Assembly (NCBI RefSeq): GCF_050320075.1 | Contig: NZ_CP190018.1 | Strand: one strand, 5' to 3' | Length of the DNA: 64,000 bases | Source of the DNA: Escherichia coli | GTDB taxonomy: Bacteria > Pseudomonadota > Gammaproteobacteria > Enterobacterales > Enterobacteriaceae | In this document: positions 1 through 64,000 of the stretch, one piece after another | How positions within the stretch are numbered: the stretch's first letter is position 1 | How the letters are laid out: every line of letters begins with the position of its first letter | The notes under the pieces: model-generated | Seen by the model: only the letters and a program-made list of their open reading frames with translations | Databases searched by the model: none | Told to the model about the DNA's origin: nothing | Program-made: the position numbers and the translations under genes

Positions 1-539
1 AGTGAAAGGACCATTGTTGATCGCACAGCCTGTTGGTAACGCTGAATTTGCATTGCATACAAACTGGAGTCTGCAGGTTCAAACTGTGGCGGCGGTGGTA
101 ACGCCGCCACGCAATGCAGTTCACCAAAGGGTCCAAGGATTTCGTCGTCGGTAAACGCGTACTCGTTGCCGTCGTGATTTAGCTCTTCACGCAATGCCAT
201 CAGCAGTTCCGCATCTTCGTATTCCTGGCGGTTAATGACACCCAACCCGTAAATGAGTTTTAAACGCACAGAAAGATCGCCCAGCGGACCGTCGCCGTCG
301 AGTAACGGTTCTACAGCATACTTCACCGCGTAATCGTCTTTGCGGAATACCTGAAGCACCAGAAGATTTACCGCCTCGGTCAAAAGCTCGACGGCGGTGA
401 TCAGAAAGCTTCGCACGGTTTTGCCAGCATTCAGACGCTCAAGCACACGGTTTTCAAAGGCCTGGGTTTGTTCCATTGTTGCCTGCATATCTGACAATCT
501 GTTATTCGGGCGCAGGGTATCCTGCGCCTGGTCCACCAT
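1..539 (-). CDS. mtlR: Mannitol operon repressor MtlR (3' end lies beyond window start; about 179 of 195 codons present)
   Basis: Reverse-strand translation from ATG at 537-539 gives [36 protein letters not shown]..., recognised as MtlR; start overlaps the mtlD stop (TAATG). Confidence 0.85.
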   Translation of the reverse strand, partial: MVDQAQDTLRPNNRLSDMQATMEQTQAFENRVLERLNAGKTVRSFLITAVELLTEAVNLLVLQVFRKDDYAVKYAVEPLLDGDGPLGDLSVRLKLIYGLGVINRQEYEDAELLMALREELNHDGNEYAFTDDEILGPFGELHCVAALPPPPQFEPADSSLYAMQIQRYQQAVRSTMVLS

Positions 540-1687
540 TATTGCATTGCTTTATAAGCGGTTACTGCCTCGGATACAACCTCGCTGTTGGCATCAAGAC
601 CGGAAATCTGTGCCAGCGCGGCTTGTGGGCCTTTGTCGGCAATCAGCGCTGCCAGTTCCTGAGCCTGCGGATCATCTTCACTGCGGAAGTGCATTGCAGC
701 GGCAATACCTTCAATCAGGTTTTTATGTGGCAGACCATATTCCAGCGTTCCGAGCAGTGGCTTGATCAGACGGTCGCCAGCACTCAGTTTACGCAGCGGC
801 TGACGGCCTACGCGCTCTACATCATCTTTCAGATACGGGTTCTCGAAACGACCGAGGATTTTCTGGATGTACGCCGCATGTTTGTCCGCGTCAAAGCCGT
901 AGCGCTTGATCAGTACCGCACCGCTTTCTTCCATCGCACCTTTTACCACCGCGCGGATTTTCTCGTCGAGAATCGCATCACGAATGGTCTGATGACCGGC
1001 CAGTTTTCCGAGGTACGCGGTTATAGCATGACCCGTGTTCAGGGTGAAGAGTTTACGTTCGACAAATGCCATTAGGTTGTCGGTTAACTCCATGCCTGGG
1101 ATGTTCGGCAGCGCGCCTTTGAACTGCGTTTTATCAACAATCCATTCGCTGAATGTTTCTACCGTCACTTCCAGCGGATCGTTGGTTGCAGAAGCCGAAG
1201 GCGGCACGATGCGGTCAACGGCGGAATCGACAAAGCCAACGTGTTCTTCTACCCACGCTTTGGCATCTTCCGGCAGGGCGTTCATCACATGGCCTTTCAG
1301 CTGCGTGGTGCCGCGTACCATGTTTTCACAAGCGATGATGTTCAGCGGGGATTCATTACCTTGTTCTTTACGTTTCACCAGCCCTTTGGCGATTGCCGGG
1401 GCAATACGTTCCAGCACAACCGGACCAACGGCGGTAGTGACTAAATCAACCTGAGCAATCAGATCAACGACATCATCACCAATGCTGCTGACGGCATTGA
1501 CGCCGGAAACGGTATCTACCTGCTCGGTTTCACCGACCACATGAACCTGATAGCTATGACGGGCATTCAGGGCATCAAGTACCACCTGATTGACATCGGC
1601 AAACGTCAGTTGGATACCCGCGTCTGCCAGCAGTTTACCGATAAAGCCACGACCGATATTACCTGCGCCAAAATGTAATGCTTTCAT
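539..1687 (-). CDS. mtlD: Mannitol-1-phosphate 5-dehydrogenase (382 aa)
   Basis: ORF track 539..1870 trimmed to the internal ATG at 1685-1687 ([15 protein letters not shown]..., Rossmann GxGxxG); the upstream 61 codons run through REP sequence and are not coding. Confidence 0.93.
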
Positions 1688-1699
1688 AGTATTAACCTT

Positions 1700-1915
<216 letters not shown>

Positions 1916-3829
1916 TTACTTACGACCTGCCAGCAGTTCCAGCACTTCATCCACGCTGGTGGTGTGTGCCAGACGCTCGATGACAGACTCATCATCCAGT
2001 GCATTGGTCAGGCTGGTGATAACCTGAATGTGCTCGTTGTTACGGGCAGCAATACCAATCACCAGACGGGCAATGTCATCTTCTTCTTCACCGAAGCGCA
2101 CGCCTTCCGGGTACTGGCAGAACACCACGCCCGTTTTCAGTACGCGATCTTTCGCTTCAACCGTACCGTGCGGTACCGCGATGGACTCACCCAGATAAGT
2201 CGGGGTCAGTTTTTCACGATCCAGCATCGCCTGAACGTATTCCGGCTCAACGTAACCGCCTTTCACCAGCTGCTCGCCAGCAAAACGAATCGCTTCTTCT
2301 TTGGTGGCCGCTTTACGACCGAGGAAGATGTTCTCCGCGCCTAGCTTGAACAGGTTAGCACTGGAATCATCAAAGCTGTCTTTCAGACTGTCTTTCACTT
2401 TCACTTCGTTTTCAGTATGGCGCTGGGCAGCAACCAGACGTTCGGTCAGGCTGGTGTACAGGCCGCTGTCGAGGAAGTTGGTCAGCGAAATATGCTGTGC
2501 CTGCGGAACCTGGCGCATAGCGCGTTCGGTCAGGTCACGGTGAGTGATGACCAGGTCCACATCTGGCGGCAGGTTGTTGATCGCGCTGTTAGTGACCGAA
2601 ATCTGCGACAGACCTGCATCCTGAATTTTCTTACGCAGCACACCTGCGCCCATCGCACTGGAACCCATACCGGCATCACAGGCAACGATGATTTTACGTA
2701 CGTGGCTCAGGTCGTTAGTCACATCGCCCGCAGACAGCGGAGACGCGCCTTTAGACTCAGCTTTCATGTCCTGCATACGACGAGTTGCTGCTTCAATATC
2801 ATCTTCTTCTTTCACTTTGCTGGTTTTCAGCAGAATGGCAGAGACAACGAAGGAGACAGCCATCGCCGCACACACACCCGCGATGTTAGCGAAGTATGCA
2901 CCTTTTGGTGTCATCGCCAGTACAGCAAGGATAGAACCCGGAGATGCCGGAGAAACCAGACCACCGCCCAGGATAGTCAGCGTGAACACGCCAGTCATAC
3001 CACCGAGGATAACGGCCAGAATCAGACGCGGATTCATCAGCACATACGGGAAGTAGATTTCGTGGATACCGCCCAGGAAGTGGATGATTGCCGCACCGCC
3101 CGCAGACTGTTTAGCGCTACCACGACCAAAGAACATGTACGCCAGCAGCACGCCCATACCCGGACCTGGGTTAGCTTCAATCAGGAAGAAGATGGATTTA
3201 CCCAGTTCATGGGACTGCTGAATGCCCAGCGGCGAGAAGATACCGTGGTTAATGGCGTTGTTGAGGAACAGGATTTTCGCCGGTTCAACAAAGATAGACG
3301 CCAGCGGCAGCATGTCATGGACAACCATGAAGTTAACGCCCGCAGCCAGCATTTTGGACAGGGCTTCAACAATCGGGCCAATGCCGAGGAATGCCAGAAT
3401 AGCGAGGATCATCCCGATGATGCCTGCGGAGAAGTTATTCACCAGCATCTCAAAACCGGATTTGATCTTACCGTCTACCCAGCGGTCGAAGTGCTTAATG
3501 CACCAGCCGCCCAGCGGACCTGCAATCATAGAACCTAGGAACATCGGCATGTCTGCGCCGACGATAACGCCCATGGTGGTAATGGCACCGACTACGCCGC
3601 CACGTTCGCCGCCTACCAGCTTACCACCGGTATAACCGATCAGCAGCGGCAGGAGATAAGTGATCATCGGCCCGACCAGCTTCGCCAGCGTCTCGTTCGG
3701 TAACCACCCTGTTGGAATAAATAACGCGGTGATGATACCCCACGCGATAAACGCGCCGATATTTGGCATCACCATGTTGCTGAGGAAACGACCAAAGCTT
3801 TGCACTTTGATCTTAATATCGGATGACAT
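1916..3829 (-). CDS. mtlA: PTS mannitol-specific EIICBA component (637 aa)
   Basis: 637-aa ORF recognised as MtlA: membrane EIIC domain, then EIIB and C-terminal EIIA domain. Confidence 0.95.
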   Translation of the reverse strand: MSSDIKIKVQSFGRFLSNMVMPNIGAFIAWGIITALFIPTGWLPNETLAKLVGPMITYLLPLLIGYTGGKLVGGERGGVVGAITTMGVIVGADMPMFLGSMIAGPLGGWCIKHFDRWVDGKIKSGFEMLVNNFSAGIIGMILAILAFLGIGPIVEALSKMLAAGVNFMVVHDMLPLASIFVEPAKILFLNNAINHGIFSPLGIQQSHELGKSIFFLIEANPGPGMGVLLAYMFFGRGSAKQSAGGAAIIHFLGGIHEIYFPYVLMNPRLILAVILGGMTGVFTLTILGGGLVSPASPGSILAVLAMTPKGAYFANIAGVCAAMAVSFVVSAILLKTSKVKEEDDIEAATRRMQDMKAESKGASPLSAGDVTNDLSHVRKIIVACDAGMGSSAMGAGVLRKKIQDAGLSQISVTNSAINNLPPDVDLVITHRDLTERAMRQVPQAQHISLTNFLDSGLYTSLTERLVAAQRHTENEVKVKDSLKDSFDDSSANLFKLGAENIFLGRKAATKEEAIRFAGEQLVKGGYVEPEYVQAMLDREKLTPTYLGESIAVPHGTVEAKDRVLKTGVVFCQYPEGVRFGEEEDDIARLVIGIAARNNEHIQVITSLTNALDDESVIERLAHTTSVDEVLELLAGRK

Positions 3830-3972
3830 AAAAACACCCCTTCTTATGTTTGCTGTCGCGCAGGCTGGAAGCCCGAGGTTTTTTGTTAATGTGGCGGCAG
3901 AGGTAGCCGGACCTTGTAGATACTGCGAAATCTGGCACTGAATCGGTTAACTGTCCAGTCGACGGCCTTTTG

Positions 3973-3988
3973 TGTGATATCAGTCACA
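3973..3988. promoter_or_regulatory. CRP site (TGTGA-N6-TCACA) upstream of mtlA
   Basis: Perfect half-sites tgtgatatcagtcaca; the mtl promoter is known to be CRP-dependent with multiple sites. Confidence 0.7.
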
Positions 3989-4015
3989 TAAATATAGGGG
4001 GTAGAGAGGTAATTG

Positions 4016-4033
4016 ACGTGATGCTCATCACAA
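4016..4033. promoter_or_regulatory. CRP-like site in mtlA/yibI divergent region
   Basis: cgtgatgctcatcacaaa, near-consensus. Confidence 0.45.
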
Positions 4034-4089
4034 AACTCTTGTGTAAAAAAGCAACAAGGCGGCGATTTTCGCTAAAAATGGCATTTAAA

Positions 4090-4105
4090 TGTGAGTGATG
4101 TCACA
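4090..4105. promoter_or_regulatory. CRP site in mtlA/yibI divergent region
   Basis: tgtgagtgatgtcaca, perfect half-sites. Confidence 0.65.
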
Positions 4106-4133
4106 TTTTTATTTTGATGGTTTGTTGAATCTT

Positions 4134-4149
4134 TGTGATCTGAATCACA
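4134..4149. promoter_or_regulatory. CRP site in mtlA/yibI divergent region
   Basis: tgtgatctgaatcaca, perfect half-sites. Confidence 0.65.
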
Positions 4150-4365
4150 AGATATTTTCTTACGGCGTTCACCTGATGTGATCTACAGCATGTTATGCCT
4201 TCGTCATGAAATCGTTATGTAACTAAGCAACTCATCACCTCTTAAAATTATTCTTTGGTGTTATGGCGAGAATCGCGAACCCGGATTATTGTCAAAATAT
4301 CAGCCTGACTCCCTTCTGGCTGCCAGCCAAAAAACAACACTGATAAACGTGAATCCGAGGCAGAT

Positions 4366-4728
4366 ATGTTTCTAAACTATTTCGCGTTGGGAGTGCTGAT
4401 CTTCGTCTTTCTGGTGATTTTTTATGGAATCATCGCGATACATGACATCCCTTATCTGATTGCCAAAAAGCGCAACCATCCCCATGCCGACGCTATTCAT
4501 ACGGCGGGCTGGGTGAGCCTGTTTACTCTACATGTTATCTGGCCGTTCCTGTGGATCTGGGCGACGCTCTATCAACCGGAGCGCGGCTGGGGCATGCAGT
4601 CACATGTTGCGTCGCAAGAGAAAGCGACTGACCCGGAAATCGCCGCACTTTCTGACCGAATTTCCCGGCTGGAGCATCAACTCGCCGCCGAGAAAAAGAC
4701 TGACTATTCCACGTTCCCGGAGATCTAA
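4366..4728 (+). CDS. yibI: Small inner-membrane protein YibI (DUF3302 family, 120 aa)
   Basis: ATG at 4366 preceded by gagg RBS; two hydrophobic helices; recognised as YibI; paralog of yiaW at 19625. Confidence 0.85.
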
Positions 4729-4730
4729 AT

Positions 4731-5867
4731 ATGGATCTATTGATTGTTTTAACTTACGTGGCGCTGGCGTGGGCGGTCTTTAAAATCTTCCGCATTCCGG
4801 TGAATCAGTGGACGCTGGCGACGGCGGCGCTGGGAGGCGTGTTTCTGGTGAGTGGTTTGATTTTGTTGATGAACTACAACCACCCTTACACTTTTACCGC
4901 GCAAAAGGCAGTGATAGCGATCCCCATCACGCCACAGGTGACGGGAATTGTTACTGAAGTCACTGACAAGAATAATCAGCTTATTCAAAAGGGCGAGGTG
5001 CTTTTTAAACTCGACCCGGTTCGTTACCAGGCGCGAGTTGACAGACTTCAGGCTGACCTGATGACGGCGACGCATAATATAAAGACGCTGCGCGCGCAGC
5101 TCTCTGAAGCGCAGGCCAACACCACCCAGGTTTCAGCGGAGCGCGACCGTCTGTTTAAAAATTATCAACGTTATCTGAAAGGCAGCCAGGCGGCGGTGAA
5201 TCCGTTCTCGGAACGTGACATCGACGATGCGCGGCAAAACTTCCTCGCGCAGGACGCGCTGGTGAAAGGCTCGGTGGCGGAGCAGGCGCAGATCCAGAGC
5301 CAGCTCGACAGTATGGTTAACGGCGAGCAATCGCAGATTGTGAGCTTAAGAGCGCAACTTACTGAAGCAAAATATAACCTTGAGCAGACTGTCATTCGCG
5401 CGCCGAGCAATGGCTACGTTACTCAGGTACTGATCCGCCCAGGTACATACGCAGCTGCCTTGCCGTTGCGTCCGGTGATGGTTTTCATCCCCGAGCAAAA
5501 ACGGCAAATTGTCGCCCAATTTCGGCAAAACTCGCTGTTACGTCTGAAACCCGGCGATGATGCGGAAGTGGTGTTTAACGCGCTACCTGGGCAGGTGTTC
5601 CACGGCAAACTGACTAGCATTTTACCTGTCGTGCCAGGCGGTTCTTATCAGGCGCAGGGGGTATTGCAATCATTAACGGTCGTGCCCGGCACGGACGGTG
5701 TGCTGGGAACCATTGAACTGGACCCTAACGATGATATCGATGCCTTACCCGACGGCATCTACGCCCAGGTGGCGGTTTACTCCGACCATTTCAGCCATGT
5801 TTCGGTGATGCGGAAAGTGCTGCTAAGAATGACCAGCTGGATGCATTATCTTTATTTGGATCATTGA
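4731..5867 (+). CDS. yibH: HlyD-family membrane fusion protein YibH (378 aa)
   Basis: ATG 3 nt after yibI stop; N-terminal TM helix, coiled-coil region; paralog of yiaV. Confidence 0.85.
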
Positions 5868-6324
5868 GGGGGGCGGGGGAGATTATGGAACTTTGCTCCC
5901 TGCAAGGACTAATTATTTTTGCATATTATTTCATCGGCTGTGATGATTTTTCGTTAATATCCATTATGTTAAGAAGTTCGGGATGAGTGTGAACTCATTG
6001 GATTTTTTATCCGTCTTGATCTGCCGAAGGATCAGACTATACATTGTCGAGATCGCAATGATGATATGAGTTGTTCCTCTGCCACGGCTCTAATCAAAAA
6101 AGAGCAGGAGTGCTTTTCCATCTATTGCGATGATGGCTTTATTATCTGAAGGATGACAGTCACATTTAAAAATATTTAATTTATAGATCACAATGTAGGT
6201 TCATGTAATATATGTATACAACTATTTTTCTCTTCACTTTTAATTATCGTATTCATTATAACACTAAGTTAAAAAAACTCCTGGAGAGTGAGTTATTAAT
6301 ATGTTTTTAAATATAATTAAGTTA

Positions 6325-6846
6325 TTATTCATCGATGCATTTTATAGAATCATCAATGGCTACAATAGTACTATTAACTCTCCAATTTATATTTTTATTA
6401 TCATTGCAAATATTAACTGAATCTATATCAATGATTTTTTTATTTTTATCTTTTATTTTGTTTACAGTTTCAATGCAATCAGCGACAAGTTGGTGTGGAT
6501 TTAGATTCTTCAGATATGGTCTTATGATCTTTCCCTTGCTTAATAAATAGCATGTATAGGATTCGGAAAGTCCAGCATCTATTTTGTACATCATTATTCT
6601 AGATAAGGATGTGAGAAATGCCTTGTTATCATTAGCAGCCATATATGCCAGTCCGAGTTCAGCCTCTGCGGCTTTACATGAAAAATAGCTAAGTGAACAC
6701 GCTTTTCGTCCCTCTTGGGTACTGGCTGATATTAGTGCCCATAATATTGCCTTGTCTGCCAAATCCAACTCTCTCTGAAATTGGTTTACAGTAACTGCAT
6801 TCGCAGAAATAGAGAAGAAAAGCACAATTGTTAATAACCTTGTCAT
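6325..6846 (-). CDS. Hypothetical secreted protein (173 aa) in rhs-associated AT-rich block; possible orphan immunity protein
   Basis: N-terminal signal peptide MTRLLTIVLFFSISANA; starts 4 nt after the stop of the decayed rhs-relic ORF; very AT-rich codon usage. Confidence 0.5.
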   Translation of the reverse strand: MTRLLTIVLFFSISANAVTVNQFQRELDLADKAILWALISASTQEGRKACSLSYFSCKAAEAELGLAYMAANDNKAFLTSLSRIMMYKIDAGLSESYTCYLLSKGKIIRPYLKNLNPHQLVADCIETVNKIKDKNKKIIDIDSVNICNDNKNINWRVNSTIVAIDDSIKCIDE

Positions 6847-6850
6847 ATTT

Positions 6851-7190
6851 CTAGTCCGTCACTGTTAATGTGCTATCTGGCTCTGAAAATATTAGCTCAT
6901 TTAATTTTTGCATGTCATTAGATGAACCAGTTATACAACCCTCGGAACAGAATCGAGGTCCTAAAGATGGACCAAAAGCGTTTAAACAACTATGTGTTAA
7001 AAATCCATCACGATTATACGTTTCTGTATTTGCTGACGGTACTAAACGTATACCATTAGGTTTTCTATTGGTTGCTCCAGGACTGTTAAGCAAGCCTCGT
7101 CCGGTTTGCTTCATTGAGTTCTCCACTTTAGACTATTGGACTATCTTTCAACATGGCATCGCCTTAGTATACCGCTGGTTTTCCGCTCAT
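6851..7190 (-). pseudogene. Decayed relic of an rhs/PAAR-type 5' end (frame-disrupted)
   Basis: Minus-strand frame from ATG at 7188-7190 reads MSGKPAVY*GDAMLKDSPIV*, compare intact rhs N-terminus [21 protein letters not shown]; adjacent frame (ORF track 6851..7126) has GIRLVPSANTE, compare [11 protein letters not shown] in rhs. Confidence 0.55.
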
Positions 7191-7214
7191 TGTTAATTTT
7201 CTCTTTCGTTCATT

Positions 7215-7625
7215 TCACTTAATTTTCAGTTTTTTCCAAAAGTCAATATTCCCTTCTAATAAAATTTTTTCTATGGAATCTTCATTAATTTTATTATTAG
7301 AGCATATGACATTATCTTGAACGCCATATGACACCACCCCGTTTTTATCAATATAATATCTGTCTTTACCATCAATAATATAAATCCTAACATTTTTATC
7401 ATCAAAATGGTAACACTCATTACTAGACCTGTTCAGTAACATTAATAACTTCTCACGATTTATCTGTAATAATTTTTGTGCACCATCTTTTATTGCAAAA
7501 TTTTCAATTTTACTTTTAGTGACAGGGGAATATGTTTGGATGCGAAAAGGCATCCTATAATGGAAAACATCAGCTATACAGCAAGATGAAAAAAATACGG
7601 AAATAAAATACAGACATACTTTCAT
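7215..7625 (-). CDS. Putative Rhs immunity protein (136 aa) with N-terminal signal peptide or lipobox
   Basis: Sits 57 nt downstream of the rhs stop on the same strand; strong RBS aggag 5 nt before ATG; N-terminus MKVCLYFISVFFSSCC; AT-rich. Confidence 0.6.
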   Translation of the reverse strand: MKVCLYFISVFFSSCCIADVFHYRMPFRIQTYSPVTKSKIENFAIKDGAQKLLQINREKLLMLLNRSSNECYHFDDKNVRIYIIDGKDRYYIDKNGVVSYGVQDNVICSNNKINEDSIEKILLEGNIDFWKKLKIK

Positions 7626-7682
7626 ACCATCTCCTAAACTGGTGATATATTAAAAACATACCCAAAAGCAATATAAAAATGT

Positions 7683-10600
7683 TTAATATTTCATTCTTGC
7701 TGGCAAGCCCAACTCTTTACGAAATGGGTTTTCATATTTATCAACATTAGCCATCGAGTCAGTTCCATCGTCTTTCATTCCCTTTGCATGCCCCATTTCA
7801 TGCGCAAGAACCACACTCAACAGAGTGGGTTTCATGGCACATGCTTTGTTTTTTCCTTGATATACACATGAGCTATGGTCGTTATCAATATCAATGTAAA
7901 AACTATATTCAGTATCATCGTAGCATGTTTGGTTTATGCCTTTTCTTAATCCTCTAAATATATATTCATGCTCTGATGACTCTAATTCTTCTGTTATTTT
8001 ATGTCCAAACTTTGTTTCTGCTACAGCTTTATATGCTTCTTTTAAAGTTTTTTGTGTACTTTCATCTCCCTGAAAAGACACTTTTAACCCTAATGGATCG
8101 AAACCAGATACCGGATTCAACGGATACTGATAAAAATTCCATCCCCCCTTAAGCCCAATCGGATCCTGAGTGATATACCGCCCCTGCAGCGGGTCATAAT
8201 AGCGGTGGCGGTTGTAATAGAGGCCGGACTCCTCATCATACTGCTGACCCGGCAGGCGGATGAGCTGCTGCAGCTGGTGCGGGTTCTCTTCATTCAGCAG
8301 GTTGCCCCATTCATCGTATTCTGCGCACCATTCTGTTGCCCCTTCCGTGCTGACAAGCGCCAGCGGCAGGCCGCGATGGTCGCAGTGGTACAGGTGGATT
8401 TTTCGCGCCGGCGTGTACACCGGGTCCATCTGGTTTTGTATCTGCTCCACCGTCAGGCCGCACGATGCCAGCCAGCGGCGGCTTTCCTCACTCACCCGGT
8501 CAGCCAGGATTTCACTTTCCAGCCGGTCGAGCATCTGCACCAGCACCGGCGGGAACACCACACTGCCACCGTCTTCACCGCCGGACTGCTGAAGCGCATC
8601 CGCCAGGCTGCGGCGCTGCGTTTTCGCCAGCTCACCGGTGGCAGTTTCAACTCTGATGAGTGGCGTGAAGCTCCCCGGCTGATAAACCGTCTGGATGCGG
8701 GTTCTGTCGTTCTGTATTGTGGTCAGCCGGTCGCCGTCCCAGCCGTACCAGGTCACTTCCGGTTTCCGTGACAGCGACATCCAGCCCGTCAGGTCCCGTT
8801 CACGCCGCCACACCCGTTTTGCCACCCTGCGGCCCAGCGGGTCGTAAAGATAGCGACTTTCGACCAGCGGCTCTGCATATTGTGTCCGCGTGTAGTGCAC
8901 CAGCCGGTGCCGGCTGTCGTAATGATACCGGTGAGTCCGCTCATCATCCGTGCGGATAACCCCTTCCGGGATGAGGTCGGTTTTCTCTGTCAGCCTGCCG
9001 TGACGGTCATACCGGTAAAGATAGTGCGCGTCACGGGCGATACGGTTATCCGGCCACATGCTGAGGGTGCTGTCCGGGTGCAGCTCCGGGTCGGGCAGGC
9101 GGTTGCCTGCCGGGTCCGTGGCATACGGGATGCGGATATCCAGGTTCGCTGCCGTGGTGTGGACGCCGGTCAGCCTGCCGGTGTCGCTGTAGCTGTAACT
9201 CCGGGTCTGGCGCGGGCTGCTGATGCGGATGAGTTCGCCGTTGTCGTTCCAGGTGTAATCGCGGTCATACTGCAGGCTGTTCAGGTGCTGGCTCTGTAAC
9301 TGCCCGGCAGAGGTGTAAGCGGTGGTGAGTTCATAACGGCCGAAGCTGCGCAGCGTTTCCCGGTGCAGGCGGTCGCGGGTGTACTCCACCAGCGGTGTGT
9401 CGCCGAGTTTCATGCCTGACAGCCAGCCGCTGCCGTAGGTCAGCCATTCCACGGCGGGCAGGCTGTCCGGTATACAGCGGTTCGCCAGTCCCTGCGCGTT
9501 GTAAGCGTGTCTGGTTTCATGCTGCCAGAGCAGTGCTTCCGTCTGCGGGTGATGCACCGTCTGGCGCTCACCGGTCAGGCGGCCTTTCTCATCATACCCG
9601 TAATGCACCGTCACCCGGTGGCCTTCGCTGAGATGGCTGATGCCTGTCAGCCAGCCGCGTTCGTCATACTGCCACTGCTCTGCCGGTTCACCATTCACCG
9701 TTCGCTGTGTGATGCGGTCTGCTTCGTCATAGTGCCAGTGGGTGACCAGCCCCTCATCCTCGCTGCGGATAAGTTTGCCGGTCAGGTCGTGGTGATAACG
9801 CTGTGTGCGGCCGTCAAAGCCGGTTTCCTGTATCAGCCGGTCAAGTACATCGTAACGGAAGGTGGTGTGGCTGCCGTTTTCACTGGTCAGGCGGATGACC
9901 CGCCCGGCAGCATCGTATTCCATACTGCGCGTCAGACCGCCCTGCGTGGTACGAACGGGCTTTCCCCACGCATCGTACTGTGTCCCGTTTCTGCTGCCGT
10001 CCGGGGCAATGACGGCGGTCAGGTCACCGGCGGCGTTGTATTCATACCGCGTTTCATGGCCCTGCGTGTCTTTCACCGCAATTAACTGTCCACGGCTGTC
10101 GTATGCGCGGTACTGACTCAGCCCTTCCTCGCGGTGCACCGCCGTCATCTGACCAAAACGGTCATGGTCATAACGGGTTACATAACCGGAACAGTCAGTG
10201 ACGGTCAGCAACTGACCGTAACGGCTCCATGTCATGGTTTTCCGGCTGCCGGTGGCATCCTCCGTTGCGCAGGGTAAGTCACTGTGTGGATTATCATAAC
10301 GGTAGCGGGTGATATCGCCGTTGTGTGCGGTTTCCTGAATCAGACGGCCGGATTCATCATATTCCCGGCGCAATTCCAGCCCGTCAGGCCCGGTGGCTGA
10401 CGTTAACTGGCTGTGGTGGTTATAGTAAAATGCCGATGCCCTGCCATCCGGTGTGGTGATGCGCGTGATGAGTCCCGTCACCACATCCGGGCTGTACTCA
10501 GTCGTCCGGCCTGCGGCATCCGTCTGTGCCTTAAGCCTGCCCACCGCGTCAAACTGACTCTGCGTGACGCTGCCGTCCGCGTGTTCCTTTTTCACCACCC

Positions 10601-11825
10601 GCTTCAGCCCGCCTTCGCCCTGCGTGTGCAGCACTTCACGGCGGTCCAGACTGTCGGTGATGGTGATGCGGTCTTTCTCATACTGATACGTGTAGCTTAA
10701 GCCTGCCGGGTTTAGCTGCTCTGTCACCCGCCCGTCGCTGTCGTAACGGTAACGGATTTCTGGCCGGCCCGCGCGGTGGTGCGCCACCATCCGGCCCCGG
10801 TATTTATCATCGTAAGTAAAGCTGCGCACCTGTTTGCCACTGCGGTCATACACCGCCGCCAGTTCGCCGCGTGGCGTCCAGCCATAGCGCACCAGCGGCG
10901 CGGCAGGTAAATTCTCCGGGTATTCCGGGTCGTGTGTCAGCCACACGGCAGACAGACGGATACCGTTGTCCCGGCCATATTCCGTGTAGTCCGGCAGGGT
11001 ATCAGGAAAAGCGGACGGTTCCGTCCCGCCGGAAGAGGCCTGCTGCCGGGCCTCTTCTGCCCGCTGCGCCTGCGTGGTCAGTACCAGCCGGAAGTGACGC
11101 CCGGCACCATCCGTCACGCCGGTGATTTCGCCGCTGAATTCACCGCCAGCCTCACGGTGAAACGTCTGTGTGCGCCCGAAGCGGTCCACCAGCCCGGTCA
11201 GTACCCGGTACGGCGGCAGCGGCGCGGGCAGCACCTCATCCGCTTCCGGCACCCGCTCACACCAGCCGAGCAGCCACCACGGCCCCTGCGGACTGTTTGT
11301 CGCCAGATAACGATGCGGACTTAAGCGGAGTTCTTCCGGCAGCGCCTGCCAGAGTGCGGTCAGCCGGTGACCTTCATCCAGTTTCAGGACACCGCCACGC
11401 ACCAGCCAGAGTGACTCGCTGCGGCTGTAACCGTCCTCACCGGGAAACAGGTGCTCAAAATACAGGCTCCTGCCGCCGTTATCACTGAGTATCAGTGTGT
11501 TATCGCGCAGCTGTAGGCGGATATCCGCAGGCATTTTCCAGCCGGGGCCGAGGCTCCCCACCGGCGCGGGCGTTTTTGTCCGGTAACTGCTGTAGGTGCG
11601 GGAGAGGATGAACGGCAGCGGGCCGGGCAGGGCAAGGTCGGTTTCGCCGGGAAGGACCTTCGCGCCGAGCAGCGGATTGACCGGATGGCCGGACGTCACC
11701 CCGCCGGGGCACACCGAACAGGCCACGCCGGTGGGGGCACCGATGCGCACCCCGGCTGAACCCTGGACAATGCTACCGCCATACTGCGTCATGTCGCCCT
11801 GACGCGCCGCCGGTTTTCCGCTCAT
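7683..11825 (-). CDS. rhsA: Rhs-family polymorphic toxin (1380 aa) with PAAR-like N-terminus, YD-repeat core and variable C-terminal toxin tip
   Basis: N-terminus [11 protein letters not shown]..., many YD repeats, core ends ...[28 protein letters not shown]; the gene symbol reflects locus position (next to yibF-selAB), not the toxin type. Confidence 0.9.
7686..8084 (-). other. Rhs C-terminal toxin domain (133 aa after DPLGL) with HExxHxxGxxD motif
   Basis: Motif [12 protein letters not shown] encoded at 7770-7802; sharp drop to AT-rich composition begins at the DPLGL boundary (8085-8099). Confidence 0.6.
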
Positions 11826-12053
11826 CTGCTCATCCTTGTTTTATCGGGTTATTTGTCTGCTGACAGGCGAAACCCTACAGATTTATAAGAAAGCCTTAAG
11901 TGAGATATCTGTCAGATAAGAACAATTAGGAAAATATTTATATCACCATGATAAATATGTGATTTATTGGGAAGTAACAAACCATCAACATTTTCTGCCC
12001 TTTTTCCCATCACCAGGCCATACTGATATTTTTCCTCGCACAAAGGACTCGGC

Positions 12054-12662
12054 ATGAAACTCGTCGGTAGCTACACCAGCCCGTTTGTACGCAAACTTTC
12101 TATTCTGTTGTTAGAAAAGGGCATAACTTTCGAATTTATTAATGAACTGCCCTATAACGCGGACAACGGCGTGGCGCAATTTAACCCGTTAGGAAAAGTG
12201 CCGGTGCTGGTGACCGAAGAGGGCGAATGCTGGTTTGATTCGCCGATCATCGCTGAATATATTGAATTAATGAATGTCGCTCCGGCGATGTTGCCGCGCG
12301 ATCCGCTGGAGTCGTTGCGGGTGCGCAAAATTGAGGCGCTGGCGGATGGCATTATGGATGCCGGACTGGTATCGGTGCGTGAACAGGCGCGTCCGGCGGC
12401 GCAGCAGTCTGAAGATGAATTGTTACGCCAGCGGGAGAAAATCAACCGCAGTCTGGATGTGCTGGAAGGATATCTGGTCGATGGCACACTCAAAACCGAT
12501 ACGGTCAATCTGGCGACTATCGCCATTGCCTGTGCCGTCGGATATCTCAATTTCCGCCGCGTTGCGCCAGGTTGGTGTGTCGACCGCCCACACTTAGTCA
12601 AACTGGTCGAAAACCTGTTTAGCCGCGAAAGTTTTGCTCGCACCGAACCGCCAAAGGCTTGA
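12054..12662 (+). CDS. yibF: Glutathione S-transferase-like protein YibF (202 aa)
   Basis: 202-aa ORF recognised as YibF; divergent from rhs. Confidence 0.88.
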
Positions 12663-12759
12663 TGCGCGATATGTCCTCCTGACCCATCTCACGTTACAAT
12701 CCGTGGTTATGTTAAACGCCCTTCTCCGTGTGAGAGGGCCTTGATCAGCCAGGTTTCCT

Positions 12760-14151
12760 ATGACAACCGAAACGCGTTCCCTCTATAGTCAACTTCCGGC
12801 TATTGATCGCTTATTGCGCGATAGCTCCTTCCTTTCTTTGCGTGATACTTATGGTCACACCCGCGTGGTGGAATTGCTGCGTCAGATGCTTGACGAAGCG
12901 CGAGAAGTGATTCGTGACAGCCAGACGCTGCCCGCATGGTGTGAAAACTGGGCGCAAGAAGTCGATGCCCGACTGACGAAGGAGGCGCAGAGCGCGCTGC
13001 GTCCGGTGATCAACCTGACGGGAACCGTGCTGCATACCAATCTTGGGCGAGCTTTACAGGCAGAAGCCGCAGTGGAAGCCGTTGCGCAGGCTATGCGTTC
13101 GCCAGTGACCCTCGAGTACGATCTGGACGACGCCGGACGCGGACATCGCGATCGGGCGCTGGCGCAGCTGCTGTGCCGCATTACGGGAGCGGAAGATGCC
13201 TGTATCGTTAATAACAATGCGGCGGCGGTGTTATTGATGTTGGCGGCCACTGCCAGCGGGAAAGAGGTGGTGGTATCTCGCGGCGAACTGGTGGAGATTG
13301 GCGGCGCGTTTCGTATTCCTGATGTCATGCGTCAGGCAGGCTGCACCCTACACGAAGTGGGGACCACCAACCGCACGCACGCTAATGATTATCGTCAGGC
13401 GGTGAATGAAAATACCGCGCTGTTGATGAAAGTACATACCAGTAACTACAGCATTCAGGGATTCACCAAAGCGATAGATGAAGCGGAACTGGTGGCGCTC
13501 GGCAAAGAGCTGGATGTTCCCGTAGTGACTGATTTAGGCAGTGGCTCGCTGGTTGATCTTAGCCAGTACGGTTTGCCGAAAGAGCCAATGCCGCAGGAGT
13601 TGATTGCGGCGGGTGTCAGTCTGGTGAGCTTCTCCGGCGACAAGTTGTTAGGCGGGCCGCAGGCAGGAATTATTGTTGGTAAAAAAGAGATGATCGCCCG
13701 CCTGCAAAGCCACCCGCTGAAGCGTGCATTACGCGCGGATAAAATGACCCTCGCGGCGCTGGAAGCCACGTTGCGTCTTTATTTACACCCTGAAGCACTG
13801 AGTGAAAAATTACCGACCCTGCGCCTGCTTACCCGCAGCGCAGAGGTCATTCAAATCCAGGCACAACGTTTACAGGCCCCCCTTGCCGCACATTACGGCG
13901 CGGAGTTTGCGGTACAGGTTATGCCATGTCTTTCGCAGATTGGCAGTGGTTCGCTGCCGGTTGATCGCCTGCCGAGCGCGGCATTAACGTTTACACCCCA
14001 TGATGGACGCGGTAGCCACCTTGAGTCATTAGCCGCCCGCTGGCGTGAATTGCCAGTGCCGGTGATTGGTCGTATTTATGACGGACGATTGTGGCTGGAT
14101 TTACGCTGCCTTGAAAATGAGCAACGGTTTTTGGAGATGTTGTTGAAATGA
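12760..14151 (+). CDS. selA: L-seryl-tRNA(Sec) selenium transferase (selenocysteine synthase, 463 aa)
   Basis: 463-aa ORF recognised as SelA; overlaps selB start by ATGA. Confidence 0.93.
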
Positions 14152-15992
14152 TTATTGCGACTGCCGGACACGTTGACCACGGCAAAACAACCTTATTGCA
14201 GGCGATTACTGGCGTAAATGCCGACCGTCTGCCGGAAGAAAAAAAGCGCGGCATGACCATCGATCTCGGTTATGCCTACTGGCCGCAGCCGGATGGTCGC
14301 GTGCCTGGTTTTATCGACGTACCCGGTCATGAAAAGTTTCTTTCCAACATGCTGGCGGGCGTTGGTGGTATCGATCACGCGCTGTTGGTGGTGGCGTGCG
14401 ATGACGGCGTGATGGCTCAGACTCGTGAGCATCTGGCGATTTTGCAGCTGACCGGTAACCCGATGCTGACAGTGGCGCTGACCAAAGCCGATCGCGTGGA
14501 CGAAGCGCGTGTTGATGAGGTTGAACGCCAGGTAAAGGAGGTGCTGCGGGAATACGGTTTTGCTGAGGCAAAACTGTTTATCACCGCAGCAACCGAAGGT
14601 CGGGGAATTGATGCCCTGCGCGAGCATTTGCTTCAGTTACCAGAACGTGAACACGCCAGCCAACATAGTTTCCGCCTCGCGATCGACCGTGCATTTACCG
14701 TAAAAGGTGCCGGGCTGGTCGTCACCGGTACGGCGTTAAGCGGGGAAGTGAAGGTAGGCGATTCACTCTGGCTGACTGGTGTAAATAAACCGATGCGTGT
14801 ACGTGCGCTGCATGCACAAAACCAGCCAACAGAAACCGCCCATGCCGGGCAGCGTATCGCGCTTAACATCGCGGGTGATGCGGAAAAAGAGCAGATTAAC
14901 CGTGGCGACTGGCTGCTTACCGATGCGCCGCCGGAGCCGTTCACACGGGTGATTGTCGAGCTTCAAACCCATACACCGCTGACCCAGTGGCAGCCGCTGC
15001 ATATTCACCACGCCGCCAGCCACGTCACGGGACGCGTTTCGCTGCTGGAAGATAACCTTGCCGAGCTGGTATTCGACACGCCGCTGTGGCTGGCGGATAA
15101 CGATCGCTTAGTGCTGCGCGATATCTCGGCCCGCAACACGCTGGCGGGGGCGCGTGTGGTGATGCTTAACCCGCCGCGTCGCGGTAAGCGTAAGCCGGAA
15201 TATCTGCAATGGCTGGCGTCTCTTGCACGAGCGCAGAGCGATGCCGATGCGTTATCTGTTCATCTGGAACGCGGAGCGGTTAACCTTGCAGATTTCGCCT
15301 GGGCACGGCAGCTCAACGGCGAAGGGATGCGCGAACTGCTGCAACAGCCTGGCTATATTCAGGCTGGTTATAGCTTGTTGAATGCGCCGGTTGCCGCCCG
15401 CTGGCAGCGGAAAATTCTCGACACATTAGCGACTTATCATGAGCAACATCGCGATGAACCTGGTCTTGGGCGCGAACGTCTGCGACGTATGGCGTTGCCA
15501 ATGGAAGATGAAGCGCTGGTACTGTTGCTGATTGAAAAGATGCGCGAAAGCGGCGACATCCTCAGTCATCACGGTTGGCTGCATCTGCCGGATCATAAAG
15601 CGGGCTTCAGCGAAGAGCAGCAGGTCATCTGGCAAAAAGCAGAGCCGCTGTTTGGTGACGAACCGTGGTGGGTGCGTGACCTGGCAAAAGAGACGGGAAC
15701 CGACGAGCAGGCAATGCGCCTGACGCTACGCCAGGCGGCGCAGCAGGGGATAATTACCGCGATCGTTAAAGATCGTTATTACCGTAACGATCGGATTGTC
15801 GAGTTTGCCAATATGATCCGCGATCTCGATCAGGAGTGTGGTTCAACCTGCGCGGCGGATTTCCGCGATCGCTTAGGTGTAGGCCGAAAGCTGGCAATTC
15901 AGATTTTGGAATATTTTGACCGCATTGGCTTTACGCGTCGTCGTGGAAATGATCATTTATTGCGCGACGCATTATTATTTCCGGAAAAATAA
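14148..15992 (+). CDS. selB: Selenocysteine-specific elongation factor SelB (614 aa)
   Basis: N-terminal GTPase motifs [23 protein letters not shown]; C-terminal winged-helix region. Confidence 0.93.
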
Positions 15993-16051
15993 GGAAATGA
16001 TTAATTAAGTTTTAAAATAAATTAATACAAAATTCTTATGAATTTAAAAAA

Positions 16052-16086
16052 AGCACATTGTTTAATGAATACAATGTGCTTTTTAT
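16052..16086 (+). terminator. Rho-independent terminator after selB
   Basis: Hairpin agcacattg...caatgtgct followed by a T-run. Confidence 0.6.
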
Positions 16087-16181
16087 TAGATTAATTTTGA
16101 TAATCAATAATACTGATCATATTTTCAAATGAAAATCCTCAGTAAGCTGCCCGCCCTTTTTTACACTTTCAGGAGTGTGTT

Positions 16182-17333
16182 ATGGCAGCTTCAACCTTTT
16201 TTATTCCTTCCGTGAATGTTATTGGTGCTGATTCATTGAATGATGCAATGAATATGATGGCAGATTATGGATTTACCCGTACCTTAATTGTCACTGACAA
16301 TATGTTAACGAAATTGGGTATGGCGGGTGATGTGCAAAAAGCACTGGAAGAACGCAATATTTTTAGTGTTATTTATGATGGCACCCAACCTAACCCCACC
16401 ACGGAAAACGTCGCTGCAGGTTTGAAATTACTTAAAGAAAATAATTGCGATAGCGTGATTTCCTTAGGCGGTGGTTCTCCACACGACTGCGCAAAAGGTA
16501 TTGCGCTGGTGGCAGCCAATGGTGGCGATATTCGCGATTATGAAGGCGTTGACCGCTCTGCAAAACCGCAGCTGCCGATGATCGCCATCAACACCACGGC
16601 GGGTACGGCCTCTGAAATGACCCGTTTCTGCATCATCACTGACGAAGCGCGTCACATCAAAATGGCGATTGTGGATAAACATGTAACTCCGCTGCTTTCT
16701 GTCAATGACTCCTCTCTGATGATTGGTATGCCGAAGTCACTGACCGCCGCAACGGGTATGGATGCCTTAACGCACGCTATCGAAGCGTATGTTTCTATTG
16801 CCGCCACGCCGATCACTGACGCTTGTGCACTGAAAGCCGTGACCATGATTGCCGAAAACCTGCCGTTAGCCGTTGAAGATGGCAGTAATGCGAAAGCGCG
16901 TGAAGCAATGGCTTATGCCCAGTTCCTCGCCGGTATGGCGTTCAATAATGCTTCTCTGGGTTATGTTCATGCGATGGCGCACCAGCTGGGCGGTTTCTAC
17001 AATCTGCCGCACGGTGTATGTAACGCCGTTCTGCTGCCACACGTTCAGGTGTTCAACAGCAAAGTCGCTGCTGCGCGTCTGCGTGACTGTGCTGCTGCCA
17101 TGGGCGTTAACGTGACAGGCAAAAATGACGCGGAAGGCGCAGAAGCGTGCATCAATGCCATCCGTGAACTGGCGAAGAAAGTGGATATCCCGGCAGGCCT
17201 GCGTGACCTGAACGTGAAAGAAGAGGATTTCGCGGTACTGGCCACCAATGCCCTGAAAGATGCGTGTGGGTTTACTAACCCGATTCAGGCAACTCACGAA
17301 GAGATTGTGGCAATTTATCGCGCTGCGATGTAA
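16182..17333 (+). CDS. yiaY: Iron-containing alcohol dehydrogenase family protein YiaY (383 aa)
   Basis: 383-aa ORF recognised as YiaY (Fe-ADH family). Confidence 0.9.
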
Positions 17334-17533
17334 TCATCATTCCCCCAATGGCTGGCTAATTGTCAGCCATTTTTTTAACTATCTCAAAATTTGCGATTTT
17401 TGAGAGAGTTTTAGTTATCTCTGTAATCCTTGCCCGTAAATTCGTGATAGCCGTCGTAAAGCTGTTACCGACTGGCGAAGATTTCGCCAGTCACGTCTAC
17501 CCTTGTTATACCTCACACCGCAAGGAGACGATC

Positions 17534-19072
17534 ATGACCAATAATCCCCCTTCAGCACAGATTAAGCCCGGCGAGTATGGTTTCCCCCTCAAGTTAAAAG
17601 CCCGCTACGACAACTTTATTGGCGGCGAATGGGTAGCCCCTGCCGATGGTGAGTATTACCAGAACCTGACGCCGGTGACCGGGCAGCTGCTGTGCGAAGT
17701 GGCGTCTTCGGGCAAACGAGACATCGATCTGGCGCTGGATGCTGCGCACAAAGTGAAAGATAAATGGGCGCATACTTCGGTGCAGGATCGCGCGGCGATT
17801 CTGTTTAAGATTGCCGATCGGATGGAGCAGAACCTCGAACTGTTAGCGACCGCTGAAACCTGGGATAACGGCAAACCCATTCGCGAAACCAGTGCTGCTG
17901 ATGTGCCGCTGGCGATTGACCATTTTCGCTATTTTGCCTCGTGTATTCGGGCGCAGGAAGGCGGTATTAGTGAAGTGGATAGCGAAACTGTGGCTTATCA
18001 CTTCCACGAACCGTTAGGCGTGGTGGGGCAGATTATTCCGTGGAACTTCCCGCTGCTGATGGCGAGCTGGAAAATGGCTCCCGCGCTGGCGGCGGGCAAC
18101 TGTGTGGTGCTGAAACCCGCACGTCTTACCCCGCTTTCTGTACTGCTGCTAATGGAACTCGTCGGTGATTTACTGCCGCCGGGCGTGGTGAACGTGGTTA
18201 ACGGCGCTGGTGGGGAAATTGGTGAATATCTGGCGACCTCGAAACGCATCGCCAAAGTGGCGTTTACCGGCTCAACGGAAGTGGGCCAACAAATTATGCA
18301 GTACGCCACGCAAAACATTATTCCGGTGACGCTGGAGCTGGGCGGCAAATCCCCAAATATCTTCTTTGCTGATGTGATGGATGAAGAAGATGCCTTTTTC
18401 GATAAAGCGCTGGAAGGCTTTGCACTGTTTGCCTTTAACCAGGGCGAAGTTTGCACCTGTCCAAGCCGTGCTTTAGTGCAGGAGTCTATCTACGAACGCT
18501 TTATGGAACGCGCCATCCGCCGTGTCGAAAGCATTCGCAGCGGTAACCCGCTCGACAGCGTGACGCAAATGGGGGCGCAGGTTTCTCACGGGCAACTGGA
18601 AACCATCCTCAACTACATTGATATCGGTAAAAAAGAGGGCGCAGACGTGCTCACCGGCGGGCGGCGCAAGCTGCTGGAAGGCGAACTGAAAGACGGCTAC
18701 TACCTCGAACCGACGATTCTGTTTGGTCAGAATAATATGCGCGTGTTCCAGGAAGAAATTTTTGGTCCGGTGCTGGCGGTGACCACCTTCAAAACGATGG
18801 AAGAAGCGCTGGAGCTGGCGAACGACACGCAATATGGCCTGGGCGCGGGTGTCTGGAGCCGCAACGGTAATCTGGCCTATAAGATGGGGCGCGGCATTCA
18901 GGCTGGGCGCGTGTGGACCAACTGTTATCACGCTTACCCGGCACATGCGGCGTTTGGCGGCTACAAACAGTCGGGCATCGGACGCGAAACCCATAAGATG
19001 ATGCTTGAGCATTACCAGCAAACCAAGTGCCTGCTGGTGAGCTATTCGGATAAACCGTTGGGGCTGTTCTGA
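17534..19072 (+). CDS. aldB: Aldehyde dehydrogenase B (512 aa)
   Basis: ORF track 17360..19072 trimmed to ATG at 17534 with aggaga RBS ([17 protein letters not shown]...); ALDH family, catalytic Cys region. Confidence 0.92.
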
Positions 19073-19104
19073 TATAAGAAGCTGGTCGCATTGGGTATTC
19101 ATTG

Positions 19105-19187
19105 CCTGATGCGACGCTTACGCGTTTTATCATGCCTACGGGGACCTGACCGTAGGCCGGATAAGGCGTACACGCCGCATCCGGCAT
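19105..19187. repeat. REP elements downstream of aldB
   Basis: gcctgatgcgacgcttacgcg and gtaggccggataaggcgtacacgccgcatccggca palindromic units. Confidence 0.75.
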
Positions 19188-19624
19188 AAACAAAGCGCAC
19201 GTTGTTACAATTTACGTTTTAAACCTACGTGCGCAATAACCCAATAACCCAGACTACGCCAACAGAAGTGCGTTTCTGGGGCGTGTTTTGCCAGGAGTTT
19301 AATCTCGCGTTTCGATGGTGAGCGGGCGAACCAGACCATAAATCACCATTGGCGTTCCGAGGCCAATCAGCAATAAACGGTAGATAATTGAAGGTTTAAT
19401 ACGCTTAATCTGTACTGTGGATGTTTTACTGGAGTTATTCATTAGTTTGGCCAATAGTTCCATTATTTCAATATGATAAGCCTCGCACTGTTGAAAAGCC
19501 AGGCTGCACATTTCAGAAAGTATATAAAAAACAATATGTCGTTATATAAATAAGGAAATTGCACCGCATTATGGTATTTCATAATATGCGTTAATTGTTC
19601 TTTTCTATATTCTCTGAGGGAAAT

Positions 19625-19948
19625 ATGTTCCTGGATTATTTTGCATTGGGAGTGCTTATTTTTGTATTTCTGGTGATATTCTATGGGATTATTATTTTAC
19701 ATGATGTTCCCTACCTGATTGCTAAAAAACGTAATCATCCACATGCCGACGCCATTCATGTTGCTGGTTGGGTAAGTCTTTTTACGTTACATGTTATCTG
19801 GCCATTTTTGTGGATTTGGGCCACGCTTTACCGCCCGGAGCGGGGATGGGGAATGCAAAACCATGACTCCTCCGTTGTGCAACTACAACAGCGTATTGCC
19901 GGGCTGGAGAAACAGCTCGCCGACATCAAATCCTCTTCTGCCGAGTAA
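19625..19948 (+). CDS. yiaW: Small inner-membrane protein YiaW (DUF3302 family, 107 aa)
   Basis: ORF track 19595..19948 trimmed to ATG at 19625 ([10 protein letters not shown]...) with gaggg RBS; roughly 90 percent identical to YibI by eye. Confidence 0.85.
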
Positions 19949-19953
19949 TACTT

Positions 19954-21090
19954 ATGGATTTACTGATTATTTTAACCTATGTGGCTTTCGCATGGGCAAT
20001 GTTTAAGATCTTCAAAATTCCTGTAAATAAATGGACCATTCCCACAGCGGCCCTGGGTGGCATATTTATTGTCAGCGGTTTAATTCTGTTAATGAACTAT
20101 AACCATCCGTATACCTTTAAAGCGCAAAAAGCGGTTATTTCTATTCCTGTTGTCCCACAGGTGACAGGCGTGGTGATCGAAGTGACGGACAAGAAAAATA
20201 CGCTGATTAAAAAAGGTGAGGTGCTATTTCGACTGGACCCGACGCGTTATCAGGCGCGGGTGGATCGGCTGATGGCGGATATCGTTACCGCAGAACATAA
20301 ACAGCGGGCGTTGGGCGCAGAGTTAGATGAGATGGCGGCGAATACTCAGCAGGCAAAGGCCACGCGGGATAAATTCGCTAAAGAGTATCAGCGTTACGCA
20401 CGCGGCAGTCAGGCGAAAGTAAACCCGTTTTCAGAACGTGATATCGATGTGGCGCGGCAAAATTATCTGGCACAGGAAGCCTCCGTAAAATCAGCGGCGG
20501 CGGAACAAAAACAGATCCTGAGCCAGCTGGATAGCCTGGTGTTGGGTGAACATTCTCAAATCGCCAGCCTGAAAGCACAGCTCGCGGAAGCAAAATATAA
20601 CCTTGAGCAGACGATAGTGCGTGCGCCGAGCGATGGTTATGTGACCCAGGTACTGATTCGTCCGGGTACCTATGCCGCGTCGCTGCCGCTACGTCCGGTG
20701 ATGGTGTTTATACCCGATCAGAAACGACAAATCGTGGCGCAGTTCCGTCAGAACTCCTTGCTGCGACTGGCTCCTGGCGACGATGCGGAAGTGGTGTTTA
20801 ATGCTCTGCCAGGTAAGGTATTCAGCGGTAAGCTGGCAGCCATTAGTCCAGCCGTTCCCGGCGGAGCTTATCAGTCGACCGGCACCTTACAGACGTTAAA
20901 CACAGCGCCGGGTTCAGATGGCGTTATCGCGACCATTGAACTGGATGAGCATACTGATTTGAGCGCATTACCAGACGGTATTTACGCCCAGGTGGCGGTC
21001 TACTCTGATCATTTCAGCCATGTCTCGGTGATGCGCAAAGTACTGTTACGCATGACCAGCTGGGTGCATTACCTTTATCTCGATCATTAA
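19954..21090 (+). CDS. yiaV: HlyD-family membrane fusion protein YiaV (378 aa)
   Basis: Paralog of YibH with the same length and architecture. Confidence 0.88.
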
Positions 21091-22061
21091 TCTTCGCTTT
21101 CCGCCGTTTGTTCAGGCCGCAGTTGCTGCGACTGAGCAAGCTGGTGGCGAATTTCACGCAGCATTTCATCCAGCACATACTGGACCCGCCAGGGCTGGTA
21201 TTCCCGTTTACGGAAGATAGCCATCAGATCCAGCCACCATTCATACGGGTGCTGAAAGCAGGGCACCAGCGTGCCGTCTTGCAGGTCGCTCTGCACACTT
21301 TTGTCTGGCGCAAACACAATCCCCAGGTGATTTCGTGCCAGCTCCAGCGCAGATTGCGTGTTGTCGCAAACGTAATTTCCCTTCACGCGATAATCCCGCA
21401 CCTCTTTACTCCCGGCGACGTTGAAGCGCCAGATATTCGCGTCGTCGATCATCATCGAGTCGATCAAAATACAGGAGTGATGTTCGAGTTCGTCAGGACG
21501 GCTAATGGGATGTTTCTCAAGATAGCGCTGGCTGGCATAAGCGGTTACGGCATATTGGGTAATAAAACTGGCAACCAGCGATTCATCTTTTGGTTGGGCG
21601 TAGCTGATTAAAACATCACAATCATCGGGAAATTCGACGCCTTCATAAAAGGCATTACGCTCAAGATTGCAGGTTTTTAGCGATAAGGTGATATCACCGA
21701 TATCTTTAATTTTATCGATTACATGTTTGGATAAATAGGTAATTATGCCGGTTGGTGCATAGATAGTGACCCGACCACGTTTCTCATGCTTATAATCTGC
21801 AATAAAATTATTAAGCTGCTCGTTTCTGTCCAGCATGTCGTTGATGTACGGTAACAGCACGGTGCCAAAAGGTGTGAGCATCAGCTGTCGGGTGGTTCGG
21901 TCAAAGACTTTTAAACCCACTTTTGATTCAAAATCAGCAAGATATTTGCTGACGTTGGCCTGTGCGATGCCAAGTACAGTCGCGGCATGGCTGATATTTT
22001 CACTGGCAGCGATTACCGAGATAATTTTTAACTCCCGGTACTTAAGTTGTAATTTTGTCAT
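21087..22061 (-). CDS. yiaU: LysR-family transcriptional regulator YiaU (324 aa)
   Basis: N-terminal HTH ([36 protein letters not shown]); convergent 4-nt overlap with yiaV. Confidence 0.88.
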
Positions 22062-22184
22062 CGCAACAGCCCAATTATATATAATTTTATATATTACTAT
22101 ATAAATATGAATCTTGCACCGGATAAATTGTAAGCATTACTATGCCGACTCTTTTTTATCTTATTTTAAAATGGAATACCGGAC

Positions 22185-22925
22185 ATGTTAATTAACCGCA
22201 ATATTGTGGCGTTATTTGCGTTGCCTTTTAAGGCAAGCGCAACTGCTTCTGAATTATCCATTGGTGCTGGTGCGGCTTATAATGAATCGCCTTATCGCGG
22301 TTATAATGAAAATACAAAGGCAATTCCGCTGATTAGTTATGAAGGTGATACTTTTTATGTTCGTCAGACCACGTTAGGTTTTATTCTGTCGCAAAGTGAA
22401 AAAAATGAACTTAGCCTGACCGCATCCTGGATGCCGCTGGAATTTGACCCTGCCGATAATGACGATTATGCCATGCAACAGCTTGATAAGCGTGATAGTA
22501 CGGCTATGGCGGGGGTTGCCTGGTATCACCACGAGCGTTGGGGAACCGTGAAAGCCTCTGCGGCTGCGGACGTTCTGGATAACAGCAACGGCTGGGTGGG
22601 GGAGCTATCGGTATTCCACAAAATGCAGATAGGTCGCCTGTCGCTGACACCTGCGCTGGGCGTTCTCTATTATGACGAGAATTTCAGTGACTATTACTAT
22701 GGCATTTCAGAGAGTGAGTCCCGTCGTAGCGGTCTGGCAAGTTATTCCGCGCAGGATGCCTGGGTGCCCTATGTCAGCCTGACGGCAAAATACCCGATAG
22801 GAGAGCACGTCGTATTGATGGCGAGCGCAGGATACAGCGAGCTGCCGGAAGAGATTACCGACAGCCCGATGGTTGATCGTAATGAGAGTTTTACCTTTGT
22901 CACTGGCGTGAGCTGGCGTTTTTAA
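22185..22925 (+). CDS. yiaT: MipA/OmpV-family outer-membrane protein YiaT (246 aa)
   Basis: Signal peptide, beta-rich sequence ending in terminal aromatic (F). Confidence 0.85.
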   Translation: MLINRNIVALFALPFKASATASELSIGAGAAYNESPYRGYNENTKAIPLISYEGDTFYVRQTTLGFILSQSEKNELSLTASWMPLEFDPADNDDYAMQQLDKRDSTAMAGVAWYHHERWGTVKASAAADVLDNSNGWVGELSVFHKMQIGRLSLTPALGVLYYDENFSDYYYGISESESRRSGLASYSAQDAWVPYVSLTAKYPIGEHVVLMASAGYSELPEEITDSPMVDRNESFTFVTGVSWRF

Positions 22926-22929
22926 TTCA

Positions 22930-23054
22930 CCGGTGGATGTCGGTGCGGCTGGCCTACGCTCTCGCACCGACTTGTAGGCCTGATAAGACGTGTTAAGCGT
23001 CGCATCAGGCAATGTGCACCCTACGGTGGATGCGGCGCGAGTGCCTTATCCAAC
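22930..23054. repeat. REP cluster between yiaT and the GH127 gene
   Basis: gtaggcctgataagacgtgttaagcgtcgcatcaggca and cggtggatgcggcgcgagtgccttatcc units. Confidence 0.75.
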
Positions 23055-25025
23055 CTACGGATGGCAATGCTTTTCCTCATTCACCCAGATCCGCATTTCG
23101 CCTTCACCCCGGTTGGCCCAGCTAAACCACGGGATAAACGTCAGAATTTGCGGCTGGCGTTTGGCTGGCGCGCTGTCGTAATGCCACAGCGGTTGCTGCT
23201 CTGGATTGCTCTGTTCATACCGGTAACCCGGTGCCTGGATTAAGATCTTATGGCTGAACAATCCCTTACCTTCAAATGTCGTAAATGGCGCATCGGCGGG
23301 CAGCCACAGGTTATGCAGTGACTCGCCGTTGTCGGCCTGTTCCAGGCAATACACCAGCGGGCCGCGCTGAATCGCCACTTTTCCGGCGACGTGACGCACC
23401 AGAGGGTTACCGTAAACGCGGCGTACCGGCATCGGCAAAGTCAGATTCAGCGTATCGCCCTCCTGCCATTCGCGGGTAATGTGCAAATACCCTTTACGAA
23501 TATCCTGCTCGACCTCTTCCCCATTCAATATGATCTGCGGCTGTGTGCACCAGTCCGGCAGACGTAAAGCCAGCGTATGACGCACCGGCTGGGGCGATTC
23601 AACCGCAATTGTCACCTGTTCCTGCCACGGATAGTTCCCGCTAACCCGCAGGCGCAACGTGCCATTTTCTACCGGCACTTCCATGCTGTTTCCTGCGTAG
23701 ATGTTGATATACAACGCATCTTCACGCGGTGTGTAGAGATAATGACCAATCGAGGTCAGCACGCGGGCGATATTTGGCGGACAACAAGCGCAGCCAAACC
23801 AACGCTGGCGGATCGGTTTAACGTGATCGTAGATATGGTTGAATTTCAGCGATTTTGGATGTACTTCCAGCGGATTCACATAGAAGAAATGTTTGCCATC
23901 CAGTGCCATGCCGCCGAGCACAGTGTTGTACAGTGCGCGCTCCATCACATCGGCATATTGACTGTCGCCTTCCATTTCCAGCATTCGTCGGGCGAACATC
24001 ATCAGGCCGATGGAAGCACAACTTTCGGCGTAAACCGTGTCATTCGGCAGATCGTAATCGCTGCTAAACGCTTCGCCGCTGCTTTGTGAGCCAATGCCGC
24101 CGGTAATATATAACTGACGCTGGGCCATATTGTTCCACAGCCGCAGGCAATCCTGACGCTTGCTTTCATCGTGACTTAAACGCGCCAGATGTGCGACGCC
24201 AGTCATCAGGTAGACAAAGCGTACTGCATGTCCGATGGCGGTTTGTTGCTGTGCGATGGGCAAATGCGCCTGGCTGTAGGCTTTATCTTTCACCATCCAC
24301 GCCGGGCCGTAGGTGTGCCAGTGCGAGGTCTGCCCGCGCTTTTCATATTCCTGGTCGTAATAGTGCGGTTGCGCACCACGCTGTTCGACAAAATAGTTCG
24401 TCAGCGCCAGGTAGCGCGGCTCTTCGGTCACTTCATACAGGCGCATTAGTGCCAGTTCAATTTCCGGGTGACCAGGATAACCGTGTAACTTACTTTCACC
24501 TGGACCAAATACGCTGTCGATATGATCGGCCAGACGGCAAACCACTTCCAGCAAGCGCCGCTTGCCCGTGGCCTGGAAGAAGGCGACTCCGGCTTCAATC
24601 AGATGACCGGCGCAGTAAAGTTCATGACACTCCGCCAGATTGCTCCAGCGTTCTTCGGGCGCTTTTACCGTAAAGTAAGTATTGAGATAGCCATCTTCGC
24701 ACTGGGCGGAGGCGATCAGTTCAATCACCTCGTCAGCAGTTTTTTCCAGTTCGGCATCCGGCTTCTGGCACAGCGACCAGGCTACCGCTTCCAGCCATTT
24801 GGCGACGTCGCTGTCCTGAAACACCATCCCGTAAAATTCACCGTCTTGCAGTCCTGCGGCAATGCGAAAGTTTTCAATCGCATGGCTGGGTTCCGCTTCT
24901 GGGATACGATCGTTCAAGGCGTCCCACTGATAAGGAATCACCACATCGCGGACCAGTTGTTGGTACTGACCGAGGAACGGATCGCTGACCGTCAGTTTAT
25001 GCAGATCGACTTCCGAAATGTTCAT
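23055..25025 (-). CDS. Glycoside hydrolase family 127 (DUF1680; beta-L-arabinofuranosidase-like), about 656 aa
   Basis: ORF track 23055..25073 trimmed to ATG at 25025 with aaggag RBS (MNISEVDLHKL...); motifs YAESCASIG and WFGCACCPPN match the GH127 Zn/Cys site as I recall it from HypBA1. Confidence 0.8.
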   Translation of the reverse strand: MNISEVDLHKLTVSDPFLGQYQQLVRDVVIPYQWDALNDRIPEAEPSHAIENFRIAAGLQDGEFYGMVFQDSDVAKWLEAVAWSLCQKPDAELEKTADEVIELIASAQCEDGYLNTYFTVKAPEERWSNLAECHELYCAGHLIEAGVAFFQATGKRRLLEVVCRLADHIDSVFGPGESKLHGYPGHPEIELALMRLYEVTEEPRYLALTNYFVEQRGAQPHYYDQEYEKRGQTSHWHTYGPAWMVKDKAYSQAHLPIAQQQTAIGHAVRFVYLMTGVAHLARLSHDESKRQDCLRLWNNMAQRQLYITGGIGSQSSGEAFSSDYDLPNDTVYAESCASIGLMMFARRMLEMEGDSQYADVMERALYNTVLGGMALDGKHFFYVNPLEVHPKSLKFNHIYDHVKPIRQRWFGCACCPPNIARVLTSIGHYLYTPREDALYINIYAGNSMEVPVENGTLRLRVSGNYPWQEQVTIAVESPQPVRHTLALRLPDWCTQPQIILNGEEVEQDIRKGYLHITREWQEGDTLNLTLPMPVRRVYGNPLVRHVAGKVAIQRGPLVYCLEQADNGESLHNLWLPADAPFTTFEGKGLFSHKILIQAPGYRYEQSNPEQQPLWHYDSAPAKRQPQILTFIPWFSWANRGEGEMRIWVNEEKHCHP

Positions 25026-25035
25026 CTTGTGCTCC

Positions 25036-26436
25036 TTAAGGCTGTACATGACGCTGACGCAGGTCGCTAGCAATGCGTGACATCATAGGGTTATTGAGTT
25101 TGCAAAAGCGGATCGCCATCGCCAGCAGCAGGTGGAATAGCGCAGGCAGCAATGTTTCCATTGCTGTGATCCCGCCAAGCGAACTGGCGGTCTGGTTTTC
25201 CACGCCTGGCTGGTAGGCGACAAAAATAAACAGCAGGCTGATGATCCCGGCGCTGGAGGCCCAGGCCAGCTTGATGAAAAACAGATTGAAGGCGAAGTTC
25301 ATGCCGGAAGAACGTACGCGGGTTTTCCACTCGCCGTAGTCATCGGCAAAGGCCATCAATGAGAAGTGCAGTGGCAATGTGAAGCCAAGAATCACGCCAT
25401 TACCGAGGATCACCGCCAGCCACAGCGTTTGATAAGCCGGGCCAGAGGGCAGGAACCACATCAACACCGCCAGCGCAGCGAGGAGCAGGTTGGTGTAGTA
25501 GTAAATTTTGACGGTATCGAAACGCCGCGTTAATGGGCTGACAATCACCGAGCCGATAATGGAGGCGAAGGTGACCATGGTGAAGAACAGCGACGTGTAG
25601 CCCGTACTGCCTTGTAAGACGTAGGTAATGAAGTACATATACCCACCGCCGCGAATGTTAAAGACGTTAATCAGCAGGAAAGACATGACCAGCATCAGCA
25701 GTAGTTGGTCGTTGTTTCGCAGCCCGGCAAGATGTTCGCGCAGGGTAAATTTCCCCATTGTGGAGAGTGGCACCCGTTCACGAACCCAGAAGAAACAGCA
25801 CAGGAACATCACCACGGCAATGGCGCACAATACGCCGACGCCCAGTTGATAGCCGCGCGCGGCATTACCCTGACCGAAGAGATCTACCATCCACGGTAAG
25901 CCTACCGAAACCAGAAATCCCGCCACGCCGCAGAGAACGAATCGCCAGGACTGGCAGGAGATCACTTCATTGTGGCGGGTGGTCATGGTGTTGATCAGCG
26001 CGCAGTACGGCACGTTGATGGCGGTATAACCGACTGAAAGGAGCAGGTAAGTGCCGAACGCCCAGGCGATTTTTACTCCCATGCTGGCATCTGGCACGGT
26101 GAACGTCAGGATGCCGATAATGCCGATGGGAATGGCAATCCACAACTGCCACGGACGAAAGCGCCCCCAGCGACTTTGCGTCCGGTCGGCAATGACGCCC
26201 ATCACCGGGTCGGAGATGGCATCAAACACGCGCAGTGCAATAAACAGCGTGCCGACCAGCGCCGGAGTTAAGCCAAAAACGTCGGTGTAGAAAAAGGTGA
26301 GAAAGTTCATGATCAGGCAAGTTATTACGGTGCCGCCTGCGTCACCCAGGCCGTAGCCTATTTTTTCCCGTACAGATAACGCATCGTCAATTTTACCTTT
26401 AGCGATATCAGCGGTAGTAATCGGTGTAGAGGTCAT
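25036..26436 (-). CDS. GPH-family (MFS) glycoside-pentoside-hexuronide:cation symporter (466 aa)
   Basis: 12-TM-like hydrophobicity, N-terminal motif GYGLGDAGG, conserved D/R pattern typical of MelB/GusB-type symporters; 10 nt upstream of the GH127 start (operon). Confidence 0.8.
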
Positions 26437-26661
26437 AGATATTCCTCGTGAATAGGGAGCAATTTTTAGTTTTATTGCAATGACCTGATTAATTCTGCCG
26501 TGAACGGGAATATCAACAAGGCGAGAAAAGAGTAAAAAAAGGTGACGATTCCGACCTGAATTTAAAAGTGTGAAATGGATCAGGTGAAATTAATGTTTTT
26601 GATTAATAATCAAAAGGTAATGTGTTTAATCATTAATGAATAAGCGGGAAATTACATATCA

Positions 26662-27477
26662 ATGCTCGAATTATCCATGACGTTACCGATTAAAGTGCAA
26701 AATGGTGGATTATTTATTTCCCGTGGCGTAGGGAGGCATCCGGCAAGGCGGCTGGAGTCATGGGAAATTATCTTTGTCGAAAAAGGTCGATTAGCGATTC
26801 AGGAAGAAGAGCGGATATTTCTGGTCGATGCGGGAGAGAGTTTATTACTCTGGCCGAACCGACAGCATGTTGGGGTAGAGGATTTTCCCGCCGATCTCAA
26901 ATTTTACTGGCTGCATTTTGAGGTTAAAGCGCCGGATAGCGACCCGCGCTGGCTCACTCATCTTAGCGTGCCGCAACAAACGAAGGTTGCCGATCCGCAG
27001 GCGCTGGTGGCCCTGTTTCGCCAGTTCTTAAGCGAACAGGAAAAGCATCAACGCACTCCGGCGCTGGAGTTTATTGTGCTGCTGATTTTGCAGCAGCTCA
27101 CCCGTGACGCGCGTCTTGATGAACAGGCCGATGCCGCAGGTACCACGCTTGCCTGGAAAGCGCAGAAACTGATCCGCACGCAATATCATCGCCCGCTTTC
27201 TACGGCGCTTTTAGCCCGCGAGCTGTACTGCAATGCCGATTATCTTGGGCGTGTCTATCGGCGGGTGTTTCATCTGACGTTAACAGAAGCAATTCATCGC
27301 CAGCGAGTGCGCGAAGCCGAAAAGCTGTTAATTAGCGAAGCGCGATCGCTCACTGAAGTGGCGGCGTTGTGCGGGTTTAATGACGTTGGCTATTTCCGGC
27401 AGATTTTTCGCAAACACACCGGTTTAACGCCAGCTGCGTGGAAGCGACGTTACAGCAAGGAACATATCAATTCGTAG
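26662..27477 (+). CDS. AraC/XylS-family transcriptional regulator (271 aa)
   Basis: N-terminal cupin-like sugar-binding region; C-terminal dual HTH (...EVAALCGFNDVGYFRQIFRKHTGLTPAAWKRR); divergent from the transporter-GH127 operon. Confidence 0.82.
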   Translation: MLELSMTLPIKVQNGGLFISRGVGRHPARRLESWEIIFVEKGRLAIQEEERIFLVDAGESLLLWPNRQHVGVEDFPADLKFYWLHFEVKAPDSDPRWLTHLSVPQQTKVADPQALVALFRQFLSEQEKHQRTPALEFIVLLILQQLTRDARLDEQADAAGTTLAWKAQKLIRTQYHRPLSTALLARELYCNADYLGRVYRRVFHLTLTEAIHRQRVREAEKLLISEARSLTEVAALCGFNDVGYFRQIFRKHTGLTPAAWKRRYSKEHINS

Positions 27478-27478
27478 T

Positions 27479-27500
27479 GCCGGGGCAATGAAGCCCCGGC
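27479..27500. terminator. Hairpin between convergent AraC-family gene and sgbE (bidirectional terminator candidate)
   Basis: gccggggc-aatgaa-gccccggc perfect 8-bp stem. Confidence 0.5.
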
Positions 27501-27508
27501 GTGAGGGA

Positions 27509-28204
27509 TTACTGCCCGTAATAGGCATTGGCCCCATGCTTACGCAGGTAGTGCTTATCCAACAGTTCGTTTTGCATCGCAGGAAGCTGCGGCGCAAGCT
27601 GACGCGAGAACAGGCCCATATAGGCACACTCTTCCAGCACCACGGCGTTATGCACCGCATCGGCGGCATTTTTTCCCCAGGCGAACGGGCCGTGAGAATG
27701 TACCAGAACCGCCGGGATTTGCGCTGGACTCCTGCCGCGTTCTTCGAGGGTTTCAATGATCACTTCGCCAGTCTGGTATTCATACTCGCCGTTGATCTCT
27801 TCTGCGGTCATCAGGCGCGTGCAGGGGATGGCTCCATAGAAGTAATCGGCGTGCGTGGTGCCCCAGGCGGGGAGATCCAGCCCGGCCTGTGACCAGATGG
27901 TGGCGTGGCGCGAGTGGGTATGCACAATGCCACCGATTTCGGCATAGCAACGGTAGAGCGCCAGATGCGTTGGCGTGTCGGACGAGGGCTTTTTGCTGCC
28001 TTCCACCACCTTACCGCTGGCTATCTCAACCACCACCATATCGTCGGCGGTCATCACGTCGTACTCGACGCCGGAAGGTTTGATTACCATCCATTGCCGC
28101 GTTTCGTCTACCGCGCTGACATTGCCCCAGGTGAACGTCACCAGATGGTGAGCGGGAAGTGCCAGATTTGCCGCCAGCACGTCGGCTTTCAGTTGCTCTA
28201 ACAT
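27509..28204 (-). CDS. sgbE: L-ribulose-5-phosphate 4-epimerase (231 aa)
   Basis: Class II aldolase/epimerase fold, AraD-like; recognised as SgbE. Confidence 0.9.
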
Positions 28205-29058
28205 ATAAATCCAGCCTCCTGCATACGCGCTTCAATCCAGCGCCGCGCCTGAATAATCTCCAGCACCGGCTCTTTGGCTTTTTCGGTCCACATCTCAATC
28301 AGGAAAGAACCGCGATAGTTCAGTTCATGCAGCGTTTTGAAGATGCCAACGAAATCGACGCAGCCTTCGCCAAACGGCACATCACGGAACTGTCCGGGGC
28401 TTTGCCCGGTGACTGGCCGGGTGTCTTTCAGGTGGATTGCGGCAATACGGTCAATGCCCAGTTTCAGTTCGGCGGGAACATCATTGCCCCAGGCGCTGAG
28501 GTTGCCGACGTCCGGGTAGACGGTGAACCACGGCGAGGCGAGCATCTCGTCCCATTTTTTCCATTTGCTGATGGAGTTCATAAACGCGGTGTCCATAATC
28601 TCCACTGCCAGCATGACTTGTGATGCCGCTGCCTGTTCAACCGCCCACGCCAGCCCTTCAGCAAACCGTTGCTGGGTGCCTTCGTCATGGTCCTCGTAAT
28701 AGACGTCGTAACCTGCCAGTTGAATAGTACGAATGCCGAGATCGCGCGCCAGGCGAATCGCTTTACTCATGATCTCCCGCGCCCGCTGGCGCACGGCGTC
28801 GTCCCGGCTACCAAAAGGAAAACGACGATGTGCGGACAGGCACATTGACGGAATAGCAACACCCGTTTCGATCATCGCAGTGACCAGCGAAGCACGTTGT
28901 GCGGCGCTCCAGTCAAGACGTGACAGACGCTCGTCAGTTTCATCCACCGACATTTCGACAAAATCAAAGCCGCAGCTTTTTGCCAGCACCAGCCGCTCCG
29001 GCCAGGAGAGATCTTTCGCCAGCGCTTTTTCATAAATCCCTAACGGATGATTACGCAC
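28198..29058 (-). CDS. sgbU: L-xylulose/L-ribulose-5-phosphate 3-epimerase (286 aa, GTG start)
   Basis: ORF track 28198..29148 trimmed to GTG at 29056-29058 ([13 protein letters not shown]...); overlaps sgbH stop. Confidence 0.82.
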
Positions 29059-29713
29059 GCGCGCCTCCCCAGATAGCGTCGATTTGCGCATGGAAATCGC
29101 CAGCCACCTGCACCGGATTTGCTGCGCCTGCCAGCGCCCGTCCGGCAATAAACGCCTTTACGCGGATATCTTTAAACAGTGGCAGATCAGCAGGAGTAAT
29201 ACCGCCGGTAATGGAAAGCTCAAGGCCGATATCGGAAAGCGCCTTCATGCGTGCAAGATCGGCTTCGCCCCACTGTTGCCCGCTGGCTTGCGCGTCGCGA
29301 CCGCGATGATAAATCGCCTGCCGCACGCCAATACGATGCCAGTCGCGGGCGTCGTCCAGCGTCCAGTTACCGAACAGCTCTATCTGAATTTCACCGCCGC
29401 AGCGTTGCGCCATCGCGTGGCCTTTTTCCACCGTCGCGAGCGGTGCGGCGCAGATGATGGTCATCCAGTTAGCACCTGCGGTAAATGCTTGTTGAGCGAG
29501 CGTTTCACCGGCATCGGCGACCTTCCAGTCAGCGACGATGATTTTGTTCGGGCACTGTTCGCGCAAGGCTTTCACTGCGCCAAGCCCTTCGTTTAAACAG
29601 AGAATGGTGCCCGCTTCGACGATATCGACGCTGTCTTTTAACAGCATCACGTCGCGCTGTGCGTCTTCAAGTGATGAGTGGTCGAGGGCCAGTTGCAGAA
29701 GTGGTCGGCTCAT
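29051..29713 (-). CDS. sgbH: 3-keto-L-gulonate-6-phosphate decarboxylase (220 aa)
   Basis: OMP-decarboxylase-like; recognised as SgbH. Confidence 0.9.
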
Positions 29714-31206
29714 AATGTGTGCTCCTTGATGCGGGCGTGAAAGCCCTGAAGTGCGGCAATGAGATGCTGATAGCGTTGGTATTTTTGTTGGTAAAGCTGA
29801 TGGGCGGTCATATCCGGCAGCAGGGTGCGTACCGGGTGCTGTAAATCACGTTGGGCTTCGCTGAAATCGCGATAAACCCCGGTGCCGACGCGGGCGGCAA
29901 GCGCCGCGCCAAAACAGCCGGTTTCTTCCACCTGCGGCAGTTCGATACGCAGCCCGCTGACGTCCGCCAGCATTTGCATCCAGACATCGGAATGCGCCGG
30001 GCCGCCAGTGACGCGCAGGGTGTGCACATCAGTAAAACGTTCGCGCATTCGGTTGAGATGGGTCATATGGCTGAACACCACGCCTTCATAAATGGCCTGC
30101 AACAGGTGTGCGCGGGTGTGAATGGCCTGCATCCCGTAGAAACCGCTGGTCATCTCGAGTCCGGCGTTGCTGCCGTACAGGAACGGCAGGAAAAAGAGAT
30201 CGCCCCCGGCCTTCGGCAAGCTGGCAACGGCCTGGTTAATCTCATCAAACGAGATTTCTCCCCACTGTGCGGTAAACCATTCGAGGTTGCCGGAAGAGGT
30301 GGGGCTGGCTTCGTGAACGATAAATTGACCATCGTTAACGTAGCGACCATAGACATACGGATGCGCTTCACCGTCACGTAAACCACGGGTTATTCCGCTG
30401 GTCACCGCCCAGGTGCCCATCACCGCATTAAGGGTAAATTCGTCTTCGATCCCGGCACAGAGTGCGGTGGAAACCACATCAAACAGGCCGCCGACAACGG
30501 GCGTACCCGCTTTCAGACCGGTCAGTGCGGCTGTCTGAGCGGTGATTTCCCCGCAGATTTCGGCAGATCCGACAACAGGCGGCAGGGCGTGGTTGATTTC
30601 AGCGATCCCCAGCCAGTCGGTGAGACACGGGTCATATTCCCCAAGACTCATGTTGTAGAGATTGGACTCGGAAATATTGCTCTCTTCACAGCCTTTGACG
30701 CCAGTTAAACACCAGCGCAGGTAGTCGTGCGTCATCATCACGCAGCCAATTTGCGCGTAGCGTTCTGATTCGTGCTCTTTCAGCCAGCGTAACAGCGACA
30801 CCGGATGCCCGGTCCACAAGGTTTGTCGGGTCAGCGGGTAGAGTTTTTCCGGGATGCCATCTTCCTGCCAGCGACGAACGATTTCCATCGCCCGGCGGTC
30901 CGAGGACAAAATAGCATTCCCGAGCGGCTTGTCGTTTTTATCCAGCAAAAACAAGCCCTTTCCCTGTGCGGAGATGCCGATACCGACTATTTGTTCCCCG
31001 CTAACACCAGAATGAGTAAGCAGGGGGCGAATGACAGCCATGCAGCATTGCCACAGTTCTGCCATATCGCGCTCTGCCCAGCCTGGCTGCGGGCTTAATG
31101 CGCACAGAGGCAGGCGTTGCACGCCTGCCTCCCGGCCTTCGCGGTCATACAGCCCGGCTTTCAGCCAGCTACCGCCACAATCTAACCCCAGCCAGTATTG
31201 CGTCAT
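29710..31206 (-). CDS. lyxK: L-xylulose kinase (498 aa)
   Basis: FGGY sugar kinase family; recognised as LyxK. Confidence 0.9.
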   Translation of the reverse strand: MTQYWLGLDCGGSWLKAGLYDREGREAGVQRLPLCALSPQPGWAERDMAELWQCCMAVIRPLLTHSGVSGEQIVGIGISAQGKGLFLLDKNDKPLGNAILSSDRRAMEIVRRWQEDGIPEKLYPLTRQTLWTGHPVSLLRWLKEHESERYAQIGCVMMTHDYLRWCLTGVKGCEESNISESNLYNMSLGEYDPCLTDWLGIAEINHALPPVVGSAEICGEITAQTAALTGLKAGTPVVGGLFDVVSTALCAGIEDEFTLNAVMGTWAVTSGITRGLRDGEAHPYVYGRYVNDGQFIVHEASPTSSGNLEWFTAQWGEISFDEINQAVASLPKAGGDLFFLPFLYGSNAGLEMTSGFYGMQAIHTRAHLLQAIYEGVVFSHMTHLNRMRERFTDVHTLRVTGGPAHSDVWMQMLADVSGLRIELPQVEETGCFGAALAARVGTGVYRDFSEAQRDLQHPVRTLLPDMTAHQLYQQKYQRYQHLIAALQGFHARIKEHTL

Positions 31207-31209
31207 GGT

Positions 31210-32196
31210 TTATTGCACCTCATCCACGGCTTTCAGCAGATCAGCTCCCTGCGGCACATCTTTAACAAACATGTCGCGAACCTGATTCCCCAGTGCGTCG
31301 CTAAAGGCTTTGCGGTCGAGATCGGTGATGACTTCCACGCCCGCTTCTTTCATGCCGTCGATGATTTTTTGCTGATCTTCGGCAACCAGTTTGCGCTGGT
31401 AGTTACCCGCTTCCTGCGCAGATGAGATCAGCGCCTGCTGGAACTCCGGGGTTAAGCCGTCAAACTTCGCTTTGTTGATCACCACCAGAAGTGGCGAATA
31501 GGCGTGGTGTGTCAGAGAAAGGTACTTCTGTACTTCGAAAAATTTTGCTGACCAGACGACGTTGATCGGGTGTTCCTGAGCGTCGATAGTGCGCGTTTCC
31601 AGCCCGGTATAGACTTCGGCAAACGGCATCGGGATCGGGTTAGCGCCAAAGACTTTGAATGCGGCGATATTCATCGGGCTATTGTTGGTGCGGATTTTCA
31701 ACCCTTTCAGGTCTGCGGGGGTTTTAACTGGTGCGCGGGAGTTGGTGACATCGCGCCAGCCGTTTTCCCAGTAGGCAAGTACTTTCAGTCCTTTACCTTC
31801 AAGTGAGGCTTTCAAATCATCACCGACTTTGCCGTCGAGCGTTTTATGCGCGTGGGCGGTATCGCGGAACAGGAAAGGGACATCAAGCAAGTTCATCACT
31901 GGTGATAACCCAGCAAAGTTATTCGAGCCGGACATTTCCATATCGATGGTGCCGCCACGTACGCCGCTGATCATCGCCTGCGCGTTACCGAGAGTGCTGT
32001 CCGGGAACAGTTTTAATTTCAGCTCGCCTTTGGTTCTCTCCTGCAATAAATCATTGAATTTTTTCGCCGCAATATGTTGCGAGTCGGTTTGTGAGGTTTC
32101 ATAACCGAAACGTAAAGACTGCGCCGCCATTGAAGATGTACTAAATGCAGCCAGGCCAGCAATGAATAATGCGTAGGTTACAGAGCGTAATTTCAT
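31210..32196 (-). CDS. yiaO: TRAP transporter substrate-binding protein (2,3-diketo-L-gulonate), 328 aa
   Basis: Signal peptide plus DctP-family sequence. Confidence 0.9.
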   Translation of the reverse strand: MKLRSVTYALFIAGLAAFSTSSMAAQSLRFGYETSQTDSQHIAAKKFNDLLQERTKGELKLKLFPDSTLGNAQAMISGVRGGTIDMEMSGSNNFAGLSPVMNLLDVPFLFRDTAHAHKTLDGKVGDDLKASLEGKGLKVLAYWENGWRDVTNSRAPVKTPADLKGLKIRTNNSPMNIAAFKVFGANPIPMPFAEVYTGLETRTIDAQEHPINVVWSAKFFEVQKYLSLTHHAYSPLLVVINKAKFDGLTPEFQQALISSAQEAGNYQRKLVAEDQQKIIDGMKEAGVEVITDLDRKAFSDALGNQVRDMFVKDVPQGADLLKAVDEVQ

Positions 32197-32208
32197 AATA
32201 TTTTCCTT

Positions 32209-33486
32209 TTAATTAATCCATTTCAAAGGGAGGATGATGAGATCGGGAATAAAAACAAATACGACTAATAATGAATATAAAACCAGGACGTAAGGGAAAA
32301 CGCCTCTGACTGCATCATCGAATTTGAGTTTTGCCACCCCTGAAATAACGTTAAGCACATTACCGATAGGCGGTGTAATTAAGCCGATTGAGCAGTTAAT
32401 GATAAACATGACACCGAAATAAATCGGATCGATTCCTGCCTCTTTAACTAAAGGCATTAATACCGGGGTAAGAATTAATACCGTCGGCGTTAAATCCATG
32501 ACCATGCCGACAATCAGGATAGCCACCATAATGACGATAAACAGCAGACGCGGTGAATCGACCAGCGGTTGCAGTAAATCAGAAACCATCATCGGCAGTT
32601 CAGCAATGGTGATCAGCCAGGCGGAAACTTGTGCCGAGGCCACCAGAAACATCACCACTGAGGTCGTTTTCGCTGCGCCAATGAGCACATGCCAAAGTGT
32701 GGCGAAGGTCATTTCACGGTAAATAACTGTGGCGACAAACAGCGCATAGAAAGCAGCAACGGCCCCGGCTTCGGTAGGGGTAAACAGACCGGAGCGAAAC
32801 CCGCCAATAATGATGACTGGAAGAAACAGCGCCCAGATACCGGAGACAAAAGAGTGCCAGATTTCCTGCATCGTTGCTTTTTGCTGGCGGGGTAAATTAA
32901 GGCGACTGGCCTGCCACCACCAGGTAAGCATCAGCGTTGCGCCCATCATCATGCCAGGGGCAATGCCCGCCATAAACAGCTTACTGATGGATAATCCGCT
33001 GGAAACGCCGAAAATAATAAACGGAATGGAAGGGGGAATAATTGGCGCGATAATGCCGCCAGAGGCAATCAGCCCCGCCGCCCGGTTGACCGGGTAGTTG
33101 GCGCTGCGCATCATCGGCACCAGTAGAGCGGCAACGGCGGCGGTATCCGCAACGGCAGAACCAGAAAGGCTTGCCATAATCATAGCCGCCAGCACGCCGA
33201 CGTAGCCCAGCCCGCCTGGTTTATGCCCCACCAGTTTCATCGGCAGGTCAACAATGCGTTTTGACAAGCCGCCCGCATTCATGATTTCACCCGCCAGCAC
33301 AAAGAACGGAATCGCCAGCAGGGAGAAGCTGTCGGCTCCGTTCACCAGCGTTTGTGCCATGATCTGGACATCAAACATGTCCAGCCAGAACATTAACGCC
33401 GCTCCGCACAACAACAGTGCCCAGGCAATAGGCAAACCGATAGCAATACCACCCAACAGACAGCCCAGAAAAATCAGCACAGCCAT
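32209..33486 (-). CDS. yiaN: TRAP transporter large permease (425 aa)
   Basis: DctM-family polytopic membrane protein. Confidence 0.9.
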   Translation of the reverse strand: MAVLIFLGCLLGGIAIGLPIAWALLLCGAALMFWLDMFDVQIMAQTLVNGADSFSLLAIPFFVLAGEIMNAGGLSKRIVDLPMKLVGHKPGGLGYVGVLAAMIMASLSGSAVADTAAVAALLVPMMRSANYPVNRAAGLIASGGIIAPIIPPSIPFIIFGVSSGLSISKLFMAGIAPGMMMGATLMLTWWWQASRLNLPRQQKATMQEIWHSFVSGIWALFLPVIIIGGFRSGLFTPTEAGAVAAFYALFVATVIYREMTFATLWHVLIGAAKTTSVVMFLVASAQVSAWLITIAELPMMVSDLLQPLVDSPRLLFIVIMVAILIVGMVMDLTPTVLILTPVLMPLVKEAGIDPIYFGVMFIINCSIGLITPPIGNVLNVISGVAKLKFDDAVRGVFPYVLVLYSLLVVFVFIPDLIILPLKWIN

Positions 33487-33488
33487 GA

Positions 33489-33962
33489 TTAAGCTCCTTG
33501 CGGTGGCGACGTTAGAGAATTGCTACGCGTGATGAGTTGATATAAATGACGCAGTTCAAAGAATGCGATAACGAGGCTGGTGGGCAGACAAGCGGCATAC
33601 ATCAGGCCGATAGGCAAACCGAGGATCGGTGAATAATCGCTCCAGTCCTGAATTGTTTTTAGCGTTGCGCCCCAGGCCAGTGCGCCACAAATAAATAAGA
33701 TTAAGGAATGGGTAACCAGAGCGACTCGTCGCTGCCATGCGGGGGAGAGTTTCTCCACCAGAAAGGTGACCTGAACGTGGGCGTTATCCATAAAAGCCAC
33801 AATCGCGCCAATAAATGTTAACCAGACAAATAAATAACGTGACAATTCATCTACAGATAAAATGCTTGTCTGAAAACCATATCTTAAAATAATGTTTATA
33901 AACACAATACAGGAAAGTACGGCGAGATTAATCGCCAGTATTGCTTCAAGTATTTTTTTCAT
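33489..33962 (-). CDS. yiaM: TRAP transporter small permease (157 aa)
   Basis: DctQ-family 4-TM protein. Confidence 0.88.
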
Positions 33963-34079
33963 AGCTATTCCTTGAGGCTATGTCTGTCATAATTCAAGTT
34001 GCATGTGCAGCAACCTAAATTATTAATATAGTTAGAGCAATAACATTACCCAGGCGTTCTGGCGTAGACGATTATTCGA

Positions 34080-34550
<471 letters not shown>

Positions 34551-34558
34551 TTATCTCC

Positions 34559-35557
34559 TCATAACGCCTGGATTTTGGCCCACACGCTGTCATCAACGGT
34601 GATGCCGTTACGGCGGTTTTCGGCCAGCAGGGTAGTAAATTCGTGGCCGGGTAAGCGGATGGCCTGGTTTTCGTCAGCGCGTTCAGCGGTAGTAACGTAA
34701 TCCATGATGCGTTGCAGCTTTGCATCGCGGGTGGGGCCGTCGATCAATTTATCCACTTCGATGGCGATAAAGATTTGCGAAACGCCGTATTCGTCGCTGT
34801 TGTCCTGGGTGACTTCGGCAACCGATGCGCCGTCGGAAAGGAGAGTGGCGATCATATCCAGCACAATCGACATGCCAGAACCTTTCCAGTAGCCCATCGG
34901 CAAAATGCGGCGATTCTTCTCGATAACGCCAGGTTCTTTGGTCAAATTGCCCTCATCATCAAAGCCACCATCAACCGGGAGCTGACGACCTGCCAGACGG
35001 TTAACTTCTAACATGCCGTAAGAGAACATCGACATCGACATATCGACCATGGTGATTGGGGTAGAAGGAATGGCGACGATCAGCGGGTTGGTGCCGATGC
35101 GACACTCTTTTGCGCCCCACGGCGGCATTACGGCGATGGAGTTGGTCCAGCAAATGCCAATATAGCCTTTTTCCGCCGCCTGCCAGCCGTAGCTGCCGCC
35201 GCGCATCCAGTGGTTGGCATTACGTAGTGCCACCAGACCAATACCATGATCGGCAGCCAGTTCGATGGCGCGATCCATCATCTTTTTCGCTGTCAGGTTA
35301 CCGATCGAACGCTGGGCGTCCCACTGTTCAATTGCGCCGAGGCTGGTTATACGTTTGGGTTGGGCATCAGGAATGATATCGCCGTTTTCCAGTTGTTGAA
35401 TGAAACGAGGGAAACGGTTGACGCCGTGAGAATAAACGCCGGATTCGGTGGTGCGGGCGAACATCTCGGCACAGGCATCAGCCGTTTCGCTGTCAACGCC
35501 GCGTGAAATTAAGACTCGATTAAAGGCTGCTTTTAACTGCTCAAATGTCACTTTCAT
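34559..35557 (-). CDS. yiaK: 2,3-diketo-L-gulonate reductase (332 aa)
   Basis: Malate/L-lactate dehydrogenase 2 family; first gene of the yiaK-sgbE operon. Confidence 0.9.
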
Positions 35558-35757
35558 CCCTGGCTTCCTTGTTTTTTTGATCGCTTTTTTGGCTTAAAAT
35601 TTCAATATGCGAAATCTGATTTCAAATATATCGATCGCTTTTTAACAAAGCAATCTGATTGATGAATTTCAAAAAACTTAAAAATCAAGTGGTTATAAAT
35701 TATCTGTCGAGATCGTGAACTACGACACACTTTGCGCTACCATCAGGACGCGACAAA

Positions 35758-36606
35758 ATGGGGAAAGAAGTGATGGGAAAAAAAGAGAACGAGATGGCGC
35801 AGGAAAAAGAGCGTCCAGCCGGAAGCCAGAGTCTGTTTCGCGGGTTGATGCTGATTGAGATTTTGAGCAACTATCCAAACGGTTGTCCGTTGGCGCATCT
35901 TTCGGAGCTGGCTGGTTTAAATAAGAGTACCGTCCATCGCTTATTGCAGGGATTACAGTCCTGCGGCTATGTGACCACCGCGCCCGCCGCAGGGAGTTAC
36001 CGCCTGACTACCAAATTTATTGCCGTCGGGCAGAAGGCGCTGTCTTCGCTGAATATCATTCATATCGCCGCTCCGCATCTTGAGGCACTGAACATCGCCA
36101 CTGGTGAAACCATTAACTTCTCCAGCCGCGAAGACGATCACGCTATTTTGATTTATAAGCTGGAACCCACAACCGGGATGCTGCGAACCCGTGCCTATAT
36201 AGGCCAGCATATGCCGCTCTACTGTTCCGCAATGGGCAAGATCTACATGGCGTTTGGTCACCCGGACTACGTGAAGTCATACTGGAAAAGCCATCAGCAT
36301 GAGATCCAGCCGTTAACCCGCAATACCATTACCGAGCTGCCCGCGATGTTCGACGAACTGGCGCACATTCGTGAAAGCGGAGCGGCGATGGACAGAGAAG
36401 AAAACGAACTCGGCGTCTCCTGTATTGCTGTTCCGGTGTTTGATATTCATGGGCGGGTGCCGTACGCCGTGTCGATTTCTCTTTCGACATCACGTCTGAA
36501 ACAGGTGGGGGAGAAAAATCTCCTGAAACCACTGCGTGAAACCGCGCAGGCTATTTCTAATGAACTGGGATTTACTGTCAGGGACGACCAGGGCGCGATC
36601 ACATAA
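35758..36606 (+). CDS. yiaJ: IclR-family repressor of the yiaK-S operon (282 aa)
   Basis: N-terminal HTH, C-terminal IclR effector domain; divergent from yiaK. Confidence 0.88.
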   Translation: MGKEVMGKKENEMAQEKERPAGSQSLFRGLMLIEILSNYPNGCPLAHLSELAGLNKSTVHRLLQGLQSCGYVTTAPAAGSYRLTTKFIAVGQKALSSLNIIHIAAPHLEALNIATGETINFSSREDDHAILIYKLEPTTGMLRTRAYIGQHMPLYCSAMGKIYMAFGHPDYVKSYWKSHQHEIQPLTRNTITELPAMFDELAHIRESGAAMDREENELGVSCIAVPVFDIHGRVPYAVSISLSTSRLKQVGEKNLLKPLRETAQAISNELGFTVRDDQGAIT

Positions 36607-36707
36607 CGCTTTGGACAAGTGCCAAAACTTTAACATTTCCTTCGTTGGATCAAAGCAGTAGAGACGCGCTCTCTGGCACTCTGCTGTTTTAGTGCAAAGG
36701 AGTGATC

Positions 36708-37181
36708 ATGAACCGGTTTATTATTGCGGATGCGACGAAATGTATCGGTTGCCGTACCTGTGAAGTGGCTTGCGCAGTGTCGCATCAGGAGAATCAGGAT
36801 TGCGCTGCGTTGTCACCAGACGAGTTTATTTCCCGTATTCGTGTCATTAAAGACCACAGCTGGACCACGGCGGTAGCCTGTCATCAGTGTGAAGATGCAC
36901 CGTGCGCGAATGTCTGCCCTGTTGACGCGATAAGCCGCGAACATGGGCATATTTTCGTTGAACAATCACGTTGCATTGGCTGTAAAAGCTGTATGCTGGC
37001 TTGCCCGTTTGGTGCGATGGAGGTCGTTTCTTCGCGCAAAAAGGCGAGGGCGATTAAGTGCGATCTGTGCTGGCATCGGGAGACGGGGCCGGCCTGTGTT
37101 GAAGCCTGCCCGACAAAGGCGTTGCAGTGCATGGATGTCGAGAAAGTGCAGCGGCATCGGCTACGGCAGCAGCCTGTTTGA
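36708..37181 (+). CDS. ysaA: 4Fe-4S ferredoxin-type protein YsaA (157 aa)
   Basis: Multiple CxxCxxCxxxCP clusters; ATG at 36708 with aaggag RBS (ORF track starts at GTG 36702). Confidence 0.85.
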   Translation: MNRFIIADATKCIGCRTCEVACAVSHQENQDCAALSPDEFISRIRVIKDHSWTTAVACHQCEDAPCANVCPVDAISREHGHIFVEQSRCIGCKSCMLACPFGAMEVVSSRKKARAIKCDLCWHRETGPACVEACPTKALQCMDVEKVQRHRLRQQPV

Positions 37182-37228
37182 AACGTTTTCCGGCGTTTCT
37201 CAACGCCGGAATAGTGCGCTTTGTTTAT

Positions 37229-37327
37229 GCCGGATGCGGCTAAAACGCCTTATCCGGCCTACAAATTCTACCAAATTCAATATATTGCAGAAATCATGTA
37301 GGCCTGATAAGCGTAGCGCATCAGGCA
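37229..37327. repeat. REP/BIME elements between ysaA and avtA
   Basis: gccggatgcggctaaaacgccttatccggcctaca and tgtaggcctgataagcgtagcgcatcaggca; near-identical to the mtlA-mtlD REP units. Confidence 0.8.
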
Positions 37328-37331
37328 ATTT

Positions 37332-38585
37332 TTAGTGACTTTCAGCCCAGGCTCTTTCTATCTCTTCTGCCAGAATCTTCACACCCGCCTCAATTTTATC
37401 CGGCTCCGGCACGTAGTTCATGCGCATACATTGATGTGTATGTGGCCACGGTTTATCCAGCCCTAGGAAGAAGTTGTGCCCCGGCACCATCAGCACGCCG
37501 CGTGCTTTCAGGCGCTGATAGAGCTGCTCGGTCGTAATGGGCAAATCCTTAAACCATAGCCAGAGGAAAATGGCTCCTTCCGGTTTATGAATCAGGCAGC
37601 GATCTTCCGGTAAATAGCGGCGAATGATGGCGATAGTTTCCTGAACACGCTGGTAGTAAAACGGTTTGATGACTGTTTCAGACAGGCGCAGCAGATCGTT
37701 ACGCTTAATCATTTCACACATCACCGCCGGACCAATACCGCCAGGTGCCAGGCTGATAATGCCGTTCATATTGGTGATGGCGGTGATGATTTTTTCATTG
37801 GCGATGATAATGCCGCAGCGGGAGCCAGGTAGACCCAGCTTGGAAAGACTCATGCACAGTACGATATTCGGATTCCACAGCGGGCGCGCTTCGCTGAAGA
37901 TGATACCCGGGAACGGGACGCCATAAGCGTTATCAATCACCAGCGGAATGCCATGTTGATTCGCCAGCGCGTCAAGCTTCAGCAACTCTTCGTCAGTAAT
38001 CACATTGCCTGTTGGATTCGTCGGCCGGGAGACGCAAATCATCCCGGTTTCTTCGCCAATATGCAGATGCTCAAAATCGACGTGGTATTTAAACTGGCCT
38101 TCCGGCAGCAGTTCAATATTCGGACGCGCAGAGACAAACAGATCTTCTTCCAGTCCGGCGTCAGCGTAGCCAATGTACTCCGGTGCCAGCGGAAACAGCA
38201 CTTTTTTGACCCGACCATCGGCACGGCGTCCGGCGAACAGATTAAATAAGTAGAAAAACGCGCTCTGGCTGCCGTTTGTTAGTGCAATATTCTGTGGTTC
38301 GATATCCCAACCCAACTTATCGCGCAGCATTCCGGCAAGCAGTGTGAGTAGCTCCGTTTTCCCCTGTGGACCGTCGTAATTGCACAGTGCATCAGTCGCT
38401 TTGCCACTTTCCAGCATGTCGGTCAGTAGCGTCTGGAAGTAGTCCTGCATTTCCGGGATCTGCGCTGGATTACCGCCGCCGAGCATAATCGCGCCAGGCG
38501 TGCGTAAACCGTCGTTCAGATCTTCCATCAGCAGCGTAATGCCGGAGTGGCGGGTAAATTTGTCACCAAAAAGGGAGAATGTCAT
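37332..38585 (-). CDS. avtA: Valine-pyruvate aminotransferase (417 aa)
   Basis: ORF track 37332..38690 trimmed to ATG at 38585 (MTFSLFGDKFTRHSG...); PLP aminotransferase class I. Confidence 0.9.
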   Translation of the reverse strand: MTFSLFGDKFTRHSGITLLMEDLNDGLRTPGAIMLGGGNPAQIPEMQDYFQTLLTDMLESGKATDALCNYDGPQGKTELLTLLAGMLRDKLGWDIEPQNIALTNGSQSAFFYLFNLFAGRRADGRVKKVLFPLAPEYIGYADAGLEEDLFVSARPNIELLPEGQFKYHVDFEHLHIGEETGMICVSRPTNPTGNVITDEELLKLDALANQHGIPLVIDNAYGVPFPGIIFSEARPLWNPNIVLCMSLSKLGLPGSRCGIIIANEKIITAITNMNGIISLAPGGIGPAVMCEMIKRNDLLRLSETVIKPFYYQRVQETIAIIRRYLPEDRCLIHKPEGAIFLWLWFKDLPITTEQLYQRLKARGVLMVPGHNFFLGLDKPWPHTHQCMRMNYVPEPDKIEAGVKILAEEIERAWAESH

Positions 38586-38762
38586 AGCGGGATATCTGTC
38601 GAACTCTGTAGCAAGGAAGGTAACAATAACGCTACATTTGCTGGGGTGCAAATCGCTCTGTTGAAGAGTGAGCGGTGCTTTATCCTGCAACGCTGATTAG
38701 CTCTGACATTTTATCCTGGTTGGCGGCTTCCCGAGGTACTGACGAACGGGAAGCCGGAAAAG

Positions 38763-40793
38763 TCACTGTTGCCCAGCCCAGATGACCAGCACTTTATCGT
38801 CGCCATGCTCACGAACAAAGCCGTAGCCCTGCTTCAGCGAAAGTGTCGTTTGTTTGCCCGCGCCAATTGCGGGATGGCGGGCGCGGAACTGGCTGATTTT
38901 CTGCCAGTGCGCGACGCTGGCGGCAGATTTACCGCTAACATCCTGCCAGTTCATATCCGAACGCGTACCTTGCAGCGGATCCGAACCGGTGGGGCCGAAC
39001 GGACGCGAGGATTCATCACCATAAAAGATTTGTACCGCGCCTGGCGCTAATAATAATAACTCTGCTGCTTTGTCGCCCCCTTCACGGAACAGGCGGGTAT
39101 CATGCGACGAGAGGTAGCTCAACACGTTGAAATCCTGCAATTTCTCCGCCATTTGCTGCCAGGTCGTATCCATCTGCGCCAGACAATCGACTGCTTTAGC
39201 CGCCTGCTCCTGATAATCGAAATTGATCATCGCATCGAAGCCGTGGCGATAGTAGTCACTTTGCATCACGCCGTGGCCCCAGGCTTCACCGGTCATCCAG
39301 AAAGGTTTGTCATCTAATGCTTTGTCGGGGTTAGCTTTTTTCCATTCGCGAAGCGCGGCGCTGGCTTCGGTTTTCAGTTGCTGCCAGGCGGGCAACTCAA
39401 CATGTTTGGCGGTGTCGACCCGAAAACCATCAATCCCATAGTCGCGGACCCACTGACTTAACCAGTGGGTTAAGTAATCGCGAGGGGTAAAGCCGTCGAT
39501 GACTTTAGCGTGGGTATCCGTTTTGTTTTTATAGAACACCGGCAGACCAGAAGCGGTCGTTGATTCGGTTTTGATATCCGGCAAAAAGGCCAGCGACATA
39601 GTGAGATCGTCGAATCCCGGATTGTCGTAATCGCCGATATCGGTTCTGATCCAGTTTTTTCCCCACCATTTATCCCAGCCTGTTTTGTCGCTGAAATTAA
39701 TGTAATCGTTAAAGCTATGCCAGGTTTGCCCGGCGGCAGGTTTCCAGTCGCTCCAGCGTTCACCCAACGTTTTTTTCACTTCGTCACCAGAAAGATATAA
39801 CGCGCCAAACTGATACTCCTGCATATCCGCCAGTGTGGCATAGCCGGTGTGGTTCATCACGACATCAAAGAGAATACGAATACCGCGCTGATGCGCGCTA
39901 TCAACCAGTGTCCGTAGATCGGCTTCACTGCCCATATTGGCATCAAGATTCGTCCAGTCCTGTGTGTAATAACCGTGGTAGGCATAATGCGGGAAATCGC
40001 CTTTTGTACCGCCGCCGACCCAGCCGTGAATTTGCTCAAATGGGGCACTTATCCATAAAGCATTGACGCCCAGCTGCTGGAGGTAATCCAGTTTGTTGGT
40101 CAGGCCGCGTAAATCGCCGCCGTGAAAAGTGCCAATTTCTGCCATACCGTCTTTATGACGTCCGTAACTCTGGTCATTACTGGGATCGCCGTTTTCGAAA
40201 CGATCTGTCAGCACAAAGTAAACCGTGGCGTTATGCCAGTCGAAAGGGGCAGGGGCGTCAGTTTCTGCCCGTTCCAGCAGGAGTAAACCGTTGCTGGTGG
40301 CAGCGGGTTGTAACGTTATTTGACCGTTCTTCACTATCGCAATTTGCTGGCTGTAATAATCCCGGACTGCGGCTCCCTCCGGAAAAGTGGCGCTGACATC
40401 CAGTGTGAGCGGTAATCCATCCCATTTCGGGCATTCACGGACCAGGCTTGCTACCGGTTCGACGGCGTTCTGGATGGAAATCATCAATGTTGGTGTACCG
40501 GAGCGGGTGTCTAGTTGCAGCGTATATTCGCCGTCCCTGAACAATCGCCATTGAGGTGGCGTGTTGCTACAAGGTTGCAGGGAAAGCATCTGATTGAGTT
40601 TTATCGCATCCGCAGGCTGCCAGCACTGTTGGTCAAAATTTATCGTTAGTGGACGCGTACCTTTGGGCAACTGCGCGTGGCTGACAAATGTTCCCGTCCC
40701 CTGTTCGCTAAAGGCGGGAAACCCCGGAGAAGTCCAGCTGGCGGCAACGGCGAAGCCAGGAAGGAGCGTCAGAAAACAGGCGGCGAGTTTCAT
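38763..40793 (-). CDS. malS: Periplasmic alpha-amylase (676 aa)
   Basis: Signal peptide plus GH13 catalytic motifs (GFRVDTAKH, MTGEAWG, SSHD). Confidence 0.93.
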   Translation of the reverse strand: MKLAACFLTLLPGFAVAASWTSPGFPAFSEQGTGTFVSHAQLPKGTRPLTINFDQQCWQPADAIKLNQMLSLQPCSNTPPQWRLFRDGEYTLQLDTRSGTPTLMISIQNAVEPVASLVRECPKWDGLPLTLDVSATFPEGAAVRDYYSQQIAIVKNGQITLQPAATSNGLLLLERAETDAPAPFDWHNATVYFVLTDRFENGDPSNDQSYGRHKDGMAEIGTFHGGDLRGLTNKLDYLQQLGVNALWISAPFEQIHGWVGGGTKGDFPHYAYHGYYTQDWTNLDANMGSEADLRTLVDSAHQRGIRILFDVVMNHTGYATLADMQEYQFGALYLSGDEVKKTLGERWSDWKPAAGQTWHSFNDYINFSDKTGWDKWWGKNWIRTDIGDYDNPGFDDLTMSLAFLPDIKTESTTASGLPVFYKNKTDTHAKVIDGFTPRDYLTHWLSQWVRDYGIDGFRVDTAKHVELPAWQQLKTEASAALREWKKANPDKALDDKPFWMTGEAWGHGVMQSDYYRHGFDAMINFDYQEQAAKAVDCLAQMDTTWQQMAEKLQDFNVLSYLSSHDTRLFREGGDKAAELLLLAPGAVQIFYGDESSRPFGPTGSDPLQGTRSDMNWQDVSGKSAASVAHWQKISQFRARHPAIGAGKQTTLSLKQGYGFVREHGDDKVLVIWAGQQ

Positions 40794-41112
40794 GGCGGAT
40801 GAGTCCTTATTGCTGCGATTTCAGACAGTTTGCCAGCGATAAGCCAGACAAAACTCATCCCTGAGCGGTAAGTCCACAGGATGAGAAGCAAGGGTGAGCG
40901 ATCGCGCGCAAAAAACGGCTGAATTTTGCGATAAACCCCACATTTTCTGCGATTTAGCGCCAATCTGAATCGTTAACTCGTGACATAGTTTCAGATTTGG
41001 ACTATTCCTTGGGGTGCTCTTGACAGCTATTTTTGATATGATTTGAGATTCAACTCTCAAATTTGTGAAAAATATAAGGTGTTGGAATGATTAAATCCGA
41101 CCAGGAGACCTG

Positions 41113-41937
41113 ATGATTTTGACTCCCATACGACGATATGGGGCGATGATTCTTATGTTACTCACTCTGGTGTTTTCGAGTGAGGTGTTAGCGAAGACGC
41201 ACACAACAACAGCGAGTCAAAAGTCCCACTTAACTAAAGCTAGTAATAAACAGGTAAGCAGTAAACAAGAGTATTCTCGCAATAGTGCAAAGAGTAGTTC
41301 ACTTCCTGATTTGCGAAAATACCCTTCCGGAACACCAAGGAAAAAGGCGTTTCTCCGGACTGTAATGCCTTACATTACCAGCCAAAATGCGGCCATTACT
41401 GCGGAACGTAACTGGCTCATTTCAAAACAGTATCAGGGCCAATGGTCACCTGCTGAGCGTGCGCGTCTGAAAGACATCGCCAAACGCTACAAGGTGAAGT
41501 GGTCTGGTAATACGCGCAAAATCCCGTGGAATACCTTGCTTGAACGCGTAGACATTATCCCCACTAGTATGGTGGCGACGATGGCTGCAGCAGAAAGCGG
41601 TTGGGGAACGTCGAAGCTGGCGCGCAACAACAACAACCTGTTCGGCATGAAATGCATGAAAGGACGTTGTACTAATGCGCCGGGTAAAGTGAAGGGGTAC
41701 TCACAGTTTAGTTCTGTCAAAGAATCGGTGAGCGCCTATGTCACTAACCTGAATACTCACCCGGCTTACTCTTCGTTCCGTAAATCGCGTGCACAGCTGC
41801 GTAAAGCGGATCAGGAAGTGACTGCCACAGCGATGATTCACAAACTGAAGGGCTACTCGACCAAAGGGAAGAGTTATAACAACTACCTGTTCGCAATGTA
41901 CCAGGATAACCAACGGTTAATCGCGGCGCATATGTAA
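41113..41937 (+). CDS. bax: Bax protein, glucosaminidase-domain protein (274 aa)
   Basis: Recognised as Bax. Confidence 0.88.
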   Translation: MILTPIRRYGAMILMLLTLVFSSEVLAKTHTTTASQKSHLTKASNKQVSSKQEYSRNSAKSSSLPDLRKYPSGTPRKKAFLRTVMPYITSQNAAITAERNWLISKQYQGQWSPAERARLKDIAKRYKVKWSGNTRKIPWNTLLERVDIIPTSMVATMAAAESGWGTSKLARNNNNLFGMKCMKGRCTNAPGKVKGYSQFSSVKESVSAYVTNLNTHPAYSSFRKSRAQLRKADQEVTATAMIHKLKGYSTKGKSYNNYLFAMYQDNQRLIAAHM

Positions 41938-42044
41938 TTGCATTTCCTCGAGCCTTATCCGACTTGTCAGTCGGATAAGGCTTTTGCTCGCATCAGGTGG
42001 TTGTGCTGAGTTACCTGATGCGACGCCGACAATTCTCATCATCG

Positions 42045-43223
42045 CTACAACATGACCTCGCTATTTACATCGCGATACTCTTTTGGCGTCGTGTCATATG
42101 CTTTTTTAAAAACAGAGTAGAAATATTGCAGCGATGGATAACCGCACATTTGCGATATCTCATTGATTGACAAGGTGGTTGAAATCAGCAGACTGCGCGC
42201 TTTCTCCAACTTCTCGGCATGAATCATGGCATGGATGGTTTCGCCCACCTCTTCTTTAAAACGCTTCTCAAGATTGGAGCGCGAGATCCCGACCGCATCG
42301 AGTACCTGATCCACTTTAATCCCTTTACAGGCGTGATTACGAATGTAATGCATGGCCTGAATAACGGCGGGATCGGTCAGCGAGCGGTAATCTGTTGAGC
42401 GCCGTTCAATGACGCGAACTGGTGGGACCAAAATCCGCTGTAGCGGCATTTCTTCTTTATCTAATAATCGATGCAACAGTTTTGCCGCCTGATAGCCCAT
42501 TTGCCGCGCGCCCTGAGCGACCGAAGAAAGGGCGACACGCGACAGATAGCGGGTCAGTTCTTCGTTATCGATGCCAATCACGCATAATTTTTCCGGTACG
42601 GGAATATGTAGATGTTCACATACTTGCAGAATATGCCGCGCCCGGGCGTCAGTAACGGCAATAATCCCGGTTTGCGGTGGCAGCGTTTGTAGCCAGTCTG
42701 CCAGCCGATTTTGCGCGTGTTGCCAGTTCTCTGGCGCGGTTTCTAACCCCTGATAAACCACTCCGCGATACTTTTCTTCGGCGACAAGCTGACGAAATGC
42801 ATATTCGCGTTCAGTGGCCCAACGTTTACCGCTTGATTCCGGAAGACCATAAAAAGCAAAGCGGTTAACGCCTTTCTCTTTTAAATGCAAAAATGCGCTT
42901 TCAACCAGCGCATAGTTATCGGTGGCAATGTAATGAACGGGTGGGTAACTTTCGGCAAGGTGATACGAGCCACCAACCCCAACAATGGGGACGTCGACAT
43001 CAGCCAGCGCTTGCTCGATTTGTTTGTCGTCGAAGTCGGCAATGACGCCATCTCCTAACCAGTCCTTGATTTTATCAATGCGGGCGCGGAAATCTTCTTC
43101 AATGAAAATATCCCATTCCGATTGTGACGCCTGTAAATATTCCCCTACGCCTTCTACTACCTGCCGGTCATAGGCTTTATTGGCATTGAACAGTAATGTG
43201 ATGCGGTGACGTTTAGTAAACAT
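42045..43223 (-). CDS. xylR: Xylose operon activator XylR (392 aa)
   Basis: Periplasmic-binding-protein-like N-domain fused to C-terminal AraC-type HTH. Confidence 0.93.
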   Translation of the reverse strand: MFTKRHRITLLFNANKAYDRQVVEGVGEYLQASQSEWDIFIEEDFRARIDKIKDWLGDGVIADFDDKQIEQALADVDVPIVGVGGSYHLAESYPPVHYIATDNYALVESAFLHLKEKGVNRFAFYGLPESSGKRWATEREYAFRQLVAEEKYRGVVYQGLETAPENWQHAQNRLADWLQTLPPQTGIIAVTDARARHILQVCEHLHIPVPEKLCVIGIDNEELTRYLSRVALSSVAQGARQMGYQAAKLLHRLLDKEEMPLQRILVPPVRVIERRSTDYRSLTDPAVIQAMHYIRNHACKGIKVDQVLDAVGISRSNLEKRFKEEVGETIHAMIHAEKLEKARSLLISTTLSINEISQMCGYPSLQYFYSVFKKAYDTTPKEYRDVNSEVML

Positions 43224-43300
43224 GGTTCTTTTCCTGCTGAATCATGCAAAAACTCAAAACCGGTAATACGTTACCGGCTTTGAGAAAATTTTTATCAAAA

Positions 43301-44482
43301 TCAAGAACGGCGTTTGGTTGCGGAGTCCATCCATACTGCCAGCAACAGAATCGCACCTTTAACGATATACTGCCAGAAGGTCGGTACATCCATCATACTC
43401 ATACCGTTATCCAGTGAAGCCATGATGAATGCCCCCATTACCGCTCCGGCAACGCTTCCCACACCGCCAGCCAGACTGGTGCCGCCAATCACGCATGCGG
43501 CAATTGCGTCCAGTTCGGCGATATTTCCCGCAGAAGGTGAACCAGCGCCAAGTCGAGAACTGAGGATTAATCCGGCGATAGCGACCATTAATCCGTTAAT
43601 AGCGAATACGGCAAGTTTGGTGCGTTCAACGTTGATCCCGGAGAGACGTGCTGCTTCCAGATTGCCGCCGATGGCATAAATGCGTCGTCCAAATGCCGTC
43701 CGCGTTGCCATAAACATTCCGCCGAGTAACAGCAACGTCAGCAGCAGAACAGGAGTGGGAACGCCACGGTAATCGTTCAACAGCCAGATTGCGCCTAAGA
43801 CGATAATCGCCGTTAATGCCTGGCGACCGACAACTGCGGTAGAGGCCGGAGACTGCAAACCCAAAGCCTGACGGCGCATTCTTCCGCGCCATTGCCAGCC
43901 AACAAAAGCCATTAAGCCAAGCGCGCCAATGATGAAGCCGGTGCTGGCGGGTAGATAGCTTTGCCCGATTTGTGACATCGCGGCGCTGGTGGGGGAAACA
44001 GTCGTGCCGTTGGTGATGCCAATGAGTATGCCGCGAAATGCCAACATGCCCGCGAGGGTGACAATAAATGAAGGGACTTTGCGGTACGCGACCCACCATC
44101 CGTTCCAGGCACCGAGAAGCAGTCCCAGAACCAACGTCACAATGATGGTAAGTGGCAAAGGCCAGCCTAGCCAGACGTCACAAATCGCCGCGACGCCACC
44201 TAATAGCCCCATCATTGAGCCGACGGAAAGGTCGATTTCAGCAGAAATTATGACGAACACCATTCCTACCGCGAGGATGCCGGTAATCGCGGTCTGGCGT
44301 AACAGGTTGGAGACGTTACGAGCGCTTAAGTAGGCACCATCGGTGGTCCAGGTAAAGAACAGCATGATTGCGATGATAGCTGCAATCATCACGAAGACCT
44401 GCAAATTCAGTGACTTCAACCCGGAAAAGCCACCGGATGTCGGTACGGCCAATTTCACTTCAGACGGATTGCTTTTCGACAT
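43301..44482 (-). CDS. xylH: Xylose ABC transporter permease (393 aa)
   Basis: Recognised as XylH. Confidence 0.93.
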
Positions 44483-46001
44483 GATGTTCGCTCCTCAATG
44501 CGGCTTCCATCACCTGCTCCTGAGTCAGGTTATGATTTATCAGGTTGGCTTTTAGTTTCCCTTCATGCATCACCAGTACACGATCGCTAAGGCCGAGCAC
44601 TTCAGGTAATTCGGAAGAGATGACAATAACGGCAATACCCTGCTGGACGAGTTGGTTAATTAATTTGTAGATCTCGTATTTCGCGCCAATATCGATACCC
44701 CTGGTAGGTTCATCAAGAATGAGAATGCGCGGGTTGAGTAACAGACAGCGAGCGAGGATCGCTTTTTGCTGATTGCCGCCGCTCAAACGTCCAATAGCAA
44801 GGTCGGGGGACGACGTTTTAACTTTGAGTTGCTGGATTGATTCCAGAATACATTTTTGCTCTGCCGCGTCATCAAGCTGGCTAATACCGCCGGTAAATTT
44901 ATTGAGTGCGGCGAGGGTAATATTTTTACCAACCGCCATTACCGGAACGATGCCGTCGCGCTTTCTGTCTTCGGGGACCATCGCAATCCCCTGGGCGATG
45001 GCTTGCTGACAGTTACGAATATCTACCTGTTTGCCATCAATATAAATTTTTCCTTCCCATTGTCCGGGCCACACGCCAAACAGGCACTGAATGGTCTCGG
45101 TACGTCCGGCACCAACGAGTCCGGCAATACCCAGTATTTCGCCACGTTTCAGGGAAAACGAGACATCATTAACTCGTTTAATATGACGATTAACCGGATG
45201 CCATGCCGTCAGATGTTCAATACGTAATATTTCATCTCCGGTGGTATGTGGTTCATTAGGGTAAAGCGCGGTTAACTCTCGCCCGACCATCATGGTGATA
45301 ATATCGTCTTCACTCATTCCGGCAGCATCACGCGTACCAATGTGCTGACCGTCGCGAATAACGCAAATCGTATCGGAAATCGCTTTGACTTCGTTGAGTT
45401 TGTGCGAAATATAAATACAGGCGATACCGTGCTGTTGCAGATCGCGAATAATATCCAGTAAAACCGACGTTTCCTGCTCAGTTAATGAGGCTGTCGGTTC
45501 ATCGAGAATTAACAAACGCACCTGTTTATTAAGTGCCTTGGCAATTTCAACCAGTTGTTGTTGCCCAAGCCCTAAATCGCCAACGCGGGTATCGGGTGAA
45601 ATGGATAAACTGACCTGTGCGAGCAGCTTCTGACAGCGTAGTGTCATCAGGTCATAATCCATAATGCCATTGTGGGTTATTTCGTTACCCAGGAAGATAT
45701 TTTCCAGCACAGTCAATTCTTTCACCAGGGCCAATTCCTGGTGAATGATGGCGATACCTTTGCGTTCGGTATCGCGGATGTGACTCGCCTGAATCTCTTC
45801 TCCCGCAAAAATAATTTCGCCTTCGTAGGAGCCATGGGGATAAATACCACACAGCACTTTCATCAGCGTTGATTTACCAGACCCATTTTCCCCACAGAGT
45901 GAGACGATTTCGCCAGCATTCAACCGCAAGCTGACGTTATCAATCGCCTTCACACTGCCGAAGGTTTTGGTAATGTTCTTCATTTCAAGTAGATAAGGCA
46001 T
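44460..46001 (-). CDS. xylG: Xylose ABC transporter ATP-binding protein (513 aa)
   Basis: Two ABC cassettes with Walker A motifs GENGSGKST and GLVGAGRTE. Confidence 0.93.
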
Positions 46002-46078
46002 AACGACTCCACCTAAGCCAATTCATTCACGCGGCATGGAGAGAAATCACGCCCCCGCTCCCCGCCGGGGCGTAACGC

Positions 46079-47071
46079 TTACAGCTCGCTCTCTTTGTGG
46101 AATCCGTCTTTAACTACCGTTTCTTTGATGTTGTTTTTATTCACATCGATCGGTGTCAGCAGGCGGGAGGGAACATCTTTCAGACCATTATTCAGAGTGG
46201 TATCTGCTTTTGGTTCCTGACCATTGCCCAACTCAACGGCAATTTCTGCGGCAGTATTTGCCAACAATGTAATAGGTTTATACACCGTCATAGTTTGCGT
46301 ACCGGCAGCAATACGTTTAATACCTGCGAGATCCGCATCCTGGCCGGAAATTGCTACTTTCCCTGATAAACCTTGCGCACTTAATGCCTGAATTGCCCCA
46401 CCTGCGGTGGCATCGTTTGAGGCAACTACAGCATCAATTTTGTTATTATTGGCGGTTAGCGCGTTTTCCATAATTTTCAATGCGTTTTCCGGTAACCAGC
46501 CATCAACCCATTGGTCACCAACGACTTTAATTTTTCCGGAATCAACGTAAGGTTTTAACACTTTCATTTGCCCGGCGCGGAACAGCTTGGCGTTGTTATC
46601 TACCGGCGAGCCGCCCATCAGGAAGTAATTACCTTGCGGAACAATATCGACCAGGGCTTTTGCCTGCAGTTCACCGACTTTTTCGTTATCGAAAGAAATA
46701 TAAAAATCGATATCCGCATCGTTAATCATACGGTCGTAAGCTAATACTTTAATACCTTCTTGTTTGGCTTCTTTTACAACGTTACTTAATACCTGACCGT
46801 TATACGGAATAATGACAAGAACATCGACGCCCCGGTTAATCATGTTTTCAATCTGCGACATTTGTGTTTCTTCATTGCCATTTGCAGACTGTACAAATAC
46901 TTTCGCGCCGAGAGATTCTGCCTTTTTCACAAAAATATCTCGATCTTTTTGCCAGCGTTCAAGACGGAGATCATCAATCGCCATACCTATTTTGACTTCT
47001 TTGGCGTGTGCCGCAACGTTGGTAAGCAGAAGTGAGGTGCAAAGGGTGAGTAGAATGTTCTTTATTTTCAT
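46079..47071 (-). CDS. xylF: D-xylose ABC transporter periplasmic binding protein (330 aa)
   Basis: ORF track 46079..47149 trimmed to ATG at 47071 (MKIKNILLTLCTSLLLTNVAAHA signal peptide). Confidence 0.92.
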   Translation of the reverse strand: MKIKNILLTLCTSLLLTNVAAHAKEVKIGMAIDDLRLERWQKDRDIFVKKAESLGAKVFVQSANGNEETQMSQIENMINRGVDVLVIIPYNGQVLSNVVKEAKQEGIKVLAYDRMINDADIDFYISFDNEKVGELQAKALVDIVPQGNYFLMGGSPVDNNAKLFRAGQMKVLKPYVDSGKIKVVGDQWVDGWLPENALKIMENALTANNNKIDAVVASNDATAGGAIQALSAQGLSGKVAISGQDADLAGIKRIAAGTQTMTVYKPITLLANTAAEIAVELGNGQEPKADTTLNNGLKDVPSRLLTPIDVNKNNIKETVVKDGFHKESEL

Positions 47072-47436
47072 GGTGTAGGGCCTTCTGTAGGTAGAGGACA
47101 GCTTTAATAAGTAACAATCACCGCGATAAACGTAACCAATTTTTAGCAACTAAACAGGGGAAAACAATTACAGATTTTTATCTTTCGATTACGATTTTTG
47201 GTTTATTTCTTGATTTATGACCGAGATCTTACTTTTGTTGCGCAATTGTACTTATTGCATTTTTCTCTTCGAGGAATTACCCAGTTTCCTCATTCCATTT
47301 TATTTTGCGAGCGAGCGCACACTTGTGAATTATCTCAATAGCAGTGTGAAATAACATAATTGAGCAACTGAAAGGGAGTGCCCAATATTACGACATCATC
47401 CATCACCCGCGGCATTACCTGATTATGGAGTTCAAT

Positions 47437-48759
47437 ATGCAAGCCTATTTTGACCAGCTCGATCGCGTTCGTTATGAAGGCTCAAAATCCTCTAACCCGT
47501 TAGCATTCCATCACTATAATCCCGACGAACTGGTGTTGGGCAAGCGTATGGAAGAGCACTTGCGTTTTGCCGCCTGCTACTGGCACACCTTCTGCTGGAA
47601 CGGGGCGGACATGTTTGGTGTGGGGGCGTTTAATCGTCCGTGGCAGCAGCCTGGTGAGGCACTGGCGTTGGCGAAGCGTAAAGCAGATGTCGCATTTGAG
47701 TTTTTCCACAAGTTACATGTGCCATTTTATTGCTTCCACGACGTGGATGTTTCCCCTGAGGGCGCGTCGTTAAAAGAGTACATCAATAATTTTGCGCAAA
47801 TGGTTGATGTCCTGGCAGGCAAGCAAGAAGAGAGCGGCGTGAAGCTGCTGTGGGGAACCGCTAACTGCTTTACAAACCCTCGCTACGGCGCGGGTGCGGC
47901 GACGAACCCAGATCCAGAAGTCTTCAGCTGGGCGGCAACGCAAGTTGTTACAGCGATGGAAGCAACCCATAAATTGGGCGGTGAAAACTATGTCCTGTGG
48001 GGCGGTCGTGAAGGTTACGAAACGTTGTTAAATACCGACTTGCGTCAGGAGCGTGAACAGCTGGGCCGCTTTATGCAAATGGTGGTTGAGCATAAACATA
48101 AAATCGGCTTTCAGGGTACGTTGCTTATCGAACCGAAACCGCAAGAACCGACCAAACATCAATATGATTACGATGCTGCGACAGTCTATGGCTTCCTGAA
48201 ACAGTTTGGTCTGGAAAAAGAGATTAAACTGAACATTGAAGCTAACCACGCGACGCTGGCAGGTCACTCTTTCCATCATGAAATAGCCACCGCCATTGCG
48301 CTTGGCCTGTTCGGTTCTGTCGACGCTAACCGTGGCGATGCACAACTGGGCTGGGACACCGACCAGTTCCCGAACAGTGTGGAAGAGAATGCGTTGGTGA
48401 TGTATGAAATTCTCAAAGCAGGCGGTTTCACCACCGGCGGTCTGAACTTCGATGCCAAAGTACGTCGTCAAAGTACTGATAAATATGATCTGTTTTACGG
48501 TCATATCGGCGCGATGGATACGATGGCGTTGGCGCTGAAAATTGCAGCACGCATGATTGAAGATGGCGAGCTGGATAAACGCATCGCGCAGCGTTATTCC
48601 GGCTGGAATAGCGAATTAGGCCAGCAAATCCTGAAAGGCCAAATGTCACTGGCAGATTTAGCCAAATATGCTCAGGAACACAATTTGTCTCCGGTGCATC
48701 AGAGTGGTCGCCAGGAGCAACTGGAAAATCTGGTAAACCATTATCTGTTCGACAAATAA
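47437..48759 (+). CDS. xylA: Xylose isomerase (440 aa)
   Basis: ORF track 47425..48759 trimmed to ATG at 47437 ([15 protein letters not shown]...). Confidence 0.93.
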
Positions 48760-48830
48760 CGGCTAACTGTGCAGTCCGTTGGCCCGGTTATCGGTAGCGA
48801 TACCGGGCATTTTTTTAAGGAACGATCGAT

Positions 48831-50285
48831 ATGTATATCGGGATAGATCTTGGCACCTCGGGCGTAAAAGTTATTTTGCTCAACGAGCAGGGCGAGGTGG
48901 TTGCTGCGCAAACGGAAAAGCTGACCGTTTCGCGCCCGCATCCACTCTGGTCGGAACAAGACCCGGAACAGTGGTGGCAGGCAACTGATCGCGCAATGAA
49001 AGCCCTGGGCGATCAGCATTCTCTGCAGGACGTTAAAGCATTGGGTATTGCCGGCCAGATGCACGGTGCAACCTTACTGGATGCCCAGCAACGGTTATTA
49101 CGCCCTGCCATTTTGTGGAACGACGGGCGCTGTGCGCAAGAGTGCGCTTTGCTGGAAGCGCGAGTTCCGCAATCGCGGGTGATTACCGGTAACCTGATGA
49201 TGCCCGGATTTACTGCGCCTAAATTGCTATGGGTTCAGCGGCATGAGCCGGAGATATTCCGTCAAATCGACAAAGTATTGTTACCGAAAGATTACTTGCG
49301 TCTGCGTATGACGGGGGAGTTTGCCAGCGATATGTCTGACGCAGCTGGCACCATGTGGCTGGATGTCGCAAAGCGTGACTGGAGTGACGACATGCTGCAG
49401 GCTTGCCACTTATCTCGTGACCAGATGCCCGCATTATACGAAGGCAGCGAAATTACTGGTGCTTTGCTACCTGAAGTTGCGAAAGCGTGGGGTATGGCGG
49501 CGGTGCCAGTTGTCGCAGGCGGTGGTGATAATGCAGCTGGTGCGGTTGGTGTAGGAATGGTTGATGCTAATCAGGCAATGTTATCGCTGGGGACGTCGGG
49601 AGTCTATTTTGCTGTCAGCGAAGGGTTCTTAAGCAAGCCAGAAAGCGCCGTACACAGCTTTTGCCATGCGCTACCGCAGCGTTGGCATTTAATGTCTGTG
49701 ATGCTGAGTGCAGCGTCGTGTCTGGATTGGGCTGCGAAATTAACGGGCCTGAACAATGTCCCAGCTTTAATCGCGGCTGCTCAACAGGCTGATGAAAGTG
49801 CCGAGCCAGTTTGGTTTCTGCCTTATCTTTCCGGCGAGCGTACACCACACAATAATCCCCAGGCGAAGGGGGTTTTCTTTGGTTTGACTCATCAACATGG
49901 CCCCAATGAACTGGCGCGAGCAGTGCTGGAAGGCGTGGGTTATGCGCTGGCAGATGGCATGGATGTCGTGCATGCCTGCGGCATTAAACCGCAAAGTGTT
50001 ACGTTGATTGGTGGCGGGGCGCGTAGTGAGTACTGGCGTCAGATGCTGACGGATATCAGCGGTCAGCAACTCGATTACCGCACGGGGGGGGATGTGGGGC
50101 CAGCACTGGGCGCAGCAAGGCTGGCGCAGATTGCGGCGAATCCAGAGAAATCGCTCATTGAGTTGTTGCCACAACTGCCGTTAGAACAGTCGCATCTACC
50201 AGATGCGCAGCGTTATGCCGCTTATCAGCCACGACGAGAAACGTTCCGTCGCCTCTATCAGCAACTTCTGCCATTAATGGCGTAA
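48831..50285 (+). CDS. xylB: Xylulokinase (484 aa)
   Basis: FGGY kinase; recognised as XylB. Confidence 0.93.
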   Translation: MYIGIDLGTSGVKVILLNEQGEVVAAQTEKLTVSRPHPLWSEQDPEQWWQATDRAMKALGDQHSLQDVKALGIAGQMHGATLLDAQQRLLRPAILWNDGRCAQECALLEARVPQSRVITGNLMMPGFTAPKLLWVQRHEPEIFRQIDKVLLPKDYLRLRMTGEFASDMSDAAGTMWLDVAKRDWSDDMLQACHLSRDQMPALYEGSEITGALLPEVAKAWGMAAVPVVAGGGDNAAGAVGVGMVDANQAMLSLGTSGVYFAVSEGFLSKPESAVHSFCHALPQRWHLMSVMLSAASCLDWAAKLTGLNNVPALIAAAQQADESAEPVWFLPYLSGERTPHNNPQAKGVFFGLTHQHGPNELARAVLEGVGYALADGMDVVHACGIKPQSVTLIGGGARSEYWRQMLTDISGQQLDYRTGGDVGPALGAARLAQIAANPEKSLIELLPQLPLEQSHLPDAQRYAAYQPRRETFRRLYQQLLPLMA

Positions 50286-50381
50286 ACGTTATCCCCTGCC
50301 TGACCGGGTGGGGGATAATTCACATCTATATATATCAGTAATTAATTAATATTTAGTATGAATTTAGGTAATGACTCCAAC

Positions 50382-50885
50382 TTACTGATAGTGTTTTATG
50401 TTCAGATAATGCCCGATGACTTTGTCATGCAGCTCCACCGATTTTGAGAACGACAGTGACTTCCGTCCCAGCCTTGCCAGATGTTGTCTCAGATTCAGGT
50501 TATGTCGCTCAATGCGCTGAGTGTAACGCTTGCTGATTACGTGCAGCTTTCCCTTCAGGCGGGATTCATACAGCGGCCAGCCATCCGTCATCCATACCAC
50601 GACCTCAAAGGCCGACAGCAGGCTCAGAAGACGCTCCAGTGTGGCCAGAGTGCGTTCACCGAAGACGTGCGCCACAACCGTCCTCCGTATCCTGTCATAC
50701 GCGTAAAACAGCCAGCGCTGACGTGATTTAGCACCGACGTAGCCCCACTGTTCGTCCATTTCAGCGCAGACAATCACATCACTGCCCGGCTGTATGCGCG
50801 AGGTTACCGACTGCGGCCTGAGTTTTTTAAGTGACGTAAAATCGTGTTGAGGCCAACGCCCATAATGCGGGCGGTTGCCCGGCAT
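50382..50885 (-). CDS. insB: IS1 InsB reading frame (167 aa; transposase made as InsAB' by frameshift)
   Basis: Recognised IS1 InsB sequence overlapping the insA 3' end. Confidence 0.9.
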
Positions 50886-51079
50886 CCAACACCATTCATG
50901 GCCATATCAATGATTTTCTGGTGTGTACCGGGTTGAGAAGCGGTGTAAGTGAACTGCAGTTGCCATGTTTTACGGCAGTGAGAGCAGAGATAGCGCTGAT
51001 GTCCGGCAGTACTTTTACCGTTACGCACCACGCCTTCAGTAGCTGAGCAGGAGGGACAACTGATGGAGATGGAAGCCAC
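50804..51079 (-). CDS. insA: IS1 InsA (91 aa)
   Basis: [43 protein letters not shown]... zinc-finger/HTH protein of IS1. Confidence 0.92.
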
Positions 51080-51146
51080 GGGAGCACCTCAAAAACACCA
51101 TCATACACTAAATCAGTAAGTTGGCACCATTACCCCGGGCTTTTAT

Positions 51147-52142
51147 TTAACTCACTAGTCTGTTTCTGTCGATTCGTTGTACCAGCATAGAAAGTAACAA
51201 ACTCGCTGCCAACGTCGCGCAAAAGATCCAAATAATATCGAGTATTGGCCAGTTTTTAAGCTCAATCCCCCGGGTGCGCAGTGCATGGATAATCAAGGCG
51301 TGGAATCCGTATATACCCAACGAATGGCGGGAGATTAAGCCAAGTCCGCGAACGGTACGCGTATCAAGCGTGTTTTTAACCAGAGTCAATAGCGTGATTG
51401 CGCAGATAAAAACCATCGGCCCACAGTAAAGATACCAGGTATCGGCAAAATTTCCGCGCCACTGCAATTCATATAATGTCCCGCGAGAGATAATAAAAAC
51501 CCCCGTCGCAAACAGTGCGGCGCTCCCCCACGACAGTGCTTTATGCTGTGTGTCCATCATCCCTATAGCGCGGCCCAACATGCCATAAAGGATGTAGTAA
51601 AAAGTATCGCCATTGATATATAAGTTAATTGGCAGCCATTCAAAACCGTCAATTTTCTGCGGCACTGTGTTTGGGTTAGCGATAATACCAATCACCACCA
51701 TTAGCACCAGCAACATTTTTCCGCCGACGTTCTTCACCTGAATCAGCGGTGAAACCAGATAAATCACCGCAATCGCGAAGAAAAACCACAAGTGGTAAAA
51801 CACTGGCTTTTGCAGCAGGTTTTTCAGCGCTAACTCCACATTGATGGAGGTAGACAGCGCAATGTAGAGCAGTGCGATTGCGCTATAAAAAAGCAGACAT
51901 AAGCCGATACGTAAAAAATGGCGCGGCTGGGCGCTGCGTTCGCCAAAAAAGAGATAGCCGGAAATCATGAAAAATAGCGGCACGCTGACACGAGAGGCAG
52001 AATTCAGAACATTGGCGATATCCCAGGTGACGGGGCTAACACTATGAGCATTGGTCACATACCAGGTAGTGGTGTGAATCATCACCACCATTAAACACGC
52101 TATCCCTCGCAGGTTATCAATCCAGTAAATTTTGGGCTGCAT
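51147..52142 (-). CDS. wecH: O-acetyltransferase WecH (acyltransferase-3 family membrane protein, 331 aa)
   Basis: 10-TM acyltransferase-3 profile; stop codon 12 bp from the IS1 end. Confidence 0.88.
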
Positions 52143-52316
52143 CTGTGTCTCTGTATCTGGTTAAAAAAAGTCTGACCGATAAATCATTCGGTTGGCGCAC
52201 TGGAATAATCTGAGTTTTATCACTACAGCTTATAGAGGCTTAAGGAAATTCGTAAGATATCAGCCACTATACCGATATAAATAATAAGACTCACCTGCAA
52301 ACCAGACGGTAATTTA

Positions 52317-52625
52317 ATGATGATGAACTCTTTCTTTCCGGCAATGGCGCTTATGGTGCTTATGGCGCTAGTGGGTTGTTCTACACCGCCACCCGTGCAG
52401 AAAGCACAACGGGTAAAGGTTGATCCTCTGCGTTCGTTGAATATGGAAGCGTTATGCAAGGATCAGGCGGCAAAACGTTATAACACCGGCGAGCAAAAAA
52501 TCGACGTCACTGCTTTTGAACAATTTCAGGTAAGCTATGAAATGCGCGGTTATACCTTCCGTAAAGAGCAGTTTGTCTGTTCTTTTGACGCAGATGGCCA
52601 TTTTTTGCATCTTTCCATGCGTTAA
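52317..52625 (+). CDS. ysaB: Lipoprotein YsaB (about 99-102 aa; start codon uncertain among three consecutive ATGs)
   Basis: Signal peptide with lipobox LVGC; recognised as YsaB. Confidence 0.8.
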   Translation: MMMNSFFPAMALMVLMALVGCSTPPPVQKAQRVKVDPLRSLNMEALCKDQAAKRYNTGEQKIDVTAFEQFQVSYEMRGYTFRKEQFVCSFDADGHFLHLSMR

Positions 52626-52719
52626 GCCCTGCTTTTTCCCGTTTCGTACTGTATATCTTCCATCCAGCGGGTATACTGATCCCTTCCTTTAAATCCACAC
52701 GTATCCAGCACGAAATAAT

Positions 52720-53631
52720 ATGCAAAAGTTTGATACCAGGACCTTCCAGGGCTTGATCCTGACCTTACAGGATTACTGGGCTCGCCAGGGCTGCACCATT
52801 GTTCAACCATTGGACATGGAAGTCGGCGCGGGAACCTCTCACCCAATGACCTGTCTGCGCGCGCTGGGGCCAGAACCGATGGCGGCTGCTTATGTTCAGC
52901 CTTCTCGTCGCCCGACCGATGGTCGCTACGGCGAAAACCCCAACCGTTTACAGCACTACTATCAGTTCCAGGTGGTCATTAAGCCATCGCCGGACAATAT
53001 TCAGGAGCTGTACCTTGGTTCTCTGAAAGAGCTGGGCATGGACCCGACCATCCACGACATCCGTTTCGTGGAAGATAACTGGGAAAACCCGACGCTGGGT
53101 GCCTGGGGGCTGGGCTGGGAAGTGTGGCTGAACGGCATGGAAGTGACGCAGTTCACTTACTTCCAGCAGGTTGGTGGTCTGGAGTGTAAACCGGTTACCG
53201 GCGAGATCACCTACGGTCTGGAACGTCTGGCAATGTACATTCAGGGCGTAGACAGCGTTTACGACCTGGTCTGGAGCGACGGCCCGCTGGGTAAAACCAC
53301 CTACGGCGACGTGTTCCATCAGAACGAAGTGGAGCAGTCCACTTACAACTTCGAATACGCGGATGTGGACTTCCTGTTCACCTGCTTTGAGCAGTACGAG
53401 AAAGAAGCGCAGCAGCTGCTGGCGCTGGAAAATCCGCTGCCGCTGCCAGCCTACGAGCGTATTCTGAAAGCCGCCCACAGCTTCAACCTGCTGGATGCGC
53501 GTAAAGCCATCTCCGTCACCGAGCGTCAGCGCTACATTCTGCGAATTCGCACCCTGACCAAAGCAGTGGCTGAAGCATACTACGCTTCCCGTGAAGCCCT
53601 CGGCTTCCCGATGTGCAACAAAGATAAGTAA
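52720..53631 (+). CDS. glyQ: Glycine--tRNA ligase alpha subunit (303 aa)
   Basis: Recognised as GlyQ. Confidence 0.95.
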
Positions 53632-53640
53632 GAGGCGGCT

Positions 53641-55710
53641 ATGTCTGAGAAAACTTTTCTGGTGGAAATCGGCACTGAAGAGCTGCCACCAAAAGCACTG
53701 CGCAGCCTGGCTGAGTCCTTTGCTGCGAACTTCACTGCGGAGCTGGATAACGCCGGCCTCGCACACGGCACCGTTCAATGGTTTGCTGCTCCGCGTCGTC
53801 TGGCGCTGAAAGTAGCTAACCTGGCGGAAGCGCAACCGGATCGTGAAATCGAAAAACGCGGCCCGGCGATTGCTCAGGCGTTCGACGCTGAAGGCAAACC
53901 GAGCAAAGCGGCAGAAGGCTGGGCGCGTGGTTGCGGTATTACCGTAGACCAGGCTGAGCGTCTGACTACCGATAAAGGTGAATGGCTGCTGTATCGCGCC
54001 CACGTGAAGGGCGAAAGCACCGAAGCACTGCTGCCGAATATGGTTGCGACTTCGCTGGCGAAACTGCCGATCCCGAAACTGATGCGCTGGGGCGCAAGCG
54101 ACGTGCACTTCGTGCGTCCGGTGCACACCGTGACCCTGCTGCTGGGCGACAAAGTCATTCCGGCTACCATTCTGGGCATTCAGTCCGATCGCGTGATTCG
54201 CGGCCACCGCTTTATGGGCGAGCCGGAATTCACTATCGACGATGCCGATCAGTATCCGGAAATTCTGCGTGAGCGCGGTAAAGTCATCGCCGATTACGAA
54301 GAACGTAAAGCGAAGATTAAAGCCGATGCTGAAGAAGCGGCGCGTAAGATTGGCGGTAACGCTGACTTAAGCGAAAGCCTGTTGGAAGAAGTCGCTTCGC
54401 TGGTGGAATGGCCGGCTGTGCTGACCGCAAAATTCGAAGAGAAATTCCTCGCGGTGCCGTCTGAAGCGCTGGTTTACACCATGAAAGGTGACCAGAAGTA
54501 CTTCCCGGTGTATGCGAACGACGGCAAACTTCTGCCGAACTTTATCTTCGTTGCCAACATCGAATCGAAAGATCCGCAGCAGATTATCTCCGGTAACGAG
54601 AAAGTCGTTCGTCCACGTCTGGCGGATGCTGAGTTCTTCTTCAATACCGACCGTAAAAAACGTCTGGAAGATAACCTGCCGCGCCTGCAAACCGTGCTGT
54701 TCCAGCAACAGCTGGGTACACTGCGTGACAAAACTGACCGCATCCAGGCACTGGCTGGCTGGATTGCTGAACAGATTGGCGCTGACGTTAACCATGCTAC
54801 CCGTGCGGGCCTGCTGTCTAAGTGCGACCTGATGACCAACATGGTCTTCGAGTTCACCGACACCCAGGGCGTTATGGGGATGCACTACGCGCGTCACGAT
54901 GGCGAAGCGGAAGATGTTGCAGTGGCGCTGAACGAGCAGTATCAGCCGCGCTTTGCCGGTGATGACCTGCCGTCTAGCCCGGTAGCCTGTGCGCTGGCGA
55001 TTGCTGACAAGATGGATACTCTGGCGGGTATCTTCGGTATCGGCCAGCATCCGAAAGGCGACAAAGACCCGTTTGCGTTGCGTCGTGCCGCACTTGGCGT
55101 ACTGCGTATTATCGTTGAGAAGAACCTCAACCTTGATCTGCAAACGCTGACCGAAGAAGCAGTGCGTCTGTATGGCGATAAGCTGACTAATGCCAACGTG
55201 GTTGATGATGTTATCGACTTTATGCTCGGTCGCTTCCGCGCCTGGTATCAGGACGAAGGTTACACCGTTGACACAATCCAGGCGGTACTGGCACGTCGTC
55301 CGACGCGTCCGGCAGATTTTGATGCCCGTATGAAGGCAGTATCGCACTTCCGTACTCTGGATGCGGCAGCGTCACTGGCGGCGGCAAACAAGCGTGTATC
55401 TAACATTCTGGCGAAGTCTGACGAAGTGCTGAGCGATCGCGTGAATGCTTCTACTCTGAAAGAGCCGGAAGAAATTAAACTGGCGATGCAGGTGGTTGTG
55501 CTGCGCGATAAACTGGAGCCGTACTTTGCTGAAGGTCGTTACCAGGATGCGCTGGTCGAACTGGCAGAGCTGCGTGAGCCAGTTGATGCTTTCTTCGATA
55601 AAGTGATGGTCATGGTTGATGACAAAGAATTGCGTCTCAACCGTCTGACCATGCTGGAGAAACTGCGCGAACTGTTCCTGCGAGTTGCGGATATTTCGCT
55701 GTTGCAGTAA
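53641..55710 (+). CDS. glyS: Glycine--tRNA ligase beta subunit (689 aa)
   Basis: Recognised as GlyS. Confidence 0.95.
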
Positions 55711-55725
55711 TAACGTCGTTATTAA

Positions 55726-55754
55726 AAAGCCTGCCATCTGGCAGGCTTTTTTTA
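55726..55754 (+). terminator. Rho-independent terminator of glyQS
   Basis: agcctgcc-atct-ggcaggct stem followed by TTTTTTT. Confidence 0.8.
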
Positions 55755-56007
55755 TCGCTAAATAATACAGCAACCTTTAATAATCTTCTGATGAATAAAG
55801 ATTATCTCATATATTAATTTTATGAGATTTTTTTAGGATTATATCAAGGAGAAGAAACGAACTTATTAAGCTAGAATAGCCACGGGTGCTTGAGACTGTT
55901 TGTCTCAGGTATTCACCGAAAGGCAGACAGAGAAAAGCCCCACCTGACTATAAATCAAAGTGTACTGCACCCATTTTGTTGGACGATGAAATGGAATAGC
56001 CCCTAAT

Positions 56008-56529
56008 ATGTCAAAGCCAAAATACCCTTTTGAAAAGCGCCTTGAAGTCGTGAATCACTACTTCACAACTGATGATGGTTACAGGATCATCTCGGCACGT
56101 TTTGGTGTCCCCCGAACCCAGGTCAGGACATGGGTTGCCCTCTATGAAAAACATGGAGAAAAAGGTTTAATTCCCAAACCTAAAGGCGTTAGTGCTGATC
56201 CAGAGTTGCGTATTAAGGTCGTGAAAGCTGTGATCGAGCAGCACATGTCCCTTAATCAGGCTGCTGCTCACTTTATGCTTGCTGGTAGTGGTTCTGTAGC
56301 CAGGTGGCTGAAGGTCTATGAAGAGCGCGGAGAAGCTGGTTTACGCGCGCTCAAGATTGGCACCAAAAGAAACATTGCAATATCAGTTGATCCAGAAAAA
56401 GCGGCATCAGCATTGGAGCTGTCAAAAGACCGACGCATTGAGGATCTTGAAAGGCAAGTTCGATTTCTTGAAACGCGGCTTATGTATCTAAAAAAGCTGA
56501 AAGCCTTAGCTCATCCCACGAAAAAGTAA
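56008..56529 (+). CDS. insJ: IS150 OrfA (InsJ, 173 aa)
   Basis: HTH protein ending ...LAHPTKK; stop overlaps the A-rich slippery run. Confidence 0.92.
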   Translation: MSKPKYPFEKRLEVVNHYFTTDDGYRIISARFGVPRTQVRTWVALYEKHGEKGLIPKPKGVSADPELRIKVVKAVIEQHMSLNQAAAHFMLAGSGSVARWLKVYEERGEAGLRALKIGTKRNIAISVDPEKAASALELSKDRRIEDLERQVRFLETRLMYLKKLKALAHPTKK

Positions 56530-57377
56530 AAGTACTCAACGAGCTAAGGCAGTTTTATCCTCTTGATGAGCTTCTCAGGGCTGCGGAGATACCGCGCAGT
56601 ACGTTTTATTACCATCTAAAGGCTCTCAGCAAGCCTGACAAGTATGCGGACGTTAAAAAGCGTATTGGTGAGATTTATCACGAGAATAGAGGCCGATACG
56701 GATACCGTAGGGTAACGCTGTCTCTTCATCGAGAAGGGAAACAGATTAACCATAAAGCTGTTCAGCGCCTGATGGGAACCCTCTCACTTAAAGCAGCGAT
56801 TAAGGTCAAGCGATACCGCTCTTACAGAGGAGAGGTAGGGCAAACCGCCCCTAATGTTCTCCAAAGAGATTTCAAGGCTACGCGGCCAAACGAGAAGTGG
56901 GTTACCGATGTTACTGAATTTGTAGTCAATGGGCGCAAGCTGTATTTGTCTCCAGTAATAGATCTCTTCAACAACGAAGTTATTTCTTACAGCCTTTCGG
57001 AAAGACCAGTGATGAACATGGTTGAGAATATGCTCGATCAGGCATTCAAAAAGCTTAATCCTCACGAGCATCCTGTTCTGCACTCTGACCAGGGATGGCA
57101 GTATCGTATGAGAAGATATCAAAATATCCTTAAAGAACATGGTATTAAACAAAGCATGTCCAGAAAAGGCAATTGTCTGGATAATGCTGTGGTGGAGTGT
57201 TTCTTTGGAACCTTAAAGTCGGAGTGTTTTTATCTTGATGAGTTCAGTAATATAAGCGAACTGAAGGATGCTGTTACGGAATATATTGAATACTACAACA
57301 GCAGAAGAATTAGCCTGAAATTAAAAGGTCTGACTCCAATTGAATATCGGAATCAGACCTATATGCCTCGTGTTTAA
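56526..57377 (+). CDS. insK: IS150 OrfB (InsK) transposase frame, expressed as OrfAB fusion by -1 frameshift
   Basis: -1 frame relative to insJ beginning at AAAAAG run (56521-56526); DDE integrase core (...HSDQGWQY..., ...[17 protein letters not shown]...). Confidence 0.88.
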
Positions 57378-57763
57378 CTGTCCAACTTTTTGGGGTCAGT
57401 ACAAAGTGAGGCCCCTCTATGCATAGACACCATAAGGTTAGCCTCTTACTCGTTGGAAATCAACACAGGGGGCTGGGAATGCCGCAGAAATATAGATTAC
57501 TTTCTTTAATAGTGATTTGTTGCACGCTTTTATTTTTCACCTGGATGATAAGTGATTCACTGTGTGAATTGCATATTAAACAGGGGAGTTATGAGCTGGC
57601 GGCATTTTTAGCCTGCAATTTGAAAGAGTAAGAGTCTTCGGCGGGAAGTTATTCCCGCCTTTCTTACGGCGTTGCGCATTCTCATTGCACCCAAATTTAT
57701 TTTTCACAAAAATAATAATAGATTTTATTACGCGATCGATTATTTATTTCCTGAAAAACAAAT

Positions 57764-57790
57764 AAAAAAATCCCCGCCAAATGGCAGGGA
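57764..57790 (-). terminator. cspA rho-independent terminator
   Basis: On minus strand tccctgccatttggcgggga followed by a T-run. Confidence 0.7.
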
Positions 57791-57818
57791 TCTTAGATTC
57801 TGTGCTTTTAAGCAGAGA

Positions 57819-58031
57819 TTACAGGCTGGTTACGTTACCAGCTGCCGGGCCTTTAGCGCCGCTTTCGATGGTGAAGGACACTTTCTGACCTTCGTCCAGA
57901 GATTTGTAACCATCGTTCTGGATAGCAGAGAAGTGTACGAACACGTCTTTAGAGCCATCGTCAGGAGTGATGAAGCCGAAGCCTTTGTCAGCGTTGAACC
58001 ATTTTACGATACCAGTCATTTTACCGTACAT
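57819..58031 (-). CDS. cspA: Major cold-shock protein CspA (70 aa); codon 2 is TAC (Tyr) here
   Basis: [70 protein letters not shown]; RNP motifs KGFGFI and VFVHF. Confidence 0.93.
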
Positions 58032-58173
58032 AGTGTATTACCTTTAATAATTAAGTGTGCCTTTCGGCGATATGGCGTGCTTTACAGATTTTGAAGCGTT
58101 AAAGGAATGTGCACTACGAGGGGTATCAACGATAACTCTTGAAGGGACTTGCCTTACTACACTGCTTTAATGG

Positions 58174-58184
58174 TCTGTACGTCA
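58174..58184 (-). promoter_or_regulatory. cspA 5'-UTR cold box
   Basis: Minus-strand tgacgtacaga within the long cspA leader. Confidence 0.65.
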
Positions 58185-58311
58185 AACCGTTGATGTGCAT
58201 TAAGCCACGCATTGGCGGGTGATGCAACAATTATTTTTCATATTTATGATTAATCGGTTGGAAAACGGTCCTGTCATCAGGACCGTAAACAGCAATAAAG
58301 TGGATAAAAGT

Positions 58312-58602
58312 CTATTCCATCAACTGCTTACTTAATGCCGGGTTGGCTTGAATCAAACGCATCAATTTTAGTTCGGCACTTGAAGGCTTCACGCGTCTGG
58401 ATTCCCATTCCTTTACCATGGCGACTGATACGCCCAAAACCCGGGCGAAATCATCGATTTTTAATCCTGTCCCTTTTCGTAACTGCTCAATTTCGGTACA
58501 GGATGTTGTTCTGTGCGTCAGGGTAATTTTCTGCGTTTCATCTTTAAAAACAATCTGTTCCAGGCTGCTCAACAGCTCATGCATTGGATCTTTATATTCC
58601 AT
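58312..58602 (-). CDS. yiaG: XRE-family HTH protein YiaG (96 aa)
   Basis: Cro/C1-type HTH (IDDFARVLGVSVAMVKEWESRR). Confidence 0.85.
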   Translation of the reverse strand: MEYKDPMHELLSSLEQIVFKDETQKITLTHRTTSCTEIEQLRKGTGLKIDDFARVLGVSVAMVKEWESRRVKPSSAELKLMRLIQANPALSKQLME

Positions 58603-59035
58603 TGAAAACTCCTCAAATCACACTGCGGGATCGTGAATTGCATCGAAGCTCATTAAGAATAGTCGGGAAAAGCAGACACAGCGGGGTGAAGTCAGGGCAT
58701 GCTCTGGCTATGATTCGATTCAGCCAGTCATTTAGCGTGACTTATAGCCACCTAACGATCTGATAAATGCCGATATATCTCTTACCACTCCCGGTTTGTA
58801 AAGATTTCGAAAATCTAACGTTCTGCGAAGGCGTAAATCTCGGTCTACAAAAAAAGCAACGGCACTATCATTTATTAACAATGAAACAACAAATTAACCT
58901 TGTTTCATTTTCTCCATGATTTTACCAGGAAGATTACGTAGAAAGGGTATCCTGCAAGCCTGTCCTGGACTATCCTTGTCACGTCAGACACGCGTGTGTC
59001 GTTGTGCGCTTTTTTTGGGTGAAAGGAGTAAGAAA

Positions 59036-59746
59036 ATGGCGACAGGAAAGTCCTGCTCTCGCTGGTTTGCGCCTCTTGCGGCGTTATTAATGGTAGTTAG
59101 CCTGAGTGGGTGTTTTGATAAAGAAGGCGATCAGCGTAAAGCGTTTATCGACTTCCTGCAGAATACAGTGATGCGTAGCGGTGAACGTCTACCAACCCTG
59201 ACTGCCGATCAGAAAAAACAGTTTGGTCCTTTTGTCTCTGATTACGCGATTCTGTATGGTTATTCTCAGCAGGTGAATCAGGCGATGGATTCCGGTCTGC
59301 GCCCGGTCGTAGACAGCGTTAACGCAATTCGCGTACCGCAGGATTACGTTACGCAAAGCGGCCCACTGCGTGAAATGAACGGTTCTCTGGGCGTACTGGC
59401 GCAACAGCTGCAAAATGCGAAGTTGCAGGCCGATGCTGCGCACTCTGCGCTAAAACAGAGCGATGACCTGAAACCGGTCTTTGATCAGGCATTCACCAAA
59501 GTGGTAACGACGCCAGCTGATGCATTGCAACCGTTGATTCCGGCGGCACAAACTTTCACGCAACAACTGGTGATGGTTGGAGACTACATTGCCCAACAAG
59601 GTACTCAGGTGAGCTTTGTCGCAAATGGCATCCAGTTCCCGACGTCACAGCAGGCAAGTGAATATAACAAACTGATTGCGCCATTACCGGCACAGCATCA
59701 GGCGTTTAATCAGGCCTGGACTACAGCAGTTACTGCAACCCAATAA
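59036..59746 (+). CDS. yiaF: DUF3053 lipoprotein YiaF (236 aa)
   Basis: ORF track 58916..59746 trimmed to ATG at 59036 with aaggag RBS; lipobox LSGC. Confidence 0.85.
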   Translation: MATGKSCSRWFAPLAALLMVVSLSGCFDKEGDQRKAFIDFLQNTVMRSGERLPTLTADQKKQFGPFVSDYAILYGYSQQVNQAMDSGLRPVVDSVNAIRVPQDYVTQSGPLREMNGSLGVLAQQLQNAKLQADAAHSALKQSDDLKPVFDQAFTKVVTTPADALQPLIPAAQTFTQQLVMVGDYIAQQGTQVSFVANGIQFPTSQQASEYNKLIAPLPAQHQAFNQAWTTAVTATQ

Positions 59747-59795
59747 AGAGTAAAAGCCCGAGCGATTATCGGGCTTTACTCCACGCAGTCGCGGC

Positions 59796-60770
59796 TTAGT
59801 CCGCGACGTGCGGATTCACACAGTTCTTCTCAACCTTTCCTTGTAACGCATCAATCAAATTATCCACGGCACAGGCGGCCATGCCATAACGCGTCTCATG
59901 GGTGGCAGATCCAATATGCGGTACTGCGACGACATTTGCCATTGAGAGCAACGGCGAATCTACGGAAAGTGGCTCTTGTTCGAAGACATCCAGCCCGGCG
60001 GCGTGAATTTCGCCTTTCTGCAATGCAGCAATCAGTGCATTTTCATCAACCACCGGGCCACGTCCGGCATTAATGAAAATGGCGGAGGATTTCATTTTGC
60101 CGAATTGTTCTGCGCCAAATAGATGATACGTCTCATCAGTTAACGGCAGGATCAGGCAAACGAAATCTGACTCTTGTAACAGTGTATCCAAATCGCAGTA
60201 GCGGGCGTTGAAGCGTTCTTCTGCTTCTTTATGGTGGCGGCGCGCGTTATAGAGGATGGGCATGTTGAAACCAAAGTGCGCACGTTGTGCCAGCGCCATA
60301 CCGATCCGTCCCATCCCGACAATGCCCAGTGTTTTATGGTGAACGTCAGTGCCGTACCAGTCCGGGCCTATGCTCGCGGTCCATTCGCCTGCTTTTACCC
60401 GTTCTGCTACCTCCACAACCCGACGAGCGGTAGACAACACCAGCGCCATCAGCGTATCGGCGACGGTTTCTGTTAATACGGTTGGCGTGTGCATCAGCAG
60501 AATTTTTCGGGCGGTAAGCGCATCGACATCAAAATTGTCATAGCCGACAGAGATCGTTGATGTGGCACGCAGTTTCGGCATTTTTTCCAGCAATGCGGCA
60601 TCAACATTCTCGTTTGAACCCAGTAAACCTTCAGCTTCGGCAAAAATTGCTGCATTTTGTTCGACGGTTTGTGGGCTGAGGTTTGCCACCTGGTGAACGG
60701 TGAAATGCTCTTGCAGGCGTTGCAGTAAATCATCAGGTAAGGCTTTGTAGAGGATAACGGACGGCTTCAT
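59796..60770 (-). CDS. ghrB: Glyoxylate/hydroxypyruvate reductase B (324 aa)
   Basis: D-isomer 2-hydroxyacid dehydrogenase, NAD-binding GxGxxG (GIVGMGRIG); start trimmed to MKPSVILYK. Confidence 0.9.
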
Positions 60771-60873
60771 GCTTCTCTCCATTCACTGATAAGGCGATCA
60801 CCTTAGCCTGAAATATGATGAAGGAAAACTGAAGAATGCCAGGTGATTTCTGCATCACCTGGCATGAAAGGGA

Positions 60874-61533
60874 TTACAGCGGGCTTAAGGTAATTTCTAC
60901 ACGGCGGTTTTGCGCCTTACCTTCTGCAGTGCTGTTGCTGGCGATTGGGTTAGCCGGGCCAAGGCCCTGAGTACGGATGCGGCTGGCGTCCACGCCCTGG
61001 GTGATCAACGCGCTGGCAACGGAATCCGCACGCTGCTGGGAGAGACGCATGTTCAGGTCGTGACCACCCGTGCTGTCGGTATAACCAATCACGTTAACCG
61101 CCGTTTTCGGATACTCTTTCAGCACCATTGCCACGCCGGTCAGGGTGTTAGCGCCTGCCGGTTTCAGGGTCGCGCTGCTGCTGTCGAAGGTCACATTGTT
61201 CGGCATATTGAGGATAATGTTATCCCCGCTGCGGGTTACGCTAACACCAGTGCCACGCATTTTGTCACGCAGCTTCGCTTCCTGCACATCCATGTAATAA
61301 CCCACGCCGCCGCCCAGAGCTGCACCCGCTGCTGCGCCAATCAGCGCGCCTTTACCGCGATCTTTCTTCGAAGAAGAGAGCGCACCAATACCCGCGCCAA
61401 CGAGAGAGCCCAGACCTGCGCCGATAGCAGATTTACCTGCTTCGCGTTCGCCGGTGTAAGGGTTAGTTGTGCAGCCAGATACCGCCAGAGCGCCACTCAC
61501 TACGGCGGCAATAAGATAAACACGTTTCTTCAT
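60874..61533 (-). CDS. yiaD: OmpA-domain lipoprotein YiaD (219 aa)
   Basis: Lipobox VSGC, Gly-rich segment, C-terminal OmpA-like domain. Confidence 0.88.
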   Translation of the reverse strand: MKKRVYLIAAVVSGALAVSGCTTNPYTGEREAGKSAIGAGLGSLVGAGIGALSSSKKDRGKGALIGAAAGAALGGGVGYYMDVQEAKLRDKMRGTGVSVTRSGDNIILNMPNNVTFDSSSATLKPAGANTLTGVAMVLKEYPKTAVNVIGYTDSTGGHDLNMRLSQQRADSVASALITQGVDASRIRTQGLGPANPIASNSTAEGKAQNRRVEITLSPL

Positions 61534-61685
61534 TGTTAATCCTTAATAACCTTTTTATTCTTTGCCACGGGTTCCGTGGCGGGAGATTATGCCGCGTGAA
61601 CATGAAGATTATTCCTGGGAATACTCGGAAATTTGTAAGTAATATTTAACTGCTCAATACATCTAACCTTTCAGGAGTCTTCGGT

Positions 61686-64000
61686 TTGGCCAACTCATCC
61701 TCACGATATTCCGTTCTGACTGCCGCCCACTGGGGGCCCATGCTGGTTGAAACTGACGGCGAAACCGTGCTTAGCTCGCGTGGCGCGTTAACCACAGGAA
61801 TGGAAAACTCCTTGCAGAGCGCGGTTCGCGACCAGGTTCACAGCAATACGCGGGTACGATTTCCAATGGTGCGCAAAGGCTTTCTCGCGTCACCGGAAAA
61901 ACCGCAAGGCATTCGCGGGCAGGATGAATTTGTTCGTGTGAGTTGGGATGAGGCGCTGGAGCTTATTCACCAACAACATAAACGCATTCGTGAGGCTTAT
62001 GGTCCGGCATCGATTTTTGCTGGTTCCTACGGCTGGCGTTCAAACGGCGTGCTGCATAAGGCCTCGACATTATTACAACGCTATATGGCGCTGGCAGGCG
62101 GTTATACCGGGCATCTGGGGGATTATTCGACCGGTGCAGCACAGGCGATCATGCCGTATGTCGTGGGGGGCAGCGAAGTTTATCAACAGCAAACCAGTTG
62201 GCCCCTGGTGCTGGAACATAGCGATGTCGTGGTGCTGTGGAGTGCTAATCCACTCAATACGCTGAAAATTGCGTGGAATGCATCCGATGAGCAGGGGCTT
62301 TCTTACTTTTCCGCACTGCGTGACAGCGGGAAAAAGCTGATCTGCATTGATCCAATGCGATCGGAAACCGTCGATTTCTTTGGCGATAAAATGGAGTGGG
62401 TGGCACCGCACATGGGCACCGATGTTGCGCTGATGCTGGGGATCGCCCATACGCTGGTGGAAAATGGTTGGCACGACGAAGCGTTTCTGGCGCGTTGCAC
62501 CACCGGTTATGCCGTCTTCGCCTCTTATTTGCTGGGCGAGAGTGACGGAATAGCCAAAACCGCCGAATGGGCGGCAGGGATTTGTGGAGTTAACGCAGAG
62601 AAAATCCGCGAGCTGGCGGCTCTTTTCCACCAAAACACGACCATGCTGATGGCTGGCTGGGGAATGCAGCGTCAACAGTTTGGTGAGCAAAAACACTGGA
62701 TGATCGTCACGCTGGCGGCAATGTTGGGGCAAATCGGCACACCCGGCGGCGGTTTTGGTCTTTCTTATCATTTTGCCAATGGTGGTAACCCCACGCGGCG
62801 TTCTGCGGTGCTCTCTTCCATGCAGGGCAGCTTGCCTGGCGGCACCGATGCGGTAGATAAAATCCCTGTTGCCCGCATTGTTGAAGCACTGGAAAACCCT
62901 GGTGGCGCATATCAACACAACGGTATGAACCGACATTTCCCGGATATTCGTTTTATCTGGTGGGCGGGCGGTGCCAACTTTACTCATCATCAGGATACCA
63001 ATCGCCTGATCCGTGCCTGGCAAAAACCGGAGCTGGTGGTGATCTCTGAATGCTTCTGGACGGCTGCGGCGAAACACGCGGATATCGTTCTGCCTGCGAC
63101 CACTTCGTTTGAGCGTAATGATCTCACCATGACCGGCGATTACAGCAATCAGCATCTGGTGCCGATGAAACAAGTGGTGCCGCCACGTTATGAAGCGCGT
63201 AATGATTTTGATGTCTTTGCCGAGTTGAGTGAACGTTGGGAGAAGGGCGGCTATGCGCGGTTTACGGAAGGAAAAAGTGAGCTGCAATGGCTGGAAACGT
63301 TTTATAACGTTGCCCGGCAGCGCGGGGCAAGCCAGCAGGTTGAATTGTCGCCATTTGCTGAGTTCTGGCAAGCCAACCAGTTAATTGAGATGCCGGAAAA
63401 CCCGGACAGTGAGCGGTTTATTCGCTTCGCCGATTTTCGCCGCGATCCGCAGGCGCATCCATTAAAAACCGCCAGCGGTAAGATTGAAATATTCTCGCAG
63501 CGTATTGCCGATTATGGTTACCAGGATTGCCCTGGGCATCCGATGTGGCTGGAGCCGGATGAGTGGCAGGGCAATGCCGAACCAGAACAGTTGCAGGTAC
63601 TTTCTGCTCATCCGGCACATCGTCTGCACAGCCAGCTGAATTACAGTTCTCTGCGCGAATTGTACGCGGTGGCAAATCGTGAGCCTGTCACCATTCATCC
63701 TGACGATGCCCAGGCGCGCGGCATACAAGATGGCGATATTGTTCGGTTGTGGAACGCACGCGGGCAAATTCTTGCCGGAGCGGTCATTAGCGAGGGAATT
63801 AAACCTGGCGTGATTTGTATTCATGAAGGGGCATGGCCGGATCTGGATTTAACCGCTGACGGTATTTGTAAAAACGGCGCGGTGAACGTTCTGACCAAAG
63901 ATCTCCCCAGCTCGCGGCTGGGGAATGGCTGTGCGGGTAATACGGCACTGGCATGGCTGGAAAAATACAACGGTCCGGAACTGACACTTACAGCGTTTGA
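61686..64000 (+). CDS. bisC: Biotin sulfoxide reductase BisC (molybdopterin oxidoreductase); 3' end beyond window; apparent TTG start
   Basis: Open frame from TTG at 61686 ([25 protein letters not shown]...) to the window end; absent from ORF track only because no stop codon is reached. Confidence 0.85.

Follow-up and report, generated by a model that had tools for sequence, protein, structure and literature searches.

Two gene pairs, yibI-yibH and yiaW-yiaV, in a 64,000-nucleotide stretch of Escherichia coli DNA (hereafter, the window) each encode a small DUF3302 protein followed immediately by a periplasmic adaptor protein. These genes are already annotated, and the pairs probably constitute the inner half of an export system that depends on an outer-membrane channel. 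The two pairs are ancient paralogous operons, and we consider it fairly likely that each forms an obligate inner-membrane and periplasmic module within an exporter that depends on TolC. The translocator of this exporter would be encoded elsewhere or be DUF3302 itself. YibH and YiaV are among the E. coli K-12 adaptors with neither a pump nor a substrate assigned to them, and the four genes are all part of the 'y-ome'. The orphan-adaptor label can now be replaced by a testable unit, DUF3302 plus adaptor, that is ancient and strongly constrained.

Layout and divergence of the two gene pairs

The relevant features are as follows, with positions counted from the first nucleotide of the window and the supporting evidence in parentheses.

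3830..4365, no strand: mtlA-yibI divergent intergenic region, with three perfect CRP-type palindromes
4366..4728, plus strand: yibI, 120 amino acids, DUF3302 protein (open reading frame, translation, Pfam PF11742, RefSeq annotation)
4731..5867, plus strand: yibH, 378 amino acids, EmrA-type periplasmic adaptor (open reading frame, Pfam, NCBIfam, AF2 model)
5868..19624, no strand: intervening 13.76 kb (annotation of the identical RefSeq record)
19625..19948, plus strand: yiaW, 107 amino acids from the ATG, DUF3302 paralog of yibI (open reading frame, Pfam, RefSeq annotation)
19954..21090, plus strand: yiaV, 378 amino acids, adaptor paralog of yibH (open reading frame, Pfam, NCBIfam, annotation)
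21087..22061, minus strand: yiaU, LysR-family regulator, convergent with yiaV (open reading frame, annotation, NCBIfam)
22185..22925, plus strand: yiaT, MipA/OmpV-family protein in the yiaWVUT cassette (annotation, NCBIfam)

All four open reading frames of the pairs are intact, and the two genes of each pair are separated by 2 nucleotides (yibI/yibH, TAA AT ATG) or 5 nucleotides (yiaW/yiaV), which agrees with the shared architecture described in the first-pass annotation. The mechanically called yiaW frame begins at a TTG at 19595; the ATG at 19625 has the sequence GAGGGA 5 nucleotides upstream. The yiaU gene overlaps the yiaV stop codon by 4 nucleotides, and yiaT lies 1.1 kb downstream of yiaV. 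The CRP-type palindromes are located at 3973, 4090 and 4134 (3 matches versus 0.11 expected), and every match in the window falls in the mtlA-yibI region, which shows no similarity to the DNA upstream of yiaW. An Rfam scan of 3500-23500 returned no RNA family, promoter scans gave results near shuffle expectation, and promoter and terminator scans were uninformative.

The YibH and YiaV proteins are identical at 290 of 378 positions (77%) with zero gaps (E = 0). YibI and YiaW share 83 of 113 residues (73%) overall and 91% over residues 1-79, the DUF3302 domain, such that an earlier estimate of about 90 percent similarity for the small proteins holds for this domain but not for the full length. 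Nucleotide identity between yibH and yiaV is 70%, distributed as 78, 88 and 45% over codon positions 1, 2 and 3. With dN at 0.18 and dS saturated (pS 0.75), dN/dS is ~0.045, and both copies are held by strong purifying selection. GC3 values are 63 and 62% for yibI and yibH versus 46 and 54% for yiaW and yiaV. The first-pass annotation had portrayed an old duplication under purifying selection, with highly similar proteins, many synonymous changes in the DNA and a more AT-rich yiaWV, and each of these points is borne out by the pairwise comparisons. Neither copy is a pseudogene.

DNA homology between the pairs is confined to 4354-5865 versus 19613-21088, extending from ribosome-binding site to stop codon, and no further copy of the pair is present in the window. 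Judged by sequence distances, the duplication is older than the Enterobacterales radiation, because YibH is nearer to the Yersinia, Serratia and Pantoea proteins (80-82% identity) than to YiaV (77%), the distances of YibH and YiaV to outgroups are equal (43 versus 44%, 42 versus 45%), YiaV-type proteins form a separate clade, and both pairs occur, linked in the same way, in Citrobacter and Pseudocitrobacter.

The pairs were noted earlier to bracket about 14 kb that includes the variable rhs locus. They do lie in direct orientation 13.76 kb apart, but the bracketing appears incidental. The intervening genes are outside the yibIH/yiaWV system and comprise an Imm57 immunity gene, a hypothetical gene and an RHS core gene (minus strand), then, after rhs, yibF, selA, selB, yiaY and aldB. 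The rhs segment has been inserted between yibH and yibF; in most of the other sampled Enterobacteriaceae loci it is missing, and yibF-selAB directly follows yibH. The direct orientation of the pairs around a variable region could suggest a recent or recombining duplication, or one decaying relic, that explains rhs variability. However, this explanation is highly improbable and effectively refuted by the divergence described above and by the intact, constrained state of both copies. Moreover, variability is found at two separate insertion spots with unrelated cargo (yibH|yibF and aldB|GH127-sgbE), and the deletions observed are IS1-mediated or cassette replacements, with no yibIH/yiaWV hybrids. 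Recombination between the paralogs was rejected as the source of the variability on these grounds; given 70% DNA identity and the absence of flanking homology, there is no sign that paralogy drives it.

Adaptor fold and the DUF3302 proteins

The YibH protein comprises two N-terminal hydrophobic helices, a lipoyl domain, a long alpha-hairpin, a beta-barrel and a conserved C-terminal amphipathic helix. Its AF2 model (pLDDT 80) has strands at 53-94, helices at 97-152 and 161-218, and a barrel at 221-350, and hydrophobic helices are predicted at 2-19 and 26-50 with a topology drawn from the positive-inside rule only. Foldseek searches with this model matched adaptor proteins only, the top match being EmrA in EmrAB-TolC (8zal/8zar; E 1e-21, TM 0.61-0.67), and matches in PDB sequence, Pfam and NCBIfam searches included EmrA, MdtN and AaeA. 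Pfam scores for the adaptors exceed the respective cut-offs for CusB_dom_1 (56.7 versus 26.5), HlyD_D23 (42 versus 30) and HlyD_3 (33.5 versus 22.2). On the basis of these scores and of the modelled YibH fold, in which a hairpin splits the lipoyl domain and a barrel follows, YibH and YiaV are assigned to the membrane fusion protein, or periplasmic adaptor, family (TCDB 8.A.1; HlyD_D23, HlyD_3, Biotin_lipoyl_2). Their profile scores indicate that they are related to the EmrA/EmrK subfamily (TIGR00998) yet lie outside it, with 114.1 bits for YibH and 110.6 bits for YiaV, which are below the cut-off of 390.8.

Among known systems, EmrA of the MFS-type EmrAB-TolC pump (TCDB 8.A.1) is closest to YibH, both in structure and in sequence (E 1e-11). 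YibH resembles EmrA in its predicted N-terminal membrane anchor, its lipoyl domain, its long alpha-hairpin and its beta-barrel; a membrane-proximal domain is missing from both, and their hairpin-tip residues align, although identity is only 19-21%. YibH differs from EmrA in carrying two N-terminal helices, both conserved, where EmrA has one, and in a strongly conserved amphipathic helix at its C-terminus. Its partner gene encodes DUF3302, with no adjoining EmrB-like pump. Adaptor residues 1-52 and 353-378 are the best conserved segments (83 and 96% identical between the paralogs), with conservation extending as far as Alcanivorax and Rhizobium. At the hairpin tip, R147 and Y148 show at least 90% conservation and coincide with the tip of EmrA in the alignment.

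YibI and YiaW are full-length members of DUF3302 (Pfam PF11742), matching profile positions 1-76 of 77 with 140 bits and 1-77 of 77 with 146.4 bits, respectively, against a gathering score of 32. The family is small, with 819 clusters at 50% identity among 1.84 billion representatives. In YibI, two membrane helices are predicted; the protein also has a conserved turn rich in His (HDIPY..KKRNHPHxDAIH) and, C-terminally, a short helix. A low-confidence model places helices at 2-35, 41-68 and 90-110. Residues P29, A33, H38, P39, A43, W49, S51, W59, P60 and W65 are invariant in 32 diverse homologs. A PDB sequence search with YibI yielded no solved relative, returning coiled-coil design proteins (C-terminal heptads) and weak chance matches. 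An AF2 model of YibI fused to YibH through a (GGGGS)6 linker, built from a paired alignment of 16 loci, has a mean pLDDT of 70.7 and a pTM of 0.45. Its membrane parts (pLDDT 55-71) show no gain over the monomer, and thus direct contact is unsupported computationally.

Gene neighbourhoods and models for export

The DUF3302 gene lies directly 5' of the gene for this specific adaptor subfamily wherever the downstream DNA is readable and intact, in 76 genome loci plus the metagenome and genome places examined. The exceptions are one frameshifted adaptor, one locus (L026) without an adaptor by ORF calling, and contigs that end early; contigs of some distant DUF3302 representatives are too short to show neighbours. 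The genome-collection scan covered the best 80 of at least 575 matches, nearly all from Enterobacterales, and the census outside this order comprises about a dozen loci. Among the loci examined, the adjacency is consistent across Proteobacteria.

The first-pass annotation was correct in stating that no inner-membrane pump gene adjoins either pair. Indeed, no canonical inner-membrane pump is present in the operon in the window, the 76 genome loci or the metagenome and genome places (~90 contexts), and such a missing co-encoded pump is atypical for adaptor proteins. One Pseudomonas locus includes an MMPL (RND-superfamily) gene cluster, with the MMPL gene 173 nucleotides upstream of the pair. TolC-like (OEP) genes, and never a pump, are in operon with relatives of the pairs among the contexts examined. 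Two distant lineages have this arrangement, one as DUF3302-MFP-OEP and the other as OEP-DUF3302-MFP with a 12-nucleotide gap, corresponding to just 2 of ~11 non-enterobacterial contexts with readable flanks. These OEP genes are the sole neighbours found tightly within the operon. An earlier description of the pairs as stand-alone adaptor modules is therefore too narrow: what is conserved is DUF3302 together with the adaptor, and in distant relatives the two share an operon with a TolC-like gene.

The accompanying statement that an outer-membrane partner is lacking holds in part. No linked OEP gene for yibIH or yiaWV exists in E. coli, but the MipA/OmpV-family gene yiaT is near yiaV. The absence of an adjacent channel gene is normal in this species, because the known E. 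coli tripartite pumps use an unlinked tolC.

In the TolC-dependent exporter that we favour, the first gene of each pair would supply a small two-helix inner-membrane protein, DUF3302, and the second an EmrA-type membrane-fusion protein that is probably translationally coupled to it. Like EmrA, the adaptor may assemble as an oligomeric tube in the periplasm, with the conserved tip of its hairpin docking onto the outer-membrane channel (TolC in E. coli). DUF3302, as the inner-membrane partner specific to the adaptor, would pack on the adaptor's two unusually conserved N-terminal membrane helices. The two proteins would jointly export a substrate, and the translocator would be DUF3302 or a transporter whose gene lies elsewhere. 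If DUF3302 is indeed the inner-membrane partner, this would be a new architecture among tripartite export systems; if not, the adaptor is an ordinary one whose pump is still to be found.

A possible but less probable arrangement is that the adaptor serves a canonical pump whose gene lies at another locus, for example an orphan transporter of the MFS or ArAE/FUSC type, and that DUF3302 is an accessory subunit like AaeX of aaeXAB. The nearest characterised relatives, EmrA, MdtN and AaeA, serve MFS or ArAE pumps, MdtN and AaeA being among the top NCBIfam matches (AaeA is 24% identical to YibH, E 1e-16). The aaeXAB system (AaeX DUF1656, AaeA, ArAE pump AaeB, LysR regulator AaeR) also has a small two-helix protein followed after a few nucleotides by an EmrA-branch adaptor, with a LysR gene adjoining. 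However, such a pump is never co-encoded across the Proteobacteria loci examined, which is unusual for such systems. Unlike aaeXAB and MdtNOP, the pairs lack an AaeB/MdtO-type pump gene downstream in the window, and the YibH/YiaV hairpin is ~60 residues longer than that of AaeA. No homology between DUF3302 and AaeX could be detected (hhalign probability 0.1%), and the idea was rejected.

It is unlikely that no separate transporter is needed, with DUF3302 and the two-helix-anchored adaptor forming the whole inner-membrane component. In such a system, four helices per heterodimer might form a ring around a pore, and conserved DUF3302 His and Asp residues might couple to protons or bind a metal. 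This arrangement is suggested by operons containing only OEP, DUF3302 and adaptor genes with AT-rich non-coding DNA upstream, by the lack of a transporter gene in the operon in ~90 contexts, and by conservation of the DUF3302 and adaptor membrane helices that is unusually high for mere anchors. These arguments come from gene neighbourhood, and the OEP-bearing contigs are short; the Pseudomonas MMPL locus also argues against the idea, and the fused AF2 model is uninformative. Furthermore, no case is known to us in which a two-helix protein serves as translocator in adaptor systems. More doubtful still is the broader proposal of a pump-less tripartite class in which the His-rich DUF3302 is the translocating or energising subunit working with a TolC-type channel, represented in E. 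coli by core yibIH and accessory yiaWV.

Other neighbours of the pair are heterogeneous. A DUF3313 lipoprotein gene adjoins it in 5 Enterobacterales loci, a MipA gene is 4 kb away in Shewanella, and Porin_2 and YscW-like lipoprotein genes are nearby in Rhizobium and Alcanivorax, respectively. This recurrence of outer-membrane and lipoprotein genes, yiaT included, would suit an envelope-spanning structural or sensing tether that acts with YiaT/MipA, DUF3313 proteins or porins in envelope maintenance or adhesion, and a yibI deletion mutant shows lower adherence to bladder cells (PMC5404293). We regard such a non-exporter role as rather improbable, given that these neighbours are diverse and mostly outside the operon, unlike the OEP genes, and that both the fold and the conserved hairpin tip match adaptors that dock onto channels.

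Core and accessory copies

The two copies are not equivalent, in that yibIH is core and yiaWV is accessory. Of 5426 complete E. coli genomes, 5425 carry the yibIH pair, which is syntenic throughout Enterobacteriaceae. The yiaWV pair is found in ~70% of these genomes (3818) and missing from ~30%, with yiaT in 3783 genomes. It sits in a replaceable AT-rich cassette with yiaU and yiaT, and YiaU-like LysR genes recur beside yiaWV-type pairs and a third pair type in other genera. In the favoured exporter model, yibIH would be the vertically inherited housekeeping copy, and yiaWV a differently regulated accessory copy that shares its cassette with the genes for YiaU, the LysR regulator, and YiaT, the MipA/OmpV-family protein.

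Our literature search found no functional study of yibI, yibH, yiaW or yiaV, returning a uropathogenic E. coli (UPEC) urine screen, use as an integration site, and TCDB and y-ome listings. Neither pair is needed in the laboratory, because yibH has been chosen as a neutral site for integration in K-12 (PMC5852967) and 30% of strains lack yiaWV. The core copy matters for UPEC fitness in urine, where yibI is induced 5.6-fold in strain UTI89 and deleting yibI gives a competitive index of 0.33 (PMC5404293). For the accessory copy, the work found on YiaU and YiaT makes no mention of yiaWV. YiaT is a candidate partner of yiaWV; it is described as a predicted outer-membrane protein, and its expression rises upon yiaU knockout (PMC9068703).

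Two paralogous gene pairs

Over positions 4000-6200 the window matches E. coli CFSAN061763 (NZ_CP042899) at 100% identity, and the RefSeq record of that strain gives the gene order as mtlA(-), yibI, yibH, an Imm57 immunity gene(-), a hypothetical gene(-), an RHS core gene(-), yibF, selA, selB, yiaY, aldB, a 47-aa hypothetical gene(-), yiaW, yiaV, yiaU(-), yiaT, a GH127 gene(-) and an MFS gene(-). The first-pass annotation had described yibI-yibH and yiaW-yiaV as two diverged paralogous pairs, and all four of these ORFs proved to be unbroken, on the + strand and at the positions it had claimed. They are listed here with one neighbouring ORF.

4366-4728, + strand, yibI, small DUF3302 protein
4731-5867, + strand, yibH, adaptor protein
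19299-19511, - strand, small predicted ORF between aldB and yiaW; at the equivalent position RefSeq has a hypothetical protein of 47 aa (WP_001066082.1)
19625-19948, + strand, yiaW, small DUF3302 protein
19954-21090, + strand, yiaV, adaptor protein

The genes of each pair are separated by 2 nt (yibI/yibH) or 5 nt (yiaW/yiaV), in agreement with the 2-5 nt reported. Pfam models assign YibI and YiaW to DUF3302 (140 and 146 bits; cut-off 32), and YibH and YiaV, of 378 aa each, to the HlyD/CusB adaptor families. The two adaptors align without gaps over 378 residues at 77% identity. The similarity of about 90% estimated by eye for the small proteins holds for the DUF3302 domain only (91%, residues 1-79), since identity over the full length is 73% and the C-terminal tails are unlike and differ by an 8-residue indel.

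DNA similarity between the pairs extends from 12 nt 5' of the first ATG to the second stop codon (4354-5865 versus 19613-21088). Comparison of the window DNA revealed no relation between the promoters or the downstream regions of the two pairs, and no third copy of the pair within the 64 kb. The two paralogous pairs are therefore real and far beyond chance. Public annotation already includes the four genes with their family assignments and similarity, so the finding itself is known.

Age of the duplication and status of each pair in E. coli

The yibH and yiaV genes share 70% of their nucleotides (78/88/45% by codon position), with dN = 0.18 and a saturated pS of 0.75 by the Nei-Gojobori method. 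The resulting dN/dS of ~0.045 is approximate because dS is saturated. Third-position GC (GC3) is 46/54% for yiaWV versus 63/62% for yibIH, consistent with the former having been noted as more AT-rich.

A scan for DUF3302 using one genome per species yielded at least 575 loci, and the best 76 of these, chiefly from Enterobacterales plus Alcanivorax, Rhizobium tropici and two MAGs, were analysed. Clustering of the ORFs in these 76 loci resolves two conserved contexts. The yibIH type (lldP-yibL-mtlR-mtlD-mtlA / yibI yibH / yibF-selA-selB-yiaY/aldB) is present in Escherichia, Citrobacter, Klebsiella/Raoultella, Enterobacter, Kluyvera, Leclercia and others. The yiaWV type (selA-selB-yiaY-aldB / yiaW yiaV / yiaU(-) yiaT GH127 MFS) is present in several Citrobacter species and Pseudocitrobacter, which indicates that the linked two-pair layout is older than the split between Escherichia and Citrobacter.

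YibH is 91% identical to Citrobacter YibH and 80-82% identical to proteins from Yersinia, Serratia and Pantoea, but only 77% identical to YiaV. YibH and YiaV are about equally distant from outgroup proteins (43.0 versus 43.9% identity for Alcanivorax; 42.3 versus 45.2% for Rhizobium), so YiaV is not simply the faster-evolving copy. A neighbour-joining tree, built without support values, puts the YiaV-type proteins in a clade of their own, outside that of YibH and the Yersiniaceae/Erwiniaceae proteins. These identities, outgroup distances and tree place the YibH/YiaV split at or before the Enterobacterales radiation, and together with the substitution data they bear out the proposal of an old duplication under purifying selection. 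A third paralogous pair, followed by a YiaU-like LysR gene, was observed at three of the loci (L057 and L059, Citrobacter sp. MGH106, Awk 4; L075, Pluralibacter), and some E. coli genomes likewise have three matching places.

Within E. coli the two pairs differ in status. A yibIH-like match occurs in 5425/5426 complete genomes (5386 at ≥80% coverage and high identity), whereas yiaWV is found in 3772-3818 (~70%) and yiaU-yiaT in 3783. The yiaWVUT genes lie in a variable slot that spans window 19073-22925 and beyond, from aldB to the GH127 gene. For example, in strain MS8320, which is without yiaWV, aldB is directly followed by an epimerase gene annotated araD (sgbE in K-12 naming). An O166:H15 strain has hicAB and a gene for a type I restriction endonuclease in the slot, and PSS-16 has lost yiaWV through an IS1-mediated deletion extending to yiaL. 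The ~70% presence, the alternative contents and a GC of 0.40-0.48 over window 21000-22500 mark yiaWVUT as an AT-rich replaceable cassette and yibIH as core. REP/BIME-like palindromic units are visible by eye just 3' of aldB, in window 19100-19200 (…GCCTGATGCGACGCTTACGCG… / …GCCGGATAAGGCGT…CGCCGCATCCGGCA…).

The bracketing of the rhs locus by the two pairs appears to be coincidental. In most yibIH-type loci sampled outside E. coli, nothing separates yibH from yibF, which makes the rhs element of E. coli an insertion between these genes. This interval (window 5868-12053) is an integration hot spot, with an RHS core gene, Imm57 immunity and hypothetical genes, and GC down to 0.33 at 6000-8000. 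In MS8320 the same slot carries a fimbrial operon together with HTH and S6 peptidase genes. In an O166:H15 strain the rhs array is longer and contains numerous remnants of immunity genes and toxin tips with frameshifts.

Upstream of yibI, the divergent mtlA-yibI intergenic region contains three perfect CRP-type palindromes (TGTGA-N6-TCACA; window 3973-3988, 4090-4105 and 4134-4149), against 0.11 expected and with no others in the 64-kb window. Presumably they are part of the known multi-CRP mtlA promoter. The nearest lies 217 nt upstream of the yibI ATG, and these sites could affect yibIH too.

Both yibI and yibH were recovered as urine-induced genes in UPEC UTI89 (yibI 5.6-fold), and deletion of yibI gave a competitive index of 0.33 in urine and lowered bladder-cell adherence (PMC5404293). 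Expression of yiaT is increased in a yiaU knockout, in a study that does not mention yiaWV (PMC9068703). YiaV is listed as TCDB 8.A.1.1.4, an uncharacterised member of the membrane fusion protein family (PMC10971958), the y-ome list of uncharacterised genes includes yibH and yibI (PMC11551758), and yibH has served as a neutral integration site (PMC5852967).

The conserved unit and its neighbours

The sole consistent feature of the neighbourhoods is an adaptor gene directly 3' of the DUF3302 gene. This adjacency holds at those of the 76 genome loci that have downstream DNA and a recovered adaptor ORF, and at the metagenome and genome places with readable flanks; contigs too short to hold a next gene cannot show it. 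There are two exceptions. At L026 the adaptor ORF was not recovered by ORF calling, and in Aeromonas veronii CP070208 (L088 6343-7380) the adaptor is broken into two ORFs of 106 and 176 aa that lack the hairpin region, apparently a pseudogene in that strain.

No RND, ABC, MFS or ArAE pump gene was found in the operon in any context examined, as had been noted for the two E. coli pairs. Among the contexts examined, an RND-superfamily gene occurs nearby only in Pseudomonas sp. LFM046 (L089 1-5828), where a DUF1302-DUF1329-BNR-MMPL gene cluster is found 173 nt upstream of the pair. A TolC-like outer-membrane channel gene does occur in a tight operon with the pair in two distant lineages, once after the adaptor gene and once before the DUF3302 gene. 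In the latter operon the gap is 12 nt and the upstream DNA is AT-rich and non-coding. E. coli tripartite pumps normally rely on an unlinked tolC, and the absence of an outer-membrane gene is therefore unremarkable; the absent pump is the unusual feature.

Other recurrent neighbours are YiaU-like LysR regulator genes, YdgH/BhsA-like genes and, adjoining the pair in five Enterobacterales loci (L051, L065, L069, L073 and L077), a gene for a 222-aa DUF3313 lipoprotein. The latter loci come from Franconibacter/Enterobacter, Biostraticola, Serratia grimesii and Yersinia rohdei. Further neighbours are Porin_2 in Rhizobium, a YscW-like lipoprotein gene in Alcanivorax, and MipA genes in E. coli (yiaT) and Shewanella (4 kb away). 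The description of the pairs as stand-alone adaptors calls for refinement: what is conserved is the DUF3302-adaptor unit, relatives have linkage to TolC-like genes, and yiaWV shares a cassette with the MipA/OmpV-family gene yiaT and a LysR gene.

Protein architecture and a possible mechanism

The best models for YibH and YiaV are the EmrA/EmrK subfamily, MdtN and AaeA, at ~111-114 bits and so far below the curated cut-offs of 376-391. Among PDB sequences, E. coli EmrA is the top match (1e-11). The AF2 model built for YibH (35 homologs; pLDDT 80) has hydrophobic helices at 2-19 and 26-50, lipoyl and beta-barrel domains, a hairpin formed by helices 97-152 and 161-218, and a C-terminal helix at 355-374, and is without a membrane-proximal domain. 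Foldseek ranks EmrA from EmrAB-TolC cryo-EM structures first for this model (E 1e-21, TM 0.61-0.67), followed by MacA and AcrA/MexA.

In the adaptor family alignment, conservation peaks at the two N-terminal helices and the C-terminal amphipathic helix, where R361, L364, L365, R366, M367 and W370 are invariant, and not at the hairpin. YibH and YiaV follow this pattern (83% identity over residues 1-52, 67% in the hairpin, 96% in the C-terminal helix). The hairpin-tip residues R147/Y148, which align with the EmrA tip, are kept in at least 90% of the adaptor sequences.

Among 1.84 billion representatives, the small DUF3302 family accounts for 819 clusters at 50% identity. In its members a core motif is followed by a variable linker and then by a short heptad helix (L..R...LE..L). 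The charge distribution, and homologs in which basic residues precede an additional N-terminal helix, suggest a cytoplasmic His-rich turn and a periplasmic C-terminal helix.

Most likely, each pair would constitute an obligate inner-membrane/periplasmic module. The adaptor may form an EmrA-like tube docking onto TolC, with the DUF3302 protein as its dedicated membrane partner, packed against the conserved adaptor helices. The translocator might be the DUF3302 protein itself or an unlinked transporter. It seems unlikely that the pairs are pump-less tripartite systems with DUF3302 as the inner-membrane subunit. In layout the nearest analogue of the proposed module is aaeXAB, which encodes a small DUF1656 protein and the adaptor AaeA along with the pump AaeB and has a LysR regulator. 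AaeA is 24% identical to YibH, and homology between AaeX and DUF3302 is not detectable.

Some short predicted proteins (P0327, P0369) read as DUF3302 fused straight to the conserved C-terminal tail of the adaptor (…ILRKARLRMSSWMNYVFLEH). Their sequences suggest in-frame deletion derivatives that retain only the membrane-associated parts of the pair.

Follow-up and report, generated by a model that had tools for sequence, protein, structure and literature searches.

What is the strongly AT-rich block that follows the rhs gene of this Escherichia coli strain, and did it arrive at once or in parts? The window analysed here is a stretch of 64,000 nucleotides, in which the block occupies positions 5868-8084, between the yibH stop codon and the DPLGL codons of rhs. 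An earlier reading made from the letters alone (the sequence-only reading) described it as one strain-variable cassette region with an rhs tip, an immunity candidate, an rhs relic, a secreted ORF and about 450 bp of non-coding DNA. We suggest that the block is very probably the variable 3' tail of the RhsA element, carrying two successive toxin/immunity modules, and a mosaic of two ages. The features are listed in Table 1.

Table 1. Features of the RhsA element and its AT-rich tail (window coordinates)
Feature	Position	Strand	Remarks
Whole RhsA accessory element	5869..12016	.	AT-rich tail 5869-8109, rhs core and rhs upstream region; relative to empty-site E. coli
G-run GGGGGGCGGGGG	5869..5880	.	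First bases of the element at the core-genome junction
ISAs1-family (H-repeat) transposase fragment	5932..6163	-	Decayed, internal; equals K-12 pseudogene yibU
Orphan Imm57 immunity gene	6325..6846	-	Intact, 173 aa; signal peptide ending ...SANA; ortholog of K-12 yibV (truncated, 111 aa)
Tlde1-type toxin tip relic (L,D-transpeptidase-like)	6851..7081	-	C-terminal 77 codons only; ortholog of K-12 yibW 3' part
Trailing sequence of young cassette	7082..7214	-	About 130 bp; not in K-12 nor L003
Candidate cognate immunity gene (rhsI)	7215..7625	-	136 aa; Sec-type signal peptide, possible lipobox (FFSSC)
Rhs C-terminal toxin tip	7683..8084	-	133 aa; Peptidase_M91-type zincin metallopeptidase, HEMGH...D...NENP
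DPLGL codons	8099-8085	-	Inside the PxxxxDPxGL demarcation motif
Final codons ahead of DPLGL	8100..8109	-	Already incoming cassette; SGF here, TNT in K-12
rhs core	8110..11825	-	DUF6531, 10 RHS repeats, RHS core domain (Pfam); GC 0.62

The block has a GC content of 0.336, below that of the whole window (0.511), of yibI-yibH (0.527) and of the rhs core (0.620). Among all stretches of the block's own size (2,217 bp) in the 64 kb it is essentially the lowest (z = -3.9), with 0.18% of them equally low and the minimum, 0.333, at 5881. The low GC is uniform along 5868-8084. At third codon positions GC is 0.19-0.26 in the block's four ORFs; five core genes on the flanks have 0.57-0.61 and the rhs core 0.71. 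A CAI-like index with the flanking genes as reference gave 0.43-0.54 versus 0.64-0.76. On the right the GC step is a ramp across about 8080-8140 with no single-base jump. Both steps match homology breakpoints, 5868|5869 against genomes with an empty site and 8109|8110 against K-12 rhsA. On composition the sequence-only reading was correct: the contrast with the flanks (33.6% versus 53% in yibI-yibH and 62% in the rhs core), the atypical codon usage, the changes at the yibH stop and the DPLGL codons and the G-run right behind that stop are all found, and K-12 does not carry the identical sequence. The AT-richness reflects a foreign, horizontally exchanged origin of the tips and immunity genes. 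The contrast between AT-rich tail and GC-rich core was reportedly already known from the Hill laboratory papers that first described Rhs elements.

The boundary proposed at the yibH stop is a real breakpoint, but it ends the entire 6.1-kb RhsA element, located between yibH and yibF, and not merely its AT-rich part. The site is empty, with yibH and yibF 70 bp apart, in 1,522 of 5,426 complete E. coli genomes. Compared base by base with one of these (L014), the window is identical through 5868 and again from 12017, and the element stands in place of 32 bp of the empty site. The left junction is known to the base (5868/5869); on the right, a shared 10-mer, TTATATCACC, lying further in leaves the limit uncertain within 11937-12016. 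The G-run is found in K-12. It is missing at the empty site, which continues with ACTTATATCACC... after the yibH TGA-G.

The rhs ORF is intact and encodes 1,380 aa, core and tip together. Pfam detected RHS_repeat in 10 stretches (E 3e-72), the RHS core domain (E 3e-15) and DUF6531, and the core is 96.3% identical to K-12 rhsA. As in other Rhs polymorphic toxins, homology between alleles ends at the PxxxxDPxGL motif: the nucleotide match to K-12 stops at 8109/8110, three codons before DPLGL. The motif, the rhsI genes and the orphan modules were defined previously (PMC3150448).

The RhsA element of K-12 likewise lies between yibF and yibH, and has the same PxxxxDPLGL junction and the same GC-rich core and AT-rich tail. 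Aligning the locus to K-12 and other E. coli, a check that the sequence-only reading had proposed, set the breakpoints at 5868/5869 and 8109/8110. Positions 4300-7081 are colinear with K-12, and the distal yibW/yibV/yibU orphan module is common to both, with 92.7% identity over 5868-7081. Between the core and this module K-12 has 3.1 kb holding the rhsA tip (tip A), its immunity gene yibA and two more orphan modules with core fragments (yibJ, yibG and yibS also lie here), where our strain has a 1.0-kb cassette of M91 tip and immunity gene. The statement of the sequence-only reading that K-12 carries a longer and different gene set holds beside the core but not for the distal part.

Across the 5,426 complete genomes, the distal segment (5868-7081; the count is also given for 5868-7214) is present in 3,643, or about 67% of E. 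coli including K-12, and it makes up 55% of the block. The young part, 7082-8109 (1,028 bp), was found in 180 genomes, in each at least 99% identical and all-or-none; K-12 does not have it. A single strain-variable cassette is not what these frequencies describe. That the whole of 5868-8084 is one recent strain-specific island, wholly unlike K-12, would suit the uniformly low GC and the K-12 gene set adjoining the core, but it is refuted by the K-12 alignment and the population frequencies, and strain L003 carries the distal segment at 99.3% identity beside a completely different proximal part, so that we give this idea next to no credence.

The older, distal module consists of decayed and intact parts. 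The presumed rhs relic is indeed a relic, yet not of rhs core sequence; Pfam and the comparison with L003 identify it as the end of a Tlde1-type toxin tip. Its match to Tlde1_dom (PF10908; E 1e-3, 20 bits, profile positions 66-107 of 120) lies below the cutoff of 30.1. L003, however, has an intact 135-aa ORF that is above the Pfam cutoff (E 3.9e-8), and the relic is 98% DNA-identical to its 3' portion; this homology ends at about 7084-7089. A full Tlde1 tip is present in 3,642 of the 5,426 genomes. Tlde1 is a T6SS effector acting in the periplasm, and the relic keeps THSC, comparable to the (S/T)HGCh motif of Tlde1a (PMC9638812). It is nevertheless not a functional member because the N-terminal half is missing. 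In contrast to K-12, the relic here is cut on the 5' side and lacks a preceding core fragment; K-12 yibW has multiple stops.

The ORF described as secreted does encode a signal peptide and is more exactly an orphan Imm57 immunity gene paired with the Tlde1 relic. Pfam Imm57 (PF15596) matched with E 1.4e-44 and 150.7 bits (cutoff 25) over profile positions 2-100 of 100, and the RefSeq product name is 'Imm57 family immunity protein'. The gene starts 4 nt past the relic's stop, the same placement as behind the intact Tlde1 ORF in L003, and is full length here as opposed to the shortened K-12 copy. The supposedly non-coding 450 bp contain a decayed ISAs1/H-repeat transposase fragment: a tblastn search with the L003 ISAs1 transposase matched residues 96-160 of 378 at about 5967-6161 (58% identity, in-frame stop, E 1e-22), and the DNA match is 79% over 234 bp. 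A complete transposase with terminal repeats was not found at this position, and the fragment is a relic.

The case is a classic Rhs C-terminal replacement. The older module, as comparison shows, paired a Tlde1-type Rhs tip with the gene for its periplasmic Imm57 immunity protein, an ISAs1 element lying past both, and it survives as an orphan in about two-thirds of E. coli. In this lineage a younger cassette replaced everything from the end of the rhs core to the middle of the old Tlde1 tip, bringing its own last core codons, DPLGL, an M91-type zincin tip with an immunity gene, and some 130 bp that trail behind. The crossover on the core side was probably homologous, within the conserved core, and the junction at 7081-7089, inside the old tip, probably illegitimate. 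Within the trailing DNA, 19 nt at 7172-7190 repeat the region of the rhs start codon, ATGAGCGGAAAACCAGCGG; they agree with 11807-11825 at 18 of 19 positions and begin exactly at the ATG, a score reached in 0 of 2,000 shuffles.

The Rhs/CdiA polymorphic toxins (Poole et al. 2011, PMC3150448) show the same order: PxxxxDPxGL is followed by a variable tip, next comes a small immunity ORF, and older modules remain downstream as orphans. The 'C-terminal displacement' model for Rhs/CdiA, as it is cited in that paper, differs from the newest event here, an apparent replacement with deletion and an illegitimate junction inside the old tip. Had the old tip simply been displaced, a fragment of the core would still stand ahead of the orphan.

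The young cassette encodes the M91-type tip and a 136-aa partner. In isolation the tip matched Pfam Peptidase_M91 (PF14891) with 31.7 bits (cutoff 25, E 2.4e-7), and it has the HExxH zinc site and zincin fold of that family. A 61%-identical relative in Hafnia is named 'M91 family zinc metallopeptidase' by NCBI. HExxH is invariant in the tip family, and all invariant catalytic residues are kept in our strain. The partner ORF lies 57 nt downstream of the tip, with a Shine-Dalgarno sequence, AGGAG, 5 nt ahead of its ATG; it matched no Pfam or NCBIfam family. Tips of 59-62% identity have a partner homolog right behind them in Salmonella (49% identity, E 3e-27), in a food metagenome (43% identity, E 1e-29) and in Hafnia, there as a pseudogene. 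The synteny has thus been held in four lineages despite divergence (59-62% identity for the tip, 41-49% for the immunity protein), and the signal-like N-terminus is conserved among the partner homologs. A small ORF right after the tip that co-varies with it is what an Rhs immunity gene looks like, and because the pairing recurs in Salmonella, Hafnia and the food metagenome we regard the 136-aa partner as the cognate immunity protein. The recurring synteny also bears out the immunity candidate of the sequence-only reading.

Two other views of this pair are both improbable. In one, the 136-aa ORF is an unrelated secreted or lipoprotein passenger, or the tip acts in the cytoplasm and its true immunity protein is another. 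The ORF has no family and its structure model is of low confidence (pLDDT 57), and in E. albertii the gene is preceded by an M91 tip unlike this one and by a further small secreted protein. Against this view, the ORF keeps the position immediately downstream in four independent lineages and diverges in parallel with the tip, and it is the only ORF that separates the tip from the old relic. The E. albertii layout also fits an orphan immunity gene, as just about 430 bp are shared there, essentially the gene alone, at 79-80% DNA identity.

The other view, which we find equally hard to favour, has the M91 tip act on eukaryotes, as the type III effector NleD does, and not as an antibacterial toxin. 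Self-protection genes are a hallmark of antibacterial effectors. Here a dedicated exported partner gene with a strong Shine-Dalgarno sequence lies directly behind the tip, the partner is found with divergent tips across E. coli, Salmonella, Hafnia and a metagenome, and E. albertii retains it alone as an orphan. Dual targets may nonetheless exist for the M91 tip, compare VgrG2b. Returning to the antibacterial pair, we are evenly divided on whether M91 tip and exported partner form an uncharacterised Enterobacterales family (E. coli, Salmonella, Hafnia) of periplasm-acting T6SS metalloprotease/immunity pairs, the immunity gene also moving alone as a module of about 430 bp.

A doubtful reading, although by no means a negligible one, is that the locus is silent or decaying, with AT-rich DNA silenced by H-NS, no coupling to a T6SS and at most the immunity genes under selection. 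No vgrG or other T6SS genes adjoin rhsA here, the neighbour being yibF. Pfam detected no PAAR domain on the Rhs N-terminus at E <= 0.1, where the literal string PAAR does occur. Orphan toxin parts have decayed in most genomes, as in K-12 yibW and the truncated yibV, and promoter-like sites are not enriched (12 found versus 10.8 expected). Against decay, the Rhs ORF, the catalytic residues of the tip and both immunity genes are all intact. The near-identity of the cassette across its 180 carriers fits recent spread and is no proof of function.

If the tip and its partner work as in related systems, the Rhs shell would enclose the tip, autoproteolysis at PxxxxDPxGL would free it, and a type VI secretion system would carry it into neighbouring bacteria. 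There the HExxH metalloprotease would attack an envelope or periplasmic target; in the producer, the exported 136-aa protein would bind the tip and shield the cell. The intact orphan Imm57 may guard against Tlde1-type peptidoglycan toxins from other strains. Signal peptides are predicted on both immunity proteins, and periplasmic action of the tip is argued from these exported proteins only, because the tip has no detectable sequence or fold match to the VgrG2b C-ter/Tpe family. VgrG2b C-ter/PA0261 (Tpe-Tpi) of Pseudomonas aeruginosa, a T6SS-delivered HExxH metallopeptidase and its immunity protein, is a functional analogy only; the toxicity of VgrG2b is confined to the periplasm, and periplasm-exposed PA0261, whose signal peptide is required, neutralises it (PMC6899460).

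PAAR-RHS-M91 effectors have been predicted in Salmonella (PMC8867033) and in E. coli (bioRxiv 10.1101/2024.03.05.583533), the latter source describing Rhs-M91 proteins as lacking a known substrate. Likened by description, Salmonella Dublin SED_RS06335 and STEC O22:H8 Ec154_02824 from these sources also combine an Rhs core and an M91 HExxH C-terminus with a small envelope-located partner. The Salmonella Dublin partner has 110 aa and one transmembrane helix, whereas ours has a cleavable-looking signal peptide and a small family of its own; for the STEC O22:H8 partner no homology is recognised. With Tlde1a/Tldi1a of Salmonella Typhimurium (PMC9638812) the relic and its intact relatives share the Tlde1 domain, the (S/T)HxC motif and an exported immunity partner. 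Tlde1a is a stand-alone effector, whereas here the Tlde1 toxin was an Rhs tip of which only the C-terminal half is left.

Judged by its sequence, this pair of toxin and immunity gene belongs to a well-known type of bacterial-warfare cassette, with predicted function. The architecture is textbook Rhs biology, and what the finding mainly bears out is that a scan of composition correctly picks out toxin/immunity cassettes. Within one such AT-rich block, moreover, the parts can differ widely in age and in how frequent they are in the population. For rhsA, base-exact breakpoints are given for one recent tip replacement, and most E. coli are seen to retain an intact orphan Imm57 immunity gene. An M91 zincin and a small exported protein are nominated as a candidate pair, for which the four-lineage synteny is strong comparative evidence.

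The locus is the E. coli rhsA locus, in reversed orientation relative to K-12; its features are collected in the table. GC content is 33.6% in 5868-8084, against 51.1% in the whole window, 52.7% in yibI-yibH and 62.0% in the rhs core, and this is essentially the lowest value when every 2,217-bp stretch of the 64 kb is compared (z = -3.9). GC3 is 0.19-0.26 in the four ORFs of this block; the flanking core genes have 0.57-0.61 and the rhs core 0.71, and a CAI-like index drops in step with GC3. The sequence-only reading had proposed an AT-rich block with atypical codon usage, which the GC, GC3 and CAI-like values bear out; by sliding GC and codon adaptation the block differs clearly from its flanks. 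Its boundaries, a G-run (5869-5880) and the DPLGL codons of rhs (8099-8085), were also well placed. As an interpretation the reading is supported in part: the labels "rhs relic", "secreted ORF" and "non-coding" given to the contents need revision. Other 500-bp windows below 42% GC are found at 15701-16100, 19201-19600, 21601-22100, 33601-33900, 46501-47100 and 55601-58000, none of them matching the rhsA tail in length or depth. An Rfam scan of 5600-8400 (E <= 1) gave no match, and a promoter and terminator consensus scan found 12 promoter-like sites against 10.8 expected, which is chance level.

Features of the rhsA locus (window coordinates)
Feature	Coordinates	Strand	Remarks
mtlA	1916-3829	-	
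yibI	4366-4728	+	
yibH	4731-5867	+	
ISAs1/H-repeat transposase fragment	~5932-6163		
Imm57 immunity protein	6325-6846	-	173 aa; Pfam E 1.4e-44; intact; signal-peptide-like N-terminus
Tlde1 relic ORF	6851-7126	-	ends 4 nt upstream of Imm57
Partner ORF	7215-7625	-	136 aa; cognate immunity candidate
Rhs tip	7683-8084	-	133 aa; C-terminal toxin domain
rhs	11825-7683	-	1,380 aa
yibF	12054-12662		selA beyond

The block is a mosaic of two ages. Region 4300-7081 is colinear with K-12 in the alignment, and its AT-rich part, the old module (5869-7081), corresponds to yibU, yibV and the 3' part of yibW. Identity to K-12 is 92.7% over 5868-7081, 98.7% in yibI-yibH and 99.5% in yibF; divergence is thus 7.3% for the shared AT-rich segment, 1.3% and 0.5% for these core genes, and 3.7% for the rhs core. 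Of 5,426 complete E. coli genomes, 3,643 cover at least 80% of 5868-7214. The window's allele of 5868-7081 is present at 99% identity or more in 262 genomes, most others being ~93% identical, and the orphan module appears to have two old haplotypes. The young cassette, 7082-8109 (1,028 bp), occurs in exactly 180 of the 5,426 genomes, always complete and at least 99% identical. K-12 lacks it, and 3.1 kb encoding the rhsA tip, yibA, yibJ, yibG, yibS and the 5' part of yibW takes its place there. In E. coli WWCOL-236 (L003) the distal segment is 99.3% identical to that of the window and the proximal part is entirely different.

Insertion sequences have often hit the distal part of the rhsA tail: most of it has given way to IS1 in strain 50EVAW (L004), IS5 adjoins Imm57 in another genome (L005), and ISAs1 copies, intact or frameshifted, precede the Tlde1 tip in WWCOL-236 and in L019. 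The cassette has no match in the phage collection, and its only matches in the plasmid collection are two small Salmonella contigs that probably derive from the chromosome. The Salmonella enterica sequence OX345625.1 (L020; 4.9 kb, linear, labelled plasmid, typed non-mobilizable) bears the 3' end of an rhs gene with an M91 tip, together with an immunity homolog, and appears to be a piece of chromosome rather than a plasmid.

The limits of the element were located with a chimeric query, the yibH 3' end joined to the yibF 5' region, searched against the 5,426 complete genomes. The two genes lie 70 bp apart in 1,522 of these, for example in the empty-site genome L014. Base by base, identity to the empty site extends through 5868 (the yibH TGA plus one G) and resumes at 12017, and 5869-12016 (6,148 bp) stands in place of 32 bp. 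The whole RhsA element thus starts with the G-run; the left breakpoint is exact to the base, as proposed, but bounds the entire element and not the AT-rich part alone. The right limit possibly lies as far in as ~11937, and the exact junction is ambiguous because the 10-mer TTATATCACC is common to the empty site and ~11937-11946. The rhs upstream region (11826-12016) is part of the element and not of the core genome, with a GC content of ~0.38 at 11851-12150. At 5891-5907 (+), 24 nt past the yibH stop, CTTTGCTCCCTGCAAGG and the T-rich tail behind it make up a weak terminator-like hairpin; as this hairpin lies inside the element, yibH may owe its terminator to the element in carrier strains. At the rhs end of the block, nucleotide homology to K-12 rhsA (core identity 96.3%) ends at 8109/8110. 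It stops before DPLGL, so the incoming DNA brought its own DPLGL codons, which are AT-richer synonymous codons here than in K-12.

The old module combines an intact immunity gene with a toxin-tip relic and a transposase relic. Over its last 77 codons (6851-7081) the relic ORF has 98% DNA identity to the 3' part of a 135-aa ORF that is intact in WWCOL-236 and scores above the Pfam Tlde1 threshold (E 3.9e-8); the homology stops at ~7084-7089. Tlde1 proteins, L,D-carboxypeptidase/transpeptidase effectors of the T6SS, target peptidoglycan and have the catalytic motif (S/T)HGCh (PMC9638812). Compared with these, the relic retains THSC; its N-terminal half is gone, as is any connection to an Rhs core. 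The label "rhs relic" thus stands for what is left of a toxin tip, and "secreted ORF" for the orphan Imm57 immunity gene of that tip. The K-12 counterpart yibV (L002 11346-11681, 111 aa) is truncated at both ends, lacking the region of the signal peptide and 40 residues at the C-terminus, and K-12 yibW holds multiple stop codons. The full Tlde1 tip, mostly decayed, is found in 3,642 genomes. In the E. coli loci inspected for a full-length Rhs still bearing it (WWCOL-236, L019 and K-12), the tip is an orphan in every case. The 457-bp stretch taken as non-coding holds an internal fragment of an ISAs1/H-repeat transposase (residues 96-160 of 378, 58% identity, E 1e-22) with an in-frame stop, the counterpart of K-12 yibU. 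Searched against NCBIfam, the block's four ORFs gave no meaningful match.

The young cassette encodes the Rhs tip. The 133 residues after DPLGL score 31.7 bits against Pfam Peptidase_M91, above the curated cutoff of 25. A word-seeded protein search returned the E. coli cluster only, and a full HMMER search was needed; run exhaustively against 1.84 billion representative proteins, it gave 104 related clusters, nearly all of which sit C-terminally in Rhs/YD-repeat proteins or orphan fragments, right behind a DPxGL-like motif. Closest to the tip are proteins from Salmonella (62% identity), Hafnia (61%; "M91 family zinc metallopeptidase" in the NCBI naming), a food metagenome (59%) and Rahnella (45%). 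Across 39 aligned homologs the pattern is HExxHxxGxxD ... NENP, with H95, E96, H99, D105, N119 and R130 invariant and E118 and M111 nearly so, and the AlphaFold2 model built from this alignment has a pLDDT of 95.8. Rhs-M91 effectors have been predicted in Salmonella Dublin (PMC8867033) and in a STEC strain of E. coli; for the latter, according to its authors, neither a substrate nor an immunity homology is known (bioRxiv 10.1101/2024.03.05.583533).

The partner ORF starts 57 nt past the rhs stop, with the Shine-Dalgarno sequence AGGAG, and belongs to no Pfam or NCBIfam family. A word-seeded search found homologs in Escherichia only. Translated searches found a homolog directly downstream of the tip in three other lineages: a food-metagenome contig (43% identity, E 1e-29), Hafnia (pseudogenised and in two pieces, 41% and 70%) and Salmonella (49%, E 3e-27), where the plasmid-labelled contigs supply the fourth example of this synteny. 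Adjacency is conserved while both proteins diverge in parallel, the signature of a cognate toxin-immunity pair, and this is the decisive evidence for the predicted pairing. Every partner version has at its start a basic residue, then a hydrophobic stretch and a C-x-A site; those from Escherichia conform to a PROSITE-like lipobox rule (FFSSC) as well. The AlphaFold2 model of the partner (pLDDT 57) is unreliable and too poor for a fold search.

In E. albertii (L007 7001-7417, L011 5933-6349) a copy of the partner, 67-70% identical, is the second small gene after an Rhs that has a different M91-type tip (HELAH) and a different exported protein of 149 aa. BLASTP of the 136-aa against the 149-aa protein gave no similarity, and the two thus represent different immunity families. 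Only ~430 bp, essentially the partner gene, is common to the E. albertii and E. coli loci, which fits an orphan immunity gene. Homology is confined to 7209-7640, and we rejected 7082-7214 as a further shared segment. Several E. albertii genomes have the partner called N-terminally short (112 aa), though the full frame is present.

The 133 bp between partner and old relic (7082-7214) have no match in K-12, WWCOL-236 or E. albertii, apart from 19 nt at 7172-7190 (-), 24 nt past the partner stop, that repeat the region of the rhs start codon. This copy, ATGAGCGGAAAACC[A/G]GCGG (MSGKPA...), begins exactly at the ATG and matches 11807-11825 at 18 of 19 positions, a score reached in 0 of 2,000 shuffles. 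We read it as a possible trace of the donor context, in which another rhs gene followed the immunity gene in tandem. No core fragment precedes the relic, so the last event was a replacement with deletion and not a displacement keeping a recombinogenic orphan.

Domain identities, intact ORFs, catalytic residues, synteny and the population pattern are direct observations. From established Rhs/T6SS knowledge (PMC3150448, in part), the Rhs shell would encapsulate the tip, autoproteolysis at PxxxxDPxGL would release it, a T6SS would deliver it and the immunity protein would neutralise it by binding. No vgrG or T6SS gene adjoins the locus, and Pfam detected no PAAR domain. The exported immunity proteins suggest that the tip may act in the envelope or periplasm, as would the comparison with VgrG2b-PA0261, a T6SS metallopeptidase toxic only in the periplasm, whose immunity protein requires its signal peptide (PMC6899460). 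No homology of the tip to VgrG2b was detected, and the comparison is therefore one of analogy and not of family membership. The feature is a real compositional step whose boundaries were placed correctly, and a system of a known kind accounts for all of it; what it adds is limited to an M91 tip with its immunity partner, biochemically a putative pair, and the exact anatomy of one replacement event.

Follow-up and report, generated by a model that had tools for sequence, protein, structure and literature searches.

A truncated Tlde1-type orphan Rhs tip and a decayed rhs-start relic between two immunity genes at the rhsA locus of Escherichia coli

[quoted passage not shown] The earlier note, made from the sequence alone, had taken 6851-7190 as one eroded copy of an rhs/PAAR N-terminus followed by a second secreted small protein. 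We found that most of this interval derives from an orphan Rhs C-terminal tip, of which the 3' half is left, that about 70 nt resemble an rhs start, and that a recombination junction lies between the two. The best explanation overall, which we consider quite probable, is that a cassette was imported into a Tlde1 orphan tip at rhsA while the Imm57 gene was spared. Within the rhsA toxin locus of E. coli, the interval forms the oldest and innermost layer, now half deleted, and its arrangement is ordinary and largely annotated already. The features are as follows.

7683..11825, minus strand: full-length rhs, 1380 aa (open reading frame list; PAAR-type N-terminus)
7215..7625, minus strand: 136-aa immunity candidate, partner of the zincin tip (open reading frame list; hydrophobic N-terminus)
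7090..8267, minus strand: proposed imported cassette of ~1.18 kb, approximate extent (BLAST of L021 against the MLI114 locus L019)
7121..7190, minus strand: rhs-start relic, an ATG and about 23 codons, with TAA stops at codons 9 and 21 (rhs alignment)
7090..7120, minus strand: cassette tail, without detectable similarity to rhs or the Tlde1 tip
7082..7089, minus strand: recombination junction (alignment with the intact Tlde1 allele; BLAST breakpoint)
6851..7081, minus strand: 5'-truncated orphan Rhs C-terminal tip of Tlde1/DUF2778 type, the last ~77 codons and TAG stop
6325..6846, minus strand: intact Imm57-family immunity gene, 173 aa (Pfam Imm57 PF15596; RefSeq WP_000197506.1)
5932..6163, minus strand: internal fragment of an ISEc1 (H-repeat/ISAs1) transposase gene, between Imm57 and yibH

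The gene order was rhs, 136-aa immunity gene, Tlde1 fragment and Imm57, all on the minus strand. The GC content was 0.38 in the Tlde1 fragment and 0.34 in Imm57, as compared with ~0.62 in the rhs core, which is the pattern of an AT-rich tip with a small immunity ORF. The rhs gene is named 'RHS element core protein' in RefSeq; its core end matched the NCBIfam models RHS_core and Rhs_assc_core, and it terminates in a zincin-type toxin tip, which has an HEMGH motif and matches Pfam Peptidase_M91 weakly (E=0.001). The 136-aa immunity protein had no Pfam, NCBIfam or PADLOC family. The transposase fragment aligned over 234 nt with the L001 copy of the ISEc1 transposase gene, at 79% nucleotide identity. 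No RNA families were detected in the interval at E<=1, and no relevant defence-system proteins were found there.

The 173-aa ORF was confirmed to start 4 nt past the TAG of the upstream 91-aa ORF, which contains the Tlde1 fragment. It matched Pfam Imm57 (E=2e-44) through residues 30-127, covering model positions 2-100 of 100, and RefSeq names the protein 'Imm57 family immunity protein'. Both in the window and in intact alleles, the gene is located directly downstream of the Tlde1 tip, an LD-peptidase-type neighbour. Its N-terminus, MTRLLTIVLFFSISANA, with MTR, a hydrophobic core and ANA/V, looks like a Sec signal, and the product is a putative periplasmic protein. What the earlier note called a second secreted small protein thus belongs to the Imm57 immunity family and is not a new secreted protein. 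With its toxin partner truncated, Imm57 is now an orphan immunity gene. We found no terminator-like sites in 5900-7800, and promoter-like sites were no commoner than in shuffled sequence; transcripts of rhs and the 136-aa immunity gene probably read through into Imm57, whose product may guard the cell against Rhs toxins with a Tlde1 tip that other strains deliver. The gene has been lost by IS1 insertion or deletion in some strains (L028, L033) and is a frameshifted pseudogene in most E. coli, which argues against strong general selection on it.

Upstream of Imm57, 6851..7081 was 99% identical to L001 6001-6233. Strains HCM-24C-3 and FDAARGOS_497 carry an orphan Rhs-CT whose 3' half is 99% identical to this stretch; RefSeq names that orphan 'tlde1 domain-containing protein' (the intact tip lies in the WP_072020486.1 region), and it is preceded by the Rhs core end ...YITQDPIGL...DPLGL. 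In the intact allele (HCM-24C-3), the Pfam Tlde1_dom model (PF10908) was matched at positions 10-106 of 120 (E=2.2e-7), whereas the window ORF matched only at positions 66-107 of 120 (E=1.3e-3) and did not extend across the domain. The 91-aa ORF keeps the catalytic motif H-x15-SEGC-I (H45 and S61-E-G-C64-I), of which the His and Cys were invariant in 12 homologues (H134 and C153 in family alignment numbering), and it lacks the conserved N-terminal motifs ASGNNG, CKNNP and NRGPIPQG. Every homologue of the tip opens with the DPxGL end of an Rhs core and has the invariant His and the SEGC motif. The core 3'-end fragment with its PxxxxDPxGL motif is present in the homologous allele at L001 5691-5798 and absent from the window copy, where it was lost by the truncation at ~7082-7089. 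The window tip is thus a truncated derivative of an orphan Rhs C-terminal tip module. The interval had been described as not a C-terminal orphan tip; about 235 of its 340 nt (6851-~7085) are exactly such a tip, and for most of its length related strains carry an unrelated intact gene, tlde1, an outcome that the earlier note had named as a refutation. Likewise, the likeness of GIRLVPSANTE to rhs was coincidental, as this stretch belongs to the Tlde1 domain and reads G[RH]RLVP in Ralstonia and Paraburkholderia homologues.

A PDB sequence profile search with the tip gave matches only on Rhs, TccC and teneurin core ends, and none to Salmonella Tlde1a. The AlphaFold model of the intact allele was of low confidence (mean pLDDT 57.6); with this model, the top 50 PDB matches in Foldseek were all L,D-transpeptidases, at weak scores (E 2e-3 to 0.14, TM 0.3-0.4). 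From these comparisons, the intact tip is predicted to be an L,D-transpeptidase-like toxin that would act on peptidoglycan in the periplasm. No full-length Rhs carrying this tip was retrieved in the homologue search.

At the other end of the gap, the minus-strand ATG at 7188-7190 opens a reading of MSGKPAVY, a stop, GDAMLKDSPIV and a second stop, as the earlier note had reported. Its first 19 nt (MSGKPAVYQGDAML...) were identical to the rhs start at 11825 at 18 of 19 positions, again as claimed, and encode the MSGKPA of the conserved rhs/PAAR start; rhs genes of E. coli and E. albertii, although diverged, have their first 23 nt in common. Within the 64-kb window, the degenerate 17-mer ATGAGYGGNAARCCNGC occurred only at the relic and at the rhs start, with 0 matches expected. 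Across 419 kb of loci, all matches to the 19-mer start at <=4 mismatches were true rhs starts or the relic, and ~0.1 chance matches were estimated for the full 19-mer at <=3 mismatches. The next 51 nt showed 23 identities to rhs in the same register; other offsets along rhs gave a mean of 12.5, and just 0.07% of them reached 23. Mismatches comprised 18 transitions and 10 transversions (P=8e-4 against a 1:2 expectation), with 15 of the 18 transitions in the GC->AT direction. At each of the two in-frame TAA stops (7164-7166 and 7128-7130), rhs has a CAG codon for Gln, and GD and IV were conserved in register. These two stops leave no open reading frame through the relic. Over nt 20-70, the relic was ~55% diverged from rhs starts. 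Farther on, 5 of 40 in-register positions were identical at 71-109, and local alignments there were not significant, scoring as shuffled sequences do. No homology through a PAAR-like domain (~80-90 codons) was found, the in-register similarity ending at about codon 23. The reading of 6851-7190 as a frame-broken, AT-shifted rhs start therefore stood for ~70 nt (7121-7190) and failed for the rest, and alignment of the interval to rhs 5' ends, which had been suggested as a check, succeeded to about nt 70 and no farther.

No intact relative of the relic turned up in the collections searched. None of 5.8 billion protein clusters shared even three 5-mers with the stop-corrected relic peptide, and a HMMER search of 1.84 billion representatives with this peptide returned one spurious match to a low-complexity repeat protein only. 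The back-translated pattern gave 0 DNA matches in 100,044 species representative genomes, and the exact relic 33-mer had 3 matches in metagenomes, every one in the same E. coli context. An intact ancestor, for which comparison with other E. coli genomes had been proposed, was found for the Tlde1 part and not for the relic. The relic is real but old, and its most likely origin is a decayed neighbouring rhs gene in the donor of the cassette. Because the Tlde1 fragment is 99% identical to intact alleles and the relic is ~55% diverged, the two differ in age.

At the junction (~7082-7089), the window and the intact Tlde1 allele have a TTAA..G microhomology in common. The match to other E. coli genomes begins at this junction, and the limit of coverage fell at query positions 138-143 in 3641 genomes. 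Homology to Tlde1 upstream of it was not significant, as 54 of 500 shuffles scored as high. The alignments place the junction between the relic and the Tlde1 fragment, two segments with different histories. The suggestion of an eroded second gene with its own partner was accordingly half right: the 173-aa ORF partners an eroded toxin gene, but the relic does not belong to the same gene as the Tlde1 fragment.

Comparison of two loci by BLAST revealed the extent of the change. L021rc 1-4824 and 6003-7275 matched 2111-6907 and 7206-8473 of the MLI114 locus (L019), so that the flanks were collinear and the difference was confined to the interior. In L021 and L026, a 1.18-kb cassette takes the place of ~300 nt, and this is the sole difference from the MLI114-type locus. 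The cassette contains an rhs core end, the zincin tip, the 136-aa immunity gene and a ~110-nt tail, with the relic at the right end; in these two loci the zincin module is an orphan. Together with the K-12-type pseudogenes, the intact orphan of HCM-24C-3 type, the MLI114 type and the window type, the L021/L026 type makes five arrangements in all. The ~300 nt replaced were the end of the core fragment and the 5' half of the Tlde1 tip of the older orphan; the left boundary of the cassette is imprecise, as it falls within homologous core sequence. The earlier proposal of a past rearrangement between rhs modules agrees with this comparison and with the junction.

The two sides of the junction were distributed very differently. 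The segment from 6300 to ~7081 was common to 3641 of the 5426 complete E. coli genomes at 92-99% identity, whereas just 180 of them shared 7060-7700, each copy being >=99% identical and located at rhsA; strain CFSAN061763 is an example of a carrier. The K-12-type allele, at 92% identity, has the same boundary between a short (~100-nt) core fragment and Tlde1, and the orphan state of Tlde1 therefore long predates the cassette event. Homologues of the 136-aa immunity protein were found in E. coli and E. albertii only. All 10 distinct E. coli contexts of its gene carried the same relic, and the gene was always followed by the relic, the Tlde1 fragment and the Imm57 region, except that Imm57 was lost in L028 and L033; the E. 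albertii homologue is followed by an H-repeat fragment and not by an rhs start. No donor locus, that is, no other context of the 136-aa gene or the relic, was found in the collections searched. Parsimony suggests that the relic arrived with the cassette.

On this basis, we propose the following history. The last module next to yibH would have been an orphan Rhs C-terminal tip, consisting of a short piece of rhs core with DPxGL at its end, a Tlde1-type domain and a translationally coupled gene for a periplasmic Imm57-family protein. In one E. coli lineage, the left side of a ~1.2-kb cassette would have recombined with homologous rhs core sequence, and its right side would have joined illegitimately at the TTAA microhomology inside the Tlde1 tip. 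The cassette would have brought an rhs core end, the M91-like zincin tip and the 136-aa immunity gene, followed by about 110 nt of donor DNA; the toxin domain would have lost its first ~70 residues, inactivating the tip, with Imm57 left intact. The trailing DNA would open with the ~70-nt rhs ORF start, already decayed before arrival and most probably the remnant of a second rhs gene behind the immunity gene in the donor. Later recombination between the main rhs core and the orphan core fragment would have fused the zincin tip to the full-length rhs, with the L021-type arrangement preceding that of the window. The relic and the Tlde1 fragment are presumably inert today.

Other histories were weighed against cassette import. 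The interval could be the remains of one gene, in which a second full-length rhs with a Tlde1 tip behind the 136-aa gene was internally deleted from about codon 24-36 to mid-tip, the relic being the true 5' end fused to the true 3' end; intact-tip strains (MLI114, HCM-24C-3) would then be of separate origin, having lost the zincin module through core-by-core recombination. We regard this as unlikely, even though internally deleted rhs genes that retain the 5' end occur in Escherichia orphan arrays (L010) and the comparison of L021 with MLI114 formally fits either direction of change. A relic with ~55% divergence and two stops abuts a Tlde1 fragment 99% identical to intact alleles, and no relative of the relic turned up among the protein clusters or species representatives. 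The ancient orphan state of the K-12-type allele, already on its ~100-nt core fragment, and the failure to retrieve a full-length Rhs with this tip also stand against it. A single eroded PAAR-Tlde1 gene was rejected, because every tip homologue starts with the Rhs core end, none starts with MSGKPA, and the junction lies between the segments. The relic might also be the genuine 5' end of a divergent, unsequenced rhs class that once bore the Tlde1 tip, in tandem behind the zincin module, to which we give a similarly small chance.

That the relic is a chance or convergent match, an AT-rich spacer happening to contain ATGAGCGGAAAACC, seems highly improbable. The failed protein searches with the corrected peptide and the disappearance of rhs similarity after nt 70 would suit it, but the 18 of 19 identities fall exactly at the ATG, against the chance expectations given above for the 64-kb window and the 419 kb of loci, and the in-register identity of the following 51 nt, the transition excess, the stops at Gln codons and the retained GD and IV all speak against coincidence. 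A functional scar is also very unlikely, if slightly less so: the 8-codon ORF (MSGKPAVY and its stop) or the ORF from ATG 7112-7114 would couple translation into Imm57, or the fragment would be active or a decoy. The latter ATG, with GGAG 6 nt upstream of 7114, opens an 87-aa Tlde1 fragment ending 4 nt before Imm57, so that activity or a decoy role would concern a product of 87-91 aa. In favour of it, the fragment still ends 4 nt ahead of the Imm57 start, as in the ancestor, the 180 genomes do not vary in this arrangement, and no upstream terminator was predicted. Recent common descent accounts for this uniformity, as the copies are all >=99% identical and yield no selection signal; the fragment is without half of the domain, including invariant motifs, PGAP called no gene at it, and promoter-like sites occurred at the shuffled-sequence frequency. 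A related possibility is that the start region was retained because it drives translation into the orphan immunity gene.

Among known systems, the locus is nearest to the orphan ('dissociated') Rhs tips with immunity genes that arise by C-terminal displacement (Jackson 2009, PMC2935791; Poole 2011, PMC3150448; Koskiniemi 2014, PMC3967940), and tandem rhs genes are known in Salmonella Typhimurium (Jackson 2009, PMC2935791). As in orphan tip modules, an AT-rich tip and a small immunity ORF are stacked here downstream of a GC-rich full-length rhs, and intact alleles begin with an rhs core fragment ending in DPxGL; the recombination of main with orphan core proposed here is the process shown experimentally in Salmonella orphan Rhs systems. 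Unlike in standard displacement, the right end of the cassette lies inside the older tip rather than upstream of it, with the core fragment and first half of the toxin lost, and part of an rhs 5' end is included in the cassette. A similar rhs start was observed in E. albertii L010 (5895-6328), where, as in the window, it follows an immunity-type gene and precedes an orphan tip. The E. albertii relic retains 181-190 nt of the 5' end at 74-84% identity and ~260 nt of mid-core, whereas that in the window has ~70 nt and is far more decayed.

Tlde1/DUF2778 proteins are L,D-transpeptidase-like effectors of the T6SS with periplasmic immunity proteins (bioRxiv 10.1101/2020.02.18.954545; Lorente Cobo 2022, PMC9638812), and DUF2778-Rhs fusions were described for part of the family (Sibinelli-Sousa 2020, bioRxiv 10.1101/2020.02.18.954545). 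The intact allele resembles them in its Pfam Tlde1 domain, its His and [S/T]xGC Cys motif, and a partner with a signal-peptide-like N-terminus, but the copy in the window is a dead half of the domain. Salmonella Tlde1a is a distant relative of this subfamily and gave no PDB sequence match. Its H-x15-SEGC spacing is YkuD-like, whereas the His-Cys spacing of DUF2778 is generally shorter than that of YkuD (bioRxiv 10.1101/2020.02.18.954545), and the immunity protein is Imm57 rather than DUF2195. The association of Imm57 with Tox-LD-peptidase and RHS was predicted and tabulated for gammaproteobacteria (Zhang 2012, PMC3482391). The window conforms to it, with a full-length Imm57 match directly downstream of an RHS-associated LD-peptidase-type domain, and differs in nothing substantive except that the toxin is truncated and the immunity gene orphaned.

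This is a known kind of locus, in which one small scar had no annotation. For annotation, the 369-nt gap can be described as holding a truncated Tlde1-type Rhs tip and an rhs-start scar, and the locus illustrates clearly how a displacing cassette can cut with its right end into the older tip. If the relic did come from a divergent rhs class, whole rhs genes, beyond C-terminal tips, would be stacked and eroded in these arrays. As it stands, the finding raises no new question and extends the picture of C-terminal displacement slightly: rhs 5' ends can survive in orphan arrays, with a second example in E. albertii.

The gene order at rhsA in the window was selA, yibF, rhs, a 136-aa ORF, the flagged interval, a 173-aa ORF, yibH and yibI, with yibH and yibI on the plus strand and rhs and both ORFs on the minus strand. 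No Rfam family and no defence-system protein was matched in the region. The features were as follows:

7683-11825, minus strand: full-length rhs of the E. coli rhsA locus
7215-7625, minus strand: 136-aa ORF
7121-7190, minus strand: rhs-like relic, about 70 nt similar to the rhs start
6325-6846, minus strand: 173-aa ORF, Pfam Imm57
5932-6163: internal fragment (234 nt, 79% identical) of an ISEc1 (H-repeat/ISAs1) transposase gene

The transposase fragment lay between the Imm57 gene and yibH, and occupied the same position in strain HCM-24C-3.

The 173-aa ORF matched Pfam Imm57 over its full length (2e-44), and its N-terminus resembled a Sec signal when judged by eye from the sequence. The RefSeq records of HCM-24C-3 and FDAARGOS_497, whose sequence is 99% identical to the Tlde1-Imm57 stretch of the window, list two successive products: a 135-aa 'tlde1 domain-containing protein', which is intact, and after it an 'Imm57 family immunity protein'. 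Translated further upstream, the intact Tlde1 ORF ran on from an Rhs core end; it has the classical form of an orphan Rhs C-terminal tip. Pfam Tlde1_dom matched the intact allele (2.2e-7) over model positions 10-106 of 120, and the 91-aa ORF of the window over positions 66-107 only. We aligned tip homologues from E. coli, Ralstonia, Paraburkholderia, an Acidobacteriaceae MAG and metagenome contigs. Every homologue with its N-terminus present opened with an Rhs core end, and the common motifs were ASGNNG, CKNNP, NRGPIPQG and an invariant H...SEGC. Of this domain, the window retains only the part from ...PGATNRKPNG onwards, which includes H45 and SEGC64. The segment GIRLVPSANTE, which the earlier note had read as rhs-like, proved to be part of this Tlde1 domain, whose homologues read G[RH]RLVP there. 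A PDB search with the tip-family profile matched only the core ends of Rhs, TccC and teneurin, and a Foldseek search with a low-confidence AlphaFold model (mean pLDDT 57.6) gave weak matches, all to L,D-transpeptidases. The homologues retrieved from E. coli, Ralstonia, Paraburkholderia and the Acidobacteriaceae MAG were all orphan tips or partial ORFs of at most 248 aa. A word-indexed, non-exhaustive search yielded no full-length Rhs ending in this tip, which may be a sampling effect.

The minus-strand reading MSGKPAVY*GDAMLKDSPIV* from the ATG at 7188-7190 was reproduced, and the first 19 nt were identical to the rhs start at 18 positions, as claimed. The degenerate 17-mer ATGAGYGGNAARCCNGC had two sites in 64 kb, the relic and the rhs start, and none in 100 shuffles; with up to four mismatches, the 19-mer matched only genuine rhs starts or the relic in 419 kb of related loci. 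The next 51 nt shared 23 identities with rhs in an unchanged register, a number reached by 0.07% of other offsets along rhs (mean 12.5). Of the 28 mismatches, 18 were transitions, 15 of them in the GC-to-AT direction, and 10 were transversions; under a 1:2 expectation this excess of transitions has P=8e-4. Both TAA stops fell at rhs CAG Gln codons, and GD and IV were kept in register. Near-identity over the first 19-23 nt is no peculiarity of the relic; the same stretch was also identical between diverged E. coli and E. albertii rhs genes. Past about nt 70 the similarity was at noise level. Given the 19-nt match, the in-register identities and this loss, the relic is real yet only about 70 nt long, so that the proposed frame-broken rhs N-terminus held for 7121-7190 and not beyond.

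The main Rhs tip (7683-8120, minus strand) was zincin-type with an HEMGH motif, and weakly matched Pfam Peptidase_M91 (NleD-like; E=0.001). Its 136-aa partner had a hydrophobic, signal-like N-terminus, belonged to no known family and had homologues in E. coli and E. albertii only. The two may pair a metallopeptidase toxin active in the periplasm with its immunity protein, and they appear to be uncharacterised.

Of 5426 complete E. coli genomes, 3641 carried the stretch from 6300 to about 7081, in every case adjoining yibH. Identity to other E. coli began at about 7082-7089, where a TTAA..G microhomology was present. The 136-aa gene and relic (7060-7700) occurred in 180 of the 5426 genomes, every copy at least 99% identical and all sampled records at rhsA. 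The 136-aa protein had 10 distinct assembly contexts; the relic was at a constant offset in all of them, and Imm57 at constant spacing in eight. In two loci, L021 (metagenome contig OATN01000854.1) and L026 (GCA_019584725.1), the zincin tip, 136-aa gene, relic, Tlde1 fragment and Imm57 formed an orphan module. Ahead of it lay yibA and several further immunity genes, and the core upstream was no more than a fragment. L021 differed from the MLI114-type locus solely in that about 300 nt, the end of the core fragment and the 5' half of the Tlde1 tip, were swapped for a 1.18-kb cassette. The K-12/O157-type allele was 92% identical, with both tip and Imm57 pseudogenes; because it had the same core fragment of about 100 nt ahead of Tlde1, Tlde1 was an orphan long before the cassette event. 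Genomes with the window-type rhsA, such as strain NR329, also carried a second, K-12-type copy of the 5' part of the Tlde1 tip (85% identical). This copy lay at a different rhs locus, flanked by rpmE and yiiX/metJ and adjoining an ISAs1 pseudogene.

In the most parsimonious history, the left side of the cassette would have recombined within core sequence, its right side would have joined illegitimately inside the Tlde1 tip, and a later recombination of the main rhs with the core of the orphan would have fused the zincin tip to full-length rhs. The L021/L026 module suggests that the window rhs acquired its present tip in this way, and such recombination was demonstrated experimentally in Salmonella (Koskiniemi et al. 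2014, PMC3967940). The relic formed the first part of the cassette's tail of about 110 nt. It diverged by about 55% from rhs starts over nt 20-70, whereas identity to intact alleles was 99% in the abutting Tlde1 fragment; the two thus differ in age, and the relic therefore probably decayed before transfer, in the donor.

As to its source, no protein among 5.8 billion clusters had three 5-mers in common with the stop-corrected relic peptide, exhaustive HMMER matched only a spurious repeat protein, and the back-translated pattern had no match in 100,044 species genomes. Metagenome matches were all in the E. coli context already seen, and the E. albertii homologue of the 136-aa gene was followed by an H-repeat fragment rather than an rhs start. 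An independent case of an rhs 5'-end relic within an orphan array was found in E. albertii (GCA_032539325.1, locus L010, 5895-6328): an internally deleted rhs with its 5' 181-190 nt fused to about 260 nt of mid-core, flanked by a Sel1-repeat immunity-type gene and an orphan Ntox28 fragment with a CdiI_3 immunity gene. This array also held a homologue of the 136-aa gene. Salmonella Typhimurium has tandem rhs genes (Jackson 2009, PMC2935791). By analogy with these two precedents, our best guess is that the relic came from a decayed second rhs gene beside the immunity gene in the donor.

The start of the intact Imm57 gene retained the ancestral 4-nt coupling to the stop of the Tlde1 fragment, and no terminator-like site was predicted upstream. 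As an orphan immunity gene, Imm57 is probably co-transcribed with rhs, and we infer that the relic and the Tlde1 half-domain are inert. Imm57 was interrupted or replaced by IS1 in one locus carrying the 136-aa gene and relic (L028, 6411-8536) and was not called in another (L033, 1030-2365). Most E. coli, moreover, carry it as a pseudogene, so that selection for Imm57 is not general. In MLI114, the Tlde1 tip was intact and Imm57 frameshifted.

The earlier note, which described a decayed rhs/PAAR 5' end with a second secreted small protein, was thus confirmed in part as an observation and supported in part as an interpretation. The Tlde1, Imm57 and Rhs parts were already linked, since Zhang et al. 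2012 (PMC3482391) tabulated Tox-LD-peptidase, with RHS repeats, as the toxin to which Imm57 gives immunity, and Sibinelli-Sousa et al. 2020 (bioRxiv 10.1101/2020.02.18.954545) characterised DUF2778 effectors and mentioned Rhs fusions and an Imm57 prediction. The locus is of a known, largely annotated kind, and carries one small scar that lacks annotation.

Follow-up and report, generated by a model that had tools for sequence, protein, structure and literature searches.

HypBA1 of Bifidobacterium longum, the founding member of glycoside hydrolase family GH127 (formerly DUF1680), is the intracellular partner of an importer of beta-Ara2, and its mechanism and the roles of its active-site residues have been described (PMC8106489, PMC10728902). 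The same Bifidobacterium system has an extracellular GH121 beta-L-arabinobiosidase, HypBA2, and an ABC importer with a binding protein (PMC8106489). Ara127N of Geobacillus stearothermophilus T6 (PDB entries 4QJY and 4QK0) is encoded, in Geobacillus genomes, within a large arabinose/arabinan utilisation cluster that holds ABC-type transporter genes. The family is polyspecific and also includes alpha-1,3-(3,6-anhydro)-D-galactosidases (PMC5698469).

Here we analyse a stretch of Escherichia coli DNA of 64,000 nucleotides (the window) in which genes for a GH127 hydrolase, a GPH family symporter and an AraC-family regulator lie between yiaT and sgbE. This cassette resembles the HypBA system in that an importer would supply an intracellular GH127 enzyme with a beta-L-arabinofuranoside to be split. 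It differs in that uptake is predicted to occur through a secondary GPH symporter, and none of the three genes between yiaT and sgbE encodes a GH121 or ABC component, so that co-encoding of the HypBA type is not found. The hydrolase is similar to Ara127N over its full length, with the same three-domain architecture, but the Geobacillus cluster contrasts with a three-gene unit that uses a GPH symporter and an AraC-type regulator. Within E. coli, the GPH-symporter/glycosidase pairs yicJ-yicI and yagG-yagH resemble the cassette in gene order, with a transporter gene ahead of one for a cytoplasmic glycosidase, although there the partner enzyme belongs to GH31 or GH43 rather than to GH127.

Two remnants of the cassette in K-12, ysaC and ysaD, are already annotated, and GH127 is listed in published pangenome work as a clade-structured accessory CAZy family. 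The three-gene module itself is uncharacterised, and we found no biochemical, genetic or expression data for the E. coli enzyme in the searchable literature. We propose that the three genes, passed on by vertical descent, probably form a catabolic module that is complete in itself and serves small beta-L-arabinofuranosides, composed of an AraC-type switch, GPH import and a cytoplasmic GH127 enzyme.

Results

Organisation of the locus

An earlier, sequence-only reading of the window had described three open reading frames between yiaT and sgbE, arranged as a symporter-hydrolase operon with a divergent AraC-family regulator gene, and both the genes and their architecture were confirmed (Table 1). 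Exactly 10 nt, including a GGAG ribosome-binding site, separate the stop codon of the symporter gene from the ATG of the hydrolase gene, which shows that the two are coupled in one operon. A mechanical ORF call had placed the start of the hydrolase gene further upstream, at TTG 25073, where the frame overlaps the gene of the transporter, and the ATG annotated by PGAP was used instead. The GC content of the cassette genes (0.52-0.57) is similar to that of the flanks, in agreement with the core-like composition noted earlier, and is 0.44 in the interval holding the divergent control region.

Table 1 Features of the cassette and its flanks (positions in the window).
Feature	Position	Strand	Basis
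yiaT, flanking gene	22185..22925	+	PGAP annotation
REP/BIME element between convergent stops of yiaT and hydrolase gene	22926..23054	.	repeat counts, folding, Rfam score
GH127 glycoside hydrolase gene, 656 aa	23055..25025	-	PGAP annotation on identical sequence
Segment of GH127 gene surviving in K-12-type genomes as ysaD (b4649)	23163..23352	-	blastn, 90.5% identity
Intercistronic gap, 10 nt, GGAGCACAAG, with hydrolase ribosome-binding site	25026..25035	-	read from sequence
GPH family cation symporter gene, 466 aa, first gene of operon	25036..26436	-	Pfam, NCBIfam, MelB homology
Divergent control region, 225 bp, AT-rich	26437..26661	.	alignment of 70 intergenic regions; block functions inferred
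CAGAATTAAT	26488-26497		conserved block, divergent control region
CCTTGTTG	26514-26521		conserved block, divergent control region
T-tract and TACT	26531-26540		conserved block, divergent control region
GGTCGGAATCGTCA	26543-26556		conserved block, divergent control region
CRP-like TGTGA-N6-TCAGG	26569-26584		conserved block, divergent control region
Palindrome TTGATTATTAATCAA	26599-26613		conserved block, divergent control region
AraC/XylS-family regulator gene, 271 aa	26662..27477	+	Pfam domains; divergent pairing with operon in 69 other species
3' end of regulator gene surviving in K-12-type genomes as ysaC (b4648)	27374..27477	+	blastn; annotation
GC-rich hairpin between convergent stops of regulator gene and sgbE	27478..27501	.	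folding; retained in K-12
sgbE, flanking gene (labelled araD by PGAP)	27509..28204	-	PGAP annotation

The cassette had also been described as bounded by a REP cluster and a hairpin, and both structures are real. A 14-mer taken from the REP element is found 5 times in the window, where 0.69 occurrences are expected. The REP interval folds at -57.6 kcal/mol (z = -5.2) and reaches 57.3 bits with the REP-derived Rfam family naRNA4, slightly short of the gathering score of 59.5. The hairpin on the other side, with a 9-bp stem (8 Watson-Crick pairs and one G-U), a 6-nt loop and a folding energy of -21 kcal/mol (z = -3.9), is likely a bidirectional terminator for the regulator gene and sgbE. Neither is an element boundary, however, because the hairpin is kept in K-12 and the deletion found there ends inside the REP region and inside genes.

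The hydrolase is a predicted beta-L-arabinofuranosidase

All three GH127 Pfam domains, covering the catalytic, middle and C-terminal parts, are matched by the hydrolase (PF07944, 1.1e-111; PF20736, 1.3e-23; PF20737, 4.2e-25), and a PDB search aligned its catalytic residues with those of Ara127N (4qjy, E = 7e-236) and HypBA1 (E = 4e-152). Sequence identity is approximately 55% to Ara127N (53% by Foldseek) and 38-39% to HypBA1, but only 26% to BT_1003. Residues C417, E322, E338, C340 and C418 of HypBA1 align to C414, E318, E334, C336 and C415; of the two motifs, ESC corresponds to HypBA1 E338/C340 and CACCPPN to C415/C417/C418. Every catalytic residue of HypBA1, acid/base as well as nucleophile, is conserved along with its (Cys)3-Glu zinc site, and the predicted catalytic set comprises E318 as acid/base, C414 as nucleophile and E334, C336, C414 and C415 as zinc ligands. 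All six active-site positions, those aligned to HypBA1 E322, E338, C340, C415, C417 and C418, are invariant in an alignment of 81 sequences. An equivalent of HypBA1 Cys415, a residue termed non-conserved (PMC10728902), is present as well.

An AlphaFold2 model of the hydrolase, of moderate quality only (pTM 0.72, pLDDT 65), has the fold of GH127, a family in which beta-sandwich domains come after an (alpha/alpha)6-barrel that forms the catalytic domain. When the model was compared with the PDB using Foldseek, the top 15 matches were all GH127 structures (TM 0.66-0.79; 0.76-0.79 for 4qk0/4qjy), with GH146 next. Domains, catalytic residues and fold thus uphold the GH127 assignment that had been made from the two motifs. 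As read directly from the translation, the N-terminus of the hydrolase, MNISEVDLHKLTVSDPF, contains no hydrophobic signal-like stretch, and we predict a cytoplasmic GH127 enzyme with beta-L-arabinofuranosidase activity (EC 3.2.1.185), hydrolysing terminal beta-L-arabinofuranosides.

Membership of GH127 alone does not fix the substrate, because the family is polyspecific, including anhydro-galactosidases and an NCBIfam aceric acid hydrolase equivalog. The enzyme could instead cleave a different furanoside or a glycoside of an anhydro-sugar, with the module serving a different plant or microbial glycoside, and the 3,6-anhydro-D-galactosidases of the family (PMC5698469) are a precedent. The aceric acid hydrolase model (NF049879) does match the C-terminal two thirds of the protein (residues 252-649 only), but at 455.8 bits it stays far under its cut-off of 950. 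As the two closest solved relatives, which align over the full length, are both proven beta-L-arabinofuranosidases, and even the Cys415 of HypBA1 has its counterpart here, we regard a different specificity as improbable.

The symporter and the regulator

The symporter belongs to the glycoside-pentoside-hexuronide:cation symporter (GPH) family, TC 2.A.2. It matches Pfam MFS_2 (1.6e-73) and the NCBIfam model TIGR00792 'gph' (333 bits, cut-off 231), and its homology to MelB structures is full-length (3e-38 over residues 20-460). The nearest subfamily models are YagG (357 bits against a cut-off of 610) and PRK11462, an equivalog whose description goes no further than GPH-family transporter (325 against 836), and the symporter scores below both cut-offs. 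Two acidic cation-site residues of MelB helix II, D55 and D59, are kept as D72 and D76. At three other aligned positions, MelB N58, D124 and D19 are replaced by S75, N141 and T36, and for this reason the coupling ion is not inferable.

The regulator belongs to the AraC/XylS family: its N-terminal part is a cupin-type ligand domain (Pfam AraC_binding, 1.5e-8) and its C-terminal part a double HTH (HTH_18, 4e-19; HTH_AraC, 5e-8). It is not an AraC orthologue, as the AraC equivalog NF007860, although its best NCBIfam equivalog, scores 61.2 bits against a cut-off of 208. We aligned 70 intergenic regions, drawn from different species, using MAFFT and identified blocks that are at least 80% conserved and have fixed spacing (Table 1). 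A consensus scan of the divergent control region found no consensus sigma-70 promoter. If TTGTTG-16-CAGAAT is taken as the operon promoter, the CRP-like site would be centred at approximately -91.5 and GGTCGGAATCGTCA would lie at -71 to -58, resembling the layout of the araBAD promoter. Conservation and weak consensus matches are what suggest these candidate promoter and CRP site assignments. The cassette would share with araC/araBAD a divergent regulator gene of the AraC family and a weak candidate promoter preceded by conserved blocks and a CRP-like site; it differs in the regulator itself, and its sites are predicted ones.

Relation to the yiaK-sgbE operon

The cassette lies beside the yiaK-sgbE operon (L-xylulose / 2,3-diketo-L-gulonate) in the window, as it does in 26 of 69 further species, and SgbE is annotated as an L-ribulose-5-phosphate 4-epimerase, which is the AraD reaction of L-arabinose catabolism. 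It had accordingly been suggested that the two units form one L-pentose glycoside pathway. However, the regulator gene and sgbE are convergent, with a stable hairpin between them. O157:H7 has an intact cassette despite a deletion of yiaK-sgbE and most of yiaJ, the cassette is located away from sgbE in 43 of the 69 species, and K-12-type strains have yiaK-sgbE without the cassette. Moreover, L-arabinose, the expected product, is handled by araBAD, through which its catabolism runs. Since O157 and these 43 species retain the cassette in the absence of the operon, the suggested link is unsupported, and we consider it very unlikely.

The cassette is ancestral and was lost from K-12

The earlier reading gave yiaT and sgbE as direct neighbours in K-12. 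The three intact genes are indeed missing there, but the flanking genes are not strictly adjacent, being separated by two pseudogenes that are already annotated, ysaD (b4649) and ysaC (b4648). The former, of 192 nt, holds a 190-bp internal GH127 fragment and the latter, of 102 nt, corresponds to the 104 bp at the 3' end of the regulator gene; they are functionless remnants of these two cassette genes, of which the window holds the intact ancestral state. By blastn of a K-12-type locus against the window, the scar joins position 22952 to the segment 23163-23352 and this segment to position 27374, corresponding to two deletions, the first junction of which carries a microhomology of 8 bp, GCGGCTGG.

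Among 5426 complete E. coli genomes, 2313 (approximately 43%) carry the full cassette, contrary to the view that GH127 is uncommon in this species, while approximately 2470 have a partial, scar-type match only and 641 have no match; no copy was found on a plasmid. One identical scar was present in all rows sampled across the match ranking. One old two-part deletion, common to K-12, C600, O26 and many other strains, removed the cassette and left ysaD and ysaC, and for this reason the cassette is polymorphic within E. coli. Carriage is near-universal in some clades of the species, and K-12-like lineages are without it. Co-segregation with invasive IBD isolates has been reported.

The arrangement of regulator, importer and hydrolase is kept in 69 other Enterobacterales species, often at the same chromosomal site. 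The cassette adjoins sgbE in 26 of these and yiaT in 24, and is found at the sgbE-yiaT site in genera that include Citrobacter, Enterobacter, Lelliottia, Pseudocitrobacter and Huaxiibacter. In Kluyvera and Mangrovibacter it lies beside avtA and ysaA, with yiaY and selBA downstream in Kluyvera; in Buttiauxella only selBA was recognised downstream. Purifying selection on each of the three genes is strong (omega approximately 0.03-0.15), and their dS is similar to that of the flanking sgbE. The scars of two genes in K-12 and the occupation of the same site in other genera bear out the suggestion of ancestry followed by loss: the module is vertically inherited and ancestral at the sgbE-yiaT site in Enterobacteriaceae.

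That over half of the sequenced genomes have lost the cassette, and that PGAP flags the ST131 hydrolase gene as frameshifted, could indicate that the cassette is a decaying relic, no longer functional in E. coli. Against this, omega within E. coli is 0.04-0.08 for all three genes, the ST131 'frameshift' falls at codon 651 of 656 and alters only the last few residues of a tail that varies naturally between species, and none of the 75 aligned orthologues from other species has lost a catalytic residue, so that decay seems highly doubtful. That the block is a recently acquired islet, as its variable presence among strains and the REP cluster and hairpin at its edges might suggest, is scarcely credible given that K-12-type genomes still have internal pieces of two cassette genes at this very position, that the site is filled in the five genera named above, that composition is core-like and dS comparable to that of flanking core genes, and that no plasmid copy and no annotated integrase or IS element was found.

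Discussion

In the catabolic module that we favour, the divergent AraC-family regulator would switch on the two-gene operon, probably together with CRP, and the GPH cation symporter would import a beta-L-arabinofuranosyl di- or oligosaccharide or glycoside. The cytoplasmic GH127 enzyme would then cut off the terminal beta-L-arabinofuranose, using the zinc-coordinated cysteine C414 as nucleophile and the glutamate E318 as acid/base, and the freed L-arabinose would enter the universal araBAD pathway. Beta-1,2-arabinobiose is a candidate substrate, as are related pieces of the hydroxyproline-rich glycoproteins, arabinogalactan-proteins or pectic arabinan of plants, which other organisms may release. 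As no secreted enzyme able to liberate such oligosaccharides is recognisable at the E. coli locus, their natural source is conjectural.

A further and much more tentative possibility, which we think rather unlikely, is that the cassette is a cross-feeding device, in which the symporter and the GH127 enzyme scavenge beta-L-arabinofuranosyl disaccharides, such as beta-1,2-arabinobiose, freed in the gut or on plants by organisms like Bifidobacterium longum with its HypBA2. The regulator would in that case be a new AraC-type activator that senses beta-arabinobiosides and acts at a P_BAD-like promoter. Enterobacteriaceae are not known to secrete enzymes of their own against the hydroxyproline-rich glycoproteins and arabinogalactan-proteins of plants. 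If cross-feeding of this kind does take place, the presence or absence of the cassette in E. coli would be a real niche determinant.

Gene content and boundaries of the cassette

The cassette lies between yiaT and sgbE and consists of a GH127 hydrolase gene, a GPH-family symporter gene and a divergent AraC-family regulator gene, with a core-like GC content. E. coli strain CFSAN061763 is 100% identical to the window across 22100-28300, and its PGAP gene order is yiaU, yiaT, 'glycoside hydrolase family 127 protein', 'MFS transporter', 'AraC family transcriptional regulator', araD (= sgbE), sgbU, ulaD (= sgbH), lyxK, yiaO, yiaN, yiaM, yiaL. The mechanical ORF of the hydrolase begins at a TTG (25073); the ATG at 25025 has GGAG in front of it and stands 10 nt past the transporter TAA, as the sequence-only reading had described when it placed a ribosome-binding site in a 10-nt gap. 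That reading had also seen a three-gene block with REP sequences on one side and a hairpin on the other, and both were found in place: a REP/BIME element occupies the interval where yiaT and the hydrolase gene converge with their stops, and a GC-rich 9-bp hairpin lies between the likewise convergent stops of the regulator gene and sgbE.

Features of the cassette and of its divergent control region (window coordinates)
Feature	Position	Strand	Description
Hydrolase gene	23055-25025	-	656 aa
Transporter gene	25036-26436	-	466 aa
Regulator gene	26662-27477	+	271 aa
Conserved block	26488-26497		CAGAATTAAT
Conserved block	26514-26521		CCTTGTTG
T-tract	26531-26540		T-tract, then TA(T)ACT
Conserved 14-mer	26543-26556		GGTCGGAATCGTCA
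CRP-like site	26569-26584		TGTGA-N6-TCAGG
Palindrome	26599-26613		TTGATTATTAATCAA, perfect 7+1+7 (TTGATTA-T-TAATCAA), near regulator gene

The REP/BIME element (22977-23055) scored 57.3 bits against naRNA4, a REP-derived nucleoid-associated RNA family (Rfam RF02564, gathering score 59.5). Elsewhere in the neighbourhood, the low-GC interval from aldB to yiaW (GC 0.40-0.47, window 19000-20000) holds a PGAP-annotated gene for a 47-aa hypothetical protein (L001:3200-3343, window about 19299-19442); the K-12-type locus L002 has this annotation too.

Distribution in E. coli and loss from K-12

Counting as carriers those genomes in which at least 80% of the cassette was matched, we found it in 2313 of 5426 complete E. 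coli genomes (43%), always on the chromosome, never on a plasmid and almost always in single copy. About 2470 further genomes gave a partial match, which in every row sampled across the ranking consisted of the same two pieces (query 109-298 and 4320-4423); these genomes include K-12 derivatives, C600 and other K-12-type strains, and a search with the wider locus returned the same pattern, there in three pieces, in an O26:H11 genome. The remaining 641 genomes had no match.

Aligned to the window, the K-12-type locus joins 22952 to 23163 and, after 23352, continues at 27374. It has thus lost two stretches, about 210 bp and 4021 bp long, and an 8-bp microhomology, GCGGCTGG, is present at the first junction. 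Of the hydrolase gene, an internal piece of 190 bp survives at 90.5% identity, and of the regulator gene the final 104 bp; the MG1655 annotation already names these remnants as pseudogenes ysaD (b4649) and ysaC (b4648), between sgbE and yiaT. The K-12 state is therefore derived. The deletion joins in K-12, the lack of plasmid copies and the junction microhomology led us to reject the idea that the REP element and hairpin are boundaries of a mobile element.

Conservation in other species

A scan of one genome per species yielded 263 relatives, and the best 80 (72-97% identity), which were kept, all belong to Enterobacterales apart from seven Bradyrhizobium loci and one record labelled Chryseobacterium. 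Within these best 80, the arrangement of divergent regulator, transporter and hydrolase was unchanged in 69 non-E. coli loci; the cassette adjoined sgbE in 26, yiaT in 24 and both in 14 (Citrobacter, Enterobacter, Lelliottia, Pseudocitrobacter and Huaxiibacter), while 32 had neither neighbour and one further locus ended too early on the sgbE side to be scored. Several loci with neither neighbour remain in the same larger neighbourhood: avtA and ysaA lie upstream of the cassette in Kluyvera and Mangrovibacter, and yiaY and selBA downstream in Kluyvera; only selBA was recognised downstream in Buttiauxella. The recognisable flanks in Pantoea, Rouxiella, Kluyvera, Buttiauxella and Mangrovibacter, whose ORFs were mostly identified from N-terminal sequence only or left unidentified, held no further sugar-related genes.

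Pairwise Nei-Gojobori estimates, made within E. coli as well as between genera, put omega at 0.03-0.15 for each of the three genes, with dS similar to that of sgbE. Together with the shared arrangement and synteny, these values argue that the module is ancient, vertically inherited at this site and maintained by selection. The initial suggestion that the block is ancestral and was lost in K-12 is borne out by the ysaD/ysaC scars, by relatives carrying it at the same site and by purifying selection, and the alternative of a recent insertion is refuted by the same scars, by the shared site in other genera and by dS values like that of sgbE.

Several loci from the scan deserve separate mention. 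The record labelled Chryseobacterium (sp. 18061, L029) holds an enterobacterial cassette with coordinates and identities equal to those of Citrobacter sp. 18056 (L027) from the same project, and its assembly is probably mislabelled or contaminated. At 72-73% identity, the GH127 proteins of several Bradyrhizobium species (L076-L080, L083) are closer to the E. coli enzyme than is usual between alpha- and gammaproteobacteria, and their loci lack the GPH transporter and the AraC-type regulator; the comparison suggests horizontal transfer of GH127 involving Bradyrhizobium. Upstream on the same strand in Bradyrhizobium sp. LMTR 3 (L076:4585-8320) is a gene for an S9 prolyl-oligopeptidase-like peptidase (oligopeptidase B model, 3e-24), and the Bradyrhizobium locus may help to break down Hyp-arabinosylated (glyco)peptides, for example extensins or CLE peptides. 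Mangrovibacter yixingensis (L069:10903-14355) has a tandem array of four paralogous ORFs directly downstream of the cassette; they encode 272-276 aa, and each product begins with MSQKSPSRQRRRKAHQ(P/Q)PPGPPPAA. A fifth ORF, of 270 aa and with another N-terminus, lies between this array and the cassette. In Buttiauxella massiliensis (L073:6545-9860), the GH127 match is shortened at its 5' end, the regulator gene lies about 640 bp away and the interval holds no transporter gene; the module seems to have been partly deleted here in a separate event.

The GH127 hydrolase

The hydrolase matches all three GH127 Pfam domains. Its nearest solved relative is Ara127N of Geobacillus stearothermophilus T6 (E=7e-236, about 55% identity over 630 aligned residues), followed by HypBA1 of Bifidobacterium longum (4e-152, 38-39% identity). 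In the HMMER alignment, HypBA1 residues E322 (acid/base), E338, C340, C417 (nucleophile) and C418 correspond to E318, E334, C336, C414 and C415, and C415 of HypBA1, described as non-conserved (PMC10728902), has C412 as its counterpart. All 81 sequences compared, from the window, five reference loci of E. coli and 75 orthologues in other species, share the same residues at these six active-site positions. An AlphaFold2 model (pTM 0.72, moderate pLDDT of 65) had GH127 structures as its 15 best PDB matches (TM 0.66-0.79), followed by GH146. GH127 also includes other specificities (PMC5698469). Because similarity to two proven beta-L-arabinofuranosidases is near full-length, specificity for beta-L-arabinofuranose at the -1 subsite can be predicted fairly safely. 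As no signal-peptide-like stretch is present in the N-terminal sequence, the enzyme is predicted to be cytoplasmic.

Apparent defects in some copies were not accepted as signs of decay. PGAP flags the GH127 gene of ST131 strain CU568-3 (L005:5081-7050) as frameshifted; a 1-nt deletion at codon 651 of 656 replaces only the last few residues, so that the gene is probably functional and the flag misleading. Matches shorter by the same 1 nt were also seen in several other E. coli genomes. Stop codons in six tblastn translations, Salmonella diarizonae among them, fall at positions 645-653, where these slightly shorter proteins naturally end.

Transporter, regulator and control region

Assignment of the transporter to the GPH family follows from a TIGR00792 score above cut-off, an MFS_2 match and full-length homology to MelB; the nearest models are the YagG subfamily and PRK11462, the latter an equivalog for a GPH-family transporter, and the protein scores below the cut-off of each. 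Of the MelB helix-II residues, the aspartates D55 and D59 have counterparts in D72 and D76, while the position of N58 is Ser. The regulator carries an AraC-type cupin domain and a double HTH. Its best equivalog match is AraC itself, at 61 bits against a cut-off of 208, and we therefore rejected orthology with AraC; a structure search found no close solved homologue of its ligand domain.

A consensus scan of the divergent region found no sigma-70 promoter, as would be expected if the promoter depends on an activator. We then used phylogenetic footprinting of the 225-bp region aligned across 70 species, where blocks are sharply conserved at fixed spacing and the surrounding sequence is free. One half of the CRP-like site is invariant across genera and 'GATC' is kept in the other; the left part of the palindrome, TGATTATT, is at least 80% conserved between genera. 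This palindrome might be an operator or the regulator gene's own -10 region: a candidate -10, AATAAT (+ strand, 26605-26610), would place the CRP-like site at about -41. Promoter and CRP assignments here are hypotheses drawn from alignment. With TTGTTG-16-CAGAAT as a hypothetical operon promoter, the CRP-like site would be centred near -91.5 and the conserved 14-mer would span -71 to -58, a layout resembling that of P_BAD; an alternative -10, TTTACT, would place the CRP-like site at -52.5. An Rfam scan found no riboswitch, sRNA or structured RNA in the control region, and yielded only the REP-derived naRNA4-like match and chance-level matches.

Relation to the yiaK-sgbE operon

The region is a deletion hotspot in which the cassette behaves independently of its neighbours. 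In O157:H7 (Sakai ECs_4457 to ECs_4459; strain 138) it sits directly beside ysaA, the whole yiaK-sgbE operon being gone and the IclR-family regulator gene (yiaJ, by position) reduced to a 3' stub; ST131 has kept the cassette and lost yiaT through yiaW; K-12 has kept yiaK-sgbE and lacks the cassette. The hint of a pathway linked to yiaK-sgbE is not supported, because transcription of the two units converges and the cassette is not adjacent to sgbE in 43 of the 69 non-E. coli species (best 80 of 263 relatives); the three E. coli lineages likewise separate the neighbours. L-arabinose, the expected product of the cassette, is handled by araBAD.

A second presence/absence polymorphism of this neighbourhood concerns a gene for a Fic family protein. 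ST131 carries it between yiaY and aldB, and O157-type strains likewise have it upstream of aldB (L004:1-335; L005:1959-3254; L086:48078-49001, which is ECs_4465); the window strain lacks it, and its yiaY and aldB are direct neighbours (L001:1234-1435).

Proposed function and significance

In B. longum, extracellular GH121 releases beta-1,2-arabinobiose, which an ABC system imports for cleavage by intracellular HypBA1 (PMC8106489). By analogy, and with a GPH symporter in place of the ABC system, the enterobacterial transporter would import small beta-L-arabinofuranosides, which the intracellular GH127 would split, releasing L-arabinose in the cell. Since the locus holds no secreted enzyme, the substrate would have to come small and pre-released, from other microbes or plant tissue. 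Many carriers among the best 80 of 263 relatives are plant- as well as gut-associated, namely Pantoea, Kosakonia, Phytobacter, the Klebsiella oxytoca group, Enterobacter, Rouxiella and Buttiauxella.

A 2021 preprint listed GH127 as a non-core CAZy family, with a prevalence of 98.8-100% in two E. coli clades and 29.5-67% in others, and a 2024 study found it among genes co-segregating with invasiveness of IBD isolates, taking its function from HypBA1 by analogy. Beyond such pangenome associations, the searchable literature, which included few subscription journals, returned no study of the enzymology, genetics or regulation of the uncharacterised enterobacterial module, whose genes belong to well-known families and have a standard layout of regulator, transporter and hydrolase. 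Because these families are well known, RefSeq already names all three genes, the K-12 scars have names too, and the uneven distribution had been noted before, the gain is incremental rather than conceptual. If the proposed function is true, about 43% of sequenced E. coli, and likewise most plant- and gut-associated Enterobacteriaceae, could use a class of plant-derived beta-L-arabinofuranosides that K-12 cannot, a capacity invisible to model-strain work. It would also explain the origin of ysaC and ysaD, provide a simple counterpart, built on a secondary transporter, to the ABC system of bifidobacteria, and make the reported association between GH127 and certain E. coli clades and invasive IBD isolates concrete and testable.

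Follow-up and report, generated by a model that had tools for sequence, protein, structure and literature searches.

A divergent, probably AraC- and CRP-type control region between a glycoside symporter–GH127 operon and its regulator gene in Escherichia coli

Introduction

Which sequences in the 225-bp spacer between a glycoside symporter gene and a divergent AraC-family regulator gene of Escherichia coli could control the two flanking transcription units? The spacer (26437–26661) is located in a 64-kb window, by which we mean the whole stretch of DNA that was analysed. The window belongs to the E. coli chromosome and shows 100% identity with many complete genomes. The three genes concerned form a cassette placed between sgbE (araD-like according to the source record) and yiaT:

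23055–25025 (RefSeq start), minus strand: GH127 glycoside hydrolase gene with GH127 catalytic, middle and C-terminal domains (RefSeq annotation)
25036–26436, minus strand: GPH-family MFS glycoside:cation symporter gene (RefSeq annotation; Pfam MFS_2, 1.5e-73; TIGR00792 gph, 333 bits, over the cut-off)
26662–27477, plus strand: divergent AraC-family regulator gene, encoding a cupin ligand-binding domain and two HTH motifs

The symporter gene is the first gene of the regulated operon and is followed by the GH127 gene, for which the open reading frame listing extends to a TTG at 25073 as compared with the RefSeq start at 25025. The GH127 family comprises beta-L-arabinofuranosidases; the closest NCBIfam model to the protein encoded here is an aceric acid hydrolase, with a score well under the cut-off of that model. 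According to this gene content a glycoside would be imported by the symporter and then hydrolysed by the GH127 enzyme in the cytoplasm. The best NCBIfam match of the regulator is AraC, with 61 bits and thus under the equivalog cut-off of 208 bits, and the protein can be aligned with K-12 AraC over its full length at 23% identity.

The spacer is present in 2321–2322 of 5426 complete E. coli genomes (~43%), always as a single copy and always on the chromosome. Among the carriers are O157:H7 and strains of the B/BL21 lineage. K-12 MG1655 does not have the cassette: a 4.0-kb deletion, corresponding to approximately 23353–27373 of the window, has left of the regulator and GH127 genes only 3’ remnants, which are annotated as the pseudogenes ysaC and ysaD. 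This deletion explains the absence of curated regulatory data, and our literature search found no paper on the cassette locus or on its transcription start, footprint or expression.

A first-pass annotation made from the sequence had regarded the spacer as a divergent regulatory region, two palindromes therein as candidate operators of the AraC-type regulator and a CRP-like half-site region as a candidate site of catabolite control. The first of these assignments is borne out by the gene layout together with the conserved blocks described below. The CRP-like sequence also found support, the palindromes did not.

Results

Conserved blocks with rigid spacing

Orthologous loci were identified by scanning one genome per species, yielding 79 loci across the Enterobacteriaceae and Erwiniaceae (Enterobacterales). 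The regulator / symporter–GH127 arrangement was retained with a usable spacer of 215–383 bp in 73 of the 79, which together with E. coli make up a set of 74 species. The genera represented include Citrobacter, Salmonella (S. diarizonae), Enterobacter, Klebsiella, Raoultella and Kluyvera as well as Lelliottia, Leclercia, Buttiauxella, Cedecea, Pantoea and Mixta. Across these loci the regulator protein is 62–93% identical, a divergence at which non-functional spacer positions are saturated and their information content is close to zero. Amid this saturated sequence we found a module of ~125 bp (26484–26613) with five invariant or near-invariant blocks, and a sixth, weaker block directly before the ATG of the regulator gene:

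26492–26498: block 1, ATTCTGC
26514–26521: block 2, CAACAAGG
26526–26559: block 3, AAAAGTA(t)AAAAAG-r-TGACGATTCCGACCTGA
26565–26581: block 4, AAA-n-TGTGA-N4-GATC
26603–26613: block 5, T-n-AATAATCA-A
26641–26659, plus strand: block 6, AAGCGGGAA...ATAT, conserved more weakly

The spacing within the module is rigid. In practically every species the blocks follow one another at distances of 22, 35, 20 and 36 bp, the last one being 35 bp in five, and insertions, deletions and all length variation are confined to the sequence outside the module. Within Escherichia the few SNPs avoid the conserved blocks and are located in the spacer of the predicted operon promoter, in the centre and the right half of the TGTGA box, in the 5’-UTRs and in the second of the two palindromes. 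Block 6 is probably the ribosome-binding region of the regulator gene and may have an operator role. The base composition of the spacer differs from its surroundings, with 32% GC compared with 51% for the whole window, and decreases to 25% GC in the part from 26560 to 26661.

A predicted weak promoter of the symporter–GH127 operon

Blocks 1 and 2 contain a pair of hexamers facing the symporter gene:

26514–26519, minus strand: predicted −35 of the symporter–GH127 promoter, TTGTTG in 64/74 species and TTG in 74/74
26492–26497, minus strand: predicted −10 of the same promoter, CAGAAT (51 species) or CAAAAT (20 species)

The −10 takes the form CAnAAT, with A2 and T6 retained, in 72/74 species, and the 16 bp between the hexamers are constant in length and variable in sequence. 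The pair of hexamers, a spacer within the range of 16–18 bp and the retained A2 and T6 are the features of a sigma-70 promoter, and we infer that TTGTTG-16-CAGAAT is a weak promoter of this type which serves the operon. It agrees with the consensus at 7/12 positions, the same number as pBAD. Such a match is expected for activator-dependent promoters and explains why a stringent promoter scan detected no site with at least 9/12 consensus positions; the scan gave no terminator match either. The transcript would start at approximately 26485, and its 5’-UTR of ~49 nt would have a good Shine-Dalgarno sequence (GAGGAA) at its end. No Rfam covariance model matched the region 26200–26900 at an E-value of 1 or below.

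Among the entries listed in the supplements of a Cappable-seq study of EDL933 (PMC10469882) there is a transcription start for yiaT at 4,580,696 and none for any of the three genes of the cassette or within the interval 4,576,1xx–4,576,5xx. These entries hint weakly that the cassette promoters were silent under the conditions of that study.

A candidate site for the regulator next to the predicted −35

The best-conserved part of the spacer lies immediately upstream of the predicted operon promoter:

26522–26560, minus strand: near-invariant block of 39 bp whose ATTCCGAC core is invariant, reading ...AAAAGAGTAAAAAAAGG TGACGATTCCGACCTGA on the plus strand

The block spans approximately −37 to −75 of the predicted symporter promoter and its sequence is unique in the window. 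Position, length and conservation would fit an AraC-type operator, for which ~38–40 bp abutting or overlapping the −35 are expected, and by analogy with the position of araI1–I2 we infer that it is the best candidate site for the cassette’s AraC-family regulator. An internal repeat, such as the two related half-sites of these operators would give, did not reach significance here: in profile dot-plots for direct and inverted repeats nothing in the block or in the module exceeded the column-permutation null. The best internal repeat of the block is a direct one spaced by 21 bp, with a score of 10.6 (null 9.0 ± 1.0, maximum 11.3).

The search with an AraC-family motif that the first-pass annotation had suggested showed no enrichment, as the half-site pattern TAGC-N7-TCCATA was found 373 times in the window with up to three mismatches versus 395 expected. 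Its sole match with two mismatches in the spacer (26642–26658) is at chance level, though it falls within a conserved block, and was rejected. Likewise, the similarity of TGACGATTCCGACCTGA to araI2 (12/17 positions) was regarded as a coincidence, given proteins of 23% identity and the opposite orientation of the sequence.

The TGTGA box, a probable CRP site

Between the 39-bp block and the regulator gene the spacer contains the CRP-like sequence that had been described as a half-site region (GTGTGAAATGGATCAGGTGA, 26568–26587):

26566–26587: CRP-like 22-mer with the core TGTGA-aatgga-TCAgg (TGTGAaatggaTCAgg, 26569–26584) and its centre at 26576.5
26565–26581: conserved footprint of the box, AAAnTGTGA-N4-GATC, 17 bp

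The sequence is present as described. We scored it solely by counting mismatches to the core TGTGA-N6-TCACA; TGTGAaatggaTCAgg has a perfect TGTGA and two mismatches in total. Such matches occur 37 times in the window, with 25.5 ± 5.2 expected, so that the box is not significant by itself and gains its significance from conservation only. As a positive control, the genuine multi-site CRP region at mtlA (3973–4149), also located in the window, contains matches with 0–1 mismatches. TGTGA is found in all 74 orthologous spacers and GATC in 73/74. Judged by this alignment the box is under strong purifying selection. The right half is less well preserved: TCAGG agrees with the CRP consensus at 3/5 positions in E. 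coli and at 2/5 in most species, and it is unconserved beyond the TC. In consequence the number of core mismatches is one in 2 species, two in 18 and three in 54.

Support for a CRP site comes from the geometry. Between the centre of the box and the predicted −10 of the symporter operon (upstream edge) there are 79.5 bp, which is the same distance as in K-12 araBAD, where, with the established assignment of the ara elements, the centre of the CRP core lies 79.5 bp from the pBAD −10 with araI1–I2 in between. With respect to the predicted transcription starts the centre would be at about −91.5 for the operon and at about −40.5 for the regulator gene. Productive CRP positions are approximately −41.5 for class II promoters and −61.5, −72.5, −82.5 and −92.5 for class I promoters. 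Catabolite control by CRP, as originally proposed, is thus favoured by a conserved TGTGA at an araBAD-like distance and weakened by the poor right half, and may be regarded as plausible on this footing.

In Buttiauxella and Cedecea the −10 segment on the regulator side has been replaced and the TGTGA box has been retained, which ties the box mainly to the operon side. A −10-like TACACT in this clade is more distant from the box by 19 bp, which would place the box at about −59.5, a non-ideal class I distance.

The flanking AAA and the GA in front of the TC are conserved more strictly than the known preferences of CRP require, and a different protein could therefore bind the TGTGA box. One candidate is the cassette regulator, for which AAAnTGTGA-N4-GATC would be a distal half-site comparable to araI1/araO, leaving CRP without a direct role. 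The length of the box (17 bp) is that of an AraC-type half-site, and its conservation is asymmetric, the left half and the GATC being invariant and the would-be CRP positions 17–19 free to vary. The three core mismatches in 54/74 species and the persistence of the box in the clade with a replaced regulator-proximal promoter can be read in the same direction. However, a TGTGA followed at exactly N6 by TC and accompanied by an A-rich flank is a CRP signature, the right half of the bona fide CRP site of ara is equally poor (GCAAA), the distance from box to −10 is identical to that in araBAD, and no second copy of the motif is found in the other conserved blocks. We therefore regard a regulator half-site in place of a CRP site as unlikely, though credible enough to be kept in mind.

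The position of the box also bears on the choice of the operon promoter. The operon might instead be transcribed from a TATACT on the minus strand (26536 to 26531) with a start at approximately 26524. The ATTCCGAC block would then be a repressor-type site in the promoter spacer, and CAACAAGG and ATTCTGC would be elements of the 5’-UTR. TATACT matches the −10 consensus at 5/6 positions and is present in 61/74 species, but its second position, which is essential in a −10, is not constant (A, 61 species; T, 7; G, 4; C, 1), E. coli itself having TTTACT. In addition, TCAGGT, located 17 bp upstream of it, bears no likeness to a −35, and the CRP-like box would come to lie at −52.5, a non-functional position. 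Since a conserved TTG, a spacer of constant length (16 bp) and variable sequence and CAnAAT together are the hallmark of a real promoter, transcription from TATACT appears improbable, and we proceed with TTGTTG-16-CAGAAT as the predicted promoter of the operon.

Palindromes and the predicted promoter of the regulator gene

The part of the spacer next to the regulator gene contains the two palindromes to which an operator function had been attributed:

26597–26615: palindrome 1, a perfect 9-1-9 inverted repeat, TTTTGATTA-A-TAATCAAAA
26605–26610, plus strand: AATAAT, predicted −10 of the regulator promoter, located within both the conserved TTAATAATCAA and palindrome 1
26630–26639: palindrome 2, TCATTAATGA, 5+5 bp

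The 7-1-7 inverted repeat that had been reported at about 26600–26614 (TTGATTAATAATCAA) does exist, 1 bp away at 26599–26613, and is the inner part of palindrome 1. When the spacer was shuffled 5000 times with its dinucleotides preserved, arms of at least 9 bp arose in 0.7% of cases (P ~0.007). Five perfect palindromes of this size are found in the window, of which palindrome 1 is the only AT-rich one, the other four being GC-rich hairpins. It is invariant within Escherichia.

Across species the symmetry is not maintained. At the homologous centre the arms measure at least 7 bp in 10/74 species and 4 bp or less in 62/74; arms of at least 6 bp recur in several non-sister genera, and the form seen here is confined to the lineages of Escherichia and Enterobacter. 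The right arm is part of the conserved T-n-AATAATCA element. In the left arm ~20% of species share the G at 26601 and ~50% share the A at 26602. The family consensus TT-c-a-TTAATAATCAA holds a palindromic core of 3–4 bp, from which two substitutions lead to the E. coli palindrome. On this comparison palindrome 1 is a conserved −10-like element joined to a lineage-specific, non-conserved left arm.

AATAAT is present in 62/74 species, in register in 59 and shifted by 1 bp in three, and the rare variants GATAAT and GATATT retain A2 and T6. TTAATAATCAA is best read as bearing the −10 of the regulator promoter, for which a start at approximately 26617 is predicted. The T-n-AATAATCA element is conserved over 10–11 positions, which exceeds the need of a −10 hexamer, and a non-palindromic protein site, for instance an autoregulatory one, may overlap the −10.

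Palindrome 2 is likewise present at 26630–26639, but its proposed role as an operator did not hold. Arms of at least 5 bp occur in 72% of the spacer shuffles, which places it at chance level, and the information content at its position in the 74 spacers is about zero. It is broken even in E. coli Combat11I9 (TCATTGATGA), in E. whittamii and in Escherichia sp. E1V33. By its sequence and lack of conservation palindrome 2 has arisen by chance in AT-rich DNA.

A 23-nt direct repeat (26591–26613 / 26618–26640; 18/23 matches, P ~0.01) was also observed in this region. It was rejected as a functional element, as its second copy lies in non-conserved sequence and has already decayed in E. whittamii.

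Could palindrome 1, and perhaps palindrome 2, nevertheless be operators of a dimeric AraC-type regulator, for instance for autorepression? Palindrome 1 is statistically unusual and invariant within Escherichia, it overlaps the predicted −10 of the regulator promoter, the classic place for an autorepressor, and the conserved T-n-AATAATCA exceeds the length of a hexamer. On the other hand, dimers of the AraC family such as AraC, RhaS and MelR recognise two half-sites of ~17 bp each, unlike a 9-1-9 palindrome of the hairpin type, and the monomers contact ~17 bp rather than 9-bp arms separated by a 1-bp gap. Neither palindrome is composed of two direct or inverted ~17-bp repeats that each span two major grooves, and neither adjoins the −35 of the operon, where such sites usually lie, palindrome 1 sitting on the −10 of the regulator promoter. 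In the 74 species neither is conserved alongside the regulator: the arms of palindrome 1 are reduced to 4 bp or less in 62 of them despite a regulator of 62–93% identity, palindrome 2 is wholly non-conserved, and the best-conserved block is found elsewhere (26522–26560). As the palindromes are not conserved as palindromes, neither behaves as an operator co-evolving with the regulator. With symmetry in 10/74 species only and a right arm that coincides with the −10-like element, the operator assignment of palindrome 1 could not be upheld. We conclude that the two palindromes are probably not operators, and rate the dimeric operator as highly improbable.

The chance that palindrome 1 is instead a lineage-specific site through which another dimeric or global factor (FNR or another member of the CRP family, Fur, ArgR, H-NS or Fis) acts on the conserved promoter in Escherichia and Enterobacter appears extremely slim: its half-sites TTGAT and ATCAA are exactly those of FNR, the surrounding segment is AT-rich as preferred by H-NS and the longer arms recur in several non-sister genera, but the FNR half-sites are separated by N5 instead of the required N4, so that the FNR pattern is not matched even with one mismatch, the left half-site is not conserved, inspection against the consensus Fur and ArgR boxes found a single fitting NATWAT hexamer and an odd instead of an even symmetry, and a symmetry that two substitutions from the consensus suffice to create is not conserved. 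AT-rich palindromes in promoter regions can arise as by-products of −10-like sequence.

Discussion

On balance we favour the view that the spacer is a divergent, ara-like and probably CRP-assisted control region of a three-gene accessory cassette in which the palindromes are not working parts. This model joins predicted promoters, transcription starts and pairings of proteins with blocks to the observed sequences, conservation, spacing and geometry. The inducer-bound regulator would occupy the ATTCCGAC block beside the weak −35 and recruit RNA polymerase, thereby switching the operon on. CRP-cAMP at the TGTGA-N6-TCnnn box would assist the operon from about −91.5 and thus bring it under catabolite control. 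The same CRP molecule may drive the regulator promoter from about −40.5 in a class II-like manner.

The closest parallel is araC-araBAD. Both systems consist of a regulator gene and a divergent catabolic operon with a weak promoter that needs an activator; in both a conserved block of ~40 bp abuts the −35, and the −10 (upstream edge) is separated by 79.5 bp from the centre of a TGTGA box whose right half is degenerate. The alignment of the cassette regulator with AraC over its full length adds to the resemblance. In contrast, the proteins share 23% identity and the regulator reaches 61 of the 208 bits of the AraC equivalog. The block shows no recognisable direct repeat of 21 bp as in I1/I2, and its likeness to araI2 (12/17) is in the reversed orientation. 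The spacer is shorter, with 225 bp instead of ~340 bp, and no distal site similar to O2 was seen in it. Furthermore, the box would also lie at about −40.5 of the regulator promoter, unlike the situation at the araC promoter.

Similarities extend to rhaSR-rhaBAD and melR-melAB, in which a sugar-specific activator of the AraC family is located at approximately −35 to −80 with CRP upstream or in between; in the rhaBAD type of logic the activator sits beside the −35 and CRP helps from about −92.5. The inverted 17-bp half-sites of RhaS/RhaR, which are 16 bp apart, and the four 18-bp sites of MelR are both patterns that are not recognisable here. The control region therefore looks like a member of the functional class of araC-araBAD, rhaSR-rhaBAD and melR-melAB, by analogy of layout, and not like the ara system itself.

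A more far-reaching reading combines several of the elements. The 17-bp box and the ATTCCGAC block would together form the operator code of the AraC-family regulator, acting alone or via a Dam-sensitive GATC, and would switch on the uptake and hydrolysis of plant glycosides of the beta-L-arabinofuranoside type, with the 9-1-9 palindrome as an added, Escherichia-specific layer on the regulator promoter. We consider this combination distinctly unlikely. If true, it would describe a pathway that has been lost by K-12 and is active in pathogenic and commensal E. coli, strains of O157:H7 and B among them.

In the favoured model of an AraC- and CRP-type control region the spacer is a standard example of its kind and conceptually ordinary. 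The cassette is, however, carried by ~43% of complete E. coli genomes and by many Enterobacterales, and its regulation, owing to its absence from K-12, has never been catalogued. The footprint provides testable positions for both predicted promoters, for the likely regulator site and for the likely CRP site. It would speed the identification of the inducer and substrate of this unstudied GH127 system, for which growth on plant cell-wall glycans is perhaps relevant.

Repeats and conserved sequence in the divergent spacer

The 225-bp spacer between the symporter gene and the gene of the AraC-family regulator contains a direct repeat of 23 nt, followed by a conserved block:

26591-26613, first copy of the direct repeat, TAATGTTTTTGATTAATAATCAA
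26618-26640, second copy of the direct repeat, TAATGTGTTTAATCATTAATGAA
26641-26659, conserved block AAGCGGGAA...ATAT, immediately 5' of the regulator ATG

The two copies match at 18 of 23 positions with a spacing of 27 bp, which is unusual when compared to shuffled sequences (P ~0.01). The second copy is located in non-conserved sequence and is already decayed in E. whittamii. Possibly the repeat arose by chance. The conserved block includes a GGGA, the distance of which to the regulator start codon (12-13 nt) is long for a Shine-Dalgarno sequence. When the AraC half-site pattern TAGC-N7-TCCATA was compared to this block we found two mismatches, corresponding to chance level.

As a positive control for the appearance of strong CRP sites we used the mtlA-yibI spacer in the same window (3973-4149). 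Here, three perfect CRP cores (TGTGA-N6-TCACA) and one core with a single mismatch are clustered; this is the multi-CRP mtlA promoter.

Variation of the spacer among orthologs

Length variation of the orthologous spacers is located exclusively at the inverted-repeat region 5' of the symporter or beside the regulator start. An extra GC-rich inverted repeat (e.g. CCCGCTGAAGTGCGGG), absent from E. coli, was observed in Klebsiella, Raoultella and the Citrobacter freundii group (loci L041-L057, L073 and similar). It is situated within the predicted symporter 5'-UTR, approximately 60-90 bp 5' of the ATG.

We further distinguished a clade with a replaced segment (loci L044, L058, L061, L062, L064-L067, L071 and L075), comprising Buttiauxella, Cedecea, Atlantibacter and one genome labelled C. 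freundii. Conserved blocks 1-4 (predicted operon -10 and -35, candidate regulator site, TGTGA box) are retained in this clade, the TTAATAATCAA segment is exchanged for unrelated, GC-richer sequence, and a -10-like CTACACT is present, at a distance from the TGTGA box that is increased by about 19 bp. Most regulator genes of the clade apparently start with TTG or GTG.

Loss of most of the cassette in E. coli K-12 and of part of it in ETEC4071

In K-12 MG1655 a 4.0-kb deletion corresponding to window 23353-27373 (K-12 locus L087:6814-7110) has removed the entire spacer and the symporter as well as most of the regulator and GH127 genes. The 3' ends of the latter two persist as the annotated pseudogenes ysaC and ysaD, which are 96% and 91% identical to the window sequence, respectively. 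In E. coli ETEC4071 (locus L086, 2288-3127) the stretch from yiaT through GH127 and the symporter, together with the first 98 bp of the spacer on the left, has given way to an IS1 element and neighbouring selA-selB sequence. The control region of the remaining regulator gene is thereby reduced to its right-hand part, starting at window position ~26535.

The GH127 gene and its product

The longest GH127 ORF begins with a TTG at window position 25073 and shares 38 bp with the 3' end of the symporter gene; the RefSeq start is at 25025, 10 bp past the symporter stop. For the encoded protein (window 23055-25025) the top NCBIfam match is aceric acid hydrolase, with 457 bits against a cut-off of 950, and because of this match its substrate may be something other than a simple beta-L-arabinofuranoside.
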